In this document: piece after piece, positions 1 through 64,000 of the stretch
How the letters are laid out: each line of letters begins with the position of its first letter
Position numbering within the stretch: position 1 is the stretch's first letter
Source of the DNA: an uncultured Geobacter sp.
GTDB lineage: Bacteria; Desulfobacterota; Desulfuromonadia; Geobacterales; CAIOGM01
DNA: 64,000 nucleotides
Assembly: GCA_903857795.1 (NCBI GenBank)
Contig: CAIOGM010000122.1
Location: 846-64,845, forward strand
Reading direction: 5' to 3'
Notes under the pieces: generated by a model
What the model was told of the DNA's origin: nothing
What the model saw: the letters and a program-made list of their open reading frames with translations, nothing else
Databases searched by the model: none
Made by a program: the position numbers and the translations under genes

Positions 1-2
1 TA

Positions 3-1388
3 GAACATGCCTGCCTCTTGCACGGATTCAATATCGTCGCTTATATCGACAATGATCCGAAAAAGATCGGCGCTATCAGACATGGCAGACCAATTATTGC
101 ACCATCTGACATATATAAATTCAGTTATGACCGTGTAGTAACTGCCAGTATTGCGTTCCAGGATGAAATGCGGAAACAACTCGTTGAACTCGGAGTTCCA
201 GACGGGAAAATTTCCTCCATCCAACCCCCATCAGGGAGTTGGCTTAAAGGTGGCAGTTATCTAATTCACTACCGACACTCAATCGATTCCGATGGATCAA
301 GCGTACAGACTGAAACTGAAGGGTTTGAGATGACCGGTATCTCATCTGTTGACATACCCCCACCTGTTGACACACAAACTCACGAAATATTGCTCAAACG
401 TTTGATAGTTTCCCTCGATGTCGCCGAGCAGGAGGCAAAGACTTGCTCAGAGCCTTATCAAACTGGTGAAAATTGGCATAATTTCCTAATTCAAACCCGC
501 CCTGAATACCATTCTGTTCGACTTAATAATGACTTTGAAGGTCTGAGTAAATTACTCTCCAATTTTTGCAGAAACGAGATGAGTTCCGGAATTCTTGGTG
601 GTCGGGAAGCGTTTGAGGCTTATATCGGTCATCCAGGAATGGAGGCTGGTATCCGGGCGAATTTCAATATTTGGGCTTATAGCATAGGCGCCGCACCTCT
701 ACACGAACTGGCCTCTCCCCTGATTGGCAATCCCTATGGGCACTTAATAGATGGCCATATAATCCACCCCAACACTTTTTTAAACCATTATCGAGGATGT
801 ATGGTTCGCAAGCTGGTCGATGGAATTGACCGACCGGTTATCGCTGAAATCGGAGGTGGTTTTGGTGGGTTTGCTTTTTATGTAAAGAAATTTATTCCAG
901 ATTCATGCTATATCAATTATGACCTTCCGGAAAATCTTTTAATTTCGTCTTATTTTTTATCTTTGGCGTACCCTGACTTGCGAATCCATTATTACACAGG
1001 GCAAGAAGATATGGCTGAGCTCATCAAGACCCACGATATAATTCTGATGCCAAATCATGCGTTACCGCTACTACCAGACAGATCTGTCGATTTATTTGTT
1101 AACACCATAAGCTTATCAGAGATGAGCTACTTGACGATTACAGAATATTTGAGCCAGATTACGCGTACTTGTGACAAGTTCTTTTACCATGAAAACTTGA
1201 TCGAAAACGGGACCGGTTATCTTTATTACCCTATTGACACCTTCCCTCTCCTTCCAGATTTCATGGAACTATCACGGCAGCCGTCTCGCTGGCCTTATTT
1301 TTCTTCAACGTCTCCCCAGCATTGTCACGTTGAGCAACTGTACCTCCGACGTGATAGGTTTTTATTGTCAAACGGTACACCTAAATAA
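3..1388 (+). CDS. Putative sugar O-methyltransferase with N-terminal Rossmann-like (IDNDPKK) domain; probably 5'-truncated by the window edge
   Basis: SAM-binding motif AEIGGGFG, YDLPE, DLFVNTISLSEM; frame is open back to position 3. Confidence 0.7.
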   Translation, partial: EHACLLHGFNIVAYIDNDPKKIGAIRHGRPIIAPSDIYKFSYDRVVTASIAFQDEMRKQLVELGVPDGKISSIQPPSGSWLKGGSYLIHYRHSIDSDGSSVQTETEGFEMTGISSVDIPPPVDTQTHEILLKRLIVSLDVAEQEAKTCSEPYQTGENWHNFLIQTRPEYHSVRLNNDFEGLSKLLSNFCRNEMSSGILGGREAFEAYIGHPGMEAGIRANFNIWAYSIGAAPLHELASPLIGNPYGHLIDGHIIHPNTFLNHYRGCMVRKLVDGIDRPVIAEIGGGFGGFAFYVKKFIPDSCYINYDLPENLLISSYFLSLAYPDLRIHYYTGQEDMAELIKTHDIILMPNHALPLLPDRSVDLFVNTISLSEMSYLTITEYLSQITRTCDKFFYHENLIENGTGYLYYPIDTFPLLPDFMELSRQPSRWPYFSSTSPQHCHVEQLYLRRDRFLLSNGTPK

Positions 1389-1445
1389 TCTCCGCTACAC
1401 TAATAAGAGAGATTCCGTCGACAGTATACATTTAGGAGCAGACGC

Positions 1446-3296
1446 GTGAAAATTCTACTAACCAACCCTCCCTGGTATCAGGCGCCCACAGCAGAGACAC
1501 CGGGCTGGCGTGGTGTGCGTGCAGGTTCCAGGTGGCCGCACACATTCGAGATACATTCACACAGCATAACTAACGGAATAATCAGTGAATTGCTCGGTGG
1601 ATACTTGCCGTTTCCCGTCTGGCTCGCGACCTGTGCCGCGCTTATCAGGCAAGAAGGCTTCGATGTGGTCTTGCGCGACTCGATTTCAATGGGTGAGACG
1701 TATGCAAGCTATTATGCGTTTGTGGAGGATTGTCGCCCTGACGTTATCCTCCTAGAGACCTCAACACCGGCAGTAAACGCTGACCTCAGGATAGCCGCAA
1801 AGATACGTCAACTGGTTCCGGGCGTCAGGATACTCTTCACCGGACTTCATGTTGAACATGAGCAGGTCGAGTTTCTGCAAAACCACCCGGAGATCGATTT
1901 TACAATATACGGTGAGTATGAAAGTCCTGCCCTCAAGTTACTCTGTGCGCTCCGTGATGGCACCGATTTGAAGGATGTACCGGCCCTTATATACAGGGAT
2001 GGCGATCACGTATCAAAGACAGCCCCAACAACGCTGCCAGATATCTCCAAATTTCCGTGGGCAGAGCGGGAGAGCTTACCCAATCAGAACTATTTTGACG
2101 GTGTCTGCGGTCTTGAACGGCCCCAATTGCAACTTATGGCCACGAGGGGCTGCCCCTACGGCTGCATCTTTTGTGCTTGGCCGCAGATGCTTTTCCGCGG
2201 CCCCCATTATCGTATGCGTGACCCACAGGATGTTGTAGATGAAATCAAAGAGAATCTCGCCTTATTTCCCTACAAAAGTATTTATATAGATGACGACACG
2301 TTTAACATCAACAAACAGTACGTTGTCGAACTTGCAACAAAAATGAAAGAAGCAGGAATTGGCGGCAGGATTCCGTGGTCCACCATGGGGCGAGCCGATC
2401 TCATGGATGAACCCACCTTGGCAGTCTTGCGCGATGCCGGTTTGTTCAGTATCAAATACGGTGTCGAATCCGCAGAACAAGGGATTCTCGACGAAATCGA
2501 CAAACGGATGAACGCCGAAAAGAACATCGCCATGATCAAGCTCACTAAAGAGTACGGCATCCGGGTACATCTCACATTTACCTTCGGCTTGCCGAGCGAT
2601 ACTGTCGAGACCATAGAAAGAACCATCGATTTAGCATGCTCTCTCCCTGCTGATACCGTACAGTTTTCTATCGCAACCCCTTTTCCCGGCACGGAAATGT
2701 ACAGAATTTACAAAGAGCGCGGTTGGGTAGTTTCAACTAACTGGGACGACTACAACGGTTCCACTGTAGCAGTTTCACGAACCGAAAACTTTACTGCAGA
2801 ACAGTTGGAATATTATGTAGTTGAAGCTTATCGTCGTTTTAACGAGGCACAGATGACCCGCTGTTTTACGTCAGAGGAAACGCGTGACAGACTGAAAGCT
2901 GCAGCGTCTACACTCAAGACAGGCGACCGAGTGGTAGTGATGCAAACATCACGCGTCCCTTTTACCAGCTGGATAATCAGCACTCTGGATTCACTTGGAT
3001 TAGAGGTTCATCTGGTCGCACCACTGAGTTTCAGTAACCAATTTACCTCCGTCCTCGCGCCTGAGAAAATACATACATTCTCTACGGGGACCCACTTTCA
3101 TTACCTGAATCACCGCGAGTGGCTCGACAATCTCCAGACATCCTATAATTTCAAGGGAGTATTTATCCCGTATTCATTCGATTCACGTGATGGCTATGCC
3201 GACGTAGAACGCCTGGCCGGTCATTTGGGGGAAACAGTAGTCGGTATGACTCTCAAAGGACAGATCTTACCCATAGGAAAGCAGACAACTCTATGA
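1446..3296 (+). CDS. Cobalamin-binding radical SAM protein (class B methyltransferase-like)
   Basis: RGCPYGCIFC (CxxxCxxC), DDDTF, YGVES, TPFPGT; N-terminal B12-binding-type domain with GEYE. Confidence 0.85.
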   Translation: MKILLTNPPWYQAPTAETPGWRGVRAGSRWPHTFEIHSHSITNGIISELLGGYLPFPVWLATCAALIRQEGFDVVLRDSISMGETYASYYAFVEDCRPDVILLETSTPAVNADLRIAAKIRQLVPGVRILFTGLHVEHEQVEFLQNHPEIDFTIYGEYESPALKLLCALRDGTDLKDVPALIYRDGDHVSKTAPTTLPDISKFPWAERESLPNQNYFDGVCGLERPQLQLMATRGCPYGCIFCAWPQMLFRGPHYRMRDPQDVVDEIKENLALFPYKSIYIDDDTFNINKQYVVELATKMKEAGIGGRIPWSTMGRADLMDEPTLAVLRDAGLFSIKYGVESAEQGILDEIDKRMNAEKNIAMIKLTKEYGIRVHLTFTFGLPSDTVETIERTIDLACSLPADTVQFSIATPFPGTEMYRIYKERGWVVSTNWDDYNGSTVAVSRTENFTAEQLEYYVVEAYRRFNEAQMTRCFTSEETRDRLKAAASTLKTGDRVVVMQTSRVPFTSWIISTLDSLGLEVHLVAPLSFSNQFTSVLAPEKIHTFSTGTHFHYLNHREWLDNLQTSYNFKGVFIPYSFDSRDGYADVERLAGHLGETVVGMTLKGQILPIGKQTTL

Positions 3297-5254
3297 AAGT
3301 ACTTGCTCTTGGTGGTTTGTGGATACCGTACATTCGAGAGAATTGGTTCGATTCAATTCGCCATGTTCTGGGGCATGACGCCCTTGTTGTAAACGCCGGC
3401 CCTCTGTTGGTAAATAACGAATTAAATATTAGATGGCCTGAAGGATACCATTCCGCATATATATACGAACTCCTGAGACGCGAGCATTTCGACTATCTCT
3501 TTTTCTACCATGACTGGATACACGGGTCATTCTCTGACAGTTTTTTCAATAAAGTTCGCTCCGCCGGCGTGCGGACGGTAGCCTTTCATCCCGATGATGA
3601 ACCGGAACACTGGTTTGCGCGAAATTCGGCATATGACCACCATTTCGACTTGATTGCCTCTCATTCACGCGAAGGTGTAGCACGTCGGCGCGCGACAGGT
3701 TGGGGGGAGAAGGTCATGTACCTGCCGTGGGGGTACAACCCAAGGACGCGTTACAGATTGCCCGATATACCGAAGAGTTATGATGTGGTCTTTATCGGCA
3801 AGTACAAGGTCAGCGACACGATAAGCCACGCCCCTGTGGAAGACGGCGCTCAACGGGACCAGGTGCTCACCCATCTGGCGGAGACCTGTGAGCAAAACGG
3901 TTGGATTTTTCGCATTTTTGGCTACGGATGGGAGAAACACCCTATTTTGCACCGTTACTTCGGAGGAACACCGTCAGACGATGAAATGGTGCTTATTTTC
4001 AATAAGGCCCGAATTGTATTCAACCCAGCATGGTCCTCGGATGGTGACCCTAATGCGGTGCAAACAAAGCTCAGGCATTTTGAAGTACCGGGCTGCGGAG
4101 CATTCCAGCTGACCAACGAAAATCCGGAGTTGGCGGAGCTGTATGCCCCCGGGAAAGAGGTGGTATTTTATCGAACAAACGAAGAGCTCATCGCAACTGT
4201 CGATAAATTTCTCTCCGATGATGCGGCACGAGACGCCGTTGCTCACGCCGGCCACGCTCGATCTCTGCGGGAGCATACTCTTGATCACCGGGTGAAATCC
4301 CTCTTTAGCCACGCGACAACTCTCTATCCACCACTTCAGTCCAATCAGGGTGCTCAGAATCGGGTCAGAACCATCGAACTCCACGACCGGGATGAACTGA
4401 CCGATTTGCGAAACAGCCTGCAAAGCGGTACGTATCCATTGGACAGTGCGGAATGGTTCCACATAGTAGGCGGTAAATTCGAATCATCACGGAGTGACTA
4501 CCGTGTCCTGGACCCTTTTTTTCAGCACTTCCCTGACAAGATTTTGACGGTCAGGACATTTATTGACTTCAATGGTCTTGCGGCCAACCCATTACAGCCA
4601 AAACCCACTGAGAGTGACGGCTACATCCTGACCGAAAATGTCAAAGTCAAAGATTTCAGTCTCAGCCCGTTCGGCGACTATGCCGACCACTTTATGGGAG
4701 TCTGGTCTGAAGATTCCGCACTCCTGTTGATCAATTACATAGCGCCTCGTTCACGATTAAAAGAGATGCTGAATCTGTTTTGCAGCGGATCAATCGCGGC
4801 TATTCACCAGTTGGAAGCACTTCCCACCGGCCGCATCGTTACGGAAGCGCTCATAAGTATACCTCTCGGCCTTGATTCACGGCGAGGGGTGATACGCAAC
4901 TTCGAGTACGTGAAACGCCTCAATATCTTGCTCCCACTATTACTGGAACAGGACAGAAAGATAGTTGTCTACGGAATAACCGGTATGGGAGAGGTCACGC
5001 TTAAATTAATAAAGCAGACAAGTGGCCTTAATATTATCGGAGTAATAGATCGGGCGCTCGACACAGAATATTATGACAACATTCCAGTCTTGCATATTTC
5101 AGAATTATCTTATTTAAAACCTGACATTATAATTCTAACTTCGGGATCATCGGGTCCGAGCATTCATGCTGCTATCGAATACTTGGAAGCGATGATCTGT
5201 ATTTTACCTCTTTACGACCTGGGGCATCCAGCATGGGCGGTGGTCTTACCATGA
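3293..5254 (+). CDS. CgeB/GT1_2-family glycosyltransferase with C-terminal Rossmann-like domain
   Basis: DVVFIG, KLRHFEVPGCGAFQLT, EHTLDHR; C-terminal IVVYGITGMG; ATGA overlap with upstream gene. Confidence 0.75.
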   Translation: MKVLALGGLWIPYIRENWFDSIRHVLGHDALVVNAGPLLVNNELNIRWPEGYHSAYIYELLRREHFDYLFFYHDWIHGSFSDSFFNKVRSAGVRTVAFHPDDEPEHWFARNSAYDHHFDLIASHSREGVARRRATGWGEKVMYLPWGYNPRTRYRLPDIPKSYDVVFIGKYKVSDTISHAPVEDGAQRDQVLTHLAETCEQNGWIFRIFGYGWEKHPILHRYFGGTPSDDEMVLIFNKARIVFNPAWSSDGDPNAVQTKLRHFEVPGCGAFQLTNENPELAELYAPGKEVVFYRTNEELIATVDKFLSDDAARDAVAHAGHARSLREHTLDHRVKSLFSHATTLYPPLQSNQGAQNRVRTIELHDRDELTDLRNSLQSGTYPLDSAEWFHIVGGKFESSRSDYRVLDPFFQHFPDKILTVRTFIDFNGLAANPLQPKPTESDGYILTENVKVKDFSLSPFGDYADHFMGVWSEDSALLLINYIAPRSRLKEMLNLFCSGSIAAIHQLEALPTGRIVTEALISIPLGLDSRRGVIRNFEYVKRLNILLPLLLEQDRKIVVYGITGMGEVTLKLIKQTSGLNIIGVIDRALDTEYYDNIPVLHISELSYLKPDIIILTSGSSGPSIHAAIEYLEAMICILPLYDLGHPAWAVVLP

Positions 5255-6111
5255 TATATTCCAAAAAAATACTGCTAACCGGCTCGACAGGATACGTGGG
5301 GAGCTTGATCCGAGCCGGGTTAGGTGACCACTGGGACCTCACCGGCGTGAGTTTGCATGCGGATGAGACTAAAGAGCAGATACAGTGCGACCTTACAGAT
5401 ATTCAACAAGTGAATTGTTTGCGCGAGCGGATCTCTCCAGACGTCATTGTGCACGCATCTGGCGACAAGAACCTGGTCCGATGCGAAGCTGATCCGAAGA
5501 CCGCCTATCTTACCAATGTCCAGAGTACGCTGAATCTAATTGCAACATTTCCCGAGTCACGTATCATCTTTATTTCCAGTGATTATGTATTCCCTGGAGA
5601 TCGCGGCAGTTACCGCGAAGATGCCCCTTTTTCACCGGCGACTGTCTACGGCCAGACCAAGGCCTGTGCCGAATTAGCAGGACTCATGCTGTGCCAACAT
5701 TTTTTCGTGCTGAGACTAAGCGCGCTTTACGACCGCAATGCAACATTCATCCGTTTTCTTCGCGAAAAACTGACTGCCGGTGAACCGGTCAATTGCTATT
5801 CCGACGCCTTTTATTCACCTACCTACTTTGGTGACTTTCTCGCCGTATTACAACGATTGGTAGAAAACAACGACCTCACCCGCCGGATTTACCACTCCTG
5901 TGGGCATCGGACTTCACGTTACTATTTTGCCAAACTTTTTGCCCGTTCATCAGGCCTGGATGACAAATTAGTTCTTCAATCCAGTCGCGCCCTGGACAAA
6001 GCCTCCTTCCTGTTCGCAGATATCTCTCTGGAAAATACACTCACCCGCGAAGCTCTCGAAATCACCATGGGGGGCCACGAGGGGTCCTTGAACGCAATGG
6101 CGGCCTTATGA
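5251..6111 (+). CDS. RmlD-like NDP-sugar reductase (extended SDR)
   Basis: LLTGSTGYVG, ISSDYVF, YGQTK, SPTY; start placed at the ATG overlapping the upstream stop. Confidence 0.8.
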   Translation: MIYSKKILLTGSTGYVGSLIRAGLGDHWDLTGVSLHADETKEQIQCDLTDIQQVNCLRERISPDVIVHASGDKNLVRCEADPKTAYLTNVQSTLNLIATFPESRIIFISSDYVFPGDRGSYREDAPFSPATVYGQTKACAELAGLMLCQHFFVLRLSALYDRNATFIRFLREKLTAGEPVNCYSDAFYSPTYFGDFLAVLQRLVENNDLTRRIYHSCGHRTSRYYFAKLFARSSGLDDKLVLQSSRALDKASFLFADISLENTLTREALEITMGGHEGSLNAMAAL

Positions 6112-6512
6112 AAAAGCTCGACTACTACACCCACTTCGAGGATGCACGCGGCAAGTTGCTCGGGTTATTGAATGAGGGGCAGTGGGAAGAAATCAATTAT
6201 CTGGAAACTCGCTCCGGCGAGACCAGGGGCAATCACTACCACTCACACACGGTCGAGGTTTTTTTCATAATTTCGGGGGTTATCGACGTTGAAATCAGGC
6301 AACCGGATGGCGTTACCCTGAACGAACATCTGGTTTCAGGCGACGTCTTGAAAATTGAGCCGGGTGAAGTTCATACGTTTCACTGCACCACTGACACACG
6401 CTGGATCAATGTTCTCTCCAGTCGCTTCGATCCATTAAATCCGGACATACATTCCGGTCTCCCCAATGATGACCGGTCACAGCAGAAGACGACACTGGAT
6501 TCTCCTCAATGA
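6108..6512 (+). CDS. Cupin protein, NDP-sugar isomerase/epimerase-like
   Basis: EDARG, RGNHYH...E, EVHTF cupin motifs. Confidence 0.7.
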   Translation: MKKLDYYTHFEDARGKLLGLLNEGQWEEINYLETRSGETRGNHYHSHTVEVFFIISGVIDVEIRQPDGVTLNEHLVSGDVLKIEPGEVHTFHCTTDTRWINVLSSRFDPLNPDIHSGLPNDDRSQQKTTLDSPQ

Positions 6513-7858
6513 GATACATCATCGTGGCTCCGGCCTATACACGACGTTCGGCGGGAATAGTTGTACTGCATGAACTACAGAAGTGGCTCATCAGATCCGG
6601 AAAGGATGCCATGGTCATGCACTTCAATGATCCATTTCCCATAGAAGACGATGATATTGTTGTATATCCTGAGATAATTTGCGGGAATCCGTTAAAAGCA
6701 AAGCGGGTGGTCAGATACATCCTCAATGAACCCGGAAAACTCGGCGGGGACAAAAATTACGATATCACCGAAATACTGGTAGCGTACAATCCAGACTTCT
6801 CAAAATTTTCAGGTGATCATTATCTTGAAATACCTATCATCGAAGATTTTTTCACTAATAGGGGTAACGAAAGAGTAATAGACTGCTTCTGGGTCGGAAA
6901 AGGCACAAACAACAACCATCCTGCAACGTCAGGGTCTATTGAAATAACCTATCAATGGCCAGCTACCCGGAGGGAGTTGGCTGAACTATTGAACAGGACA
7001 AGAACTTTTTACTGTTATGATGAAAAGACGCATCTATTGACCGAGGCTATGCTCTGTGGTTGCAAAACCAAACTTCTGAGGGGTGCTGAAGTCCTCGACC
7101 ACGTCCAAGTCCCTCCGCCGACTAAAGATGCATGTAATTTGCAATTGCAACATTTTATACAACGTACCTGGTACCCGGAAATCAACCCGGCATCGGATAT
7201 GGCCAAACATATCTGTGAGCGCGGAGTGCAACTGAAGGCTGAACAACGTTATGACGAGGCGTTGACTACGTTACAGCTGGCGTGCAAGGAAGGCGCCACC
7301 TCCGGTTATGCCCATATGGGAGACTGCCTGGCTCAACTCGGAAACAGTAGTGACGCCGAAACCGCCTATCTGGACGCCCTCAAATACGATATTACCGACC
7401 CTCGGGCAAATACCGGCATCGGTGTGCTCAAACTCCTTGCCGGTCAAGCCGCCCCGGCAATCGCCGCATTCAGCAAGGTGCTCAAGATCGAACCGGACAA
7501 CTCCAGGGCGCTCTGCGGTCTCGGCATGGCGCGGCAACTGGAAGGGCGGCCAGAGATCGGCTTCGGCTACCTGGTCAAGGCCTGCCGCGCCGACGCTGAA
7601 AATCTCACCGCACTCACCGAACTGATCAAGGCGTCCTACGCACTCAACCGTTTCGACGAAGCCGTCCGCTGCACCCAGAACTACCTCATGTATCATCCGC
7701 TGGAATCCGACCTCCTCTTCTCTCTCGCCGGCCTCTTCTACAAGCAGGGGAAGTTCAGAGACGCAACCAATACAATTGAAAGCCTCCTCATCGCTTCCCC
7801 AGAGTATGAAGGCGCGGCAGAACTCATGGCGAAGGCTGCTGAAGAGTTACCAACTTAG
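6509..7858 (+). CDS. GT-like N-terminal domain plus C-terminal TPR repeats
   Basis: SAGIVVLHEL, IVVYPE, EAMLCGC; TPR-like helices from about residue 230. Confidence 0.65.
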   Translation: MRYIIVAPAYTRRSAGIVVLHELQKWLIRSGKDAMVMHFNDPFPIEDDDIVVYPEIICGNPLKAKRVVRYILNEPGKLGGDKNYDITEILVAYNPDFSKFSGDHYLEIPIIEDFFTNRGNERVIDCFWVGKGTNNNHPATSGSIEITYQWPATRRELAELLNRTRTFYCYDEKTHLLTEAMLCGCKTKLLRGAEVLDHVQVPPPTKDACNLQLQHFIQRTWYPEINPASDMAKHICERGVQLKAEQRYDEALTTLQLACKEGATSGYAHMGDCLAQLGNSSDAETAYLDALKYDITDPRANTGIGVLKLLAGQAAPAIAAFSKVLKIEPDNSRALCGLGMARQLEGRPEIGFGYLVKACRADAENLTALTELIKASYALNRFDEAVRCTQNYLMYHPLESDLLFSLAGLFYKQGKFRDATNTIESLLIASPEYEGAAELMAKAAEELPT

Positions 7859-7984
7859 AAAAGCAGTCCACCACTGAGACACGGAGACACGGAGAAAAAC
7901 TTGGTGCATTGAAACAGCTATTTGTGGCACCTACCAAGCGTTCGACTTTGTGAAATACGCGCACCGGTATCTTGACGAGCATCA

Positions 7985-8004
7985 ACATGTCTTTCAAGAC
8001 ATGT
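7985..8004. promoter_or_regulatory. Palindromic operator upstream of the HigBA-like operon
   Basis: ACATGTCTT-TC-AAGACATGT perfect 9-bp inverted repeat 23 nt before the toxin ATG. Confidence 0.55.
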
Positions 8005-8027
8005 AAAAACATGGTATGGTGGTTTCC

Positions 8028-8272
8028 ATGAAATGGAATGTTCTTTTTTTTGATGAGTTCGACCCCGAATTACGGCATTTCCTCGTGAGGTACAAACAGC
8101 ACTGCTTGCCAAAGCACGAATGCTTGAATATTTTGGACCACAACTTGGACGGCCCCATGTTGACACGCTGGAGGGATCAAAACATCCCAACATGAAGGAA
8201 TTACGTTTTGATGCCGCCGACGGAGACAAGAGGCTTGACGACTATCTCGACCGGCAAAAGAAAAGGGCATGA
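8028..8272 (+). pseudogene. RelE/HigB (Gp49-like) toxin pseudogene with a frameshift and an internal deletion
   Basis: MKWNVLFFDEFDPE, then a frame change near 8070 to TAFPREVQTALLAKARMLEYFGPQLGRPHVDTLEGSKHPNMKELRFDAADG, followed directly by DKRLDDYL. Confidence 0.8.
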
Positions 8273-8273
8273 C

Positions 8274-8636
8274 ATGGCGAGAACATTGAACGATGTAATA
8301 GAGGAACTGCCCCTCGACCAACAACAAGAAGTTGAAGCACAAGCCGCACGCCTAATAGAAGAAGAAATTACATTGCGCGATTTACGCAAAGCTCATGACC
8401 TCACGCAAGATCGTATGGCCGAAGCTCTGCACATTTCACAAGATGGTGTGTCAAGAATTGAAAAGCGTAGTGATTTTCTCCTTTCTACGCTGCGTTCTTA
8501 TATAGAAGCTATGGGCGGCAAGCTACGACTTATTGTCGAGTTTCCTGATCGGCAACCTGTTTCTATTTCCGGTTTAACAGATTTAGGCACGCACACCAAA
8601 GAGAAGAGGAAGAAAAATCAGCACGTTCCTGCATAA
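8274..8636 (+). CDS. XRE-family HTH antitoxin (HigA-like)
   Basis: LRDLRKAHDLTQDRMAEALHISQDGVSRIEKRSDFLLSTLRSYIEAMGG; starts 1 nt after the toxin stop. Confidence 0.85.
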   Translation: MARTLNDVIEELPLDQQQEVEAQAARLIEEEITLRDLRKAHDLTQDRMAEALHISQDGVSRIEKRSDFLLSTLRSYIEAMGGKLRLIVEFPDRQPVSISGLTDLGTHTKEKRKKNQHVPA

Positions 8637-8723
8637 TAACCGTATATGTCGCCCCGTTCCCTTCGACTCCGCTCAGGGAACACCTTGTGGAAAGTGCGGA
8701 AAGTTACATTACGGAGGTGAACG

Positions 8724-8767
8724 TCCTCATCGCCTCCCCGGAATATGAAGGCGGCGAAGAACTCATG
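8724..8767 (+). repeat. Diverged copy of the 3' end of the TPR gene (7785-7828)
   Basis: 38/44 nt identical by manual alignment; encodes LIASPEYEGGEELM vs LIASPEYEGAAELM. Confidence 0.8.
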
Positions 8768-9085
8768 ATCGGATTGTAGCCCTGACAGGAGCTCGGCAGA
8801 CCGGCAAGACGACTCTCTGTGAGACCCAGTTTCCCGATCTCCTGCAACTTCCCTACACCTACGTCTCCTTTTAATCCTCTCAAGCTGGTGACAGACAGGG
8901 AGGCCCGAACCCGTTCCCCAGCGTAAAACGTTCATTCTCACCGGATCGTCGCAACTCTTGATAGGCCTAATGGTCTACTCGGGAGACGAAATGACTGAAA
9001 TCCGCAGGGGGGTCTGGGCCGTACCGGACTGGTTTCTGTTGGGATCCCTCTGAATTTTCAGGACGACTCTGCCGTCTCTTGTCCC

Positions 9086-9114
9086 TTGACAAATGGCAAA
9101 GCAAAATGGACAAT
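9086..9114 (+). promoter_or_regulatory. Sigma70-type promoter of the Xre-RES module
   Basis: TTGACA-N17-GACAAT upstream of AAGGAG and ATG 9132. Confidence 0.6.
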
Positions 9115-9131
9115 ACGCCAAAGGAGATATC

Positions 9132-9542
9132 ATGAGATCTGCTACCGGAGTCACCTATAAAGGATCAGTCAGGATGCCTCCTCATTTGCCGGTGGAAATT
9201 GTGGCGGCAGGATTGCCGTACTCCAAAGTCGAGGAACTCCGCAAACTGCTTGACCTCTCCGTTGAAGAACTGTGTCGCCTGCTCCCCATATCCCGGCGGA
9301 CCCTGTCCCGATACCGGGGGAAAAGACTTGATTCCCGCACCTCCGACCATCTGATGATGATCGAACTGGTCTACCAGCGTGCGGTAGAGGTCTTAGGATC
9401 CATGGATAACGCCCGGATTTGGCTCAACTCCCCGAATTACACCTTCAGCTACCAGAAACCGCTGGAGTACCTGTCCACTTTTACCGGGGCGCAGGAACTC
9501 CTGGACGAACTGGGCCGGTTACAGCACGGAATCTTTGTCTGA
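9132..9542 (+). CDS. Xre/MbcA/ParS-type antitoxin
   Basis: GLP, ISRRTLSR HTH, WLNSPN...PLEYL...ELGRLQHGIF; RBS AAGGAG. Confidence 0.85.
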   Translation: MRSATGVTYKGSVRMPPHLPVEIVAAGLPYSKVEELRKLLDLSVEELCRLLPISRRTLSRYRGKRLDSRTSDHLMMIELVYQRAVEVLGSMDNARIWLNSPNYTFSYQKPLEYLSTFTGAQELLDELGRLQHGIFV

Positions 9543-10015
9543 TGCTGTTGTACCGCATCACCGAACCACAATTCGCCGATGACCTGTCCGGTGACGGCGC
9601 TCGACTTTACGGGGGACGGTGGAACCCCAAAGGTATACCGCTCATCTACACCTCGGAATCGGTTGCGCTGGCGGCGCTTGAAGTCATCGTCCGACTGGCC
9701 ACCCCGAAACTGTACAGCCGTGTCACCTATGAACTTCCGAACGATGTAAGCACGGAACTGATGACTATAGCCGACTTACCGCCAAACTGGGAACTTCCCT
9801 TCCCGAATATCCGCTTATTGGAATTCGAAAAAAGTTGGGCCAAGGAGCAACGCTCCCTAGCGCTCAAAGTCCCTTCGGCGGTTGTGCGGGGCGAAGGTTG
9901 GAACTACCTCCTGAATCCCCTCCACCCGGAGAGCAGAACAGTCCGTATTACCAATATCGCCCCTTTTTCTTTTGATGCTCGCCTGCTGGCAAAGCTGTTG
10001 CCGCGTTCAAAATAA
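9542..10015 (+). CDS. RES-domain toxin
   Basis: LYRI, GGRWN, YTSES..LAALE, VPSAV, NYLLNPLHP; TGATG coupling to the antitoxin. Confidence 0.9.
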   Translation: MLLYRITEPQFADDLSGDGARLYGGRWNPKGIPLIYTSESVALAALEVIVRLATPKLYSRVTYELPNDVSTELMTIADLPPNWELPFPNIRLLEFEKSWAKEQRSLALKVPSAVVRGEGWNYLLNPLHPESRTVRITNIAPFSFDARLLAKLLPRSK

Positions 10016-10105
10016 CCTGTGGAGATGACCAGCTTCGTGGTCATCGCTCCGGTATTTGCACCAACCCATCCGATTTCGATCATCTGTTTTAGGACGTAAG
10101 CTCCC

Positions 10106-11902
10106 ATGAAACTCTTTGAGAAGAACCTGGCGACCCTCCGCCGCAACAACTCTCTCCTCGCGGAATCGATACTGCGCGTGAAGCCGTCGGGTGATCTGCT
10201 GTCTCTCGAACGGGCGCGTAACGGTCAGCCCAGCGCGAAGAAGAACGGAGTCCTGCTTCATTCGACCTATGATCCGGGGAAGGAGGCGCTCGCCTGGCTC
10301 TCCTCCGCGGTACAGGGAGAACCGCGCAAGCTCTGCGTGCTGGGGTGCGGCCTGGGCTACCACCTGGCGGCGCTGGCCGACAAGGGTTACCATGGCGCCT
10401 TCATCGAGCCCGACCCGGCGCTGTTCCGCCTCGCCCTGGAGCAGCAGGATCTGACCGCGCTCCTTGAGAATTTCCGCCCCCTCGTCGGCGTTTCCCTGGA
10501 GACCCTGCGGCGCGCCCAGCGGGATCTTCTTGCCGGAGAGACCATCGCCCATCCCGCCTCCGTTCGGGCCAATCCCTCATATTTCTCTCCTTTGATCGAC
10601 TACGGCCGGGCATTGAGCCTGGTGAGACGCGGTGGGCTGAAGATCCTCCTGGTCAATCCGCTCTACGGCGGCTCCTTACCCGCGGCCCGCCTGAGCGCCG
10701 CGGCGCTGGAAAGGCAGGGGCATACTGTCGAAGTTTTCACCTCCGAGTCGTTTGCCCTGGGACACGAATATGCCGACCAGTTCACCCATCAGGCGCACAA
10801 GAAAGAGTTCACCAGCGGCCTGGTCTCTCTTCTGGGGAAGGGGATACTGCTGAAGGCGCAGGAGTTCGAGCCGGACCTGGTGCTGGCCCTGGCCCAGGCG
10901 CCGCTCCACCTCCCGACCCTTGGCCGCCTGGAACAGATGGGAATCCCCACAGCCTTCTGGTTTGTAGAGGATTATCTGTCGCTTCCCTACTGGCGTATCG
11001 TGGCCCCAAACTACGGCTACTTCTTCGGGATTCAAAAGGGTGAGTTCGTCAGCCAACTCCGGAGCGCCGGGGTCCGCAACTACGCCTATCTCCCCACCGC
11101 AGCCGCGCCGGAGATCCATACTCCGCTCACACTCACCGGGGAGGAGCAGCAGGAGTTCGGTTCACCGCTCTCGTTCATCGGTTCCGGCTACCATAACCGG
11201 CAACGCTTTTTTCGCGGCCTGCTGGACTACTCCTTCAAGATCTGGGGGAGCGAATGGCAGTTGACCCGCCCCTTGGCCCCTTGCATCCAGCGGGACGCCG
11301 CACGGGTGGACACGGAAACCTGTGTGAAGATCTTCAACTCCTCGGCCATCAATCTGAACCTGCATTCGTCCACCTACCACGAGGGGATCGATCCGGCCGG
11401 TGACTTCGTTAATCCCCGCACCTTCGAGATCGCCTGCTGCTCGGCGTTCCAGCTGGTCGACCGGCGCAGCCTCATTTCCGAACTCTTTGCAGATGACGAA
11501 CTGGAAACCTTCGGGAGCATGGAGGAGCTTCGGACCAAGATTGACCACTACCTGGCCGATCCCGCCGGCCGGCAGCGGGTGGCCGCCAAGGGGAGAGCCA
11601 GGGTGCTGGAGGAACATACCTATGAGGCGCGGATGGAGGAGCTCCTCACCCTCATGCTCTGCGCCTTTCCCCGGATCGCTGAGCGACAGGAATCCCGCCT
11701 GAACAAGGAGCACACAGTGCGTAACGCGCTCGAATCCCTCCCCGGAATGGACGAAGTCATGCAACATCTTCCCGCCAGCGGCGGAATCGATCTGGCCTCA
11801 ATCTGCGACGCCATCGACAATGTGCAGGGGACTCTGACGCGGGCGGAACGGATCTTCCTCATGCTCAAGAACATGCAGCCCGCCAAGGGGAGTACGCCGT
11901 GA
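10106..11902 (+). CDS. CgeB/DUF3880-type glycosyltransferase with Maf-like N-terminus
   Basis: LHSTYDP.KEA, GCGLGYH, FWFVED, NPRTFEIA, EHTYEAR. Confidence 0.8.
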   Translation: MKLFEKNLATLRRNNSLLAESILRVKPSGDLLSLERARNGQPSAKKNGVLLHSTYDPGKEALAWLSSAVQGEPRKLCVLGCGLGYHLAALADKGYHGAFIEPDPALFRLALEQQDLTALLENFRPLVGVSLETLRRAQRDLLAGETIAHPASVRANPSYFSPLIDYGRALSLVRRGGLKILLVNPLYGGSLPAARLSAAALERQGHTVEVFTSESFALGHEYADQFTHQAHKKEFTSGLVSLLGKGILLKAQEFEPDLVLALAQAPLHLPTLGRLEQMGIPTAFWFVEDYLSLPYWRIVAPNYGYFFGIQKGEFVSQLRSAGVRNYAYLPTAAAPEIHTPLTLTGEEQQEFGSPLSFIGSGYHNRQRFFRGLLDYSFKIWGSEWQLTRPLAPCIQRDAARVDTETCVKIFNSSAINLNLHSSTYHEGIDPAGDFVNPRTFEIACCSAFQLVDRRSLISELFADDELETFGSMEELRTKIDHYLADPAGRQRVAAKGRARVLEEHTYEARMEELLTLMLCAFPRIAERQESRLNKEHTVRNALESLPGMDEVMQHLPASGGIDLASICDAIDNVQGTLTRAERIFLMLKNMQPAKGSTP

Positions 11903-13443
11903 AAGAGATCCTCGTGCTCAATCTGACCCGGTTCGGCGATCTCATCCAGACAACCCCGCTCCTGAGACGGCTTAAAGCCCAGCACCCGTCGGCCCGGGTG
12001 ACCCTCGCCGCTCAGCAGCGGTTCAGCGCCATCCTCCCGCTCATGTCCGGATATGATCGCTGCATCCTCTTCGATCAGGACGATGTTACGCTCCGCCTGG
12101 AGAGAGATGAGCTTCTGGCCGGCTATGAAGCGGTGGATCGCTTCGTTGCGACTCTTGAGGAGGTTCAGTACGATCTGGTGGTGAATCTGACCGCCAACCG
12201 GATGAGCGCGTACCTGGTGTCGCTGCTGCATACCAACCAGACCGCAGGCATCACCTCCTCGGACAGCGGTCAGCGGCTCATCAGTGGCGCCTGGGGGCTC
12301 TATCTCTACAGCTTTCTCCTGGGTGACGCCAGGCGGTATAACCGGATCAATCTGGTGGACATCTTCAGCAAGATGGCTGGGGTCGAGCCGGACAGCCGTC
12401 CCGTGGAGCTTCACGAAACCGCCGCAGGCCGTCTGTTCGCCACGACATTCCTTGACAAATCAGGGATCGGAACGGACCGGCTGGTGGGTCTGCAGCTGGG
12501 CGCCAGCGACACCGACCGCTGCTGGTCATCGGAATCCTTTGCCTCCCTCTCGGACCGGCTCCAGGAGCTGGACGGAGTCCGCACCATCCTCTTCGGCGCC
12601 CCCTCGGAACTCCCTCTGGCGAAACGGGCGATCTCGCTCATGAAACATCCCCCCATCAATGCGGTCGGGGCGACGAGTATTCCGGAACTCTTCTCTCTCC
12701 TGAAGAGCTGTTCTCTCCTGGTAAGTAACGATACCGGCACCATGCACTTCGCCGCAGCCGGCGGCGTCCCGGTGGTGATGCTGACGGTGGGCCCGGCGGC
12801 GTTCTACTGCACCGGCCCGTACAGCGCCGGCAACATCGCACTCCAATCCCCCCTCCCCTGCTCTCCCTGCCGCTATCATACGGAGTGCAACAATCCCGTC
12901 TGCCGTGACCTGATCCCGGTGGAGAGCGTCCTGGACGGGTGCCGACTCCTGCTGGGAGAGACGGCGGAGCTTCAGGGCAGAGACGCTGGTGTCCGGTTTT
13001 TCAGGAGCCGATTCGGTTCGGACGGATACCTGGAGTGGGAGGTTATCCGCAACGGTAACGAACCCCTGGAACGGCTCTCCCGCCGTTACTCCATCGCCCT
13101 GAAACGATTTCTTGACGACGCAACCGCGAGCCCCCTCTCCACCGTCCCACTCTTCCCGGAGCTGGTGGCTCTGACGGAACAGGGGATAACATTGACCTCC
13201 CGGATCATGAAGGCGGCGGCTCAGACTCCCCTTCCCATGGAGCTCATCGGCTCACTGGGCGCCGAGGAGTCGGCCATCGAAGCCGAACTGAAGCGCCTCG
13301 GCGCCGTCAAACCTCATCTGGCGCCGCTGGTGGATTTCCTCACCCTCATGCGGGAAAACATCAGCAGCGACGACCTGGCAACGGTGGCGGAAGAGACCCG
13401 GCAGCTCTACCACCAGGGAAACCTCTTCGCCCGACAGCTGTAG
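11899..13443 (+). CDS. GT9-family (heptosyltransferase-like) glycosyltransferase
   Basis: TRFGDLIQTTP, QLGAS, VSNDTGTMHFA, C-x-P-C...C...C. Confidence 0.85.
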   Translation: MKEILVLNLTRFGDLIQTTPLLRRLKAQHPSARVTLAAQQRFSAILPLMSGYDRCILFDQDDVTLRLERDELLAGYEAVDRFVATLEEVQYDLVVNLTANRMSAYLVSLLHTNQTAGITSSDSGQRLISGAWGLYLYSFLLGDARRYNRINLVDIFSKMAGVEPDSRPVELHETAAGRLFATTFLDKSGIGTDRLVGLQLGASDTDRCWSSESFASLSDRLQELDGVRTILFGAPSELPLAKRAISLMKHPPINAVGATSIPELFSLLKSCSLLVSNDTGTMHFAAAGGVPVVMLTVGPAAFYCTGPYSAGNIALQSPLPCSPCRYHTECNNPVCRDLIPVESVLDGCRLLLGETAELQGRDAGVRFFRSRFGSDGYLEWEVIRNGNEPLERLSRRYSIALKRFLDDATASPLSTVPLFPELVALTEQGITLTSRIMKAAAQTPLPMELIGSLGAEESAIEAELKRLGAVKPHLAPLVDFLTLMRENISSDDLATVAEETRQLYHQGNLFARQL

Positions 13444-13474
13444 CACCATGTTGGTGCGTCTCCGGCCATAACGC

Positions 13475-13501
13475 TAAAGATTCCCGGCACAATGCCGAAT
13501 T
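13475..13501 (+). promoter_or_regulatory. Sigma28 (FliA) promoter for flbD-motAB
   Basis: TAAA-N15-GCCGAATT. Confidence 0.75.
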
Positions 13502-13541
13502 AAATAAGAGGGTCATAACTCTCATTATGAAGGGACACGCC

Positions 13542-13808
13542 ATGATCTACCTGACAGGGCTCCATGGGAGGGCGATCTACGTCAACCCCGACCAGATTCA
13601 ATCCATAGAAGAGACTCCGGACACCCACGTAACCCTCATGAATGGCAATATTTTTATTGTCGTGGACAAGACCGAGAAGATCGTCGAAAAGATCATCACC
13701 TTCAAGTCGGCCATCCTCCGCCGCGCCGGAGGCGCCCCCATAAAGAAATACCTGGTCAAACGAAGGACATCCGGGTATCACGTCAGAACGAATCACTTCG
13801 AAGAGTAG
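13542..13808 (+). CDS. flbD: Flagellar FlbD family protein
   Basis: MIYLT.L.G..IYVNPDQIQSIEETPDTHVTL. Confidence 0.85.
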   Translation: MIYLTGLHGRAIYVNPDQIQSIEETPDTHVTLMNGNIFIVVDKTEKIVEKIITFKSAILRRAGGAPIKKYLVKRRTSGYHVRTNHFEE

Positions 13809-13815
13809 GATAATC

Positions 13816-14607
13816 ATGGATATAGCAACAATTATCGGCCTGTTAATGGGCTTTGGCGCGGTCATAGGCGGGCAGACTCTCGAAGGGGGCAGCATTATGG
13901 CCCTAATTCAACCGACTGCAGCCATCATCGTCCTCGGCGGCACCTTCGGCGCCACCATTGTCAGCTTCCCCATGAACCACCTCATGCAGGCGGTGAAGGA
14001 TATCCGGAAGGTCCTCTTCCCCACCCATGCAAGTCCGGAACCGTTGATCAAGGCGATCATGGGTTTTGCCTCCAAGGCCCGCAAGAACGGTCTGATCTCC
14101 CTGGAACCCGAGGTGCAGAAGACCAAGGACACGTTTCTCAGGAAGGGACTCTCCCTGGTGGTGGACGGTATCGACCCCCAGAAGCTCAAAGAGACCATGG
14201 AGATCGAACTGAACAGCTATGAAGAGCATGCCAAGGGGAGCGCTGAAGTCTTCGAATCCGCCGGCGGCTTCGCCCCGACCATCGGCATCATCGGCGCCGT
14301 CCTGGGGTTGATCCATGTCATGGAAAACCTCAGTGACAGCTCAAAACTCGGGGGAGGGATCGCCGTCGCCTTCGTTGCGACCATCTACGGTCTCATGACG
14401 GCCAACCTCGTCTGCATCCCGTTCAGCACCAAGCTGAAACAGCGACTCAAGGAAGAGATCCTGCAGAAGGAGATGATCATCGAAGGGCTCATGGCCATCC
14501 AGAACGGCGAGAACCCCCACTTCATCGAGCAGCGGCTCAATTCATTCGTCCAGCACACATCTTCGGACAAGAAGGGGCCACCAGGTGGCAAGAAAACAGA
14601 AGCATGA
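13816..14607 (+). CDS. motA: Flagellar stator protein MotA
   Basis: ARKNGLISLE, GGFAPTIGIIGAVLGLI, AFVATIYG, GENP. Confidence 0.95.
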   Translation: MDIATIIGLLMGFGAVIGGQTLEGGSIMALIQPTAAIIVLGGTFGATIVSFPMNHLMQAVKDIRKVLFPTHASPEPLIKAIMGFASKARKNGLISLEPEVQKTKDTFLRKGLSLVVDGIDPQKLKETMEIELNSYEEHAKGSAEVFESAGGFAPTIGIIGAVLGLIHVMENLSDSSKLGGGIAVAFVATIYGLMTANLVCIPFSTKLKQRLKEEILQKEMIIEGLMAIQNGENPHFIEQRLNSFVQHTSSDKKGPPGGKKTEA

Positions 14608-15379
14608 AAAAGAGGCCAACCACGAGCGGTGGCTGGTCTCCTACGCCGACTTCATCACCCTGCTCTTTGCGGTGTTCGTCTGTCTCTACGCCATGTCTCA
14701 GGCTGACCAGAGAAAGGTCGAATCACTGGTTGCATCCATGCGGGAATCGTTCGGCCATGTGAAGACCGGCGCCTCTTCCGAGAAGGTCAACTTGGTGGAG
14801 AGCACCGACCTGCGCAAGATCCCTTCGATCAAACCGGAGACGCTGAGTCCCGGCAAGGGGGGAGAGGACGTCAAGGTCATGAAGAGGAGCAGGTCCCGGG
14901 CCGAAGCGAAGGATTTTCAGCAGGCCAAGGCCATTATCGACGCAGCCTTAAAGACTTACGGAGCCCAGGATAAGGTCAGCGTACAGGTCACCAAACGGGG
15001 GCTGGTGGTGAGTCTGAAGGAGGCGGGATTTTTCGATTCGGGGAGCGCCGACGTCAAGAACAACTCGCTGCAGCTTCTGGAGTCAGTGGCCAAGGCGTTG
15101 GGCCAGTTCAGCAACCCCGTCAGGATAGAGGGGCATACCGACAACATGCCGATCAACTCCCATGCCTTCAAGTCAAACTGGGAGCTCTCCACCTCCCGCG
15201 CCACCAACATCGTCCATTATTTGGTGGAAAACTATCAGTTCCTCCCGGAAAACATCTCGGCGGTCGGCTGCGGAGAGTTCCGCCCCATCGCCGACAACAG
15301 CACCGAGGAGGGGAGGCGAAAAAATCGCCGGGTGGACATCGTCCTCCTCTTCAAGGAGAGCGACGGCGGCGAAACGTAA
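14585..15379 (+). CDS. motB: Flagellar stator protein MotB
   Basis: WLVSYADFITLLFA, EGHTDN, NWELS..RA, NRRVDI. Confidence 0.95.
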   Translation: MARKQKHEKEANHERWLVSYADFITLLFAVFVCLYAMSQADQRKVESLVASMRESFGHVKTGASSEKVNLVESTDLRKIPSIKPETLSPGKGGEDVKVMKRSRSRAEAKDFQQAKAIIDAALKTYGAQDKVSVQVTKRGLVVSLKEAGFFDSGSADVKNNSLQLLESVAKALGQFSNPVRIEGHTDNMPINSHAFKSNWELSTSRATNIVHYLVENYQFLPENISAVGCGEFRPIADNSTEEGRRKNRRVDIVLLFKESDGGET

Positions 15380-15389
15380 GGGGCACGAC

Positions 15390-15596
15390 GTAGGGGCGAG
15401 GCATGCCTCGCCCAGTGCGCAAGAGCAGGGCCAACGCAGTCCCCATCCGCAGGGGCGTATGATATACGCCTGTACCCAAATTCAACAGACGGGCGACTCA
15501 TGAGTCGCCCCTACAAGTCGCCCCTACAAGTCGCCCCTGCAAACCCTTCGCACCCGACCCGAAGGCGCATCCGTAGGGGCGAGGCATGCCTCGCCC
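15390..15596. repeat. Cluster of GTAG-type REP palindromes between convergent genes
   Basis: GTAGGGGCGAGGCATGCCTCGCCC at 15390 and 15573; GGGCGACTCATGAGTCGCCCCTAC at 15491; 13-mer AGTCGCCCCTRCA x3 at 15503-15541. Confidence 0.8.
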
Positions 15597-15608
15597 GCCG
15601 GGAATAAA

Positions 15609-17249
15609 TCACAACCCCAGCAACGCCAGGAGTTCTCCCATCCGGTGCCGATAGGTATGGCTCTTGAGGACCCGCTGCCTGGCCAACCGGACAATCTTCT
15701 CCCGAACATGAGGCCGTTTCAGGTAGAAGTTCGCCTTCTCCGCCAGATCCCCCACCCCCTCATAGACCGCAAGCTCCTCCTCCTCGAACAGCTCGAAGAG
15801 CTCTTCCTGCCGGTCCGTCAGCAAAAAACCGCCGCAGAGGGGAACGTCGAAGAGCCGCTGATTTACCGTGCGCGGCATCTGCAGGCTGGTGGCGTTGAAG
15901 TTGACAATGGATGAGGCGTAGACCGCCGGCGTCTCGGCAAAATAGTTCACATCCGGCAACGCCCTGATCCTGTCGCCGAAGATCGCCCGCCACCCGTCGG
16001 GGTCGCCGAAGAAGGTCAGCCCCAGGGGGATGAGCTGTTCCAGCAGGGTGGTCCGATAACGGGTCGTGGCACTATGGAGGGCATAGGCACGGAAGAAGAG
16101 CTCGGCCTCCTGGCAGGGGAGATCCAGCTCTTCTGTCGCCACCACCTCTTCCAGCAGTTCCAGTTGGCGCCCCCGGTTCTCCAGGAGAAGCGTCACCGCC
16201 CGCTCCAGAACCACCCGGTTGGCGGCCGTTTGCGGGAATTTAGTGGCCAACCGCGACAGGAAGTCACTCACCAGAGAATTCCCCACAAAGGAGAGCTTCG
16301 CCCTGAATCGCTCCGTCAAGACGGCGTGGTTCTTCAGCGTCGCATCCGCGGCGAGTGGGAGGTGGAAGGTCTGGAATCCCAGCGCCGTGATGTGGGGCAG
16401 GTAGCTCCGGTCCCAGAGGAAGAGCCTCGCGATCTCCGTCAAGGGTAACGCCGTGTCGTTCAGGATGAAGTCAGGAGAGTCGACGAACCAGAGCGCCAGG
16501 GGGATGCCGAGCCTCGTCAGTACCTGTCCGATGACCCCATTGCTATCCAGGCCGCGCATATTGATACTGAACACCAGATCGGGGCGTTCCGTGACCAGAG
16601 CCCGATGGAAAGCCGAGAGGGTCTCGGCCTCACCCTGAAGGTACTCGACGATGACCACCCGGTGCCCCAGCTCCCGGAACCCCCTGATGCACTCCCGCTG
16701 ACCATAATAGCCGCCGAACAGGACCAGGATGGTCAGGGAGCTCTTCCGTACCGGTTCATGACGCGGCCGGCCGATGGAGGCGAAACAGGCGTGGAGATGG
16801 GCGTACCAGGCGGGGTTGATGCTCAGAGAGGGGGGGTGGGGGACAATCTGGAGCCGGGCGGCGTCCAGATCAAGGGGGAGAGCCGCTGCCCCGCCGCCGG
16901 TCGGCTCTCCGGTCACGGTATCAATCAGCAACCCTCGGTCGCGGATCCGTTCCGCGGCGACAGCCGCCAACTCCGGATACCGCTCCACGATGACAACCCG
17001 CTTCACCGAGGGATTGGCGGCAACTGTCAGCTCTATGTGGTAGCCGAGACCGCTCCCCAGAAAGACGACGGTCTCCTGTTCTATCCGCTCGGGAACGTGG
17101 CTTTCGGCTTCGTGGAGCGGATCATAGCGCGAGTGAAGATACTGGCAGCCGCCGTCTTCGGCCACCAGACGCGCCGTCTCGACCCCTTTCTTCCCGGGAA
17201 GGAGTTCGACTCTCATTCCCGCAAGATTTTCATCAGGGGGGTCAGCCAT
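15609..17249 (-). CDS. CgeB/DUF3880-type glycosyltransferase with Maf-like N-terminus
   Basis: LHSRYDP.HEA, GSGLGYH, LWFVDSP, NQRLFDVPLCGGFLLT, HTYRHR. Confidence 0.8.
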   Translation of the reverse strand: MADPPDENLAGMRVELLPGKKGVETARLVAEDGGCQYLHSRYDPLHEAESHVPERIEQETVVFLGSGLGYHIELTVAANPSVKRVVIVERYPELAAVAAERIRDRGLLIDTVTGEPTGGGAAALPLDLDAARLQIVPHPPSLSINPAWYAHLHACFASIGRPRHEPVRKSSLTILVLFGGYYGQRECIRGFRELGHRVVIVEYLQGEAETLSAFHRALVTERPDLVFSINMRGLDSNGVIGQVLTRLGIPLALWFVDSPDFILNDTALPLTEIARLFLWDRSYLPHITALGFQTFHLPLAADATLKNHAVLTERFRAKLSFVGNSLVSDFLSRLATKFPQTAANRVVLERAVTLLLENRGRQLELLEEVVATEELDLPCQEAELFFRAYALHSATTRYRTTLLEQLIPLGLTFFGDPDGWRAIFGDRIRALPDVNYFAETPAVYASSIVNFNATSLQMPRTVNQRLFDVPLCGGFLLTDRQEELFELFEEEELAVYEGVGDLAEKANFYLKRPHVREKIVRLARQRVLKSHTYRHRMGELLALLGL

Positions 17250-17872
17250 CAGGCAAAGGACTCTTGCGCCATCCGGGAGAACATGACAAACACCTCTTGC
17301 CAGTAGTCGATCAGGGGCAAGAGTTCGTATTCCAGGAGATCACCCAGCAGGACCCAATCCCGATTTTCCTGGGACTGGATGATCTCCATCAGGATTTGAT
17401 TGAGACTCTCTATCTCCCCGGCAAGCGGGACTCCGCCGCTTCTAAGGGTGCTGAAATCCAGCTGCAGTGTCTCGCCGATATCCCCTGTCAGATTAACGAA
17501 CTCCTCCAGACAGCTTACCAGCGTCACGAACGACTTGATCCCCTTGGGGTCATTGCCGCAGCGGTACGCCTCCACCGTCTCCCCGAGCAGCACCCGCAGG
17601 TCTGAGATCAGGGTCTCCCCGTAGGAGATTGCGCCATAGACCAGGTCGAATGACGATCCGCTGGTCACCTCCACCACCGAGTCGACACTCAGAGTTCTCT
17701 GCACAAACCATTCGGAGCCGGGGAGTATTTCCCGGCCGTTGATCTTGAGCGTTGAGATGAATCTTCGGCCTCGCGCCATTTCAGCGGAAAGGTTGTCCAT
17801 GAAGCCGGCAAAGTCATCGGCGTCACTCTGTTCCATGATCCGCGGTAGTCCATCGATCGTGCACGTCGTCAC
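17249..17872 (-). CDS. Hypothetical helical protein in the fliD/fliS operon
   Basis: GTG start after AAGGAGG; C-terminal ENRDWVLLGDLLEYELLP; coupled to the downstream GT. Confidence 0.65.
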   Translation of the reverse strand: MTTCTIDGLPRIMEQSDADDFAGFMDNLSAEMARGRRFISTLKINGREILPGSEWFVQRTLSVDSVVEVTSGSSFDLVYGAISYGETLISDLRVLLGETVEAYRCGNDPKGIKSFVTLVSCLEEFVNLTGDIGETLQLDFSTLRSGGVPLAGEIESLNQILMEIIQSQENRDWVLLGDLLEYELLPLIDYWQEVFVMFSRMAQESFA

Positions 17873-17882
17873 CGTAGCCTCC

Positions 17883-19061
17883 TTAATGATGTCGTTCCCG
17901 CATGTGAGATACGAGAATAGACATTCTCTTTTCATAGGTATGTTCAGCCAGAACCCGCTTTCGTGCCGCCCGGGCAATCTTCTCACGCTCTTTGGGATTT
18001 CTCAGGTAGTACGCGGCCAGGGCGACGGCCTCGTCGGTGGAATCGTAGCAGACCGACTCGAGCCCCGGCTCGAAGAAGCAATCCATATCGGCCATCCGGT
18101 CGGTCAACAGAAACGCTCCGCAGGCCGCCACATCGAAGACTCTCTGATTGACTGCACTCTTCATCTGCAGGTTGGTGGCGTTGATATTGACATCGGTTCC
18201 GTTGAACACGCGGGGCAACTCACGATAATAATTAACCTGAGGTCTGAGGGAGGCACCCTTACCCAGGAGATTTCGCCACCCATCATCACCGTAGACGATG
18301 AGCCCCAGGGGGAGCAGCGCCTTCACCACCCCCAATCGGTAGACAAGGGTAGTGTCCCAAACAAGAGCGCTCTCCAGGTCCAGGAGCTCCTCCGGCGCAA
18401 TCCCCTCAATATCGCCGAGGATGGCGGACATCGGCTCCAGTCGCGATTCCAGTTGTCGTGGTACAGCCTTCTCCCTGATTGCGGCGTATCTCTCCGGGAG
18501 GAATTTATCGCTCTTTTCCTTTGTCGGCTGTTCCAGTGAATAGCCGACAAACGTGAGCGCTCCGCCGATTGTGGCTCTCCCTGACCGAGCCATCGGTCTG
18601 AATATCTCCGGATCGGTGGCCAGGGGAAGATGAACCGGCCGGACAAACCCCATGGCCTCTATCTGATTCAGATACCACCGTTCCCAGCAGAAGAGCGTAC
18701 AGAGGTCGGAGACATTTTTTCGGTGATGTTTCAGTACGTACGTCGGGCTGTCCACATACCAGGAGGCGAACGGGATCCCCAGATCGGTGAGCAGCGCGGT
18801 CAGGGCGCCGTCCTCGTCAAACCCCAGATGATTTACGGTCAGCAGGAAATCGGGCCGAACCGTCACCAGGAGGTTCAGGAGCCGCTTGATAAAATCGTCT
18901 CCCAGGGGGAGCATGAAGACCTTGTGCCCGAGCCGTTCCAACCCCCTGGCGCACTCGGCCACGGTGAAGTAGCCGCTGGTGAGAAACACGACAGTGCATG
19001 AATCGGTTCCGAATCGGGGATAGTGCAATGCATCCCGGAGGGGTGAATTATGAGGTATCAT
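17883..19061 (-). CDS. CgeB/DUF3880-type glycosyltransferase
   Basis: SWYVDSP, LPLATDP, NQRVFDVAACGAFLLT, EHTYEKR. Confidence 0.8.
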   Translation of the reverse strand: MIPHNSPLRDALHYPRFGTDSCTVVFLTSGYFTVAECARGLERLGHKVFMLPLGDDFIKRLLNLLVTVRPDFLLTVNHLGFDEDGALTALLTDLGIPFASWYVDSPTYVLKHHRKNVSDLCTLFCWERWYLNQIEAMGFVRPVHLPLATDPEIFRPMARSGRATIGGALTFVGYSLEQPTKEKSDKFLPERYAAIREKAVPRQLESRLEPMSAILGDIEGIAPEELLDLESALVWDTTLVYRLGVVKALLPLGLIVYGDDGWRNLLGKGASLRPQVNYYRELPRVFNGTDVNINATNLQMKSAVNQRVFDVAACGAFLLTDRMADMDCFFEPGLESVCYDSTDEAVALAAYYLRNPKEREKIARAARKRVLAEHTYEKRMSILVSHMRERHH

Positions 19062-19489
19062 CAGCCGCTGAATCCATGCAGCGAGGAACGTATGTTACCG
19101 CTCTGATAGCCGTGGAGCGCCCTTCGCCCACTGGAGAGGGCCCGTATCTCCTCGCGCAACGAGAGCAGCTTCTTCCCGGCAAGAGCCAGCACCAACCGCT
19201 CCATCTGCGCGATGCTCTCCAGCATGCCGCTCAAACGCTCCTGGGACTCTCGTCGGAAAGCCAGCTCCTCTCGTGGAACCGGGACCGGAGAGTGACTCAG
19301 ATAGCCGTTCAATTTAGTGTCAAAATCAGCCAACCCGCTGACAAGTTTTTGACGCCGCTCCAGGAACCGTTCAAGATCGTCCGGCGCAATGGCATCCACC
19401 TTTCTCAGGCAGGCGGCGGTCTCCTCTTCCAGGGAGCGGAGCAACTCCTCCCCCTCATTGAGCAGTGTCTGCAGGGCGCTGTCGATCAT
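19061..19489 (-). CDS. Helical flagellar chaperone-like protein (FliT-like by position)
   Basis: Directly after fliS with 4-nt overlap; all-helical, LERRQKL. Confidence 0.5.
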   Translation of the reverse strand: MIDSALQTLLNEGEELLRSLEEETAACLRKVDAIAPDDLERFLERRQKLVSGLADFDTKLNGYLSHSPVPVPREELAFRRESQERLSGMLESIAQMERLVLALAGKKLLSLREEIRALSSGRRALHGYQSGNIRSSLHGFSG

Positions 19490-19902
19490 CGGGATTGTGA
19501 CATCTGCAGGCTGCCGCCGGCGAGGCGTTCCTTTTTGGCGAGATCTATTGCTTCCACCCAGGTGTCGCGCATTTTCGACATGATCCGGATGACGTTGTCC
19601 AGGTGGGTCGGGTTGTTGCTGATGTTTGCGGCGACGTATTCGTCGATCATATACACATAGAGTCGCTCCAGATCTCTGGCGATCACCGGCGCGATGTCAT
19701 GATTGAGCGTGTTCATCAGTTCGGCGACAATAGCCTGCGCCAGACTTATGTACTTTCCCTTCCCCGGCTTGTCCCCCTTCACCATCTTGTCACGGGCAAT
19801 CTTGGTAAAATTAAGCGCGCCATCGTAGAGCATCAGGAGAATTTTCTCCGGTGAAGATGTTGTTACCTGCGTTTTTTGATACGGGTTACCAGGGCCAAGC
19901 AT
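19486..19902 (-). CDS. fliS: Flagellin export chaperone FliS
   Basis: YQKTQVTTSSPEKILLMLYDGA, LERLYVYM. Confidence 0.95.
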   Translation of the reverse strand: MLGPGNPYQKTQVTTSSPEKILLMLYDGALNFTKIARDKMVKGDKPGKGKYISLAQAIVAELMNTLNHDIAPVIARDLERLYVYMIDEYVAANISNNPTHLDNVIRIMSKMRDTWVEAIDLAKKERLAGGSLQMSQSR

Positions 19903-19948
19903 AGTCCCTCCAATACGGGCTGTTTATTCTGATAAAAAACTAACTATT

Positions 19949-22066
19949 TTAAGCCTTCATATTGCTCAGCGTTGTCAGAAGAGAGTTCCACCCGCCGCTG
20001 CTCATGTTGCTGACCATCGTCTCCATGGCGGTGAACTGTTTGGTCATGATGCTCTCCTTCTGAGTCATGAGCCGCTCCATGGCGGCGACCTGATCATCGA
20101 TGCTGGTCATCTTCTTCTGCAAGCCGTTGATCCGCGTAGCGATGGTGCCGTTGAGCCCCGAATTCGCTCCGATATAGGCGTGGGTAAAGGTGTCCAGCTG
20201 CTTATTGAGCTGCTCGGCCATGCCGTATTCATTGCTCTTTTTACCATACGTACCGGTATTATGCGTAAAGAGATCGGACACGGCCGAAGGGTTTGCCGTC
20301 AGGGCTGCGGTGAGTTTCGTCGAATCGATAGAGAGAGTCCCGTCTGTAGAACTGCTGGTGATCCCTATCTGTGAAAGCAGGTGATACGAATCGTTCACAC
20401 CGGAGACCGGACTACCGATCAGACTCTGAAGGGTGGACTTGAGGCTCCTCACCGTCGAGTCGCCGGCAAGCACCGACGCGGTCTTTGCCTTGGTGTCGTA
20501 GGCCGAGTATTTGTTGAAGAGACCCATGGCGTCGTTGTAGGCGTTAACGAAGGTGCTTATTCTCGAGGAGACGGTCGACGTATCATTGGTTATGGAGAGC
20601 GTGGTGGTTGCCGGGACAGCCTTAGTTGCAGGAGGACCCACAGTAGCCTGACTCCCCTCTTTGAGAAGGTTAAGAGTCACCCCCGGAATGACGTCGGACA
20701 CATTGTTCGAACTCCTCGTGAGAGCGACACCGTCAACACTGAAACTTGCAGCCTTACCTGCGACATAGGTACCGGCCGTCACAGCAGCCGCAGATTTATC
20801 AAACGTCGGATTATCATAGAGTACGCCGGTGCTACTCGTGGGGTACGCAAGTCCAGAAGTATCGATAGTATTAATATTCGTATCTGTGCCATTGAGAACC
20901 AAACGATATGACGGAGAACTCGGACTCCCTCCGTTGATCACCGATGCCGTAACTTTCGCCCCGGACTTATTGATAGCGGCAGCGATACCGTTCAGGGAGT
21001 TATCAGTATCACCGATAGAAACAGTGGTTACGGTAGACGACATGGTCGGATTAGCATATGTCCCTGTTACTCCACCAGTACCACTGCCATCAAGTCCACT
21101 GGTATCAATCGTGAACTGGGATAATTTAGACCCGTCTTTCGCATTGAGAACCAAGCTGTACGGTGATGAAGTACTATCCGTACCTAATGAAGCAACGACA
21201 TCACTGCCGGTTTTCTTGTTAATTTCGGCAATAATTCCGTCCAGTGAATTGGTGGTTGAATCAATAGCCACCTCGGTAACGTTAGAGTTCATGGTGAGAC
21301 CGCTACCGGCGCCAATCGTGTACGTTCCCAATTTACTCGAATCTTTCGCATTAAGAAGCAAGTGGTATGGGCTATTGCCGCCATCATTGCTGATCGACGC
21401 CGTGACATCGCCTCCCAGGTCATTGATGGCCTTAACCATCCCGTCCAGGGAGTTGTTGGTTGGACCGAGAGTCACAGAAAGCGGACTGCTTCCTCCCGTA
21501 ATGGTAAATGTGCCGGCGTTTAGGCTTAGTGCCGATGTGCTCGCAAATCCCTGTGAATAATTCTGTCGTAGCGGATCCGCAGCAATTTTCAGGGTGCCGG
21601 TGTTGAAGTTTTGAGCCGCCTTGCTCGCATATCCCTGTGAATAATTCTGTCGGAGAGCCTCTGCCCCAATGGTAATTTTGCCGGTATTGAAGTTGAGATC
21701 ACTGGCGCTCGAATATCCGTTTGAGAGTTGCCGTTCAAATGTCGCCAGGCTAGTGACCGCTATAGTATGAACGCCGGTGGACACGGAGCCCGACGCCGAG
21801 GCGGTCATAACCGTTGCATCACTCACCGACGCATTGAGGCTTTGAAAGGACGCGGCGGTATTCATTCCCGCCACCACCCCTTTGAGGTTCGTGAGCGAGG
21901 TGCTGAAGAGGTTGAACGCGTCGATCTGCTTCTGGGCCGCCGTCTGCTGCGCGGTCAGCAACTTCTCCGGTAACCGCTCCAGGCTCATCAGTGAGGAGAC
22001 GAGGGACTTGGTGTCGATACCCGTGGCGAGACCACCTACCGATAATAAACTGGACGCTGTTGACAT
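19949..22066 (-). CDS. fliD: Flagellar filament cap FliD, enlarged (705 aa)
   Basis: GLATGIDT..LV..LM..ER, SNNVSDVIPGVTLNL, FVNAYN, LAGDS, QFTAME. Confidence 0.95.
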   Translation of the reverse strand: MSTASSLLSVGGLATGIDTKSLVSSLMSLERLPEKLLTAQQTAAQKQIDAFNLFSTSLTNLKGVVAGMNTAASFQSLNASVSDATVMTASASGSVSTGVHTIAVTSLATFERQLSNGYSSASDLNFNTGKITIGAEALRQNYSQGYASKAAQNFNTGTLKIAADPLRQNYSQGFASTSALSLNAGTFTITGGSSPLSVTLGPTNNSLDGMVKAINDLGGDVTASISNDGGNSPYHLLLNAKDSSKLGTYTIGAGSGLTMNSNVTEVAIDSTTNSLDGIIAEINKKTGSDVVASLGTDSTSSPYSLVLNAKDGSKLSQFTIDTSGLDGSGTGGVTGTYANPTMSSTVTTVSIGDTDNSLNGIAAAINKSGAKVTASVINGGSPSSPSYRLVLNGTDTNINTIDTSGLAYPTSSTGVLYDNPTFDKSAAAVTAGTYVAGKAASFSVDGVALTRSSNNVSDVIPGVTLNLLKEGSQATVGPPATKAVPATTTLSITNDTSTVSSRISTFVNAYNDAMGLFNKYSAYDTKAKTASVLAGDSTVRSLKSTLQSLIGSPVSGVNDSYHLLSQIGITSSSTDGTLSIDSTKLTAALTANPSAVSDLFTHNTGTYGKKSNEYGMAEQLNKQLDTFTHAYIGANSGLNGTIATRINGLQKKMTSIDDQVAAMERLMTQKESIMTKQFTAMETMVSNMSSGGWNSLLTTLSNMKA

Positions 22067-22091
22067 GGCAAATCTCCCTTAGACCTTGTTA

Positions 22092-22106
22092 GCAAGAATG
22101 GAACCA
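22092..22106 (-). promoter_or_regulatory. Possible sigma54 promoter for fliD
   Basis: TGGTTCCATTCTTGC (GG-N10-GC with TTGC). Confidence 0.5.
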
Positions 22107-22511
22107 AGTCGTATTTATGTTCTAGTATCAGCTAGTTGCAAAACAAACTGTCATGGCTCCGGACTTTTGTTTTATCACGAGTCAACCTTATGACGGAGCG
22201 GTTCACGAAACAGCGAAAGTGCGAGACGACGCTACACCTCATAGTATCCATATCGGCATAACAGGATGATAACTTTAAGATACGGAGCACCATCAAAAAT
22301 GGCGAACGGCCAGATGGAGTCGTAGGCAGGATCAAGCGGAGCGGATCCGGCGGGGCGGCTGATATTCGGTCAAAAATCGCCGGTTCCGCTGCGCTTGAAC
22401 CGGCCTACACCTTCACTATGATTTCACGTCACCCGAGCAGTTCCCTTGCCAAAACAGTCCGGATACGGTACAAGCGCATGGATAACAATCCTCTCCCGGG
22501 AAATGACGCCC

Positions 22512-24209
22512 ATGAATATACTGCTGCTCGGCCTGCCGCTCTTTGTCCAAGAACTCCGCCTGCTCGGTCATACCGTGACAACCGCCGGAACCACCGATGA
22601 CCGGGATCTGGTCCTGGAACCGGCGGAGTTTTCCATGCCGAACCTGCTTGGGATGTTGGGTCCAAAACGGCAGCCCGACATCTGTCTGGTGATCGAAGAG
22701 ATGCGCGACCGCCGCTTTCCGCTGCGCATCGAAGAGTGTCCTTCTCCTCTGGTCTTCTACTCCATCGACACCCATCTCAACAATTTCTGGCTGGAAGAGT
22801 TCGCTCCGGTCTGTGACCTCGTCCTGACGACCCAGAAAGATTATGTAGAGACCCTTAAAAGACGAGGCGGTGAGGTCGCATGGCTCCCCTGGAGCGTTCA
22901 TCCCGATGAGTTCATGGACCTCGGAGTGGAGCGGGATCTTGACATGGCCTTCATCGGCACCATAGACGATCACCGGCAACGGCGCAAGAGCCTGCTCGCC
23001 CAACTGTCCGGCAGGTTTCAGGTCACTCTCGGCACCCCAGGCAGGTTCTATTCGCCGCAGGAGAGCTCCACCATCTTCAGCAGGGCACGGATCGTCATCA
23101 ACGAGGCCATCAGCAGTGAGCTGAACTTCAGGGTGTTTGAAACCATGGCCACCGGAGCCATGCTCCTGACCGAGCAGGTGGGAAACGGTCTTACCGACCT
23201 GTTCATCGACGGGAAGGAGATCGTCACCTTTACCCCTTATGACGTCATCAGCAAGGCGGACCATTATCTGCGCAATGAGACGGAGCGGTCAGAAATCGCC
23301 GCCGCCGGGCAGCGGGCGGTACGGGAGCGCCACAGCCGCCGGATCCGGGCGGAGGAACTCGCGGAGCTGTTGCAGCAGGCTCTCCATCGGGGCAAGGTGG
23401 CCAGGGGGAATCCCGGCGGCTGCTATCTGCTCATGCTCAGGCGGGGGCTCATCGATAGGAATCAGTATCTGGCGGAGACGGAGCGGTTGCTTACAACATC
23501 CTGCCGAAACACCCCGGACGATGGCGAGCGGATCGCACTCCTTGCCGAATTTTATGCGGCAGACAACAGGAGCGCCGATGCGGTTCAGTTGTTCCAATCG
23601 GCATTGAACTGCGGATTTCATAATTTCCGGATGCTTGCCCAGTGGGGATTGCTGATTCTTGAGGCAGGGGACGAAGAGGCCGCCCGCGGCATCTTCTCCC
23701 TGATCGCAGAGGAGAAGCTCCCCCACGAGCTGCGCGAAGGGCTGATAACTGCACTGTCCGGTCGACTCCCGTCCATGGAGCTGTACCGCCGGCTGGGGAG
23801 AATCGCCGAAACAACCGGCGACCGGTTCCAGCCCGGTTTTTTCCCTCTGCAGAGCACGGCCCTCCCCTTCTCCGGATTAGACTACCTGAACCGCTCTCTG
23901 GCCGGGGGCGAAGAGCAGCCGGAAAGCCACGCTCTCATCGGGGATATCTTCTGGAAGAACCGGGTCTTTCTCGACGCCGCCGACAACTATCTCAAGGCGC
24001 TGATTACCGGCGGCTACAGGAACGCCGAACTGGCGTTTCAGGCGGCCCAGGCGCTGGCCTGGTCATTTCGCCTGGAGGATGCGCTGCAACTGGCGCGGTT
24101 GGCCTGGGATCTGAAACCTCACCCCCGGCATCTGGAGTTGATGCGGCAGCTGGACGAGGCCCTCGCCCCTTCCGTGGAGCGAATCACCACTCCCGCGCCA
24201 CCTCCCTGA
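22512..24209 (+). CDS. CgeB-type glycosyltransferase with C-terminal TPR region
   Basis: YSIDTH, WLPW, LNFRVFETMATGAMLLT; start codon uncertain (22503 or 22512). Confidence 0.75.
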   Translation: MNILLLGLPLFVQELRLLGHTVTTAGTTDDRDLVLEPAEFSMPNLLGMLGPKRQPDICLVIEEMRDRRFPLRIEECPSPLVFYSIDTHLNNFWLEEFAPVCDLVLTTQKDYVETLKRRGGEVAWLPWSVHPDEFMDLGVERDLDMAFIGTIDDHRQRRKSLLAQLSGRFQVTLGTPGRFYSPQESSTIFSRARIVINEAISSELNFRVFETMATGAMLLTEQVGNGLTDLFIDGKEIVTFTPYDVISKADHYLRNETERSEIAAAGQRAVRERHSRRIRAEELAELLQQALHRGKVARGNPGGCYLLMLRRGLIDRNQYLAETERLLTTSCRNTPDDGERIALLAEFYAADNRSADAVQLFQSALNCGFHNFRMLAQWGLLILEAGDEEAARGIFSLIAEEKLPHELREGLITALSGRLPSMELYRRLGRIAETTGDRFQPGFFPLQSTALPFSGLDYLNRSLAGGEEQPESHALIGDIFWKNRVFLDAADNYLKALITGGYRNAELAFQAAQALAWSFRLEDALQLARLAWDLKPHPRHLELMRQLDEALAPSVERITTPAPPP

Positions 24210-25008
24210 TCCGCAGCGCCTTTTCCCCCTCCCCCAGCTCCACCAGCAGGGCGCAATAATAGTCGATAAAGGCGCCCAAAAACGGATAACTCCCCCTGTC
24301 ACCGCTCCGGGCAAACAGGTCAAAGGTCTTCTCAAGATAGGGGAGAGCTTCACTTTTCTGACCCGCCTCACAGAGGGTGGTCCCGAGCTTGTAGTTGGCG
24401 AAGATGCTCTCCGGCTGGGCTGTTACCCACTTCTGCATCAACTGGATGTTGCGGTGGTGCTTCCCCGTGGCGTTGAGGGAGAGATACCCGTAATGCCGGA
24501 AGTGGACATCGAGGAGTCGGGGGACCAGCTCCGGCCAGTGGGCATAGAGCGACTCGCCGATACTTTCATGCACCGGGTTGGAGAAACGGATGGCCGGGTC
24601 GTTGCGAAAGAGGCGCAGCCCCTTCACCGACTCCACCGCTCCCGAATCGAACAGGTTGTCCAGCCAGACGATGTACGCCCGGGCGTCGCGCTCCTGCAGG
24701 GCGGCGATGATCGTCTCCCCGGCTTTTTTGTCATAGAGGACTTCGTCGGTGTCCACATTCAGAATCCAGGAGAACCTCGCCCGGTCGATGCCGAAATTTT
24801 TGGCCTTGGCAAAGTCGTCCACCCAGGGAAACTCGAAGATCCTGCAGCCAAACTTTCGCGCAATCGCCACCGTCCCATCCGTCGAGCCGGTATCCACCAG
24901 CACGAACTCAGAAGCTATCACCTTGAGAGAGCGAAGCACCAGCGAAAGATACTTTTCGGAGTTCCCCGCAATCATGACGACCGAGAGTCCGTGAGGCAGA
25001 GCGTTCAT
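24184..25008 (-). CDS. GT2-family glycosyltransferase with TPR
   Basis: LVDTGSTDGT, W.DDFAKAKN, VDTDE, VHE, HYGY. Confidence 0.85.
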   Translation of the reverse strand: MNALPHGLSVVMIAGNSEKYLSLVLRSLKVIASEFVLVDTGSTDGTVAIARKFGCRIFEFPWVDDFAKAKNFGIDRARFSWILNVDTDEVLYDKKAGETIIAALQERDARAYIVWLDNLFDSGAVESVKGLRLFRNDPAIRFSNPVHESIGESLYAHWPELVPRLLDVHFRHYGYLSLNATGKHHRNIQLMQKWVTAQPESIFANYKLGTTLCEAGQKSEALPYLEKTFDLFARSGDRGSYPFLGAFIDYYCALLVELGEGEKALRIREVAREW

Positions 25009-27143
25009 GGTGCTCCTCTCCGGGAAGGTTCACTCTCATCCCAGACGGTGACGATATGCGAGGGGGGCGCCAGGGCTTGAATGACGGGGAGAGCGACGCC
25101 GTTCCAGCCGGATGCGAGAAAGAACGCCCGCGCCGCCCGGTTCCGTTCGGTCTCGGCGAAGGCGAAGGTCAGGGGGCCGAACCGTCCGCAGAGTTCGCTC
25201 ACCACCGCCTCATCCACTCCGAGACCGATGACGCGACAGCTTATGGCCATGGACTCCACCCGTTGCCCTGCTTCATCCAGGAGCACGACAGCCACCGTGC
25301 CATAGGAGCTGCCCGAGTCGGCGACCTCCGCGGAATAAACCCTCTGTTCGACGAAATAGCGAGCCATCCCGGCATCGCTCACCCTCACGCCGTTCAGGTT
25401 CCACTGGTTGGTCTTGTTGAGCAGCTGCTGGGCCCGTTCCCTCCCCGCCTCATCCTCCCCATGAACCGGGCCGATGGTGCAGCGAAGTCCCAGGTGGTCC
25501 AGGTAGCTCCCCCGTCCACTCTCCGAACTCTGCGTCCGGAATGCAACCCGCTTCCTGATCGATTCCCAACGGTTACTGTCCTCTGCGGTGATCGTCACGC
25601 TCTGGAGATAGGGGCTGCAGAGGAGTTCCCGGCGGAGATAATTAAGCTCCGCCCCCAGGGTGCGCAAGGCGGGAAAGGCCGCTATGGCCGACTCCCGTTC
25701 CAGAGGATTGTCATCGATGAAGAGCGCCTGTTCGGGCAGGATATTGAGGAGCTCCAGGATTTCCCCGATACTCTCCGGCTTGGGCCTGAAGTTGATCCGG
25801 ACCAGGGCGAAATCATCCAGGGTAAGGGGGATGGTGAGCGGAGCCACCGCATAGGAACCGAGGATCTCCCGCCACCGCTCCCGGATGAACGCCTCATCGT
25901 TCTTGCTGGCGATGGCCAGGAGAATCCCCCGCTTCCTCAGAATCAGCAACGCCTCGACAATGGCCAGAGGACGTCCCTCCCAGCTGCCGATCCTCATATC
26001 CGAAGCCAGACCGCGCCAGAGGGTATTGTCCAGATCGATGATCACCAGCTTGATCCTGGCTTCGGTGGTAAGGATGATCTGTCGGAGCAGGATTCCCCTG
26101 ATCAGTTGTTCCAGATAGAGATCGATGCCGATCTCGAAGCCCATGGTAACCGGGATGTCGGTAACGGGAAAATCGGCATCCAGCGGAGCATCATAGTCCA
26201 GCAGAAAGCCGCGATGACCGGAGAAGTTGACCAGGCCGTCGTCCACCCGGGACTTCCCTACGGCCGCCGCAACGGCGTCGGCATCGATGAAATAGCAGCC
26301 GGGCCGGGTGGCGCACCACGCCGCAGTCGCCTCATTGAGCTCCCGGACGAAACGCCTAAAGTTCGCTCTCCCGCCGCCAGCCATGAACAGCCCCAGAGGA
26401 TTGGAGGTCGGCTCCACAAAACCGATGACGAAGGTCGCAGTGCTGATCTCCCTCGGAGTGACCGCGTCCAGGTACGCCAGGAGATGACCCTGCGCCTCCT
26501 GGAAGAAGAGATCGGAGTCACCGCTGCAGTAATACAGGTCCATGAGTCTCGGGTGCATGGCCCGAAACGGCGGAATGACAACCCTGATCCGCTCCCACCC
26601 CGGTGCCGGGGGAGAGAGACTCTCCTGGGAACTGACCGGAAGCGGGGCGTTCCTGACGGTCAGCACCGTCCGGCTCTCAATGCCCAGCTCTCGCGCCGCC
26701 TCCTGGAACTTGAGTTGCATCTCCTGGCCGCTGCACCCCCCGATCAGCTCCACCTCAAGCGGCTTGAACGTCTCCTGCACCGGCTTCAAGGCCATGGGAG
26801 AGTCCATCATCCTTACGGCGTTGCAGGGGAGGTAATACTCCTCCAGCCATCTCCGATAGGCGGCTTCCAGCTCCGACCAGGTCACGACCCGCGCCCCGGA
26901 GAGCTGAAGATACGAGGGGACCGGCATGGCGCCGGCGGTAAGCAGCACGTTTATCTGTCGCTTACCGGACTCTCCGTGGAGAACAATATCCGAGATATGA
27001 AGAGGGAGAGACTCCAGGAGTATGGAGAGATAGGGGATTGTATCGACGGGGCACAAGCGGAGATGGGGGAACCGGCCGCGAAGCGCATGACCGGCCGCAT
27101 CCTGAAGAGCTGTTGCCTCGTAAAACCCGACTATGAAGTACAT
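25005..27143 (-). CDS. FkbH-like HAD-IIIC protein (glyceryl transferase/phosphatase)
   Basis: IDLDNTLWRG, ASKND, FIDDNPLER, QLLNKTNQWN, SCRV; start at ATG just after the upstream stop. Confidence 0.85.
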   Translation of the reverse strand: MYFIVGFYEATALQDAAGHALRGRFPHLRLCPVDTIPYLSILLESLPLHISDIVLHGESGKRQINVLLTAGAMPVPSYLQLSGARVVTWSELEAAYRRWLEEYYLPCNAVRMMDSPMALKPVQETFKPLEVELIGGCSGQEMQLKFQEAARELGIESRTVLTVRNAPLPVSSQESLSPPAPGWERIRVVIPPFRAMHPRLMDLYYCSGDSDLFFQEAQGHLLAYLDAVTPREISTATFVIGFVEPTSNPLGLFMAGGGRANFRRFVRELNEATAAWCATRPGCYFIDADAVAAAVGKSRVDDGLVNFSGHRGFLLDYDAPLDADFPVTDIPVTMGFEIGIDLYLEQLIRGILLRQIILTTEARIKLVIIDLDNTLWRGLASDMRIGSWEGRPLAIVEALLILRKRGILLAIASKNDEAFIRERWREILGSYAVAPLTIPLTLDDFALVRINFRPKPESIGEILELLNILPEQALFIDDNPLERESAIAAFPALRTLGAELNYLRRELLCSPYLQSVTITAEDSNRWESIRKRVAFRTQSSESGRGSYLDHLGLRCTIGPVHGEDEAGRERAQQLLNKTNQWNLNGVRVSDAGMARYFVEQRVYSAEVADSGSSYGTVAVVLLDEAGQRVESMAISCRVIGLGVDEAVVSELCGRFGPLTFAFAETERNRAARAFFLASGWNGVALPVIQALAPPSHIVTVWDESEPSRRGAP

Positions 27144-27144
27144 T

Positions 27145-28473
27145 TCAGAGCTCCGATACACCGCGCAGTACCTCGGCGATGACCCCACGCCACTCCCCCA
27201 GCCGGGCTTGACGAAACATCCGCATCTGCCCATACCACGGCCCCAACTGCTCCTGCAACAGCCACCGCCAATCCGGTGCATAGGGGAGCAGCAACCAGAA
27301 CGGTTTTCCCAGGGCGCCGGCCACGTGAGCCACCGACGTATCGACGGTCACCACCAGATCCAGCTGGTCGATCAGCGCGGCGGTGTCGGCATAGTCATGA
27401 ATCAGGGGTGAAAGATCTATCAGCTGCTCCGGCCACGGTTCCGGACGCTCCCCGCCAATCTGCAGGCTGTAATAGCCGTGGTTTCCGCCTCTCAGGAGCC
27501 GGGAGAAAATCGGCCATGGAATGGAGCGGCTGGCGTCGTTGGTATGTTTGCCGCTCCCCGCCCAGACAAGGCCGATCTTTTTATTGTGAGACTCCAGCGG
27601 CGCCGCCGGCAGCAGCGGTCGCCCCGGTGAGGTCAGAGAGAGAGCAGGGGTATGGCTAAGGCTCTCCAGCAGGCAGTATGATCCGAGGCTCATGACCGGA
27701 ATTGTGGCATCGAAGCCCATGGGCTCCTTCCCCAGTTCGACGATGCGCCGTAGGCCGGGAAGCCCCCGGAGCAACCGGAGGAGCTCCGGGTAACAGGCCA
27801 GCGTCACCTCCACCCCTCTCCCGGCCAGCTGCGGGATGAACCGGGCAAACTGGATCGTGTCGCCATACCCCTGCTCGGCGGAGACCAGCAGCCGGAACCC
27901 TTCTCTGACCGTGCCGTCCCAGCGCGGATAGGGATACTCCCGCGGCGGACAGGTGGGACGTTGAAAGCGCCATTCATACTCGGCGAACCCCTCATCCCAT
28001 CTGCCGAGCCCCAACAACAGCTGGGCATACTCGAAATGCCCCTGGGGATCGGCGGGACGCAGGCGGAGAAACTGCTCTATGGCCGTACAGGCAGCCGGAT
28101 AATCGGCCAGATCGCGCCGCGCCATGGCCAGCACCAGCCAGGTCGAGGGATTTCCCGGGTCAAGAGCGGCGGCACGGGCATACAGCACCGCAGCCCGACC
28201 GGTGTCACCGAATTTCTGCGCGGCATGACCTTGCCAGAGAGCCAGCATGGGATCAGCGGGGAAGAGCAGCACCCCCTGTTCCAGTTGCCGGAACGCCGCC
28301 TGATAATCGTGAAGCTTGAACAGCGCCAGGGCGAGGTTCTGCTGCGCCTCCAGGAGGTACGGATCCACCGCCAGCAGCTCCCGCCAGATCCGGACAGCCG
28401 GTTCGAGCCGCCCTGCGGTGGCGGCGGTGAGCGCCTCGGCTAACAAACGGGAAGAGTCCGGCGGATCAGCCAT
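27145..28473 (-). CDS. TPR plus GT-B (GT9-like) protein
   Basis: N-terminal TPRs, EYEWR, EQGYGDTIQFARF, IGLVWAG, VDTSVAHVAGALG, DWRW. Confidence 0.85.
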   Translation of the reverse strand: MADPPDSSRLLAEALTAATAGRLEPAVRIWRELLAVDPYLLEAQQNLALALFKLHDYQAAFRQLEQGVLLFPADPMLALWQGHAAQKFGDTGRAAVLYARAAALDPGNPSTWLVLAMARRDLADYPAACTAIEQFLRLRPADPQGHFEYAQLLLGLGRWDEGFAEYEWRFQRPTCPPREYPYPRWDGTVREGFRLLVSAEQGYGDTIQFARFIPQLAGRGVEVTLACYPELLRLLRGLPGLRRIVELGKEPMGFDATIPVMSLGSYCLLESLSHTPALSLTSPGRPLLPAAPLESHNKKIGLVWAGSGKHTNDASRSIPWPIFSRLLRGGNHGYYSLQIGGERPEPWPEQLIDLSPLIHDYADTAALIDQLDLVVTVDTSVAHVAGALGKPFWLLLPYAPDWRWLLQEQLGPWYGQMRMFRQARLGEWRGVIAEVLRGVSEL

Positions 28474-29227
28474 GGAGGAGCCGCCAATAGGGCGCAATCT
28501 TTGGGAAAACAGTCTGTATCATGAATTGCGGCATGAGGAACTGGGGAAAAGATTTGCTGGAATTCCCTCGGTGCAGGATATGCAGGGAGAGCCCCGTAGT
28601 ATCGGAGAGGCAGACAACCTTCCCGCTGCGGGTGGCGGCGGTGATGAACGGACCATCCTCATTCCAGGTAACGTCGGGAAATTTCACCTGATCCCATACC
28701 CGCTTTTTATAGAGGTACGAGAAGCCGTATCCCAGGTGATTGTCCGCAAAGTTCTGATTATTTTGTTCCGTCAGCAGCACCGTATCAACAGGCTGACCGG
28801 ACCAGATAAAGTGCAGCCCCGTCTTCACCATGAGATCCCAGTAGGCAAACTGGTCATAGAGGCCGCTATAGAGGAAGAACCCCGACAATTTGACAAAATC
28901 GGCCTGATGAGCGCTCATGACGGAAAGCATCTGCGAGAGATAATCCGGCGCATAATAGTCATCATCGTCAAAATGGGCGATAATTTCGCCTCGCGCCCGT
29001 GCAACCAGCACATTTCTCTTCACCCCCACCGACCGGCGCACCGGGTCGTGATGATACTGAACCCGAGGATCGGAGAGCGCGGTCATAAAGGGAGAGGGAG
29101 CGGGGCTGTCGTCATCCACCAGCCATTGGATGCTGGGCCACTCCTGGGATTGGATGCAGGAGTAGATCAGCGGGAGGAGAGACTCTCTGCCGTAGGTTGG
29201 GGTGATGATGCTTACCAGGGGTTTCAT
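28466..29227 (-). CDS. GT2-family glycosyltransferase
   Basis: VSIITPTYGR, GVKRN, HFDDDDYY, ED. Confidence 0.85.
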   Translation of the reverse strand: MKPLVSIITPTYGRESLLPLIYSCIQSQEWPSIQWLVDDDSPAPSPFMTALSDPRVQYHHDPVRRSVGVKRNVLVARARGEIIAHFDDDDYYAPDYLSQMLSVMSAHQADFVKLSGFFLYSGLYDQFAYWDLMVKTGLHFIWSGQPVDTVLLTEQNNQNFADNHLGYGFSYLYKKRVWDQVKFPDVTWNEDGPFITAATRSGKVVCLSDTTGLSLHILHRGNSSKSFPQFLMPQFMIQTVFPKIAPYWRLLHG

Positions 29228-29581
29228 CCGTGTCAACTCCGGGGTTCGGGGTTCGGGGTTCTATGTTCAAAGTTCTAACCGATTAGGGATAATCTGTTCG
29301 CAACGACCCGTAGGAGCGTCCTTTAGGCGCGAATTCTCAGCATCATTCGCGGCCTATACCCAGCCATGTCCGGCTAGATAATTGCCGAAAGGTGAAACCC
29401 TGATTTAACCCCTCACCCGGCCTTCGGCCACCCTCTCCCGTTGGGTGAGGGTATGATTTCGATCCTTCTCCTTTAGGCCCGTATTTTAGGGTCCCGGGGG
29501 AGAAGGTGCCCCATAGGGCGGATGAGGAAGGGGGGGAACGCCACGGGACCGACAACGATGGACTATACCCGATTTTAGAAA

Positions 29582-30070
29582 CGGACGCACCGCAAAAAAA
29601 TCAGCGTTATCCGGTTTGGTAATGCCTGGGGTTATAAGTCCCCCCGCCCCTTGCGGGAGGGGGTTAGGGGGCGGGGGAAGCCGCGAGGAAAGTACGTTTT
29701 CGCCATTCATAAACAGTGACATTATAAGTATTTTCAAAAAAATCCGCTCTGTACGATTAGCCTAAGCAGCCATTTGCAGAACTACAATCAACCATTTATC
29801 AGCTAATTACGCTGTTAACCCATCCCCACCCTAACCCTCCCCTTGAAAGGGAGGGGATTTATTGGCTCCTCCCCCTTCAAGGGGGAGGTTGGGAGGGGGA
29901 TGGGGCTACGGTAGTGCTGAACTGAAATCTAATCATACAGTGCAAAAAAATTTGAAGTTTTCTTGAATAGCAATGCCTGCAAGTGACTTCCCCCACCCCC
30001 CAGCCCCCTCCCGCGAGGGGAGGGGGAGCTTGATGCAAGAATCCAAGGCGCCGGACGCACCGCAAAAAAA
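29582..30070. repeat. Nested G/C-tract palindromic repeats bounded by a 19-bp direct repeat
   Basis: CGGACGCACCGCAAAAAAA at 29582 and 30052; inverted pairs 29639-29680/29987-30027 and 29819-29857/29866-29905. Confidence 0.75.
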
Positions 30071-30091
30071 ACCCCAGTCATGGACTGGGGT
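30064..30091 (-). terminator. Intrinsic terminator after the second flagellin
   Basis: ACCCCAGTC/GACTGGGGT stem followed by a T-run on the minus strand. Confidence 0.8.
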
Positions 30092-30161
30092 CATTTCATT
30101 TAACAGCTTGTTTTCGGGAGAGCGACTTCAAGCGTCAGTACTCCCGGGTATCAGCTTAAAA

Positions 30162-31073
30162 TTACCTCAGGAGAGAGAGGGCCGCCTGGGGAGTCTGGTT
30201 CGCCTGGGACAGGATGGCGGTGCCGGCCTGAGTCAGGATGTTGTTCCGGGTCATGTTTGCCGTCTCGGAAGCCACATCGACGTCTCTGATGCGGGATTCG
30301 GCGGCGCTGGTGTTCTCGACGGCCACCGCCAGGTTGTTGATGGTGGACTGGAGCCGGTTCTGCGTGGCGCCCAGGTTGGAACGCTGGCTGGAGATACTCT
30401 GAATGGCATTATCGATGGCATTCAGTGCGCTCTGAGCGCCGCCCTGAGTACTGACCTGAACAACACCTCCGCCGGTACTGGCAAAATTGACGCCGATGGC
30501 CTTGGAATCTGCAGACGCAACATCCAGCGTAATCCGGTCCAACGCATTACCTGAAGTACTTGTGGTTGTATTGGTATCATTCCGCGGGCCGATATGGAAG
30601 ACCATCGTCCCGGCCCCCGGAGTCGTGGTCACGGAGCCGTCACCGGACATTGTTCCGTCCAGCAGTTTTTTACCGTTGAACTCGGTGGAACCGGCGATCC
30701 GGTCGATTTCACTGGTCAGCTTGTTGAATTCACTCTGGATATAGCCCCGCTCGGTGCTCCCCACGGTGCCGGTGGCGGACTGCTCGGCCAGTTCCCGCAT
30801 CCTGACGAGGATGGAACTGGTTTCATTGAGCGCCCCTTCAGCCGTCTGGATGAGGGAAACGCCGTCGTTGGCGTTACGCGTCGCCTGATTCATACTGCGA
30901 ATCTGGCCCCGCATGTTCTCCGAAATGGAGAGACCGGCGGCGTCATCGGCCGCGGTGTTGATGCGGTAGCCCGATGAGAGGCGCTGCATGGATTTCGCGA
31001 GTTGGCCCTGCGATACGCTCAAGTTTCTCTGGGCGTTGATCGAAGCCGTGTTGGTCTGAATTGACATTGCCAT
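30162..31073 (-). CDS. fliC: Flagellin (downstream copy)
   Basis: RLSSGYRINTAADDAAGL, QTAEGAL, RSNLGATQNRL, SRIRDVD, QANQTPQAALSLL. Confidence 0.97.
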   Translation of the reverse strand: MAMSIQTNTASINAQRNLSVSQGQLAKSMQRLSSGYRINTAADDAAGLSISENMRGQIRSMNQATRNANDGVSLIQTAEGALNETSSILVRMRELAEQSATGTVGSTERGYIQSEFNKLTSEIDRIAGSTEFNGKKLLDGTMSGDGSVTTTPGAGTMVFHIGPRNDTNTTTSTSGNALDRITLDVASADSKAIGVNFASTGGGVVQVSTQGGAQSALNAIDNAIQSISSQRSNLGATQNRLQSTINNLAVAVENTSAAESRIRDVDVASETANMTRNNILTQAGTAILSQANQTPQAALSLLR

Positions 31074-31136
31074 GATATTCCTCCTTGAGTGGTCGGCGAT
31101 AGCACGCGAGTTACAATGTGCGAGCGATCACCTGGT

Positions 31137-31151
31137 GGGCTTTCCATGCCC
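31137..31151 (-). promoter_or_regulatory. Putative CsrA-binding GGA hairpin in the leader of the downstream flagellin
   Basis: GGGC-ATGGAAA-GCCC on the mRNA strand. Confidence 0.5.
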
Positions 31152-31412
31152 GTGTAGGGGTATCTTTATTTAGACCCTCAACCCCCTATCGGGTCCTTCG
31201 TCACAACGTATGTACCATTTCACCTCCCTTTCTCATGACAGCCGTAGCGCCGTCGGGTAATTATTCCTTGAGATTACAGCTAATTGCACCACACTGATCC
31301 GGTAGGCAGATACAGGTACAGGGGGACTCACCGGGCCACTAGGCCATGCAAGTCCCCCTTTCGTCCCGGCGTGAAGGGTGTACGTAGCTGCGATTAAGAT
31401 TTCAAAGAGCCG

Positions 31413-32327
31413 TTACTTCAGGAGCGAAAGCGCCGCCTGGGGTGTCTGGTTGGCCTGGGACAGGATGGCGGTGCCGGCCTGGGTCAGGATATTGTTCCGG
31501 GTCATGGTGGCGGTCTCCGAAGCCACATCAACGTCTCTGATGCGGGATTCGGCGGAACTGGTGTTCTCAATGGCCACCGCCAGGTTGTTGATGGTGGACT
31601 GGAGCCGGTTCTGGGTGGCGCCCAGGTTGGAACGCTGGCTGGAGATACTCGCGATGGCGCTATCGATAGAATTCAGTGCGCTCTGAGCGCCTGCCTGAGT
31701 ACTGACCTGAACAGAAGTTGTGCTGCCGAAATTAACACCGATGGCCGTAGAACTTGCAGCCGAAACGTCCAGCGTAACCCGGTCCAACGCATTGCCGGCG
31801 GTACTGTTATTGGTATTGCCGATACTGGTATCATTTCTCGGGCCGATATGGAAGACCATCGTCCCATTTCCCGGAGTCGTAGTCACGGTGCCGTCGCCGC
31901 ACATGGTTCCGTCGAGCAGTTTCCTGCCGTTGAACTCGGTGGATCCGGCGATCCGGTCGATCTCACTGGTCAGCTTGTTGAATTCACTCTGGATGTAGCC
32001 ACGCTCGGTGCTCCCCACGGTGCCAGTGGCTGACTGCTCGGCCAGTTCCCTCATCCTGACGAGGATGGAGCTGGTTTCGTTGAGCGCCCCTTCTGCGGTC
32101 TGGATCAGGGAGACGCCGTCGTTGGCGTTGCGCGTCGCCTGGTTCATGCTCCGGATCTGTCCCCGCATATTTTCGGAGATAGCCAAGCCAGCAGAGTCAT
32201 CGGCCGCGGTGTTGATCCGGAAACCCGACGAGAGGCGCTGCATGGACTTGCTGAGAGCCAACTGCGAGGTTGAGAGGTTGCGCTGGGCGTTGAGGGACGA
32301 GACGTTGGTCTGAATTGACATGGACAT
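31413..32327 (-). CDS. fliC: Flagellin (upstream copy)
   Basis: Same conserved terminal motifs; highly similar to 30162-31073. Confidence 0.97.
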   Translation of the reverse strand: MSMSIQTNVSSLNAQRNLSTSQLALSKSMQRLSSGFRINTAADDSAGLAISENMRGQIRSMNQATRNANDGVSLIQTAEGALNETSSILVRMRELAEQSATGTVGSTERGYIQSEFNKLTSEIDRIAGSTEFNGRKLLDGTMCGDGTVTTTPGNGTMVFHIGPRNDTSIGNTNNSTAGNALDRVTLDVSAASSTAIGVNFGSTTSVQVSTQAGAQSALNSIDSAIASISSQRSNLGATQNRLQSTINNLAVAIENTSSAESRIRDVDVASETATMTRNNILTQAGTAILSQANQTPQAALSLLK

Positions 32328-32353
32328 GGTGTAATCCTCCGTGATTAGTTAGC

Positions 32354-32367
32354 GGGTATCCTTACCC
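32354..32367 (-). promoter_or_regulatory. Putative CsrA-binding hairpin in the flagellin leader
   Basis: GGGTA-AGGA-TACCC on the mRNA strand, plus further GGA at the RBS. Confidence 0.6.
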
Positions 32368-32483
32368 TATTTGTTTCTGTTCCTGACTCTCACACTCACC
32401 TGCAAAGCTGCTGTTAGTACAATCCTCCTTTCGTTCTGATTACCCGTGTGGGAATTTTCTTTTTTCCTCAGCCTTTATAAAAG

Positions 32484-32510
32484 TTATCGTCTCCCCAGGT
32501 GAAAACTTTA
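32484..32510 (-). promoter_or_regulatory. Sigma28 promoter for flagellin
   Basis: TAAA-N15-GACGATAA. Confidence 0.8.
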
Positions 32511-32544
32511 GCCGATCTCTAAAAAAATCCCCGACAAATCATCT

Positions 32545-32559
32545 TGGCAAAGAGTATGC
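32545..32559 (+). promoter_or_regulatory. Putative sigma54 promoter for the corrinoid/kinase module
   Basis: TGGCAAAGAGTATGC (GG-N10-GC). Confidence 0.55.
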
Positions 32560-32639
32560 ATCAAATTTTCTATCCTCATGAACTGTCAAACCGGAGTATA
32601 GTGGGGCCGGACAGAGGTCGCCCCCTTTCAAGGAGCATC

Positions 32640-33287
32640 ATGGACACCCGGGAACCGCTGCACCAGGAGTTGGAGACGGCCCTGTTGAGCCTCAACAAGG
32701 TTGCAACCCGCCGCATATTCAAGGAGTCTGGGCTCTCCCCCATCCGCTTCGCGGAAGAGCTCTTCATGCCGGTTCTGGATCGGATCGGCGCCAAGTGGGA
32801 GCGGGGCGACTGCGCCCTGTCACAGATTTATGTGAGCGGGCGGATCTGCGAATCGCTGCTCAACGAACTCCTCCCCACCGCCCCGGCGGAGCAGAGCATG
32901 AATCCCCCCATGGCGGTGGCGACCCTCGAGGATTCCCACCTGCTGGGCAAGCGGCTCCTCTCTTCCGTACTCAGATCGAGTGGATACCATTTCCACGATT
33001 ACGGACAGCAGAATCTGGAGAATCTGGTCAGTAAGGTACAGTTCGACGGGATACGGATCCTGCTCGTCTCCACCCTCATGCTCTCCTCGGCCCTCCGGGT
33101 GAAGGAGCTGCGGCGACGGCTGGACAAACAGGGGCTCCAGGTAAAGATCGTGGTGGGGGGCGCCCCCTTCAGATTCGACCAGGCGCTCTGGCGGGAGGTC
33201 GGGGCCGACGCCACGAGCCCCACCGCCACCGGCGCTCTCGCCATCGTCCGGCGCCTGGCAGACGAGGTGCGACATGAAAACCAGTAA
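32640..33287 (+). CDS. Corrinoid (cobalamin-binding) protein, MtaC/MetH-cap type
   Basis: Helical cap with IGAKWE.G, DxHxxG motif EDSHLLGK, VSTLM, IVVGGAP; RBS AAGGAG before ATG 32640. Confidence 0.85.
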   Translation: MDTREPLHQELETALLSLNKVATRRIFKESGLSPIRFAEELFMPVLDRIGAKWERGDCALSQIYVSGRICESLLNELLPTAPAEQSMNPPMAVATLEDSHLLGKRLLSSVLRSSGYHFHDYGQQNLENLVSKVQFDGIRILLVSTLMLSSALRVKELRRRLDKQGLQVKIVVGGAPFRFDQALWREVGADATSPTATGALAIVRRLADEVRHENQ

Positions 33288-34323
33288 TTCCATGGAGAGG
33301 GTGCTCACCACCCTGAGCCATCAGGAACCGGATCGGGTCCCCTTCTTCCTCCTGGCGACTCTCCACGGCGCCCGGGAGCTGGGAGTCGGCATCAGAGAGT
33401 ACTTTTCCCGGGCAGAGCAGGTCGTCGCCGGCCAGCTGCGGCTGCGGGCCAGGTACCGCCATGACTGTCTCTCCGGTTTCTTCTTCGGCCCCCTGGAGAT
33501 CGAGGCGTGGGGGGGGGAGGTACTCTATTACGATGACGGCCCCCCAAACTCCGGGGAGCCGCCTCTCAGAGAGCTGGAGCAGATCAGCAGCCTCAAGCCC
33601 CCCCGGATCGCCGAGGCCCGCTGCCTGCACCGGAGCCTGGAAGCCATCCGGCTGCTGAAACAGCAGTCAGGGGGCGAGGTCCCGATCCTGGGGGTAGCCA
33701 TCTCCCCTTTCTCCCTGCCGGTGATGCAGCTGGGGTTTGATCGCTATTTCGACCTGATCCATGAGCGGCCGGAGCTGTTTCAACGGCTCATGGCCATCAA
33801 CGAAGAGTTCTGCGTGGAGTGGGCCAATGCCCAGCTGGACGCCGGCGCCACCGCCATCTGCTATTTCGACCCGGTGGCCTCCCCCACCATCCTCCCCCCC
33901 GAACTCTATGAGGCCACAGGCTTCCAGGTGGCGAGAAGGACCCTGGCCCGGATCAAGGGGCCCACTGCGACCCATCTGGCGTCGGGGCGCTGCCTCGGGA
34001 TCATGGAGCTCCTGGCCCGGAGCGGCACCGTCGCCATCGGGGTCAGCGCCCAGGAGAATCTGGCGGAGGTCAAGGCCGCCGCTGCCGGCCGCGTATCGCT
34101 CATCGGCAACCTGAACGGCATCGAGATGCGGCGCTGGAGCGAGGCAGAGGCGCGGGAGAAGGTCCGGGAGGCCATCACCAGGGGGGGCGCCGGCGGCGGC
34201 TTCATCCTGGCGGACAACCATGGCGAGATCCCCTGGCAGGTCTCCGATGAGCTGCTCATGACCATCTCCGACGCGGTCCTGACCTTCGGGCAGTACCCGC
34301 TCTCCCCGGGAGTTTCGGAGTGA
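33274..34323 (+). CDS. UroD/MtaA-CmuA family TIM-barrel protein (methylcobamide methyltransferase-like)
   Basis: MERVL...EPDRVP, ISPFS, AQLDAGA...DPVAS, LIGNL, GGGFIL...GEIP. Confidence 0.8.
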   Translation: MKTSNSMERVLTTLSHQEPDRVPFFLLATLHGARELGVGIREYFSRAEQVVAGQLRLRARYRHDCLSGFFFGPLEIEAWGGEVLYYDDGPPNSGEPPLRELEQISSLKPPRIAEARCLHRSLEAIRLLKQQSGGEVPILGVAISPFSLPVMQLGFDRYFDLIHERPELFQRLMAINEEFCVEWANAQLDAGATAICYFDPVASPTILPPELYEATGFQVARRTLARIKGPTATHLASGRCLGIMELLARSGTVAIGVSAQENLAEVKAAAAGRVSLIGNLNGIEMRRWSEAEAREKVREAITRGGAGGGFILADNHGEIPWQVSDELLMTISDAVLTFGQYPLSPGVSE

Positions 34324-36233
34324 AGAGGGATCGCCTCTGCATTCTGGTCTGCGAACTGTTCGCCCCCGAGATACACGGAGTGGCCGCGTCCGGCGCCTCA
34401 CCTTACGTTGATTTTGCCACCTTTGCGGGGCGTTGCGGCCGGCCGCCGCTCTCGCTTGTGGACCTTCAGGCGGCGCTCCCCGATTTCCCCGACTACGGAA
34501 GGGTGCTCCTCTTCGGCGGTTGCTGCCTCTCCCGGCTGGAGAGCGCTCCGGAACTGCTCACTATCTGCCGGTTCAGCCGGTTGGATTCCTGTTTCTGCCT
34601 GGTGGCGGACAGATCAACCGTACATCAGTACCAGCGAGGAGGGGGATATCTGGTCACCCCCGGCTGGCTGCAGTCGTGGCGACGCCATCTGGATACGCTC
34701 GGTTTTGCCGGAGATCGGGAGACGGCGATGGAATTCTTCGCCGAATCGGCCAGGTCCATAATCCTCCTGGAGACCGGCGCCACCCCTGACGCCGCAGAGC
34801 TCCTTGCCTCCTTTGCCGGGTATATAGGACTCCCTGCCATCACTATCCCGGTGGGGCTCGACCTGCTCAGGCTGCGGATTGAGCTGGCGACCAGCCAGTG
34901 GCAGGCGGACTCCTGCCGGAATTCCCATGAACTGCTCCAGCGGATCTGTGCCGACTACATCATGGCCCTGGACCTCCTGGATCTCATCGCCCAGTCCAAT
35001 GAAGAGTCGGAGATCGTCGGAAAGGTTCTGACGCTGTTTCAGACCCTCTTCGCCGCCACCGGGGTCGCCTTCGTCTCATTCAACGACGGCCTCCCGGACA
35101 AGGTGATCCTCCAGGGGTATTTCGAGGAGGGTGTTCAGGCCGAACTCCTCTACGAGGCGGCGGCCCTGAGGAGCGAATCGGCACTCCCCGACGACGATGG
35201 AGGACGGTTTCTCCTGCAGGTGAACAATCGCGGGCAGACTCTCGGCGTCATCGTGGTTGACGGCCTCGCCCTCCCCCGCTATCGGGAACAGTACCTGAGT
35301 CTGGCCTTGACCACCGCCGAACTTTCCGGCATCATCCTGAAAAATGCCCGGGTTTTCAACGAATTGAATGCGGTGACGCGGGAGCTGGCCGGTCAGCGCG
35401 ATGAACTTCACAAGGCCTACGCCGACCTGAGAGACGCCAAGGCCGTGGCGTTTCAGCAGGAGAAGCTCGCCGCCATCGGCCAGTTGGCGGCCGGCGTGGC
35501 CCACGAGATCAACAACCCCCTGGGGTTCATCGTCAGCAACCTGGGGACGCTGGGGAAATACCTCAACCGGATCATCGAGTTCATCGAGGTTCAGGCCGAT
35601 TGCCTTGCGGAAAGCGGCCTCCCCTCTCTCCGCAAGCGCGCCGGGGAGTCGGCCACCCGCCTGAAGATTGAGTTTATTCTTCGGGACTCCCCACAGCTGA
35701 TCTCGGAATCAGCCACAGGCGCCGAGCGGGTCCAGAAGATCATCCACAATCTGAAGATTTTTTCCCGGGTCGATGACTCCGCTTTCGCCTCCGTCGACCT
35801 TAACGACTGTCTGGAGAGCGCCATCAGCATCGCACAGAGCGAGTTGGCCCCGGTGGCGCAGATCAGGCGGCGCTACGGGATCATCCCGCGTCTCCGCTGT
35901 TATCCGCAGCAACTGAGCCTGCTGTTTATGAATCTTCTTTTCAACGCCGCCCATGCTCTCACCGGCAGAGGGAGCATCACGGTCACCACCTGGCTGGAGG
36001 GAGAGACGATCTGCGCGGCCATCAGTGATACCGGCTGCGGGATTCCCGAGGCGCACCTCTCCCGCATCTTCGAGCCGTTCTTCACGACCCGGGAGGTGGG
36101 AATGGGGACCGGTCTCGGGCTCTCCCTCTCCTACGACATCGTCAAACGGCACAGTGGAGAGCTTACGGTGGAGAGCAGAGTGGGAGAAGGGTCGACCTTC
36201 ACGGTACGGCTCCCCGTTGTCGGTCTCCCGTAG
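34320..36233 (+). CDS. Sensor histidine kinase with Cys-rich DUF1638-like N-terminal domain and GAF-like region
   Basis: N-terminal [21 protein letters not shown]; [39 protein letters not shown]. Confidence 0.85.
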
Positions 36234-36281
36234 CTCCTCCTGCTTCAACTCCGCAATCAGAAAGCCATTCAAAATCAGCGC

Positions 36282-36394
36282 ACCGGATGACACGGATCTT
36301 GACGGATAAATGCGGATCAATCTATTATTGGTTCAACCTCAAAGTCTGTTTTGGCTTGATCCGCCTTGATCCGTGTCGTCCGTGTCATCCGTGT
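36282..36394. repeat. Inverted pair of 9-nt-period repeat tracts
   Basis: CGGATGACACGGATCTTGACGGATAAATGCGGATC ... GATCCGCCTTGATCCGTGTCGTCCGTGTCATCCGTG. Confidence 0.75.
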
Positions 36395-36449
36395 GAAACG
36401 GTTTTTTCGAAATTATTACTCGGATTGTAACTATTCAAGAGGAGCAGAT

Positions 36450-38168
36450 ATGGGGACTGGAGAAGAAACCACGGGGACGCAGGAACAGGGGCACGAAGAG
36501 CTGCTCCTGAAGCTCCGCATCCGGCTCATGGAGTATGCCGTCGGCCACACCCTGGACGAACTGCTGCAGTACACCCTGGATGAGGTCTGCGCCTTCACCA
36601 ACAGCCCCGTCGGCTTCTATCATTTTGTCGATCCGGATCAGGAGTCCCTCACGCTCCAGGCATGGTCCACGAGAACCCTCAGGGAGTTTTGCACTGCGGA
36701 GGAGCATAGCCGCCACTATCCCGTCAAGGAGGCCGGTGTCTGGTGCGACTGCCTCCATGCGCGAAAACCGGTGATCCATAACGATGTCGCCGCGCTCCCC
36801 CATCGCAAGGGGCTCCCCACGGGGCACGCCGTAATCATCAGGGAACTGGTGGCGCCGGTGCTGCGCAACGAACTGCCGGTGGCGCTCTTGGGGGTCGGCA
36901 ACAAGCCTGAACCGTACACCGACGACGACGTGCGGGAAGTCTCCTTCCTGGCGGATGTCGCCTGGACCATTACCGAACAGAAGCGGACCCAGGTGGCCCT
37001 GCAGGAAAGCGAAGCGCTGTTACGACTCTTCCAGGAGCACAGCCCGGTCTACACCTACATCAAGGATGAACAGCTCAAGATCGTGGACGCCAGCCGAAAC
37101 TTTGAGCAGATGCTCGGCAGACCGCTGGATCAGATCATCGGCAGAAAAACGGAAGAGCTCTTCCCGCCGGAGTTCGCCCAAAAGATCATTCAAGACGATC
37201 GCGCCGTGCTGGCCGGCGGCGCCGCGGCCGAGTTCGAGGAGGAGTTCGGCGGGAGGAGCTACCGAAGCATCAAGTTCCCCCTCAAACGGGGCGACCGGAA
37301 CTATCTGGCCGGCCATACCATGGATATCACCGAATACAGAACGGCAGCGCGGGAGCTGAGCATCCTGCGGCAGCAGATGCTCCGGCAGGACAAGATGGCC
37401 TCCATCGGCCTCCTTGCCTCGGGAATCGCCCATGAGATCAACAACCCCGTGGGATTCATCTCCAGCAACCTCATGACCCTCGGGAAATATTTTGACCGGC
37501 TGGAATCCTATATGGAAACGCTGGAGGAGGAGCTCGGGGAAGAGGGGGACCACCAGGAGAAGCTGGAAAGAATCACCGCTCGCAAGGAAGCTCTCAAGAT
37601 CACTCGCATCCGGCAAGACCTGCCGCAACTGATCGGCGAATCCTCGGAGGGAACCGAGCGGGTAAAAATGATCGTCCAAGAGCTCAAGCTCTTTTCCCGC
37701 AGTGATGAAAACAGGGCGCTGGAATCGACCGACCTGAACCTCTGCATCAGGAGCGCCGTCAACATCGTGACCAACGAAATCAAATATGTGGCCGACCTGA
37801 AGCTCTTCCTGGGAGATATCCCCCGGATCTGCTGCAATCCGCAGCAGATCAGCCAGGTGGTGATGAACCTTCTCGTGAACGCGGCGCAGGCGATGATCGG
37901 TCACGGGGAGATCACCGTCCGGAGCTGGAGCGACGCCGACAGGGTCTACATCAGCGTCCGGGATAGCGGGCGCGGCATCCCGGAACGGGAACTCCCCCGG
38001 ATATTCGAACCGCTCTTCACCACCAAGGAGGCCGGCAGGGGGACCGGACTGGGGCTCTCCATCTCCCTCGATATCGTCAGGAAACATGGGGGGACCATCC
38101 AGGTGGAGAGCAGTGAGGGGGAGGGGTCGCTCTTCACGATTCAGCTCCCCATGAGGAGTGCGGCATGA
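36450..38168 (+). CDS. GAF-PAS sensor histidine kinase
   Basis: GAF (AGVWCDC, IHND, GVGNK), PAS (IIGRK.EELFP), AHEINNPV, NLLVNAAQA, GTGLGL; RBS GAGGAG. Confidence 0.9.
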   Translation: MGTGEETTGTQEQGHEELLLKLRIRLMEYAVGHTLDELLQYTLDEVCAFTNSPVGFYHFVDPDQESLTLQAWSTRTLREFCTAEEHSRHYPVKEAGVWCDCLHARKPVIHNDVAALPHRKGLPTGHAVIIRELVAPVLRNELPVALLGVGNKPEPYTDDDVREVSFLADVAWTITEQKRTQVALQESEALLRLFQEHSPVYTYIKDEQLKIVDASRNFEQMLGRPLDQIIGRKTEELFPPEFAQKIIQDDRAVLAGGAAAEFEEEFGGRSYRSIKFPLKRGDRNYLAGHTMDITEYRTAARELSILRQQMLRQDKMASIGLLASGIAHEINNPVGFISSNLMTLGKYFDRLESYMETLEEELGEEGDHQEKLERITARKEALKITRIRQDLPQLIGESSEGTERVKMIVQELKLFSRSDENRALESTDLNLCIRSAVNIVTNEIKYVADLKLFLGDIPRICCNPQQISQVVMNLLVNAAQAMIGHGEITVRSWSDADRVYISVRDSGRGIPERELPRIFEPLFTTKEAGRGTGLGLSISLDIVRKHGGTIQVESSEGEGSLFTIQLPMRSAA

Positions 38169-39487
38169 CAATGAAGCAGAAGGCGCCCGATGCGGTTAAG
38201 GTGCTCTGTGTGGATGATGAGGAGTACATCCTCAACTCCCTCAAGCGTCTGTTCATCGATGAGGAGTTTGAGGTCATCACCGCCCTCTCCGGGCAGGCGG
38301 GACTTGCCCTGCTGGCCGACACCAACAATGTGGGGGTGATCATCTCCGACCAGCGGATGCCGGGGATGCTCGGCGCGGAGTTTCTCCACGCCTGCCGTAC
38401 CGTGGCCCCCGATGCCGCCAGGATCCTGCTGACCGGCTATTCCGACCTCACCTCCACCATCGACGCCATCAATAACGGCGGGTTGTCACGCTATCTGGGC
38501 AAACCATGGAACGATGAAGAGCTGCTCATGGTGGTGCGGGACGCCCTGCAACAGTACACGCTGATCATCGAGAACCGCCGTCTGAACGGCGTGGTACAGC
38601 AGCAGAACGAGGAGTTGCAGGAGTGGAACAAGAATCTCAAAGGGCGGGTTCTGGCGCAGACCATCACCCTGCGCCAGAAAAACGAAGAGCTCTACCTCAC
38701 CCTGCAGCGGATCAAGCAGAGCTATGAATCCATGATTGTGGCGCTGGCGGGGCTGGTCAAGCTGCGCGAACAGAGCCTCTTTCAGCATGCCTGCAACGTG
38801 GCGGATCTCTCCCGCAGCGTCGCCATAAAAGCCGGCATCACCCCCTATGGTGTGGAGAACATCAGGGTAGCCGCGCTCCTGCACGATCTGGGGAAACTCG
38901 GCATTCCCGAACGGATCCTCCATCTGACCCCTGAACAGCTGAACCCTGAGGAGCTGCGCGTCTACCAGACCCACGCCATCCGGGGGCAGATGGCGCTCCA
39001 TATGATCGAAGAGTTGCGGCCGGCCGGAATTCTCATCCGCCACCACCACGAGCATTTCGACGGCAGCGGTTTCCCCGACCGGCTTGGCGGCAGCGATATC
39101 CCCCTGGGGGCGCGGATCATCGCCTTCGCCGATTTCATCGACAACACGTTTACAGGACAGACAGCCACCACCCTGGAGCTCGCCCTGGATCAGGCCGAGG
39201 AGCTCGGCGGCAGCCGGCTCGACCCCCAACTCCAGAGACTCTTCGAGCGGGTCGCCGCCAACCTGTACGGTCTTGAGACCGACCGCTTCACCGGAACCGT
39301 TACCGAACGGGAGATCTCACCCTTCGAGCTGCAGAGCGGCATGACCCTGAGCAGACACATCTATACCGGCTCGGGGGTTCTGCTCCTGAGACAGGGAACG
39401 GTTCTGGATGATTTCAAACGGGAGGCGATCCAGCGCTTTTACACGTTCGACCCCACAAACCAGGGGGTCTTCGTCATGCTGAGGTAG
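38165..39487 (+). CDS. Response regulator with HD-GYP-like domain
   Basis: VDDE, SDQRMP, LTG, KPW; LHDLGK, HHHEHFDGSGFP, ARIIAFAD. Confidence 0.9.
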   Translation: MTMKQKAPDAVKVLCVDDEEYILNSLKRLFIDEEFEVITALSGQAGLALLADTNNVGVIISDQRMPGMLGAEFLHACRTVAPDAARILLTGYSDLTSTIDAINNGGLSRYLGKPWNDEELLMVVRDALQQYTLIIENRRLNGVVQQQNEELQEWNKNLKGRVLAQTITLRQKNEELYLTLQRIKQSYESMIVALAGLVKLREQSLFQHACNVADLSRSVAIKAGITPYGVENIRVAALLHDLGKLGIPERILHLTPEQLNPEELRVYQTHAIRGQMALHMIEELRPAGILIRHHHEHFDGSGFPDRLGGSDIPLGARIIAFADFIDNTFTGQTATTLELALDQAEELGGSRLDPQLQRLFERVAANLYGLETDRFTGTVTEREISPFELQSGMTLSRHIYTGSGVLLLRQGTVLDDFKREAIQRFYTFDPTNQGVFVMLR

Positions 39488-39508
39488 GGAGAGAGGCGAT
39501 TTATCCTA

Positions 39509-39680
39509 AACCGGACAAGCCGGAACCAAATAGGAAAGTCTTAAGCTGGATAAGCGAGAACCAAATAGGACGCGGATAAACGCTGATGAACGCGGATCTA
39601 AAACATAAAAACCTAAAAAAATAGCAGCAAGCGAGTGGCCTCAGAGTGTATAAAGAGGGTTGATCCGCGTCCATCCGCGT
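39509..39680. repeat. Tandem imperfect repeat plus inverted 9-nt-period tracts
   Basis: GAACCAAATAGGA twice (units 39509-39535 and 39543-39570); ACGCGGATAAACGCTGATGAACGCGGATC ... GATCCGCGTCCATCCGCGT. Confidence 0.65.
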
Positions 39681-39741
39681 ACAACGGTCTTGAATTTTGA
39701 AGTTTGCTCAGTTTTTGTAAAGAGTGAAGTTGTAAGTGACT

Positions 39742-39902
39742 AATCTGCGGCAAACAGAATCTCCCTCCCTTTCAAGCCTGCCCTGAGCTCTGTCGAAGGG
39801 GGGAGGGCTGGGGTGGGGATGGGGTAAGAACAGTCGCTCGACAACCCCATCCCCCTCCTGACCTCCCCCTTGAAGGGGGAGGAACGATTAATGCCGCAGA
39901 TT
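39742..39902. repeat. Palindromic element with 11-bp terminal inverted repeat and G/C-tract arms
   Basis: AATCTGCGGCA / TGCCGCAGATT ends; arms match the 29819-29905 family. Confidence 0.75.
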
Positions 39903-39953
39903 GATAGCATTAAGGTGATTCGCACCAATAAAGATTCCATGCTAACCAACAGT

Positions 39954-40478
39954 TCAGGCGCAGGCGAGGGTGAGCCCTACTTCGGACAGGAGCGAAGAAA
40001 ACATACTGACCGGAACCGGACGGCTCACCGTCCGGGCGCTCTTCTCGGCGACCGGAGTGGCCTCGGGAAAGAGGGGGTGCCGGGTCGCCGCCTGGACCGC
40101 CTCCAGCACGACCTGTTTCGCGATCATCCTCGTGGGGTTGATGACGATGGGTCCCTGCAGATTCATCGTGATCTGGCGGGGGTCACGAGCCATGGTTACC
40201 ACCGAGAGAAGGACGATCTCGTCATCAGCCGACAGTTGCAGCCGGTCGTATTCGTCCTGGGTCAGCTTTACCCGATACTCCGGGACAAACAGGGTCGGAT
40301 CGACCACCACGAAGGCCAGTTCAGGATTCTCCACGGCCTGGAGCCAGCAGAAGGGGCCCTTTTCCGGGTTGAGAAACATGAACCGGTTCTCCCTGAATCC
40401 GACCATTCCGTCAGGCATCTGGATGACCTTCTCCTCATCGATTTCCAATTCGCCGAAACGTGCCGTCTTGATTTTCAC
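39954..40478 (-). CDS. fliW: Flagellar assembly factor FliW
   Basis: TARFG, GMVGF, WLQAV..PELAFVVVDP, TMNLQGPIVIN. Confidence 0.95.
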   Translation of the reverse strand: MKIKTARFGELEIDEEKVIQMPDGMVGFRENRFMFLNPEKGPFCWLQAVENPELAFVVVDPTLFVPEYRVKLTQDEYDRLQLSADDEIVLLSVVTMARDPRQITMNLQGPIVINPTRMIAKQVVLEAVQAATRHPLFPEATPVAEKSARTVSRPVPVSMFSSLLSEVGLTLACA

Positions 40479-40723
40479 AGTCGTGACTCCTTCTTCTGGT
40501 CGGTGAACAGATTCACCGCGGTTTGAAAATCGGCCAGATCCCAGGTTGCAGCCAACCGGTTCTGCTCCTGTACCTTCAGGTAAATTTCTTCCCGGTAGAT
40601 CCTGAAGTCCGCCGGCGCATCGATCCCGATCCGGATCGAATTCCCCTTTACCTCCACAACCCTGATCTTAATCTGGTCCCCGATGGCGATGGATTCGCCA
40701 ACCTTCCTGGTCAATACCAACAT
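40475..40723 (-). CDS. csrA: Carbon storage regulator CsrA
   Basis: MLVLTRKVGESIAIGD...RIGIDAP...IYREEI. Confidence 0.97.
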   Translation of the reverse strand: MLVLTRKVGESIAIGDQIKIRVVEVKGNSIRIGIDAPADFRIYREEIYLKVQEQNRLAATWDLADFQTAVNLFTDQKKESRL

Positions 40724-40779
40724 CGTTTCGCCCTCCGTGGCATGGAATCATCCGGTACTGGACGCCCTGACGGCGCCCG

Positions 40780-41664
40780 CTATTTGAGATAGTTGAGCAG
40801 CGACAGCTGTGAAATCTTGGCGGTGGTGGAGAGGGCCGCCTGATAGGCTGTCTGCTGATTGGCAAGTTCGCTGTACACTTTCACCACATCGATATTCTGA
40901 GTATCCGAGAGAGACTTGCTGATGTTGATGTTGGCGCTGTCCCGGTCCGCGGTGACATTATCCAGCCGATTCATGCGTGAACCGGCATCCGAGCGGGCGG
41001 AGGTGATCTGCGTCAGCGACGTATCCAGGGTGTTGAGGGTCGCCTCGACCCCGCTCTGACTGTTGGTGGAGAGCGCGGTGGAGAGTTTCTGCAGCTCGGC
41101 GAAGATATCGATCCCCCCCCCTGTCCCCTTCAGCAGCTTCCCCCCCGAGTAGTTGATGGCGACATTTGTATTGTCCCCCACATTGATGGAGACGGCGTCC
41201 TCGGTGCCGGTAAAGGCGCCGGTGGTGCTGAAGGGAGGGGCGTCGTCCTTGAACCCGCCGAAGATGTATTTACCCCCCACCTGCGTATTGCCTAACTGCA
41301 CCATCTGGGCCGTCAACTGCGTCACTTCGTTCACGGCGCCGGCCCGGTCACTGGCGTTGTAGGTGCCGTTGGCCATCTCCATGGCGATCTCATGAGCCCT
41401 GGTCACCACATCTCCCATGGAGGACATGGCGTTGTCCGTCTGCCCCAGCCAGGCGGTACCGGTGACACTGTTGCGGGCGTACTGATCGTTATCCTTGAGC
41501 GTCCCCTTCAGCTGGAGCGTCTTTACCGCGCCGGCCGGGTCGTCCCCCGGGGCGTTGATCTTCAGCCCCGACGATGCCTGTTGGGAGAGCTTCGTGAGCC
41601 GCTCCAGGTTGCTCTGCAGGGTGGCCAGGCTGTTGTTGGCGATACTCTTGTCGGTGACCCTCAT
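40780..41664 (-). CDS. flgL: Hook-associated protein FlgL
   Basis: MRVT, SSG.KI..PGDDP, GKYIFGG, YQAAL, SLLNYL. Confidence 0.95.
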   Translation of the reverse strand: MRVTDKSIANNSLATLQSNLERLTKLSQQASSGLKINAPGDDPAGAVKTLQLKGTLKDNDQYARNSVTGTAWLGQTDNAMSSMGDVVTRAHEIAMEMANGTYNASDRAGAVNEVTQLTAQMVQLGNTQVGGKYIFGGFKDDAPPFSTTGAFTGTEDAVSINVGDNTNVAINYSGGKLLKGTGGGIDIFAELQKLSTALSTNSQSGVEATLNTLDTSLTQITSARSDAGSRMNRLDNVTADRDSANINISKSLSDTQNIDVVKVYSELANQQTAYQAALSTTAKISQLSLLNYLK

Positions 41665-41675
41665 GATCTGTCTCC

Positions 41676-43115
41676 TTAACGCACCATGCCGAGCACGGTA
41701 TCGATCATATCCGACGCCGTGGTAATCAGCTTGGCGGCGCCTTCATAGGCCTTCTGATAGGAGAGGAGTTTCATCAACTCCTCGTCCAGCGCCACGCCGA
41801 GAGTCGACTCTCTCAGGTTGTCCAGCTGGGTGAGCATGGAACTGCTCTGGGACACCGCCTGGGTATTGTTCTGCACCGTGACCCCGACCTTCCCCACCAG
41901 GGAGTTGTAGAGCCCCGGCAACGTGGTCTGCGAACCGGAGACGGTGATGGCCTTGGTCTGCAGAGCGGCCAGGGAGAGGGCATTCACGTTATTACCGGTG
42001 GCGCCGGGGAGCGATGCCGCGGCAAGATCGTTGGTGGAGGTGATGCTGACCCCCATGATGGAGCTGTAGCCCGAGGTATAGGTTGCCGGCGGAGTCGGGG
42101 AAGCGGGGGGGGTAAAGAGATTCAACCCGGTGCCGCCGGTGAGACCGTACCCCGACGAGTGGACGCTGTTCACCTCGGTCGCCAGATTGTAGGCCGCCTC
42201 GTCCAGGCTCCCCAGGAATCCCGGTATGATCTGATCCCTCACCTGTAGCGTCCCCCCCAGGGTCCCGGACTTGGTGTCGGCCGCGATGAGGGAGGTGACA
42301 TCGGTGCCCGGATCGGTGCTGCTGCTCTTCAGGAGGATGGATGAGGCGTTGGGAGTCACCCCGCCGGTGGTGAGGATGGAGGAGGTGACGCCGCTCACCA
42401 GGGTCGGCCCCCCGGAACTGCTCCCCAGGGTCACCGTCACGGTGCCGTCACTCTGTTCCTGAGTGGAGATGCCGACCTTCTGGGAGATACTCTTCAGCAG
42501 CAGATCGCGGCTGTCGCGCAGCTGGTTGGCGCTCCCCCCCCCGGTCTCGATGGATTTGATCTGGGCGTTGTAGTCGGCAATCTGCTTGAGATTGGTGGTG
42601 ATGCCGGTGGTAAGAGACGGCAGGGAGTTGTTGGCCTGGAGCAGCTGATCGTTCAGCCCCGTGCTGATCCGGTGAAAATTGTCGACCACACTCTGGCTCT
42701 TGTCCAGCACCGCCTGCCGTTCGGTGGTCCCCTGGGGGTTCACGGAGAGGTCCTGCCAGGCGGTGAAAAACTCCTGGAGGGACGAGGAGAGGCCGGTGTT
42801 GGCGGTCTCATTGAACAGCGGTTCTACCGTGGCCAGGGCGCTCTGCAGGGCGCTCTGGTTGCCGTTGAAGCCGCTCTCACCCAGGATCTGGGTCTGCAGG
42901 TAGTTGTCCTGAGCCCGTTGCACCGAAGCGACATTGACCCCGTTCCCCGTGAAGAAGCGGGGATCGATGGTTCCGGCGCTTGATTCCAGGTTGACGCTCT
43001 GTCGCGAATAGCCGGGGGTATTGACGTTGGAGATGTTCTGCCCCGTCACGTCAATGGCGGTCTTTTGGGCCATCAGAGCCTTGCTGCCGATATCGAGAAT
43101 GGTAGAAATGCTCAT
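41676..43115 (-). CDS. flgK: Hook-associated protein FlgK
   Basis: QNISNVNTPGYSRQ, GVALDEE..LL.YQKAY. Confidence 0.95.
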   Translation of the reverse strand: MSISTILDIGSKALMAQKTAIDVTGQNISNVNTPGYSRQSVNLESSAGTIDPRFFTGNGVNVASVQRAQDNYLQTQILGESGFNGNQSALQSALATVEPLFNETANTGLSSSLQEFFTAWQDLSVNPQGTTERQAVLDKSQSVVDNFHRISTGLNDQLLQANNSLPSLTTGITTNLKQIADYNAQIKSIETGGGSANQLRDSRDLLLKSISQKVGISTQEQSDGTVTVTLGSSSGGPTLVSGVTSSILTTGGVTPNASSILLKSSSTDPGTDVTSLIAADTKSGTLGGTLQVRDQIIPGFLGSLDEAAYNLATEVNSVHSSGYGLTGGTGLNLFTPPASPTPPATYTSGYSSIMGVSITSTNDLAAASLPGATGNNVNALSLAALQTKAITVSGSQTTLPGLYNSLVGKVGVTVQNNTQAVSQSSSMLTQLDNLRESTLGVALDEELMKLLSYQKAYEGAAKLITTASDMIDTVLGMVR

Positions 43116-43613
43116 CTAGATCTCCCGACTGAGAAAACTCATTCCCATGGAACCGGCGGCGAGACGTCCTCGGGCGCCATACACATCGCCCCCCCCCAGG
43201 AGGCCTCCGATGAGCGACAGGGAGCGCTGGATCAATGCCAGTGAACGGGAGAGGAGCCTCCGGTTCAGCTCCTGCTGCCGCCCCAGAGAGCCGGCCAGGA
43301 GCAGCAGCCGCCGTTGCAGCGGCACGAGCCTCTCCTTCTCGGAGTCAGAGGCGGAACCGATCAGGAGAGAGAGGGTGATCTCCTTGTCTATCCCCCGCTC
43401 GGCGCCGAGCGACTCCATGAGCCGATGGCACTCTTCGGTCAGCCGCGCAAGCCGGGAGGTGACCTCTCCCTTGCACCGGTTGGACTCTTCCATGGAGACG
43501 GAGTTCATGTCGATGATCCGGCTCTGCTCCTCTTCCAGGGAGCAGGACAGCTCTTCCATGAGGCGCTCCTTGGACTCAAGCAGCGCCAATAACCTGACCA
43601 TATTATCTGACAT
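43116..43613 (-). CDS. flgN: Flagellar export chaperone FlgN
   Basis: Between flgM and flgK; helical, LEEEQ, LNRRL, YGARG. Confidence 0.8.
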   Translation of the reverse strand: MSDNMVRLLALLESKERLMEELSCSLEEEQSRIIDMNSVSMEESNRCKGEVTSRLARLTEECHRLMESLGAERGIDKEITLSLLIGSASDSEKERLVPLQRRLLLLAGSLGRQQELNRRLLSRSLALIQRSLSLIGGLLGGGDVYGARGRLAAGSMGMSFLSREI

Positions 43614-43911
43614 TGAACGCTCTCCAGTTATCCAGCATCTTTCCGGCGACTGCCTCGGAAGCCACCTGGTATGAACCGTCGGAGAGCTGCTGCCTGATCT
43701 GGGAGACCTTCTCGCCGGAAGAGTCCGGCGGCTGCGGCATCAGCGTCTTCAATTTTTCCACCTTCTCCCTGCTCCGCGATAGATTGACCCGGTCGGCGCC
43801 GGAAGCAGCCGCGCCGGTGGTGGTGTTGGAAGAGGAGTCCCCCTTCTTGGCGATGCTTTCGGCGGTGGACTGCACCAGCGGCGGGAGGAGCTGATTATTT
43901 GTTATTTTCAT
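43603..43911 (-). CDS. flgM: Anti-sigma28 factor FlgM
   Basis: DRVNLS, EKVSQIRQQL.DGSYQV...VAGKML. Confidence 0.9.
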   Translation of the reverse strand: MKITNNQLLPPLVQSTAESIAKKGDSSSNTTTGAAASGADRVNLSRSREKVEKLKTLMPQPPDSSGEKVSQIRQQLSDGSYQVASEAVAGKMLDNWRAFNVR

Positions 43912-44311
43912 GGGTAACTCCGGTTAGCTCGCTGGGGTATCGGCCGTCATTTCCGGCGCCGCTCCGGCTCGCGCGGCTGCTTGCCACATGAGGAGCGAGC
44001 TGCTTGTCCAGCATCGTTGACATCCCTATTCCGCCATGCTCGGTGATGATCCGTGCGTACTCCTGATCCAGCATGGAGTGAAACATCTCTTCGCCTTGGC
44101 CACCGCCGGTGATCGAATCCTTCCCCACCGTGTCCCTCATGGATTTGAGCATCATGCCGACAAACAGCCCCTCAAACTCCCGGGCCACCTTCTTGGCCGC
44201 CAGCTCATCCTTGCTACGGGGCGCCGGAGCGCCGGATTTCACCACGCTGTCCGCCTTGAGGGACCCGGCGGCGTACTGCAGACTCTCCATGCTCCCGCTC
44301 TTGAGTTCCAT
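43895..44311 (-). CDS. flgJ: FlgJ rod-binding domain protein (no muramidase domain)
   Basis: REFEGLFV.MMLKSMR, MFHSMLDQEY, GIGM. Confidence 0.85.
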   Translation of the reverse strand: MELKSGSMESLQYAAGSLKADSVVKSGAPAPRSKDELAAKKVAREFEGLFVGMMLKSMRDTVGKDSITGGGQGEEMFHSMLDQEYARIITEHGGIGMSTMLDKQLAPHVASSRASRSGAGNDGRYPSELTGVTHENNK

Positions 44312-44326
44312 ACCTATTACTCTCTC

Positions 44327-44353
44327 CTATCGACAGCTTAGGGCAAAACTTTA
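44327..44353 (-). promoter_or_regulatory. Sigma28 promoter for flgJMNKL-csrA-fliW
   Basis: TAAA-N15-GTCGATAG. Confidence 0.75.
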
Positions 44354-44358
44354 AGGAG

Positions 44359-45459
44359 TTAGATGATCACCAGCTCGGCGTTGAGCGCGCCGGAGGCCTT
44401 GATGGCCTGCATGATGCCGATCAGGTCGCGGGGGGTTACTCCCAGGGAGTTGAGCGCTCTCACCACCTCCCCGATATTGGCCCCGGCCTCCACCACCGCC
44501 AGACGCGCCCCATCGGCGTTGTCGTTGACCTTAATCGAAGTCCGCGGCACGACCTGGGTGCTCCCTGTATTGCTGAAGGGGGTCGGCTGGGAAACTTCGG
44601 GGGTCTCCTTGATGTACAGAGTCAGGTTGCCGTGGGAGATCGCCACCGTTGAGATTCGCACCTTGTCCCCGATGACGATGGTTCCGGTCCGCTCGTTCAG
44701 CACCACCTTGGCCGGATTGTCCGGTGTCACCTCCAACCGCTCCAGGTCGGCCACGAACTCCACCGTCCGCCCCTTGTAGTCGGGAGGGATGACAAGGAGC
44801 ACCGACCCCGGATCGATGTTTGAGGCAAGAACCGTCTTGAATTTGTCGTTTATCGCCTTGGATATTCTGTTGGCGGTGGTGAAGTCCGGCTGGTGGAGAT
44901 TGAGCTTGAGGGTGCTCCGGTCGACGAGAACATTGGGGATTTCCCGCTCCACCAGCCCTCCGCCGGGGACTCGTCCCGCGGTGGGGTGATTCTTCTGGGC
45001 GGAAGCGGCCTGGCCGCCGTAGGAGAAGGCGTTGGTAGAGACCGCCCCCTGAGCCACCGCATAGACCTGGCCATCCCCCCCCTTCAGGGGAGAGAGGAGG
45101 AGCGTCCCCCCCGAGAGAGATGTGGCGTCACCAAGGGAGGAGACCAGCACGTCCATGGTCGCCCCCTGCTTGGCGAAGGGGGCGAGCACTGCGGTCACCA
45201 TGACCGCCGCCAGGTTCTTGACCTTGATATCGACCCGGTTGACCGTCACCCCCATCCGCTCCAGCACGTTGACCAGCGACTGCACCGGGAACTTGGTCTG
45301 GTCGCTGTCACCGCTCCCGTTGAGTCCCACCACGAGCCCATAGCCGACCAGCTGATTGTCACGGACCCCGTCGAAACTGGCGATATCCTTGATCCGGATC
45401 GCCAGGGCCGGTTGGGCCATGAAGCCAAGGAGAAGCATGCTCAGAAGAAACCGTTTCAT
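44359..45459 (-). CDS. flgI: P-ring protein FlgI
   Basis: Signal peptide, RIKDI..GVRDNQLVGYGLVVGL.GSGD, NERTGT. Confidence 0.97.
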   Translation of the reverse strand: MKRFLLSMLLLGFMAQPALAIRIKDIASFDGVRDNQLVGYGLVVGLNGSGDSDQTKFPVQSLVNVLERMGVTVNRVDIKVKNLAAVMVTAVLAPFAKQGATMDVLVSSLGDATSLSGGTLLLSPLKGGDGQVYAVAQGAVSTNAFSYGGQAASAQKNHPTAGRVPGGGLVEREIPNVLVDRSTLKLNLHQPDFTTANRISKAINDKFKTVLASNIDPGSVLLVIPPDYKGRTVEFVADLERLEVTPDNPAKVVLNERTGTIVIGDKVRISTVAISHGNLTLYIKETPEVSQPTPFSNTGSTQVVPRTSIKVNDNADGARLAVVEAGANIGEVVRALNSLGVTPRDLIGIMQAIKASGALNAELVII

Positions 45460-45479
45460 AAGATACCCACCACTGCCGG

Positions 45480-46154
45480 TCAGAACGGCCATGCGTAATC
45501 AAGGATGTTCATGAGCCACCCCGGCCGCTGCCGGTCACTGATTACCCCTTTACCGCTGTAGGTGATCCGCGCATCGGCCAACTGTGCGGAGTTTATCAGA
45601 TTCTCAGGCGTGATATCCCGGGGGCGGACGGTCCCCTCCAGGACGATGGTCTGGTCCTCATTGTTGACCATGACGTGGCGCCGCCCCTCGATGAGCAGAT
45701 TGCCGTTGGCGAGGACATCGATGACCCGGGCCGTAATGGTGGCGGTGAGGGCGTCCTTGCGGGTGGTCGAGCCTGAACCTGCGTATTTCGAGTCGATGGA
45801 GGCGGCCGCGAGCTTGGTCAGATCCATCCCGTTGAGACCGGCCAGCTTGGACTCCATCCCCAGCAGATTGGGAATTCCGGCCGCGATGGACGCGGCCCGA
45901 CCGGTATCGGTGGTGGCGGCCTTGCTGGCGCTGGTCTGCTCGGAGATCACCACGGTGAGGGTATCTCCGATCCGGCGCGCCTTCATGTCATCCACCAAGC
46001 CGGGCGTGGTGGACTGCCAGAGCGAGCCGTTGGCGTAGCTCACCGGAGGCTTGTCCAGGTGCTGTTCCCGGGCGGGAAAGGTGCTCTCCGGCGGTGGGTG
46101 GACGCAGCCGGCGACAAGGAGGAGTAACAGCGAGGCTAAACAGTAGCGTTTCAT
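45480..46154 (-). CDS. flgH: L-ring lipoprotein FlgH
   Basis: Lipobox VAGC, KARRIGD, NGNLLIEG, VRPRDI, ADARITY.G. Confidence 0.95.
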   Translation of the reverse strand: MKRYCLASLLLLLVAGCVHPPPESTFPAREQHLDKPPVSYANGSLWQSTTPGLVDDMKARRIGDTLTVVISEQTSASKAATTDTGRAASIAAGIPNLLGMESKLAGLNGMDLTKLAAASIDSKYAGSGSTTRKDALTATITARVIDVLANGNLLIEGRRHVMVNNEDQTIVLEGTVRPRDITPENLINSAQLADARITYSGKGVISDRQRPGWLMNILDYAWPF

Positions 46155-46155
46155 A

Positions 46156-46875
46156 TCAGAACTCCACCCGTACCTGGCCTTCACCGATCACCACGGCCTG
46201 AATATCCTTCTGCGCGTTGGGATTCTGCACCATTATCTGGTCCCCTTCGGCGCCGTTTCCCCGGGCCCTGCCGGTGGCGGTGATCTTGAATGCGCTGTTT
46301 TCGGCGATGATGGTGACCATCTGGCCGCTCCTGACCAGCGGCGGTTTCTCCAGGTAATCGGCGCGCAGCGAGGAGTTGACCCGCATCCCCACCTTGACCC
46401 GCTTGCCGATGACCTCGTCGATGCCGCGGCAGACCCGGTTGGGCGCCGTCGCCAGATCCCGCTTCTGCAGAGTCACGTCACCGGAGGTGAGCAGCATGCC
46501 AAACTCCAGCTGTCGGGTGGCTACCACCACGTTGGCCAGCGCCTCCACCTCCACATTGAGCGTGAGATTTTTCTCCACCCGGTCATTGACCCTGACGATG
46601 AGCGCCAGAGACTTTCGCCCCCACCCTTCCCACTCCTGGGGCGCAACCACCTCATAGCTGACCTCACCGGGAGGGAGCAGGCTCTCGCCCGAATAGCCGA
46701 GACTCTTCAGCCGGATCGTCACCTCCTGATTTTCGCTTCGTTGGACCAGGTAGTCGGTAACCACACGGCGGACCACGGCCTCCGTCATGAGCGTCCCCTT
46801 GGCGCCCCATGACGTGACAGCCGTCAGGAGAACCATGAGCAGCGCCGGCGTCAGTAGTTTCAAGATTCGTTTCAT
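46156..46875 (-). CDS. flgA: P-ring chaperone FlgA
   Basis: SAF domain, LVRSGQMV, GRA...G.EGDQI.VQN. Confidence 0.9.
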   Translation of the reverse strand: MKRILKLLTPALLMVLLTAVTSWGAKGTLMTEAVVRRVVTDYLVQRSENQEVTIRLKSLGYSGESLLPPGEVSYEVVAPQEWEGWGRKSLALIVRVNDRVEKNLTLNVEVEALANVVVATRQLEFGMLLTSGDVTLQKRDLATAPNRVCRGIDEVIGKRVKVGMRVNSSLRADYLEKPPLVRSGQMVTIIAENSAFKITATGRARGNGAEGDQIMVQNPNAQKDIQAVVIGEGQVRVEF

Positions 46876-46899
46876 ACTCCGCTCCCGCGTCACAGCAGC

Positions 46900-47685
46900 T
46901 TACCGTTTGAGTTCGTTGGCCTTCTGAAGCATCTCGTCGGAAGCCTGGATCGCCTTGGAGTTGGTCTCGTAGGCCCGCTGGCTGACGATCATGTTGACCA
47001 TCTCTTCCATGACGCTCACGTTGCTCATTTCCAGGATCCCCTGGGCGGTGGTGCCGACTCCGTTCTGTCCCGGAGTTCCATTGGTGGCCGCACCCGACGA
47101 GTCGGTGGGCTGATAGAGGTTGTGCCCCATGCTGGAGAGCCCCGAGGGGTTGGAGAACATGGCCAGCTGGATATTGCCGACGGTGGTGGCGGCCGTTGTC
47201 CCGGCCTGAAGCACCGAGACGGTGCCGTCGTTGCCGATGTTCACCTTGGTGGCGTTGTTGGGAATGGTGATGGACGGCACGAGGGGATAGCCGTCTGAGT
47301 TGACGATCCGTCCCTGATTGTCCTTCTTGAAGGCGCCTGCCCGACTGTAGCCGGTGGTTCCATCGGGGAGCTGGATCTGAAAGAAACCATCCCCCTCGAC
47401 GGCGATATCCAGCTCATTGCCGGTCTGGGAGAAATTGCCGGCGGTGAAAAGCTTGGTTACGGCGGCGGCCTTGGTCCCGAGTCCCACCTGAATCCCCACC
47501 GTCTGCGTCGTGGCGGTGGACGGTGCGCCGGTGGCCTTGAGGTTCTGATACATGAGGTCCTGGAAATCGGCCCGGCTCTTCTTGAAACCGGCGGTGTTCA
47601 CGTTGGCCAGGTTGTTGGCGATCACATCCATATTGAGTTGCTGCGCCTGCATGCCGGAAGCGGCGGTCCAGAGTGCGCGTATCAT
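46900..47685 (-). CDS. flgG: Distal rod protein FlgG
   Basis: [36 protein letters not shown]. Confidence 0.97.
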
Positions 47686-47701
47686 GACAATCCTCCTGTT
47701 G

Positions 47702-48460
47702 TTACAGCTTACCCAGTTCGCCGGTGGCCTTAGCCGCCATGTCGTCGTAACTCTTCACCGCCTTGAGGCAGCTCTCGTAATAGCGGGACGTCTCTATGAG
47801 ATTCGCCATCTCCAGGATCGGGTTGACGTTGGAATCCTCCAGGAACCCCTGTTTGACCCCCGTGCTCTTGGCCGGTTCGGCCGTCACCCCCTCCCCGGCG
47901 GTAAACAGCGCCCCTCCGACCTTCTGCAGGGTGTACGGTTTCGGGAATTCGACGACATTCAGGCTCCCCACCTGGTTCCCGTCGGCGAATATCCCCCCCT
48001 TGGCGTCAACCTCGATCTTGTTGCCGACCACGGTAATGGCTCCACCGTTGCTTCCCTGGACCTCGTCCCCCTGGGCGGTAAGGAGCTTCCCCCCGGCGTC
48101 CAGGTGAAAATTCCCCTGCCGGGTATAGGCGGTCCCCTCGGCGCTCTTGACCACGAAATAGCCCTCCCCATCCAGGGCGAAATCCAGCGGGACGCCGCTC
48201 TGCCGTACCGGTCCCCCGGAATAGTCGGTCACGACAGTACCGCCGGTATGCAGCGGTGTCCGCGCCGCCGTTACGGGAGAAGCCGCGACGGCGGGAGAGG
48301 CCGGCGTGGTGGAATTAACATTGGCCAACACGCTTTCGAACAGCACCCGGTCTCTCTTGAACCCGGTGGTGTTAAGATTGGCGAGATTGTTGGTCAGGAC
48401 CTCCATCCGCTGGATTGAAGCCATGCTCCCCGAAAGCGCCGCATACATTCCGCTGTTCAT
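47702..48460 (-). CDS. flgF: Proximal rod protein FlgF
   Basis: [28 protein letters not shown]; precedes flgG. Confidence 0.9.
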
Positions 48461-48525
48461 GATCACTCTCCTTGGCAAACTTCAGGTACAACATCCCAGG
48501 ATATCGAGGGGACAGGATGGCTAAT

Positions 48526-48540
48526 GCAAGAACCTAACCG
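48526..48540 (-). promoter_or_regulatory. Possible sigma54 promoter for flgFGAHI
   Basis: CGGTTAGGTTCTTGC (GG-N10-GC with TTGC); weak -24 element. Confidence 0.4.
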
Positions 48541-48629
48541 GATACGCGGGAATCGGGAAGAATGTGGCAGAAACGTGGGGGGAAGCGGAAATTTTCCTGA
48601 AACACGTGAATAGTGAGTCTAAAAACGGC

Positions 48630-48832
48630 ACTTGAGACACGGAGACACGGAGAAAATCAGGTAATGCATATGGGTGTCATCCTGAGCGACAGCGAAGGAT
48701 CTGCTTCCGCCTGAACAGCAGATCCTTCACTTCGTTCAGGATGACAAACTGAGTTGTAGTGTTGTACCTCGATTGGCCTCAGAGTGAACTATACGAAACT
48801 GTGAGAGATTATTCTCCGTGCCTGCGTGGTGG
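48630..48832. repeat. Nonamer inverted pair enclosing a 72-bp palindrome
   Basis: GAGACACGGAGACACGGAGAA ... TTCTCCGTGCCTGCGTGG; inner TGTCATCCTGAGCGACAGCGAAGGATCTG/CAGATCCTTCACTTCGTTCAGGATGACA at 48675-48746. Confidence 0.75.
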
Positions 48833-48900
48833 ACTGTTTTTTCGAGGTTTATTCGGATTCAAAAACATGACAGCTCTGTCAATTTTTTTTCCGCGACCGG

Positions 48901-49656
48901 TCAATCGTAGTGCGGTTTCATCTTTGATCTGAGCCGGACCACCGCCTGGCTGTGCAGCTGGGAGACCCGCGACTCGGTAAGGCCGAGGATCTCGCCGATG
49001 TCCTTGAGCTTGAGCTCCTCATAGTAGTAGAGGGTGACAACAATCCGCTCCTTCTCCGGCAGGATATCGATACAGCCGGCCAGGGAGTCGATGAGCTGCC
49101 GATACTGGAGCTGCGCCTGGGGATTGAGCGCGGCGTTGTCCGCCACCATATCCAGGAGAGTCACCAGGCTCCCGTCATCATCCTCCATGGATTCGTTGAG
49201 GCTGACAAAGGAGAAGGTATGCACCTCTTCCAGAATCCGGTAGTACTCCTCCAGATCCACCTCCATGGCGGCGGCGACCTCCTCGCCGGAGGGATCGCGC
49301 CCCAGCTTCTGACAGAGGCGGGCGAACTCCCGCTCCAGCCGCTTATACTTTTCCCGTACCGACCGGGAAAGCCAATCCTGAGAGCGGAGCTCATCGAGGA
49401 TCGTCCCCTTGATCCGTTGTTCGGCGAAGGTCTTGAAGAGAATCCCCCTGGCCGGCTCGAACCGTTCGGCGGAGGAGATGAGTCCCATCACCGCGGCGCT
49501 CATAAGTTCATCCTCATCGATATGGGGGGGGAGATGCGCCGCCATCCGTTTGACGATGTACTTGGCCAACGGCAGATGCTCGATGATCAGTGCGTCACGG
49601 ATGGCAAGGGAGCTCCGCTGGGACTCCTCGGCATAGCCTCTCAACGCAGGATTCAT
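48901..49656 (-). CDS. fliA: RNA polymerase sigma28 FliA
   Basis: [35 protein letters not shown]. Confidence 0.97.
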
Positions 49657-50585
49657 ACATACCTCATGGAAGGGATTTCTTCAAAGTAGCGCCTGAAGAG
49701 GAACTGGATGTTCCCCTTCACCGACTGGGATGCGGGACTGCTCCTGAGCGTGCGAGCCAGTGTGGCGAAACAGCGGGCGGCGGCCGAACGGGGGTGAAGT
49801 TCCACCACCGCCCTCTGCCGACGGACCGAATCAACCAGCCGCTCGTCGCGGACGATACAGCCGAAAAAATCCAGGGAGACATCCAGGAAGCGGCTCACCA
49901 CCTGGGAGAGTCTCTTGAACATCTCCAGCGCCTCATCACTGTCCCTGACCATGTTGACCAGCACCTTGAAGCGCCGTTCCCCGTGGCGGGTCGCCATCAC
50001 CTTGATCAGGGCGTAGACATCGGCCAGTGAGGTCGGCTCCGGAGAGAGGACCACCACGATCTCCTGGGCCGCGGCGTTGAAGTAGGTCACATTCTCCGAG
50101 ATGCCGCTCTCCGTATCGATGATCAGGACGTCGAACTCCTCGTCGATGGCGTCCAGCTCATCCATCAGGAGGAGCCGTTCCCGCGGGTTGAGTATGGAGC
50201 ACCGGTCGCCTCCCGATCCGGCGGGGATGATCCTGATCCCGCCGGGTCCGGTCACGATGACCTCGGAGAGACGCCGGCTCCCGTTGAAGACGTCGTCCAG
50301 GGTCAGCGTCGGCCGCAGCCCCAGGAGGATCCCCACATTCCCCAGCCCCACATCGGCATCCATGACCAGAACCCGCTCCCCCTCGTTGGCCAGAGCCAGG
50401 GCGAGGTTCACCACCACGCTGCTCTTGCCGACCCCCCCCTTGCCGCTGGTGACCGAGATGACACGGGCGCCGCACTTCTTCTTCGCCGGAGGGAGAGTAG
50501 TGGCGAACCGGATCTGGCCGGGATAAGCCCCCGCCATCATGTTCAGCCGGTCGGTATGGATCATCACTCCACTGCTGCAGTTCAT
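49653..50585 (-). CDS. flhG: MinD/ParA-family ATPase FlhG (FleN)
   Basis: [25 protein letters not shown]. Confidence 0.93.
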
Positions 50586-52321
50586 GGTGTCATCTCCCCG
50601 AGAACAAGATCGGCGACCCGCTTGGGAGTCGCGACCAGTAGGTCCTCCGGCACTCTCTGGCCGGTGGTGAAGTAGGAAAGGGGCACCCTGTTCTTCAGAT
50701 GCATGTTGATGATACAGCCGAAACTCTCGCTCTCATCCAGCTTGGTGAAGAGCACCTTCCCCACCGGGAGAATGCTGAACCGGGCGAAGATCTGCTCCAG
50801 CTCCCGGTCCCGGGTGGTCGCCGCCAGACAGAGATGGGTCTCGATCTCCGGATTAACCTCCAGAAACTCCTTCATCTCCAGGAGCCGCTCCTGGTCCCGG
50901 GGGTTACGGCCGGAGGTGTCGATGAAGATCAGCTGCTTGTCGCTGTTGGCGTCGATGGCAGCGGCCAGCTCGGCGGGGCTCTCGGCCACGGCGAAGGGGA
51001 GCCCCATGATGGCGGCATACGCCTTCAGCTGATCCACGGCGCCGATGCGGTAGGTATCGGTGGTGATGATGGAGACCCGAACCCGGTGCTTTACCGCAAG
51101 CGCCGCCAGCTTGGCGATGGTCGTGGTCTTTCCCACCCCGGTGGGGCCGACAAAAGCCATGATGCGCGGGGAGTCATTCTTCAGAGCCACCTGCTTGGCG
51201 CAGACCACGCCGGCCATGATCGCCTCGCGCAGTCGCTCGCGGAGCAGTTCGTGGCTTTCGCCAGCCAGCGGCGCCCCCCTGAGCGGCGCCAGGAGCAGTT
51301 CGATCTCCTCTTCCCCTACCCCGTTGGTGCGGAGCAGTTCCCCGAAGCTCTCCGCCTGCTCCTGAACCAGAGGAACAACCGTCGCTGTTTTCACGGGAGG
51401 CTCCACGTCAGCGGTCGGTTCCAGGTTGAGGAACCGCTGCAGGGCCACCTTCAGATCATCGGCCTCCGAGCAGTGGTGGTGTGCCGGACGGTTTTCTCCG
51501 GCATCGGGTTTCCACTGGGTCTGCCGTCCCGCCGCCGGGGCGCCGATCGCCACCCCTGAAAACGTGGGGAACTCACCGGCGCTCTTCCCCTCGCGCAACC
51601 CCGACGGGGCGCCGGAACCGGCGGCAGGAAGGGGCTTGAAGGCGGCGGGTCTGGCCGTCCCCGACCCGTTGGCGAGGGCCAACAGCTGTTTCAACTCGTC
51701 CAGATCCCGCCGTCCGGCGGAGAGCTCTCTCCGCTCCACGGGCGGGACAGCCGCGCTCTCCTGCTCCTTGCGGCTCCCCATGGATGCCAGGAGAATCTTT
51801 TTCAGCTCTTCGATGTCGCCGCGAAGCTTTTCGGTGGCTGCGGAGTCGGGAACCGGCTTGCCCGGTGAGCCCCCTTTCTCCCCCTCCCCCGCACGGATCA
51901 GATACTGCTTCAGCTCTTCAACCCCGAAGCGGGGATCAACGGGATTCACCGGAGAGTCTGATGGTTTGCGCGCCGCCGGGAACGGCTCAACCTTCTCTTC
52001 CGGCGCGGAGAGTACTTCGACCCGGGAGCGGAGCTCCTTGAGCTCCCGGGCCAGGGGGGCCAGCATGGAGTTCTGGAACTCTTCCCTGGTGTTGGTCTGG
52101 CGGGCCGGCTCTTTCGGCGGCTCCGGCACGGGATAGTCGGCCCGGGTGGGGCGGCTGTCCAGGAGCGCGGTGACCTCGTAGTACGGCTTGGCGAAAAAGG
52201 AAAAGAGCCCCTTGCGCCGCAGCTTCTTGGAGGTAAGGATCATGGCGTCGGGGCCGAACTCGGCCTTGACCAGCCGGAGCGCCTCCGCCATATCCTTAGC
52301 CTGAAAGGTTTTAATTTGCAT
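50582..52321 (-). CDS. flhF: SRP-family GTPase FlhF with long N-terminal linker
   Basis: [39 protein letters not shown]. Confidence 0.95.
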
Positions 52322-54404
52322 TGAGACTCACCACTCCCAAGGATTGAATCTTGATATTCGGCGGGACCTCGCTGTGCGACAGCACCACCAGGTTCGGCAG
52401 AAAGCGCTCCGTAAGCTTTTTAATGTGACGTCTGATGGAAGGTGAGGCGATCAGCACCGGGTTAGTCCCCGTGACATTGAATTTTTCCATTTCATGACGC
52501 AGGCTCAGCAGAATCTTCTGCACGATGGCCGGCTCACACGCCAGGTAGCTCCCCTGATCGTTGGACTGGACCCCGTCGATGACCGCCTCCTCCACGCTCC
52601 GGTCGAGGCTCAACAGACAGAGGGTATCGTCGTCGGATTTGTACTGCTCGACGATGCTTCTCCCCAGCCCCTGGCGGACGAACTCCGTCAACATCTCCGG
52701 GTCTTTGGTGATCCCCCCGTAATCGGCCAGGGTCTCCATGATGCTCCGGAGGTCGCGAATAGAGGTCCCTTCACGGAGCAGGTTCCGGACGACCCGCAGG
52801 ACCGTGCCGATGGAGAGGATCGATGGGACCAGCTCTTCCACCACCTTGGGACAGGTAGTGGCCAGATTGTCCATGAGCTGCTGCAACTCCTGACGTCCCA
52901 CCAGCTCATGGGAGTATTTTTTGATGGTCTCGCCGATATGCGTGGCGACCACGGTGGTGTTGTCCACCACGGTGTAGCCGCAGAGCTGGGCATGCTCCTT
53001 GTCGGCGCCACGGATCCAGACGGCGGGAAGCCCGAAGACCGGTTCGGTGGTCCGCGCCCCTTCGACCTCACCGGTGGTGGCCCCGGAATCCATGGCCAGA
53101 AACTGGCCGGTCAGCTCGCCCCCGCCGACCTTTGCCCCCTTTATGAGGATGCTGTATTCGTAGGGACGCAGCTGCAGATTATCATGAATATGAATCGGAG
53201 GGACTATAAAACCCATCTTCTGGGCGTACTGACGGCGGATATTCCTGATCCGATCCAGCAGTTCTCCCTCCTGGGACTCGTCCACCAGCGGCACCAGGGC
53301 GTACCCCACTTCCAGCTCCAGCATCTCCAGCGGCTTGATGGAACGGATCTGGTCCCCCCCCTCTTCCCCTTCGGCTGGGCCGTCCATGAGCTGCGATTCA
53401 TCCTCCCCCTCAATCTTCTCCTTGGCCACCCGACCGGCCAGGTACGCCCCCCCGGCGAGGGTAAAAAAGGCGAGGTGAGGCAGTCCCGGCAGCATACCGA
53501 AGCAGACAAGGATGCCGCAGAGGGTGTAACAGGCCCGGGGATAGTAGAGGAACTGACCACTGATCTCGCGGCCGAAGTTGTTCTCATCGGCGGAGCGGGT
53601 AACGATGATGCCGCCGGCGGTGGAGATGATGAGGGCGGGAATCTGGGCCATGAGCCCCTCCCCAACCGTCAGCAGGCTGTAGTTGGCCAGCGCCGTGTCA
53701 AACGGCATCCCCTGCTGCCAGACCCCGATGACAAAGCCACCGATCAGGTTGATCAGCATGATCAGGATCCCGGCGACGGCGTCTCCCCGGACGAACTTGC
53801 TGGCGCCGTCCATGGAGCCGTAGAATTCCGCCTCACGGGAGATCTTCAGCCGCCGGGCCTTGGCCTCCTTGTCGGTGATGGAACCGGAGGAGAGGTCGGC
53901 GTCGATGGCCATCTGCTTGCCGGGCATGGCGTCCAGGGTGAAGCGCGCGGCCACTTCGGCCACGCGACCGGCGCCCTTGGTGATGACCACGAAGTTGATG
54001 ATGACCAGGATGAGAAAGAGCACCGCGCCGACCACGTAGTTGCCGCCAACCACGAACTGCCCGAAGGACTTGATGACCGCACCGGCCGCCTCCGGCCCCT
54101 CATTGCCGTGGAGCAGGATGAGCCGGGTCGAGGCGATGTTGAGGGCCAGGCGGAACAGGGTGGTCACCAGGAGCACGGAAGGAAATACGGAAAAATCGAG
54201 TGGTTGGGTGGTATAAAGACAGACCAGCAGGATGGCGAGGGCAATGGTTACGTTGGCGGCCAGGAAGACATCCAGCATGAAGGCGGGAAGCGGGATCACC
54301 ATGAGCCCCAGCACCCCTACCAGCGCCAGTGCCATGATGACATCGGAGTTCTTTTTCAGCATCGAAGAATCGAACCCCTGAGACGGAACCGCCAGATCTG
54401 CCAT
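52311..54404 (-). CDS. flhA: Export gate protein FlhA
   Basis: RVAEVAARFTLDAMPGKQMAIDADL, FYGSMDGASKFVRGDA. Confidence 0.97.
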   Translation of the reverse strand: MADLAVPSQGFDSSMLKKNSDVIMALALVGVLGLMVIPLPAFMLDVFLAANVTIALAILLVCLYTTQPLDFSVFPSVLLVTTLFRLALNIASTRLILLHGNEGPEAAGAVIKSFGQFVVGGNYVVGAVLFLILVIINFVVITKGAGRVAEVAARFTLDAMPGKQMAIDADLSSGSITDKEAKARRLKISREAEFYGSMDGASKFVRGDAVAGILIMLINLIGGFVIGVWQQGMPFDTALANYSLLTVGEGLMAQIPALIISTAGGIIVTRSADENNFGREISGQFLYYPRACYTLCGILVCFGMLPGLPHLAFFTLAGGAYLAGRVAKEKIEGEDESQLMDGPAEGEEGGDQIRSIKPLEMLELEVGYALVPLVDESQEGELLDRIRNIRRQYAQKMGFIVPPIHIHDNLQLRPYEYSILIKGAKVGGGELTGQFLAMDSGATTGEVEGARTTEPVFGLPAVWIRGADKEHAQLCGYTVVDNTTVVATHIGETIKKYSHELVGRQELQQLMDNLATTCPKVVEELVPSILSIGTVLRVVRNLLREGTSIRDLRSIMETLADYGGITKDPEMLTEFVRQGLGRSIVEQYKSDDDTLCLLSLDRSVEEAVIDGVQSNDQGSYLACEPAIVQKILLSLRHEMEKFNVTGTNPVLIASPSIRRHIKKLTERFLPNLVVLSHSEVPPNIKIQSLGVVSLNAN

Positions 54405-54454
54405 CGAAACCACTCCCGTATATCAATAAAAAAATCCGTCCGTTATGGTGGACT

Positions 54455-54469
54455 GCAACCGTTGTGCCA
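54455..54469 (-). promoter_or_regulatory. Sigma54 promoter for the flhA operon
   Basis: TGGCACAACGGTTGC, consensus match. Confidence 0.85.
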
Positions 54470-54503
54470 CTTGGCGCGACGAAACAAGGGAGAAAGCCGT
54501 AGT

Positions 54504-54836
54504 CCACCACGGAGGCACGGAGACACGGAGAAAAATAGTCATATACAACAGTCTGTTGCACCGTTGCGACCTGTACCTTCGATCTAAAAAAGTCGGGGTG
54601 AAATTATTTTGAAAACGGCAGTTCAAATAACACTGAGCAACGGAGCAACCGAGGAATCAAGACCTTACGTCAAGAGAGTTTTTTTGCAACAAGGTGAGTC
54701 GTTGAAAATATTTTCTCAATGAATTTCGCCCGGATTCCACTCCGTTGCTCAGTTGCTCCGTGTTTCAAGTGCTCTTCCAAGGATTATACGGCGGAGTTTC
54801 TCTTTGAGTTCTCCATGTCTCCGTCTCTCCGTGGTT
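54504..54836. repeat. Two nested inverted pairs of 9-nt-period repeats
   Basis: Outer CCACGGAGGCACGGAGACACGGAGAA / TTCTCCATGTCTCCGTCTCTCCGTGG; inner CACTGAGCAACGGAGCAACCGAG / CTCCGTTGCTCAGTTGCTCCGTG. Confidence 0.75.
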
Positions 54837-54952
54837 CAAATGCCGCTTGAGGGATGGGATTTTTGTGCGAGACGGTAATTTGACACGGTTTCGTACGACT
54901 GCGGGAGGGGCCAAGGTTTTGACCTGTCGGCATGAAGAGAGGAAAAGAAGCG

Positions 54953-55357
54953 CTAACTTCGCCGGGAGAGGTAGGAGGCGAACTCCTTGTCAGAGACGCG
55001 GATATGTTTTATGAACCAGAGAATCAGGAGCCGCTTGGCGACCATGATATGTCTCGAGTTGGTATCGTCTCCACGCACATCGGCCTGGAGCCGGGTGAGA
55101 TCATCCAGGAACGTGCGATGAGCAATTTTGTGCTCGGCAAGTTCAGGGTACCGTGAGCCGGCCATATAATCCTCTTCATCCCAGAAGTGCTGCTGGGTAT
55201 ACCGTTCCAGGAAGAGGAGAAGCTCCGTCAGCACTCCCAGGGCGACCCCCTGGTCGAAGGCGTCGGAGAACGCATCGAAGCGGCTGAATATCTCCTTATG
55301 TTGGATATCCACCACCTCGATGCCGGTGGCCAGATCGTCCTGCCAGGTAATCGCCAT
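54953..55357 (-). CDS. Single-domain bacteriohemerythrin
   Basis: W...LATG...DIQH, HFWDEE.YM, YP...HKIAH, W..KHI...D. Confidence 0.92.
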   Translation of the reverse strand: MAITWQDDLATGIEVVDIQHKEIFSRFDAFSDAFDQGVALGVLTELLLFLERYTQQHFWDEEDYMAGSRYPELAEHKIAHRTFLDDLTRLQADVRGDDTNSRHIMVAKRLLILWFIKHIRVSDKEFASYLSRRS

Positions 55358-55390
55358 GATTCCTCTCCTTCACTATAGAGTGCGCTCCCG

Positions 55391-56455
55391 TCAAATTTTG
55401 CCCCGCATGCTGAAGACGTAGGCCAGGATCTCCGCGACCGCGGCGTAGAGACTCTCGGGGATCTCGTGCCCTTCTTTCACCTGGGCGTACAGCTCCCGCG
55501 CCAGGAAGCGGTTTTCCGCGATCATCACCTTGTGCTCCCGTGCGATCTGCTTGATCCGCTGGGCCATGTTGTCGGCCCCCTTGGCGATGACAATGGGCGC
55601 TCCCATCCGCTCCCGATCGTATTTCAGGGCGACGGCATAATGGGTCGGGTTCGTCACGATGACATCGGCGGTGGGGATGATCTTCTGCATCCGGCGGTTG
55701 TGCTGGGCAAACTGGAGGTTTCGGATCTTTCCCTTGACCTGGGGGTCCCCATCAGAATCCTTATGCTCCTGCTTTACCTCTTCCTTGGTCATCTTGATAT
55801 TGGAGGTGAAACGCCACCGGGTATAAAAGAGATCGAGGATAGCCAGGCCGAAAAGCACCCCACAGCTGTTGATGACCAGCCGGAAGGAGAGCCTGCCGAT
55901 ATAGACGAAGATCTCATCCAGATCCTGCTCTCCCAGAAAGGTCAGGTTCTCCGCCTCCCCGTGGATGATCCGGTAGGCGATGTACCCCACGAAGGCGATC
56001 TTCAGGGACGATTTCACCATCTCCACGACGGCGTCCTTGTTGAAGAGCCTCCCGAAGCCGCTGATGGGATTCATGGAGTCGAACTTGAGCGCCAACTTGT
56101 CGAAGTTGACCGAGGCGTCCCCCTGGGCAAAATGGAGGGCCAGACCGGAGGCCATGACGGTGAGCAGAAAGGGGCCAAGGATCAGCCCCATGATGCCGAA
56201 GAACTTCACCATGAGGCCGTACACTCCCCCCTCGGTGACCTGGGACGGCTCCAGGTTTCCCAGTATCTCCCGACTCCCCTGCTGGAGGGTGGCGAACATG
56301 TAGCGGCCGGTGGCGGAGAGGGCCAGGATTCCCGCCAGGAGAGTTATGGTGGAGTTGAGGTCGCGGCTTCGGGGAGGACCGCTGTCCTTGAGGGCGTCTC
56401 CCCTCCGTTTCTCGGTGGGTTCTTCTGTTTTTGAGTGTTTGTCTTCGTCAGACAT
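55391..56455 (-). CDS. flhB: Export switch protein FlhB
   Basis: KTEEPT, KMTKEEVKQE, TNPTH autocleavage motif. Confidence 0.97.
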   Translation of the reverse strand: MSDEDKHSKTEEPTEKRRGDALKDSGPPRSRDLNSTITLLAGILALSATGRYMFATLQQGSREILGNLEPSQVTEGGVYGLMVKFFGIMGLILGPFLLTVMASGLALHFAQGDASVNFDKLALKFDSMNPISGFGRLFNKDAVVEMVKSSLKIAFVGYIAYRIIHGEAENLTFLGEQDLDEIFVYIGRLSFRLVINSCGVLFGLAILDLFYTRWRFTSNIKMTKEEVKQEHKDSDGDPQVKGKIRNLQFAQHNRRMQKIIPTADVIVTNPTHYAVALKYDRERMGAPIVIAKGADNMAQRIKQIAREHKVMIAENRFLARELYAQVKEGHEIPESLYAAVAEILAYVFSMRGKI

Positions 56456-56459
56456 GGGA

Positions 56460-57248
56460 TCAGGCTCCCAACAGCCGGAAGAGGATACTCATCTGCTGAG
56501 AGAGATTGGCGAAGGAGTTGCTGAGGGTATGAAAGAAGACCTTCGCGGTGATCCCGAGGACGATGAAGCCAAGCCCGATGTTCAGGGGGAAACTCATCAT
56601 GAAGATGTTCATCTGGGGGAAGATCCGCGCCATGACCCCCAGGGAGACGGTGGCCGCCAGCAGGGAGGCCATAAGCGGCGCGGCCAGCTTGATCGCCAGA
56701 GTGAAGATCCCCCCGGTGGTGCTCACCACGAAGGCCAGGAGTGCGCCATTCACATGCCACGCCCCCAGCGGGACTACCCGATAACTCTCGATGATGGCGT
56801 TCAGGAAGAGGTGGTGCATCCCCAGGGTCATGAAGAGGAGCGTCGCCAGCAGATTCTCCAGCACCGACAGCACCGCCGTCTGCGTCCCCATGGTGGGGTC
56901 GAACATGGACGCCGTGGTGAACCCCATCTGCATACCGATGAACTGTCCGCAGAATTCAACCGCGGAGAAGACCACCTGGGAGAGGAGCCCCATGGAGAGC
57001 CCCACGAGCACCTCCCTCCCCACGAGCAGTCCCAGGGAGAGCACATCCGTCGGAATGGCCGGTAAATAGCTCCGCACCACGGGGAAGAAGACCAGCGCCA
57101 TGGTGAAGATGATCGCAACCTTGACTCTGGAGGGAACCCCCTTGCCGCCGAACAGCGGGATGGCCGTGAAGAGCCCCGCCATCCGCCCGATCACCAGGGT
57201 GAACAGGATAATCTCCGACGGCTCCGGAAAGGGGAGGAGCGGAAACAC
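56460..57248 (-). CDS. fliR: FliR
   Basis: GQFIGMQMGF, FDP, PQMNIF. Confidence 0.95.
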   Translation of the reverse strand: MFPLLPFPEPSEIILFTLVIGRMAGLFTAIPLFGGKGVPSRVKVAIIFTMALVFFPVVRSYLPAIPTDVLSLGLLVGREVLVGLSMGLLSQVVFSAVEFCGQFIGMQMGFTTASMFDPTMGTQTAVLSVLENLLATLLFMTLGMHHLFLNAIIESYRVVPLGAWHVNGALLAFVVSTTGGIFTLAIKLAAPLMASLLAATVSLGVMARIFPQMNIFMMSFPLNIGLGFIVLGITAKVFFHTLSNSFANLSQQMSILFRLLGA

Positions 57249-57251
57249 CGG

Positions 57252-57521
57252 TCAATGCCTCATGTTGGCGATCATGCCGTAGATCTCACGGGTGAAGTCG
57301 GACATATAGCTCATCATCCAGGGAAAGAAGATGATCATCGCCACCATGACCGCAACGATCTTGGGGACAAAGGCGAGGGTCGCCTCATTGATGGAGGTCA
57401 CCGTCTGAAAGACGCTCACCAGAAGCCCCACCACCAGGCTGAAGATCAGGAGCGGCGCCGACAGGAGCAGGGTGACCTCGAAGCTGCGGCGGGCCAGTTG
57501 TACGATCAGTTCAGGGGTCAT
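57252..57521 (-). CDS. fliQ: FliQ
   Basis: VGLLVSVFQTVTSINEATLAFVPK. Confidence 0.97.
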   Translation of the reverse strand: MTPELIVQLARRSFEVTLLLSAPLLIFSLVVGLLVSVFQTVTSINEATLAFVPKIVAVMVAMIIFFPWMMSYMSDFTREIYGMIANMRH

Positions 57522-57540
57522 GAAGCCGCCGGTGAAGCAG

Positions 57541-57573
57541 GTTGAGGTTGAGGTTGAGGTTGAGGTTGAGGTT
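57541..57573. repeat. Hexamer tandem repeat (GTTGAG) x5.5 between fliP and fliQ
   Basis: Read directly from the sequence. Confidence 0.9.
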
Positions 57574-57578
57574 CCCCG

Positions 57579-58337
57579 TCAGCCGAAACTCTTGACCAGG
57601 GAGCCGATCACCAGCCCCCAGCCGTCCACCAGGACGAAGAGGAGAATCTTGAAAGGGAGCGAGATCATGGCTGGCGGGAGCATCATCATCCCCATGGACA
57701 TGAGCACCGAGGCGACCACCATGTCCAGCACCAGAAAGGGAATGTAGATGAGAAAACCGATCTGAAACGCGGTGCGCAACTCGCTGATGATAAACGCCGG
57801 CACGATGGTCAGGGTGGGGACATCATCGGAATTCTTGGGGCGCGCCTGCTTGGAGAGGCTGATGAAGAGCGCCAGATCTTTCTCCCTGACCTGGGAGAGC
57901 ATGAACTTCCTGATGGGGGCGACCCCGCGATTCAGCGCCTGCTCCTGGGTGATCGTCTGAGCCTTGTACGGCTCCAGGGCCTGGCTGTTCACCTGCTGCC
58001 AGACCGGGGTCATGATGAAAAAAGTCAGGAAGAGCGAGAGGGCGATGACAATCTGGTTGGAAGGGGCCTGCTGGGTCCCCATGGCGTTCCGGAGAAACGA
58101 GAGAACCACGACGATCCGGGTAAACGAGGTCGTCATGATCAAGAGACTCGGCGCCAGGGAGAAGATCGTCATGAGGAAGAGGATCTGGAGCACCGTGGCC
58201 GTCTCCCCCGGTTTCGACGCCGTCCCTACCCCCAGTAATCCGGGGAGCGAGAGCGTCTCGGCCGCTGCGGTTCCGGCAGTCAGCAGGAGCGCGACCGCGG
58301 CGACCGGCAGGCCATATCTTTTCACCGGGAATCTCAT
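57579..58337 (-). CDS. fliP: FliP
   Basis: [35 protein letters not shown]. Confidence 0.97.
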
Positions 58338-58807
58338 CCTTCACTCCGCGAAAACGCCGCCGAGAGCCGGGGGAGTGTCAAGTTCCCCATGAATCCTTCG
58401 AGCCGTGCCTGAAATTTTTCTCCGGTGGTAACCTCCCGCCCCACCACCTCGATCACCTCGGCCTCTTCCACCATGTCGATCTGCTTGATGAGGCTGATGC
58501 CGTCGGCATCGCTGCTGAGGAGCAGGTACTCTCCGGCCACCTCCACGAGAAGTAGAGATTTCTTCGGCGCCAGGCAGCGGGACTCCACCACCCGGATATG
58601 GGTTCGGAGGCCGTTCCCCCCCTTTATGCCGGTGAGAGTCCGGCGGCCCAGATAGGCCAGAAGGTAGATCGCCCCCAGCACCACCGCCAGAGAGGAGAAC
58701 ATCTGCAGCAGACAGGTGGTAAAACTGAAGCCGCCATCGCCCCCCGTGCCGGCCAGAGCAGCGCCGGGGAAGAGGCACCCTGCCATTACCGCCATAAGAC
58801 GCCTCAT
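58334..58807 (-). CDS. fliO: FliO/FliZ
   Basis: One TM helix then L.PKKSL.LVEV.GEYLL; between fliN and fliP. Confidence 0.85.
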
Positions 58808-59112
58808 AACACCTTCTCCATCCTCTCGGTGGGGCTGACGATATCCACCAGCCGAACGCCGAACTTCTCGTTGACCACCACTGCCTCGCCCCGGGCGATC
58901 AGCTTGGAGTTCACATAGATGTCAAGGGGGTCCCCGGCGAGCTTGGAGAGTTCGACCACGGAGCCCTGATTCAACTTCAACACGTCCTTCACCAGCAGAT
59001 TGGCCCGCCCCAGCTCAACGGTCAGCTGAAGAGGAATATCGAGAATAAAGCTCAACTTCTGCATCTCGAGTTCCAGAGCAGCGACTTCCGCGTGTTCTGT
59101 TACTTCACTCAT
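58804..59112 (-). CDS. fliN: Motor switch protein FliN
   Basis: ILDIPL.LTVELG, GSVVEL.KLAG.P, GEAVVVNEKFGVR. Confidence 0.97.
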   Translation of the reverse strand: MSEVTEHAEVAALELEMQKLSFILDIPLQLTVELGRANLLVKDVLKLNQGSVVELSKLAGDPLDIYVNSKLIARGEAVVVNEKFGVRLVDIVSPTERMEKVL

Positions 59113-60094
59113 ATTCAGCCTCCCTGGTAATGCTGCGCAGTATCTGGACAGCCTTGTTGCCGCGATACACCCCCGGAGTTCCCACGAACTTGTTGACTCC
59201 GCCGATGTTCACCATCATGGGGCTCTGAACATCCTTGTCGAGCATGATGGTATCACCAAGCTCCAGGTGGAGCAGTTCGCGCATGGTGATGTTGGCATGC
59301 CCCATCTCCACGGTAACGCCCAGCGGTGCATCGCAGAGCTCCGTGGAGAGCTTGTACGTCCAGCGGGGATCGCTGGTCTCGGAATCGATCTGCGCCCCAT
59401 GCTTCAGCTTGTCCTTGAGAGGATCCACCGTCATGTAGGGGATGGCGAATACCATACTCCCCCGGGTGTTCTCCACCTGAATCTCCAACTCCATGGTCAC
59501 CACCAGGTACTCCGGCGGCACGATATTGACCAGCCGCGGGTTCGACTCCATGCGCAGCAGATTCATCTTGGTGTTGTGCTGGAGATGCAACCAGGCCTTT
59601 TCCAGATCAAGGAGCGCATCCTTCATGATCTTCTGCATGATCCGCAGCTCGATGGAGGTATAAATCCGGTTGGTCTCCATGATACTCGGGGCGCCGGTCC
59701 CCCCCAGGACGCTGTCGATGATGGCATAGACGAGATTGTTGTCCATGGCCAGCACCGAGGCCCCCTTCAGGGGATCGATGCGGAAGATCCCCATACAGAT
59801 CGTCGGCGACAGGGTCTTGAGAAAATCGTCAAATTTATACGGCCGCGCCCCGATCTTCTTGATCTCCACGATCTTGCGCAGGCGGTTCGACATGGAAACG
59901 CGATGATACCGGATGAAGCTGTCATAGACGATATCCAGGTTGGGCATCAACCCCTTGTGGGCCGTCGTGTTGAAGAGATCGTAGACGACGACCGAGCCCC
60001 GTTGACGCGCCAACTCCTTGTCGGGGTCGATACGCCCCTCGGAAACAGCGGTCAACAGTGCTTCGATTTCGTCCTTGGTAAGCAGCTTATCCAT
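59105..60094 (-). CDS. fliM: Motor switch protein FliM
   Basis: LTKDEIEALL, LGGTG, TSIE, SpoA-type C-terminus. Confidence 0.95.
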   Translation of the reverse strand: MDKLLTKDEIEALLTAVSEGRIDPDKELARQRGSVVVYDLFNTTAHKGLMPNLDIVYDSFIRYHRVSMSNRLRKIVEIKKIGARPYKFDDFLKTLSPTICMGIFRIDPLKGASVLAMDNNLVYAIIDSVLGGTGAPSIMETNRIYTSIELRIMQKIMKDALLDLEKAWLHLQHNTKMNLLRMESNPRLVNIVPPEYLVVTMELEIQVENTRGSMVFAIPYMTVDPLKDKLKHGAQIDSETSDPRWTYKLSTELCDAPLGVTVEMGHANITMRELLHLELGDTIMLDKDVQSPMMVNIGGVNKFVGTPGVYRGNKAVQILRSITREAEYE

Positions 60095-60114
60095 AAACTC
60101 CCCCCGACAGGCGG

Positions 60115-60627
60115 TTACTGAACCACGAAATCGGTGAAAAACACCTGAGTTACCTTGCCGCGGGGAAAGATCCGGACCGCCGAGGTCATGATCTCCTGCC
60201 TGAGACGGGTCTTGCCGGGGAGATCCTGAACGTCGGCCAGGGTCTTGGAGGTGAGGAGCATGAGAATCGAATCCCTGAGTTTGGGGAGGTAGGGATCGAA
60301 CTCGGCCTTCACCTCGGGTCCGGCCGCGATGACCTCGAACTCCAGCTTGACCTTCAGGTAGCGGACATCCGTGTTATCGCGAATATTGACAACAAACGGC
60401 TCCACGGGATAGAGGGCTGTCGCCTCATGTTTTTTGCTCGATGACTCCGCCTTCTTCCCCCCGGGTTGGTCAGCCGCCTCCCCTGCGGTGCTGTTCAGAT
60501 AAAAAGCGACGCCGCCGGCGATACAGGCCAACGCCACCAGAATCGCGGTTCCGATGATGATCAGCTTCTTCTTCCCCCCCTCCGGCTTTTCAACAGACTC
60601 TTCTTCATGCTCTTCGCCCTTGGCCAT
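60115..60627 (-). CDS. fliL: FliL
   Basis: Single TM, FVVNI, RYLK, GK.RLR.EI, FTDFVVQ. Confidence 0.95.
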   Translation of the reverse strand: MAKGEEHEEESVEKPEGGKKKLIIIGTAILVALACIAGGVAFYLNSTAGEAADQPGGKKAESSSKKHEATALYPVEPFVVNIRDNTDVRYLKVKLEFEVIAAGPEVKAEFDPYLPKLRDSILMLLTSKTLADVQDLPGKTRLRQEIMTSAVRIFPRGKVTQVFFTDFVVQ

Positions 60628-60712
60628 ACGTCACTCCTTGTTGTGGTATCCATGCAACCGCGGAATAATAAGCGTTATGGAGCAGGAGTACAACGAATAT
60701 ATAGAACTCCGT

Positions 60713-60727
60713 GCAACAGAAGTGCCA
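60713..60727 (-). promoter_or_regulatory. Sigma54 promoter for the fliL operon
   Basis: TGGCACTTCTGTTGC, consensus match. Confidence 0.85.
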
Positions 60728-60899
60728 GAGTTGCCGATGTGCTGCAAATAGATTTGCGGGGGAGGTGATTACTCCTCTTCCCTTGCGAATGCACCATTGA
60801 AGCAGGTGGAGCTAACCGGCTACGCCACTTTTTATGAGGAGGAGATAACAGAATCGGCAGGGAGGTGAAGTCAGTGTTTTGACAATGAGTGGAGAGATC

Positions 60900-60926
60900 A
60901 AAAAAAGGGCGGCTCGGAAGCCGCCC
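60900..60926 (-). terminator. Intrinsic terminator after flgE
   Basis: GGGCGGCT/AGCCGCCC stem with T7 tail on the minus strand. Confidence 0.85.
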
Positions 60927-60956
60927 CTGGTAAGGGTACTCACTGTCTCAGAAAAA

Positions 60957-61793
60957 TTACCGTACCATCTGGATCGCGTCGTTGGTCAGCTGGTCGTTGA
61001 CGGTAATGGTTTTGGAGTTGGCCGAATAAGCTCGCTGGGTGACGATCATGTTGACCATCTCCGCCGCCATGTCCACATTGCTCGACTCCAGGGAGTTGGC
61101 AACAATTTTTTCCGTCGGGGACAACCCCGCGCCTGCGAGGTTGGCGTAGACGAGAGGAGTGCCCGAGGTGGTGCTGGAGTTATAGAGAGATCCGCCCCCT
61201 TTCTGCAGCTCCGTGGGGACTTGGACCCTGACGAGACCGATTCTGCCGGAGCCCGTTACCGGAGCCAAGATAGTGGTGCCGGTGGTGTCAACAGCGGTGA
61301 TCTTGCCGGTGGAGTCGATTCCGGTAATCCTGCCGAATGTCGCCGGATTATAGCTTAGCCCCAATCCGGCATCATCCAGCACATTTTTTCCATCGGGATT
61401 GACCAGGTTACCCAATGCGTCCAGATTAAAAGCCCCGGCCCTGGTCAATTGAGCGGCAGCAGGGAGGGTAACTGGAGCAGGGCCTCCTGTCGCCGTGAGA
61501 TTGGCGACTGCGAAGAAGAGATTGTCCCCTTGAAGCGCCACATCGCTGACGTTAGCCGTTGTCTGGAGGGAGCCGCCAAAAAACTGATTCTCCACCTTCT
61601 GGACCTGGGTGCCGAGTCCGACCTGGGAGTTGTTGTGTCCGATATTCTGGGAGAGGAGATCGGAGAAGAGGGTGCGGGCGGCCTTGTACCCGGTGGTGTT
61701 GACGTTGGCGATGTTGTTGCTGATCACGCCCATGGCTTCGCTCTGGGCCTTCATTCCATTGACGCCGGTAAACAGTGCGGATGTGATGCTCAT
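60957..61793 (-). CDS. flgE: Hook protein FlgE, short form (278 aa)
   Basis: NNIANVNTTGYK..R..FSD, TRAGAF..D..G.LV, LESSNVD, QRAYSAN; follows flgD. Confidence 0.85.
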   Translation of the reverse strand: MSITSALFTGVNGMKAQSEAMGVISNNIANVNTTGYKAARTLFSDLLSQNIGHNNSQVGLGTQVQKVENQFFGGSLQTTANVSDVALQGDNLFFAVANLTATGGPAPVTLPAAAQLTRAGAFNLDALGNLVNPDGKNVLDDAGLGLSYNPATFGRITGIDSTGKITAVDTTGTTILAPVTGSGRIGLVRVQVPTELQKGGGSLYNSSTTSGTPLVYANLAGAGLSPTEKIVANSLESSNVDMAAEMVNMIVTQRAYSANSKTITVNDQLTNDAIQMVR

Positions 61794-61822
61794 GATATGC
61801 CTCCTTACGGCAAATTAGTAGC

Positions 61823-61875
61823 GGGATACCTCGGTCGGTCGGTACCCCCGGGCTTCCTTCTGGAGGTCCAGCCCG
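61823..61875 (-). promoter_or_regulatory. Two-hairpin structured leader of flgE
   Basis: mRNA strand: CGGGCT-GGACC-TCC-AGAA-GGA-AGCCCG then GGGGTACC-GACCGACCGA-GGTATCCC. Confidence 0.55.
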
Positions 61876-61895
61876 TTAAGTTCTGGTGTAAAGTC

Positions 61896-61975
61896 GGGGT
61901 TCTAGGTTCTAGGTTCTGGGTTCGATGTTCTGGGTTCGGGTTAGCTGCCAATTGTAAATTATTAATTGTTAATTA
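61896..61975. repeat. Degenerate heptamer tracts
   Basis: GGTTCTA/GGTTCTG/GGTTCGA units followed by AATTGTA/AATTATT/AATTGTT; similar GGGGTTC x3 at 29241. Confidence 0.65.
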
Positions 61976-61987
61976 GTCCATTGCTTG

Positions 61988-62371
61988 TCAAATGACTGCC
62001 ACTGAATCGATGTTGGTGATGACACTGCCAACCATACTCTTCCGGTCCATCGCCGTAATCACCGTCCGATTTGCCACACTGACCACGAAGGCTGTATCCC
62101 CCTGCATGATGAGTGATTCTCTCCCCCCCTTTTTCGCCACACTCTCCATGGCGCCAGCAAGACTCTTGAGGTCTGACTCGCTGAGGGTTATCCCCCGGGT
62201 TCGAAGCCGCTCCTGTGCATGCTGTGAAAACTTGATCCCCTCTGCCGGAAGTTTTGTATCCAGGATCTTGGCAAAGGGTGACGCCACCCCCGAAACAGCA
62301 CTCTTGGATTCTACCGGTTTCCTTGATGGCTGGATTACGAGTGGATCGGGGAAAAAAACCTTGTCGATCAC
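61988..62371 (-). CDS. TIGR02530-type flagellar operon protein
   Basis: KFSQHAQERL..RGI, KGGRESL, VS..NRTVITA, TNIDS; between flgD and flgE. Confidence 0.85.
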   Translation of the reverse strand: MIDKVFFPDPLVIQPSRKPVESKSAVSGVASPFAKILDTKLPAEGIKFSQHAQERLRTRGITLSESDLKSLAGAMESVAKKGGRESLIMQGDTAFVVSVANRTVITAMDRKSMVGSVITNIDSVAVI

Positions 62372-62377
62372 ATCATA

Positions 62378-63025
62378 TCACCCCCCTACCCCTATGACGT
62401 TGGCCAACGGCACGTTCCCCCCGGCACTCTGCAGCACCGGTGAACCTTGATTCATCGTCACTCCGGTCACGGCTCTCTTGACAAGGGAAGTCCCGTCGAA
62501 CGTACTCCCATAACTATTGACCCCGGTGACGGAGAACGTGTACGCTCCGGAAGCTGCCTGGGCGCCGGTACTATCCAACCCATCCCATGTCATGCTCCCG
62601 TTTCCGGTTGCCGCACTCCCTCCAGTCAGCACCCGGACGGTGCTTCCGGCGCTGTTCTTAATCGTCACCTTAACCGAGTCCGCCGCACTTCCGAGATTGT
62701 AATTGACTTGCGAAGCCGAACCCGAAGCCAGCTGAATATCCGATCCTTGGGCGGTGATCGTCTTGCCGATATACGACACTGCCGTCAGATTTGACTGTGC
62801 GGTCAGCAGATTCGTCAGATTGGTATTGGCATTGTACGCCTGCTCAACCTGGGTAAGCTGGGCCATCTGCGCCACCATCTGCGTACTGTCGGTCGGGTTC
62901 ATCGGATCCTGATTTTGCAACTGCGTGATAAACAGCTTCATGAAGTCGTCTTTGTTGAGACCGGTCGTCTTCTTCATATATGCCGCAGCGGCAGAGGTAT
63001 CATTTGTAACTGTTGAAATAGCCAT
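62378..63025 (-). CDS. flgD: Hook cap protein FlgD
   Basis: DDFMKLFITQLQNQDPMNP, WDG.D..G. Confidence 0.95.
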   Translation of the reverse strand: MAISTVTNDTSAAAAYMKKTTGLNKDDFMKLFITQLQNQDPMNPTDSTQMVAQMAQLTQVEQAYNANTNLTNLLTAQSNLTAVSYIGKTITAQGSDIQLASGSASQVNYNLGSAADSVKVTIKNSAGSTVRVLTGGSAATGNGSMTWDGLDSTGAQAASGAYTFSVTGVNSYGSTFDGTSLVKRAVTGVTMNQGSPVLQSAGGNVPLANVIGVGG

Positions 63026-63077
63026 ACATCTCACCTCCTTTCTTTTTGTAATCGAGAGACCTTATGCTATTCCTTTT

Positions 63078-63092
63078 GCATCAGTAGTGCCA
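63078..63092 (-). promoter_or_regulatory. Sigma54 promoter for flgD-flgE
   Basis: TGGCACTACTGATGC. Confidence 0.75.
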
Positions 63093-63261
63093 GTTACACA
63101 ATCTATTTAAAATTTCTTTTTATCACATAAAAATGTTGTAAATCGGTCAGTTCTGTTGAATTTCTCTGGCAGAGTCCACTGTTTTCAGTTTCCTGTCGTA
63201 ATCCTGAATCAAGCCTTGTCAGGTTCTTGACAACATATCGGAAATCATGACTCCCGGATCG

Positions 63262-63999
63262 TCACGCCACGAGGTTAATCAGCGAATTTTCCCTGTCGTC
63301 ATCAACCTGGCTTACTCGTGAGGTCGGCATATCCACAGGTTCGATCTTCCGGACCGTTTGCCGGGGGACATCGTTGCGCTGTGTACCGGCATCATCCCGG
63401 AACGTCTGATTTGAGCCTTGCCCACCCCCGGCACCCGTGGAGACATCGAAGCGCTCCATGGTGAACTGCTGTTTCGACAGGGTCTCCTTGAGGCTCTCCA
63501 TATTGTTCATCAACGCCTCCCGCACCGTCCGGTTTTCGCTGATGATCTCCACCTTCAACCGATGATCCTCCATCCGCACATTGATGGTCAGTTCGCCCAG
63601 TTCATCCGGGCTGAGCCGCAGTGAAATCCGGCCGCTTCCTTTGGCGTCATGCCGCACCTCGGCCTGTTTCACCTGAGAGAGAATGCTCTCCTTGAGAGCG
63701 CTCTTCAGGTCGACCTCAGCCGCCGGAGTCGCCACGGAAAGCGGTTCCCGCGTCTCCGGAGAATGGGGAGAGGTCATGTTGAATGCCTGAATATGTTCCC
63801 GGTTTTTATCCTTCTCCTGGGAGGCAGGCCGGTCATTCCCATCGGAAGTTGCATTATCTCCGGTTGAAGATGGGTCGGTAAAGGTGACGTCCATCTTGGC
63901 GACAGGAACGGTCCCATCGCTGACGCTCGCGCGCTGCAGGGGGGACGCTTCATTTTTTTCGATACCGGCTGGATTCCCCATTCGAGAAGATCGGGCTGC
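63262..63999 (-). CDS. fliK: Hook-length control protein FliK, C-terminal part (truncated by window edge)
   Basis: LRLSPDELGEL.I, L...MESLKETL..Q; frame open to the edge. Confidence 0.88.
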   Translation of the reverse strand, partial: AARSSRMGNPAGIEKNEASPLQRASVSDGTVPVAKMDVTFTDPSSTGDNATSDGNDRPASQEKDKNREHIQAFNMTSPHSPETREPLSVATPAAEVDLKSALKESILSQVKQAEVRHDAKGSGRISLRLSPDELGELTINVRMEDHRLKVEIISENRTVREALMNNMESLKETLSKQQFTMERFDVSTGAGGGQGSNQTFRDDAGTQRNDVPRQTVRKIEPVDMPTSRVSQVDDDRENSLINLVA

Positions 64000-64000
64000 T

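Follow-up and report, generated by a model that had tools for sequence, protein, structure and literature searches.

A corrinoid protein, a zinc-less URO-D-superfamily protein and DUF1638 as a probable B12-based input to bacterial signalling proteins

Known mechanisms of B12 sensing are riboswitches and light-triggered repressors, and CarH is recognizable by the signature W-x9-E-H. Stand-alone DUF1638 proteins have been linked to corrinoid metabolism. In Phaeobacter, DUF1638 is reported to be genetically tied to a corrinoid protein (split MetH) (PMC5764234), and for PGA1_c13340 of Phaeobacter inhibens and SPO2162 of Ruegeria pomeroyi the published accounts describe a gene that lies beside that of a corrinoid protein, the two being genetically required together (PMC5764234, PMC12478193). 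In another described system, the heme accessory sensor NosP is reported to control NosK, a sensor-less kinase with an H-E-I-N-N motif, which phosphorylates the REC-HD-GYP protein NosR (PMC12570481). Here we compare these systems with a five-gene block of an uncultured Geobacter sp., the first three genes of which form a conserved cassette. The original prediction listed this architecture as not known from any characterised system, and our literature searches likewise returned no description of one; the words cobalamin, B12 and corrinoid are absent from a 2022 census of c-di-GMP sensory inputs.

The block was analysed within a stretch of 64,000 nucleotides (the window). Open reading frame calls and Pfam domains revealed five genes on one strand between two flagellin genes and fliW-csrA, with the following layout.

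19952-22078: FliD
30162-31073 and 31413-32327, minus strand: tandem flagellins, left flank (Pfam Flagellin_N and Flagellin_C)
32640..33287, plus strand: corrinoid (cobamide-binding) protein, Cor, 215 aa (Pfam B12-binding_2 and B12-binding)
33274..34323, plus strand: URO-D-superfamily protein without zinc ligands, 349 aa (Pfam URO-D), overlapping the corrinoid gene by 14 nt (33274-33287)
34320..36233, plus strand: soluble DUF1638-GAF-histidine kinase (kinase 1), 637 aa (Pfam DUF1638, HisKA, HATPase_c), overlapping the URO-D gene by 4 nt (34320-34323, GTGA)
36234..36449, no strand: spacer between the two kinases, with a dispersed repeat and a sigma-70-like match
36366..38168, plus strand: second soluble kinase, GAF-PAS-HisKA-HATPase (kinase 2; Pfam GAF_2, PAS_4, HisKA, HATPase_c)
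38165..39487, plus strand: response regulator with HD-GYP domain, 440 aa (Pfam Response_reg and HD_5/HD), overlapping the second kinase by 4 nt (38165-38168, ATGA)
39488..39953, no strand: intergenic region from the regulator to fliW, mostly dispersed GC-rich palindromic repeats
39954-40478, minus strand: fliW, right flank (Pfam FliW)
40475-40723, minus strand: csrA, right flank (Pfam CsrA)
Beyond CsrA, minus-strand flank: FlgL, FlgK, FlgN, FlgJ-like, FlgI, FlgH, FlgA and a rod protein

Both the five co-oriented genes inside a flagellar cluster and the three overlaps, to the nucleotide, agree with the original prediction. The longest reading frame of the corrinoid gene opens at a TTG at 32544, but translation most likely begins at the ATG at 32640 and not at the originally given 32545, since AAGGAG sits 6 nt upstream of the ATG. 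The second kinase probably starts near 36450, with about 216 nt separating it from the first kinase, and translational coupling would then be confined to genes 1-3 and to genes 4-5. This spacer holds a promoter-like sigma-70 site at 36299-36328 (10/12 positions match), and copies of it occur on six further contigs of this genome; in congeners, the reading frames of the two kinases abut or overlap. For the repeats between the regulator and fliW, BLAST returned 68 pieces spread over about 40 further contigs of the genome, plus one on the window's own contig, and contig depth for this region was 17-175 in two bins versus about 1-10 in most others of those runs, with many loose ends. The left junction, between flagellin and corrinoid gene, is bridged by contigs of two runs, each from a different study; one of these runs may represent the source sample. 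At the right junction the sequence passes through a multi-copy repeat, and no bridging piece was found among the contig pieces listed.

Cor is predicted to be a two-domain cobalamin-binding protein (PF02607, E = 3.9e-9; PF02310, E = 1.9e-13) in which the base-off/His-on motifs DxHxxG, SxL and GG are all present. The first of these, originally reported as intact, reads D-S-H-L-L-G, and residues D98, H100, G103, S144, L146 and G173-G174 are invariant in 49/49 aligned homologues. Pfam revealed no domain beyond the two B12-binding ones, and a MerR-type DNA-binding domain is absent. Against the model of methyltransferase-cognate corrinoid proteins (TIGR02370), Cor scored 67.7 bits versus a cut-off of 215.3, and it also fell far under the cut-offs of the MtaC, MtbC and MtgC models.

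The second protein belongs to the URO-D superfamily (PF01208, 172.4 bits versus 23.9, E = 1.7e-50, model positions 2-343 of 346), but the MtaA/CmuA-type identity originally assigned to it was not borne out. Its scores lie far under the family cut-offs (TIGR01463, 92.2 versus 235.4 bits; NF040654, MtaA_Meth, 91.1 versus 400), and it is not of the MtaA type because it lacks both zinc-ligand cysteines of MtaA. The relevant residues are H-x-C ... C, which we take from the MtaA structure to be the zinc ligands that activate the thiol acceptor. In our alignment the H-I-C of MtaA structure 4ay7 is replaced by H-L-A-S, and where five paralogues of the same genome have H-x-C-G and G-C-x-L/F-P, the cassette protein has H-L-A-S and N-H-G-E-I-P. 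The cassette homologues at other loci in that alignment carry H-L-A-S (one S-S-A-S) and N/H-H-G-E-I-P, and among 61 sequences no cysteine reaches 95% conservation. Assignment as HemE was likewise rejected, as TIGR01464 gave 49.5 versus 302.95 bits and the WLMRQAGR of the genome's own HemE (contig C99) is absent from the aligned protein. Across 49 loci URO-D is the most conserved member of the trio, with a median pairwise identity of 56% versus 44% for Cor and 31% for DUF1638; being under the strongest constraint, it is not a decayed relic.

Kinase 1 passes the DUF1638 model (PF07796) with 43.6 bits versus a cut-off of 27. It consists of DUF1638 (residues ~1-200), a helical linker, a GAF-like domain (~225-345) that Foldseek matches to GAF domains, a DHp domain with H-E-I-N-N, and the ATPase domain; the AlphaFold2 model of residues 1-375 has a pLDDT of 89.9. 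Four cysteines of DUF1638 are largely conserved (C11 in 49/49 sequences, C39 in 48/49, C69 in 39/49 and C91 in 48/49) and are placed one each at the C-terminal ends of four consecutive first-lobe beta-strands. The fold itself gave no functional lead, its best TM score being 0.43, to LacI/PBP-type domains. Residues C11, E17, C69, C91, P114, W116 and W120 are common to the stand-alone and kinase-fused forms. Kinase 2 is 49% identical to kinase 1 over 274 aa of DHp and ATPase domains and has the same AHEINNP H-box, so judged by sequence both H-boxes are NosK-like. The regulator, originally described as REC-HD-GYP-like, indeed combines these domains and can be assigned to the NosR family (NF053512, 440.8 bits versus a cut-off of 400, model positions 1-422 of 422). 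It contains LLHDLGK and HHEHFDGSGFP, and its HD-GYP domain is predicted to be of the c-di-GMP phosphodiesterase type. Membership in the NosP-NosK-NosR nitric-oxide system was rejected, as the genome (100% complete by markers) has no FIST-domain NosP gene, PF08495 matching nothing in it.

We then examined gene neighbourhoods, using 74 loci from many phyla that were found via a DUF1638-domain motif, a sample silent on how often Cor/URO-D pairs occur without DUF1638. The triad search proposed with the original prediction showed that in 63/74 loci the genes of Cor, URO-D and the DUF1638 protein share a single strand, with unchanged order and close packing. Five of the 11 loci without the full trio are interrupted by contig ends; URO-D is missing from two Hydrogenedentes loci, and at four loci, three from Clostridium and one cyanobacterial, the stretch examined contains a DUF1638 kinase but neither Cor nor URO-D. 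The proposed tally of outputs on DUF1638 yielded kinases, hybrid kinases and GGDEF proteins: HATPase_c 30, GGDEF 25 and REC 10 among 75 proteins, and 47, 6 and 11, respectively, among 73 further cluster representatives. DUF1638 was found in all 75 and all 73 at E <= 0.001, and in 146 of the 150 best profile matches it is N-terminal, the match beginning within the first 20 residues. At E <= 1e-30, 821 clusters (50% identity) match the DUF1638 profile. No other gene family occurs in more than 5/74 loci, and no catabolic methyltransferase, acceptor methyltransferase, transporter or flagellar gene recurs. A RamA/RACo-type activase is adjacent in 1/74 loci (L025), where RACo stands beside a trio with stand-alone DUF1638; this makes a metabolic ancestry of the module likely. 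The original prediction would have been weakened by pairs that usually accompany catabolic MT1 or activase genes and lack kinases, and these results point instead to Cor and URO-D as parts of a receptor. A reverse search from URO-D gave a mixed picture, with an orthologue (at least 52% identity) in 5/401 genomes of the phylum: three adjoin DUF1638, one lies in a Cor-URO-D-small cytochrome-Cor arrangement without a signalling gene, and one stands alone next to an ABC exporter. Searches for RACo found none in 2/5 cassette-bearing genomes (98% and 99% complete), where a Co(I) cycle would thus lack an evident reductant. Among the 74 loci, record titles are mostly of anaerobes (Geobacter/Geomonas, Syntrophomonadaceae, Desulfobacteraceae, Holophagaceae, Anaeromyxobacter, Clostridium); the phototroph Candidatus Viridilinea contributes one locus and a cyanobacterial bin another. 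The cassette is also present in cultured Geomonas species. Flagellar genes adjoin it in 0/74 loci, and in all three congeners the five-gene block is found again, at non-flagellar sites. The flagellar insertion therefore stands for this genome and fails as a conserved feature, and the originally proposed motility link, which rests on that position, is not supported by it.

What the sequences show, namely the domain make-up, a conserved trio, outputs that vary and no catabolic partners nearby, fits a sensory input module and not a food pathway. Since the trio recurs across phyla before different signalling outputs, it is probably an undescribed B12-based cellular sensor. On balance we favour a three-part input module formed by genes 1-3, in which Cor would be the cobamide-binding part, URO-D would act on or dock to its cofactor, and DUF1638 would have a four-cysteine site. 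DUF1638 would bind Cor and read its state, whether methyl-Co(III), Co(I), Co(II) or the presence or absence of the cofactor, and its signal would pass through the dedicated GAF-like domain to the soluble NosK-like histidine kinase. In this genus, the module would work with the second, paralogous GAF-PAS kinase and the NosR-family REC-HD-GYP regulator; both kinases may serve this one regulator, so that two inputs probably converge on a protein that lowers c-di-GMP, and motility may be the target. NosP, NosK and NosR offer a precedent for such a relay, and the reported ties of stand-alone DUF1638 to a corrinoid protein also speak for this reading. More tentatively, the zinc-less URO-D could use one conserved methyl compound, cellular or environmental, to methylate or demethylate Cor, while DUF1638 would read the cobalt state through a cysteine-metal site and might also reset it, this state setting kinase or diguanylate-cyclase activity; this is possible, though we would not bet on it.

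Other readings of the trio were weighed against the same data. It is unlikely to be a redox or oxygen sensor in which a metal or iron-sulfur cluster is held by the Cys4 site of DUF1638 (in stand-alone forms Cys3-His) and, with the oxidation-prone Co(I)/Co(II) couple of Cor, signals the redox state of the cytoplasm or its exposure to oxygen, URO-D only keeping Cor cycling. The position of the four cysteines on successive strands is typical of a cofactor site, their constellation is kept family-wide, anaerobes dominate the record titles, and since RACo need not accompany the cassette, the signal could be the oxidation to Co(II) as such. However, no cluster-binding family matches DUF1638, the incomplete conservation of C69 fits poorly, and the most conserved component, URO-D, is left unexplained. 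That last difficulty also makes a sensor of cobamide availability, whose kinase would tell empty from loaded Cor and tune behaviour to B12 supply, quite improbable: it would need neither a highly conserved enzyme-like URO-D nor a cysteine-rich third component. Moreover, 19 stretches of the genome match the B12-binding domain (18 over the cut-off), two clusters of zinc-type corrinoid methyltransferase genes being among them, so cobamides are clearly in use. Such a sensor would agree with the invariant cobalamin-binding motifs of Cor, the lack of catabolic partners nearby and the lack of any Rfam cobalamin riboswitch match anywhere in the window, which places the locus outside the usual RNA-level B12 control.

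We give equally little credence to an ordinary catabolic or repair methyl-transfer operon beside regulators, with Cor and URO-D as enzymes, DUF1638 as a reactivation factor and the kinase fusion incidental. In its favour, the stand-alone DUF1638 of Phaeobacter is reported to work with a metabolic corrinoid enzyme (PMC5764234), L025 pairs the trio with RACo, URO-D orthologues exist without DUF1638, and the host genome has RACo and four zinc-type MtaA paralogues elsewhere. Yet no substrate or acceptor methyltransferase, transporter or activase recurs in 73/74 loci, the zinc site for thiol activation is missing from URO-D, and signalling fusion is the rule in the clade, 137 of the 150 best representatives having at least 300 aa, with varied outputs. 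A light sensor of the CarH/AerR kind, in which alkyl-cobalamin bound to Cor is photolysed and URO-D re-methylates it, seems very unlikely. Cor shares the two-domain layout of CarH and matches its model weakly (NF052513, 38.3 bits versus a cut-off of 400), photoreceptors typically have kinase and GGDEF outputs, and there are the Viridilinea and cyanobacterial-bin loci; but the carriers are mostly sediment anaerobes, and W-x9-E-H is absent after the conserved W53 in the Cor consensus. A paper mining cobalamin photoreceptors is without the terms histidine kinase and uroporphyrinogen, and has methyltransferase and corrinoid in its reference list only.

If the three-part module is real, a cobamide protein and an enzyme-like partner feeding kinases and c-di-GMP cyclases would be a new input chemistry in bacterial signalling. 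DUF1638, a family that also figures in B12-dependent methionine synthesis, would gain its first molecular role. On the more tentative reading, B12 methyl-group or redox chemistry would directly control c-di-GMP and, in this genome, flagellar behaviour, a class of signal input that would be new and present in hundreds of protein clusters from many bacterial phyla. The module is common among anaerobes of environmental importance (metal reducers, syntrophs, sulfate reducers), and since Geomonas species are in culture, the idea is directly testable.

Compared with known systems, the cassette resembles corrinoid methyl-transfer systems (MtaC/MtaA, MtbC/MtbA, MtsB/MtsA and bacterial O-demethylases) in that the gene of a small two-domain DxHxxG corrinoid protein adjoins one for a URO-D-superfamily TIM barrel. 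Unlike those of methylotrophic methanogens and acetogens, its URO-D is without zinc cysteines, and Cor and URO-D score far under every named family cut-off; there is no substrate-specific methyltransferase, an activase is rarely near, and the third gene encodes a signalling protein. With CarH/AerR photoreceptors it shares a helical bundle joined to a Rossmann-type B12-binding domain, proposed here to act likewise in signalling rather than catalysis; it differs in having no DNA-binding domain or CarH signature, in its obligatory URO-D and DUF1638 context, and in its carriers, mostly dark-dwelling anaerobes. The stand-alone DUF1638 proteins belong to the same Pfam family and share the conserved C, E, C, C, P, W and W positions, but have His where cassette forms have Cys at position 39. 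As far as the published accounts describe them, they are of ~200 aa, serve a metabolic enzyme, the split methionine synthase, and are accompanied by a RamA-like activase, whereas here DUF1638 is an N-terminal kinase input and RACo is no constant companion. As in NosP-NosK-NosR (and H-NOX/HnoK), soluble H-E-I-N-N kinases accompany a REC-HD-GYP regulator that passes the NosR model, and the kinase is proposed to answer to a cofactor-binding protein encoded separately in the same operon. Unlike in the NosP system, that protein is predicted to bind cobamide instead of heme, URO-D is added as a third protein, and the input is an in-line DUF1638-GAF unit; the HD and GYP-like motifs, reported as degenerate in B. 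pseudomallei NosR (PMC12570481), are intact in the regulator studied here.

ORF calling in the window recovered the five plus-strand frames of the original prediction, with the overlaps it had described, and the Pfam domains of their products likewise agreed with its account of the block.

Genes of the five-gene block, in order, with Pfam assignments
Start probably the ATG at 32640, preceded by AAGGAG; plus strand; Cor, a two-domain cobalamin-binding protein (B12-binding_2 and B12-binding)
Second gene; plus strand; URO-D, URO-D superfamily (172 bits)
Third gene; plus strand; DUF1638 protein, the first kinase, 637 aa (DUF1638 at 43.6 bits against a cut-off of 27, HisKA, HATPase_c)
Start probably near 36450; plus strand; second kinase (GAF-PAS-HisKA-HATPase)
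Fifth gene; plus strand; regulator (REC and HD_5, HD-GYP type)

With the second kinase starting near 36450, a spacer of about 216 nt separates the two kinases, inside which a promoter-like match and a dispersed repeat are found. Two flagellin genes on the opposite strand flank the block upstream, with FliD and glycosyltransferases farther away, while the downstream flank, also on the opposite strand, encodes FliW, CsrA, FlgL, FlgK, FlgN, a rod-binding protein, FlgI, FlgH, FlgA and a rod protein. The stretch separating fliD from the flagellins (22422-29236), with its glycosyltransferase, TPR and HAD-like genes, has the look of a flagellin glycosylation island. A B12-binding radical-SAM protein encoded at the start of the window (1407-3293) is unrelated to the cassette. 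No cobalamin riboswitch was detected, Rfam at the gathering threshold giving 0 matches in the whole window.

Contigs assembled in two studies span the left junction, between the block and the flagellin gene. At the right junction (39.6-39.9 kb) lies a high-copy repeat, and none of the contig pieces listed from four pond-metagenome runs bridges it. No RNA data set is among the sequencing runs listed for the window. Both intergenic regions, 36234-36449 and 39488-39953, are made of dispersed repeats. The latter, which includes a GC-rich palindromic unit at about 39800-39880, is matched by BLAST in 68 pieces on some 40 further contigs of the host genome. Its contig depths in the four metagenome runs are 17-175, where most other bins lie at about 1-10; a further copy lies at about 29860-29905 of the window. 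Within the flagellin genes, a contig from metagenome run X2 joins 31962 back to 30709, linking the two tandem genes; this suggests that the flagellin paralogues recombine or vary in copy number in the population.

The first three genes of the block recur together far beyond this genus. Using the N-terminal 230 residues of the DUF1638 kinase as query, we retrieved 24 proteins of 350-1115 aa, for which precomputed Pfam annotation gave HATPase_c in 15, GGDEF in six and neither in three. A locus scan driven by an alignment of twelve N-terminal domains, with one genome per species, yielded 74 confirmed loci. By record title, these belong to Geobacter, Geomonas, Desulfuromonadales, several Desulfobacterota groups, Myxococcales, Burkholderiaceae, Alphaproteobacteria, Bacteroidetes, Nitrospirae, Nitrospinota, Chloroflexi, Armatimonadota, Verrucomicrobiota, Acidobacteriota/Holophagaceae, Hydrogenedentes, Spirochaetes/Leptospirales, Synergistaceae, Syntrophomonadaceae and other Firmicutes, and a cyanobacterial bin. 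When all ORFs of these loci were searched with the window's proteins, Cor, URO-D and the DUF1638 protein were found in that order on one strand in 63 of the 74, with gaps mostly below 40 nt. Three more loci have URO-D and DUF1638 with a contig end where Cor is expected, two are cut directly at the DUF1638 gene, and two, both from Hydrogenedentes, have Cor followed directly by DUF1638 without URO-D. Within the available stretch, both Cor and URO-D are missing from three Clostridium loci and from the cyanobacterial locus. In a Spirochaetes bin (locus L072, 906-2462), URO-D (residues 19-340) and the DUF1638 domain (339-515) occupy one open frame, which is either a natural fusion or an assembly frameshift.

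What follows the DUF1638 domain varies. Among 75 DUF1638 proteins (the 74 loci and the window), Pfam found DUF1638 in all 75, HATPase_c in 30, HisKA in 27, GGDEF in 25, REC in 10 and PAS types in 5 to 15. A DUF1638 profile searched against 1.84 billion cluster representatives matched 1524 at E <= 0.001 and 821 at E <= 1e-30. For the best 150 matches, length was at least 450 aa in 121 and below 300 aa in 13, and the match started within the first 20 residues in 146; of 146 new representatives, every second one (73) was scanned, giving HATPase_c in 47, GGDEF in 6 and REC in 11. Neighbouring genes were compared by BLAST clustering of 678 non-overlapping ORFs of at least 110 aa (E <= 1e-15, 60% coverage), under which no ORF family beyond the trio occurred in more than five of the 74 loci. 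The host genome's RACo/RamA-type activase, used as query, had a match as neighbour in a single locus. The neighbourhood search and tally of outputs proposed with the original prediction thus came out in its favor, the trio being recurrent and its outputs being kinase, GGDEF and REC. Sensors typically show such a pattern, with one input set before many outputs and pathway genes lacking, and the cassette may be read in this way.

The association was also approached in reverse, with URO-D as query against 401 genomes of the phylum. The result was bimodal: five genomes, the host included, had matches at 52-100% identity, and all others were at or below 33%. For two of the four foreign orthologues, a DUF1638 match comes immediately downstream; since the other two are without DUF1638, the association is strong but not exclusive. 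One of the latter stands alone beside an ABC exporter. The other, in genome G049 (locus L105, 3959-7462), belongs to an arrangement of Cor, the zinc-less URO-D orthologue (59% identity), a 175-aa multihaem-cytochrome-like protein and a second Cor, with no signalling gene. A recognisable methylotrophic pathway was present in none of the four foreign contexts.

The corrinoid protein keeps DxHxxG, SxL and GG in all 49 aligned sequences. The MtaA label that the original prediction gave to URO-D found no support, as the protein has H-L-A where the MtaA structure 4ay7 has H-I-C and scores under every NCBIfam cut-off; its chemistry is not MtaA-like. Five URO-D paralogues in the host genome carry H-x-C-G and G-C-x-L/F-P; the cassette URO-D and its aligned homologues from other loci carry H-L-A-S (S-S-A-S in one) and N/H-H-G-E-I-P. 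Over the same 49 loci, median pairwise identity is 56% for URO-D, 44% for Cor and 31% for DUF1638. URO-D is the most conserved of the trio, which speaks for a single conserved activity and against both a decayed enzyme and a variety of nutrient specificities.

RACo was found in three of the five cassette-bearing genomes; the two without a match are congeners with completeness of 98% and 99%. In the host genome, contig C156 (14090-25148) carries four zinc-type MtaA-like paralogues around a RACo/RamA-type activase with one in-frame TGA. The RACo matches in two other genomes (G403 and G226) also have one TGA each, and selenocysteine is therefore possible in this frame. Another host contig, C80 (10940-16008; locus L090, 4941-10009), holds a second pair of corrinoid protein and zinc-type URO-D in an unusual cluster, followed by a nitrogenase-component-1-like oxidoreductase and a PALP-CBS enzyme.

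The sensor region of the DUF1638 kinase (residues 1-375) was modelled by AlphaFold2 at a pLDDT of 89.9, as a DUF1638 domain of alpha/beta type (about 1-200) followed by a long helix, a GAF fold (about 225-345), for which the Foldseek matches were GAF domains, and a DHp helix. Modelled alone, the DUF1638 domain reached a pLDDT of 92.2 and gave only one fold-search match at E <= 0.001. Its best fold matches were LacI/periplasmic-binding-type domains, a weak likeness (TM 0.22-0.43, rmsd about 10 A) that offers no functional lead. The DUF1638 profile had 0 matches at E <= 1 among PDB sequences, and an ESM Atlas search returned DUF1638 clusters only. Four cysteines, C11, C39, C69 and C91, come after four successive strands and are present in 49, 48, 39 and 48 of the 49 sequences. 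Nine of eleven further aligned DUF1638 proteins of the phylum, seven being stand-alone forms of about 210 aa, retain positions 11, 17, 69, 91, 114, 116 and 120 and have His at position 39. This pattern suggests a metal or cofactor site common to the DUF1638 family. ESMFold2 prediction of a complex between Cor and DUF1638 (own alignments, 49 rows each) gave weak support, at a score of 0.45 (0.45, 0.41, 0.45; best control 0.11), with partner pLDDT of at least 86 and runs agreeing in at least 66% of contacts. With this method 58 of 80 solved complexes reach the mark, as do 2 of 110 mismatched pairs, and a pass at or below 0.60, such as this one, is more often wrong than right unless the pair is likely beforehand. 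The predicted complex was given no weight as evidence.

The whole five-gene block is present in all three other genomes of the genus, with identities to the congeners of 53-56% for the DUF1638 domain and 50-78% for the four proteins compared; in the congeners the two kinase frames abut. Their flanks are non-flagellar: in two of them the regulator is followed by an aminotransferase gene, and the upstream neighbours are agmatine-deiminase-like and CN-hydrolase genes in one of these and a ParB-like gene in the second. The five genes thus travel together, and a flagellar location is a peculiarity of the host genome. Eight flagellar or flanking window proteins used as queries had no match in the 74 loci either, and the link to motility drawn from position in the original prediction is unsupported on both counts. 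In congener G402, a glycosyltransferase gene adjoins fliW where the host genome has the cassette, and the contig ends 1.3 kb on; in congener G401 it ends 48 nt past fliW. With contigs ending so near fliW, no empty insertion site between fliC and fliW was demonstrable in either.

In the excerpt available of their study, Price et al. report that a split methionine synthase has a DUF1638 gene next to its B12-binding piece; this gene was co-fit with the synthase, showed co-distribution with a RamA-like protein, and was given no specific function (PMC5764234). The idea of reactivation is repeated in part of another source (PMC12478193). Titles and abstract openings of the papers retrieved on corrinoid/cobalamin-binding proteins, URO-D and signalling, largely outside subscription journals, held no description of the cassette, and the words cobalamin, B12 and corrinoid are absent from a census of c-di-GMP sensory inputs (PMC8846402). 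We consider a receptor, as originally predicted, to be the best supported reading of the cassette, and a rather probable one. The cassette would then be a widespread input module not previously described, joined in this genome to a NosK/NosR-like c-di-GMP branch. Over DHp and ATPase the two kinases have 49% identity, with AHEINNP in both, and the regulator passes the NosR-family model (440.8 bits against 400) with its HD and GFP motifs kept; no FIST/NosP gene was found in the host genome. According to the accessible part of a report on the Nos system, NosK is a soluble kinase without a sensor, bearing H-E-I-N-N, which is controlled by the heme protein NosP and phosphorylates the REC-HD-GYP protein NosR (PMC12570481). 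NosP-NosK-NosR is the closest functional precedent for the five-gene block.
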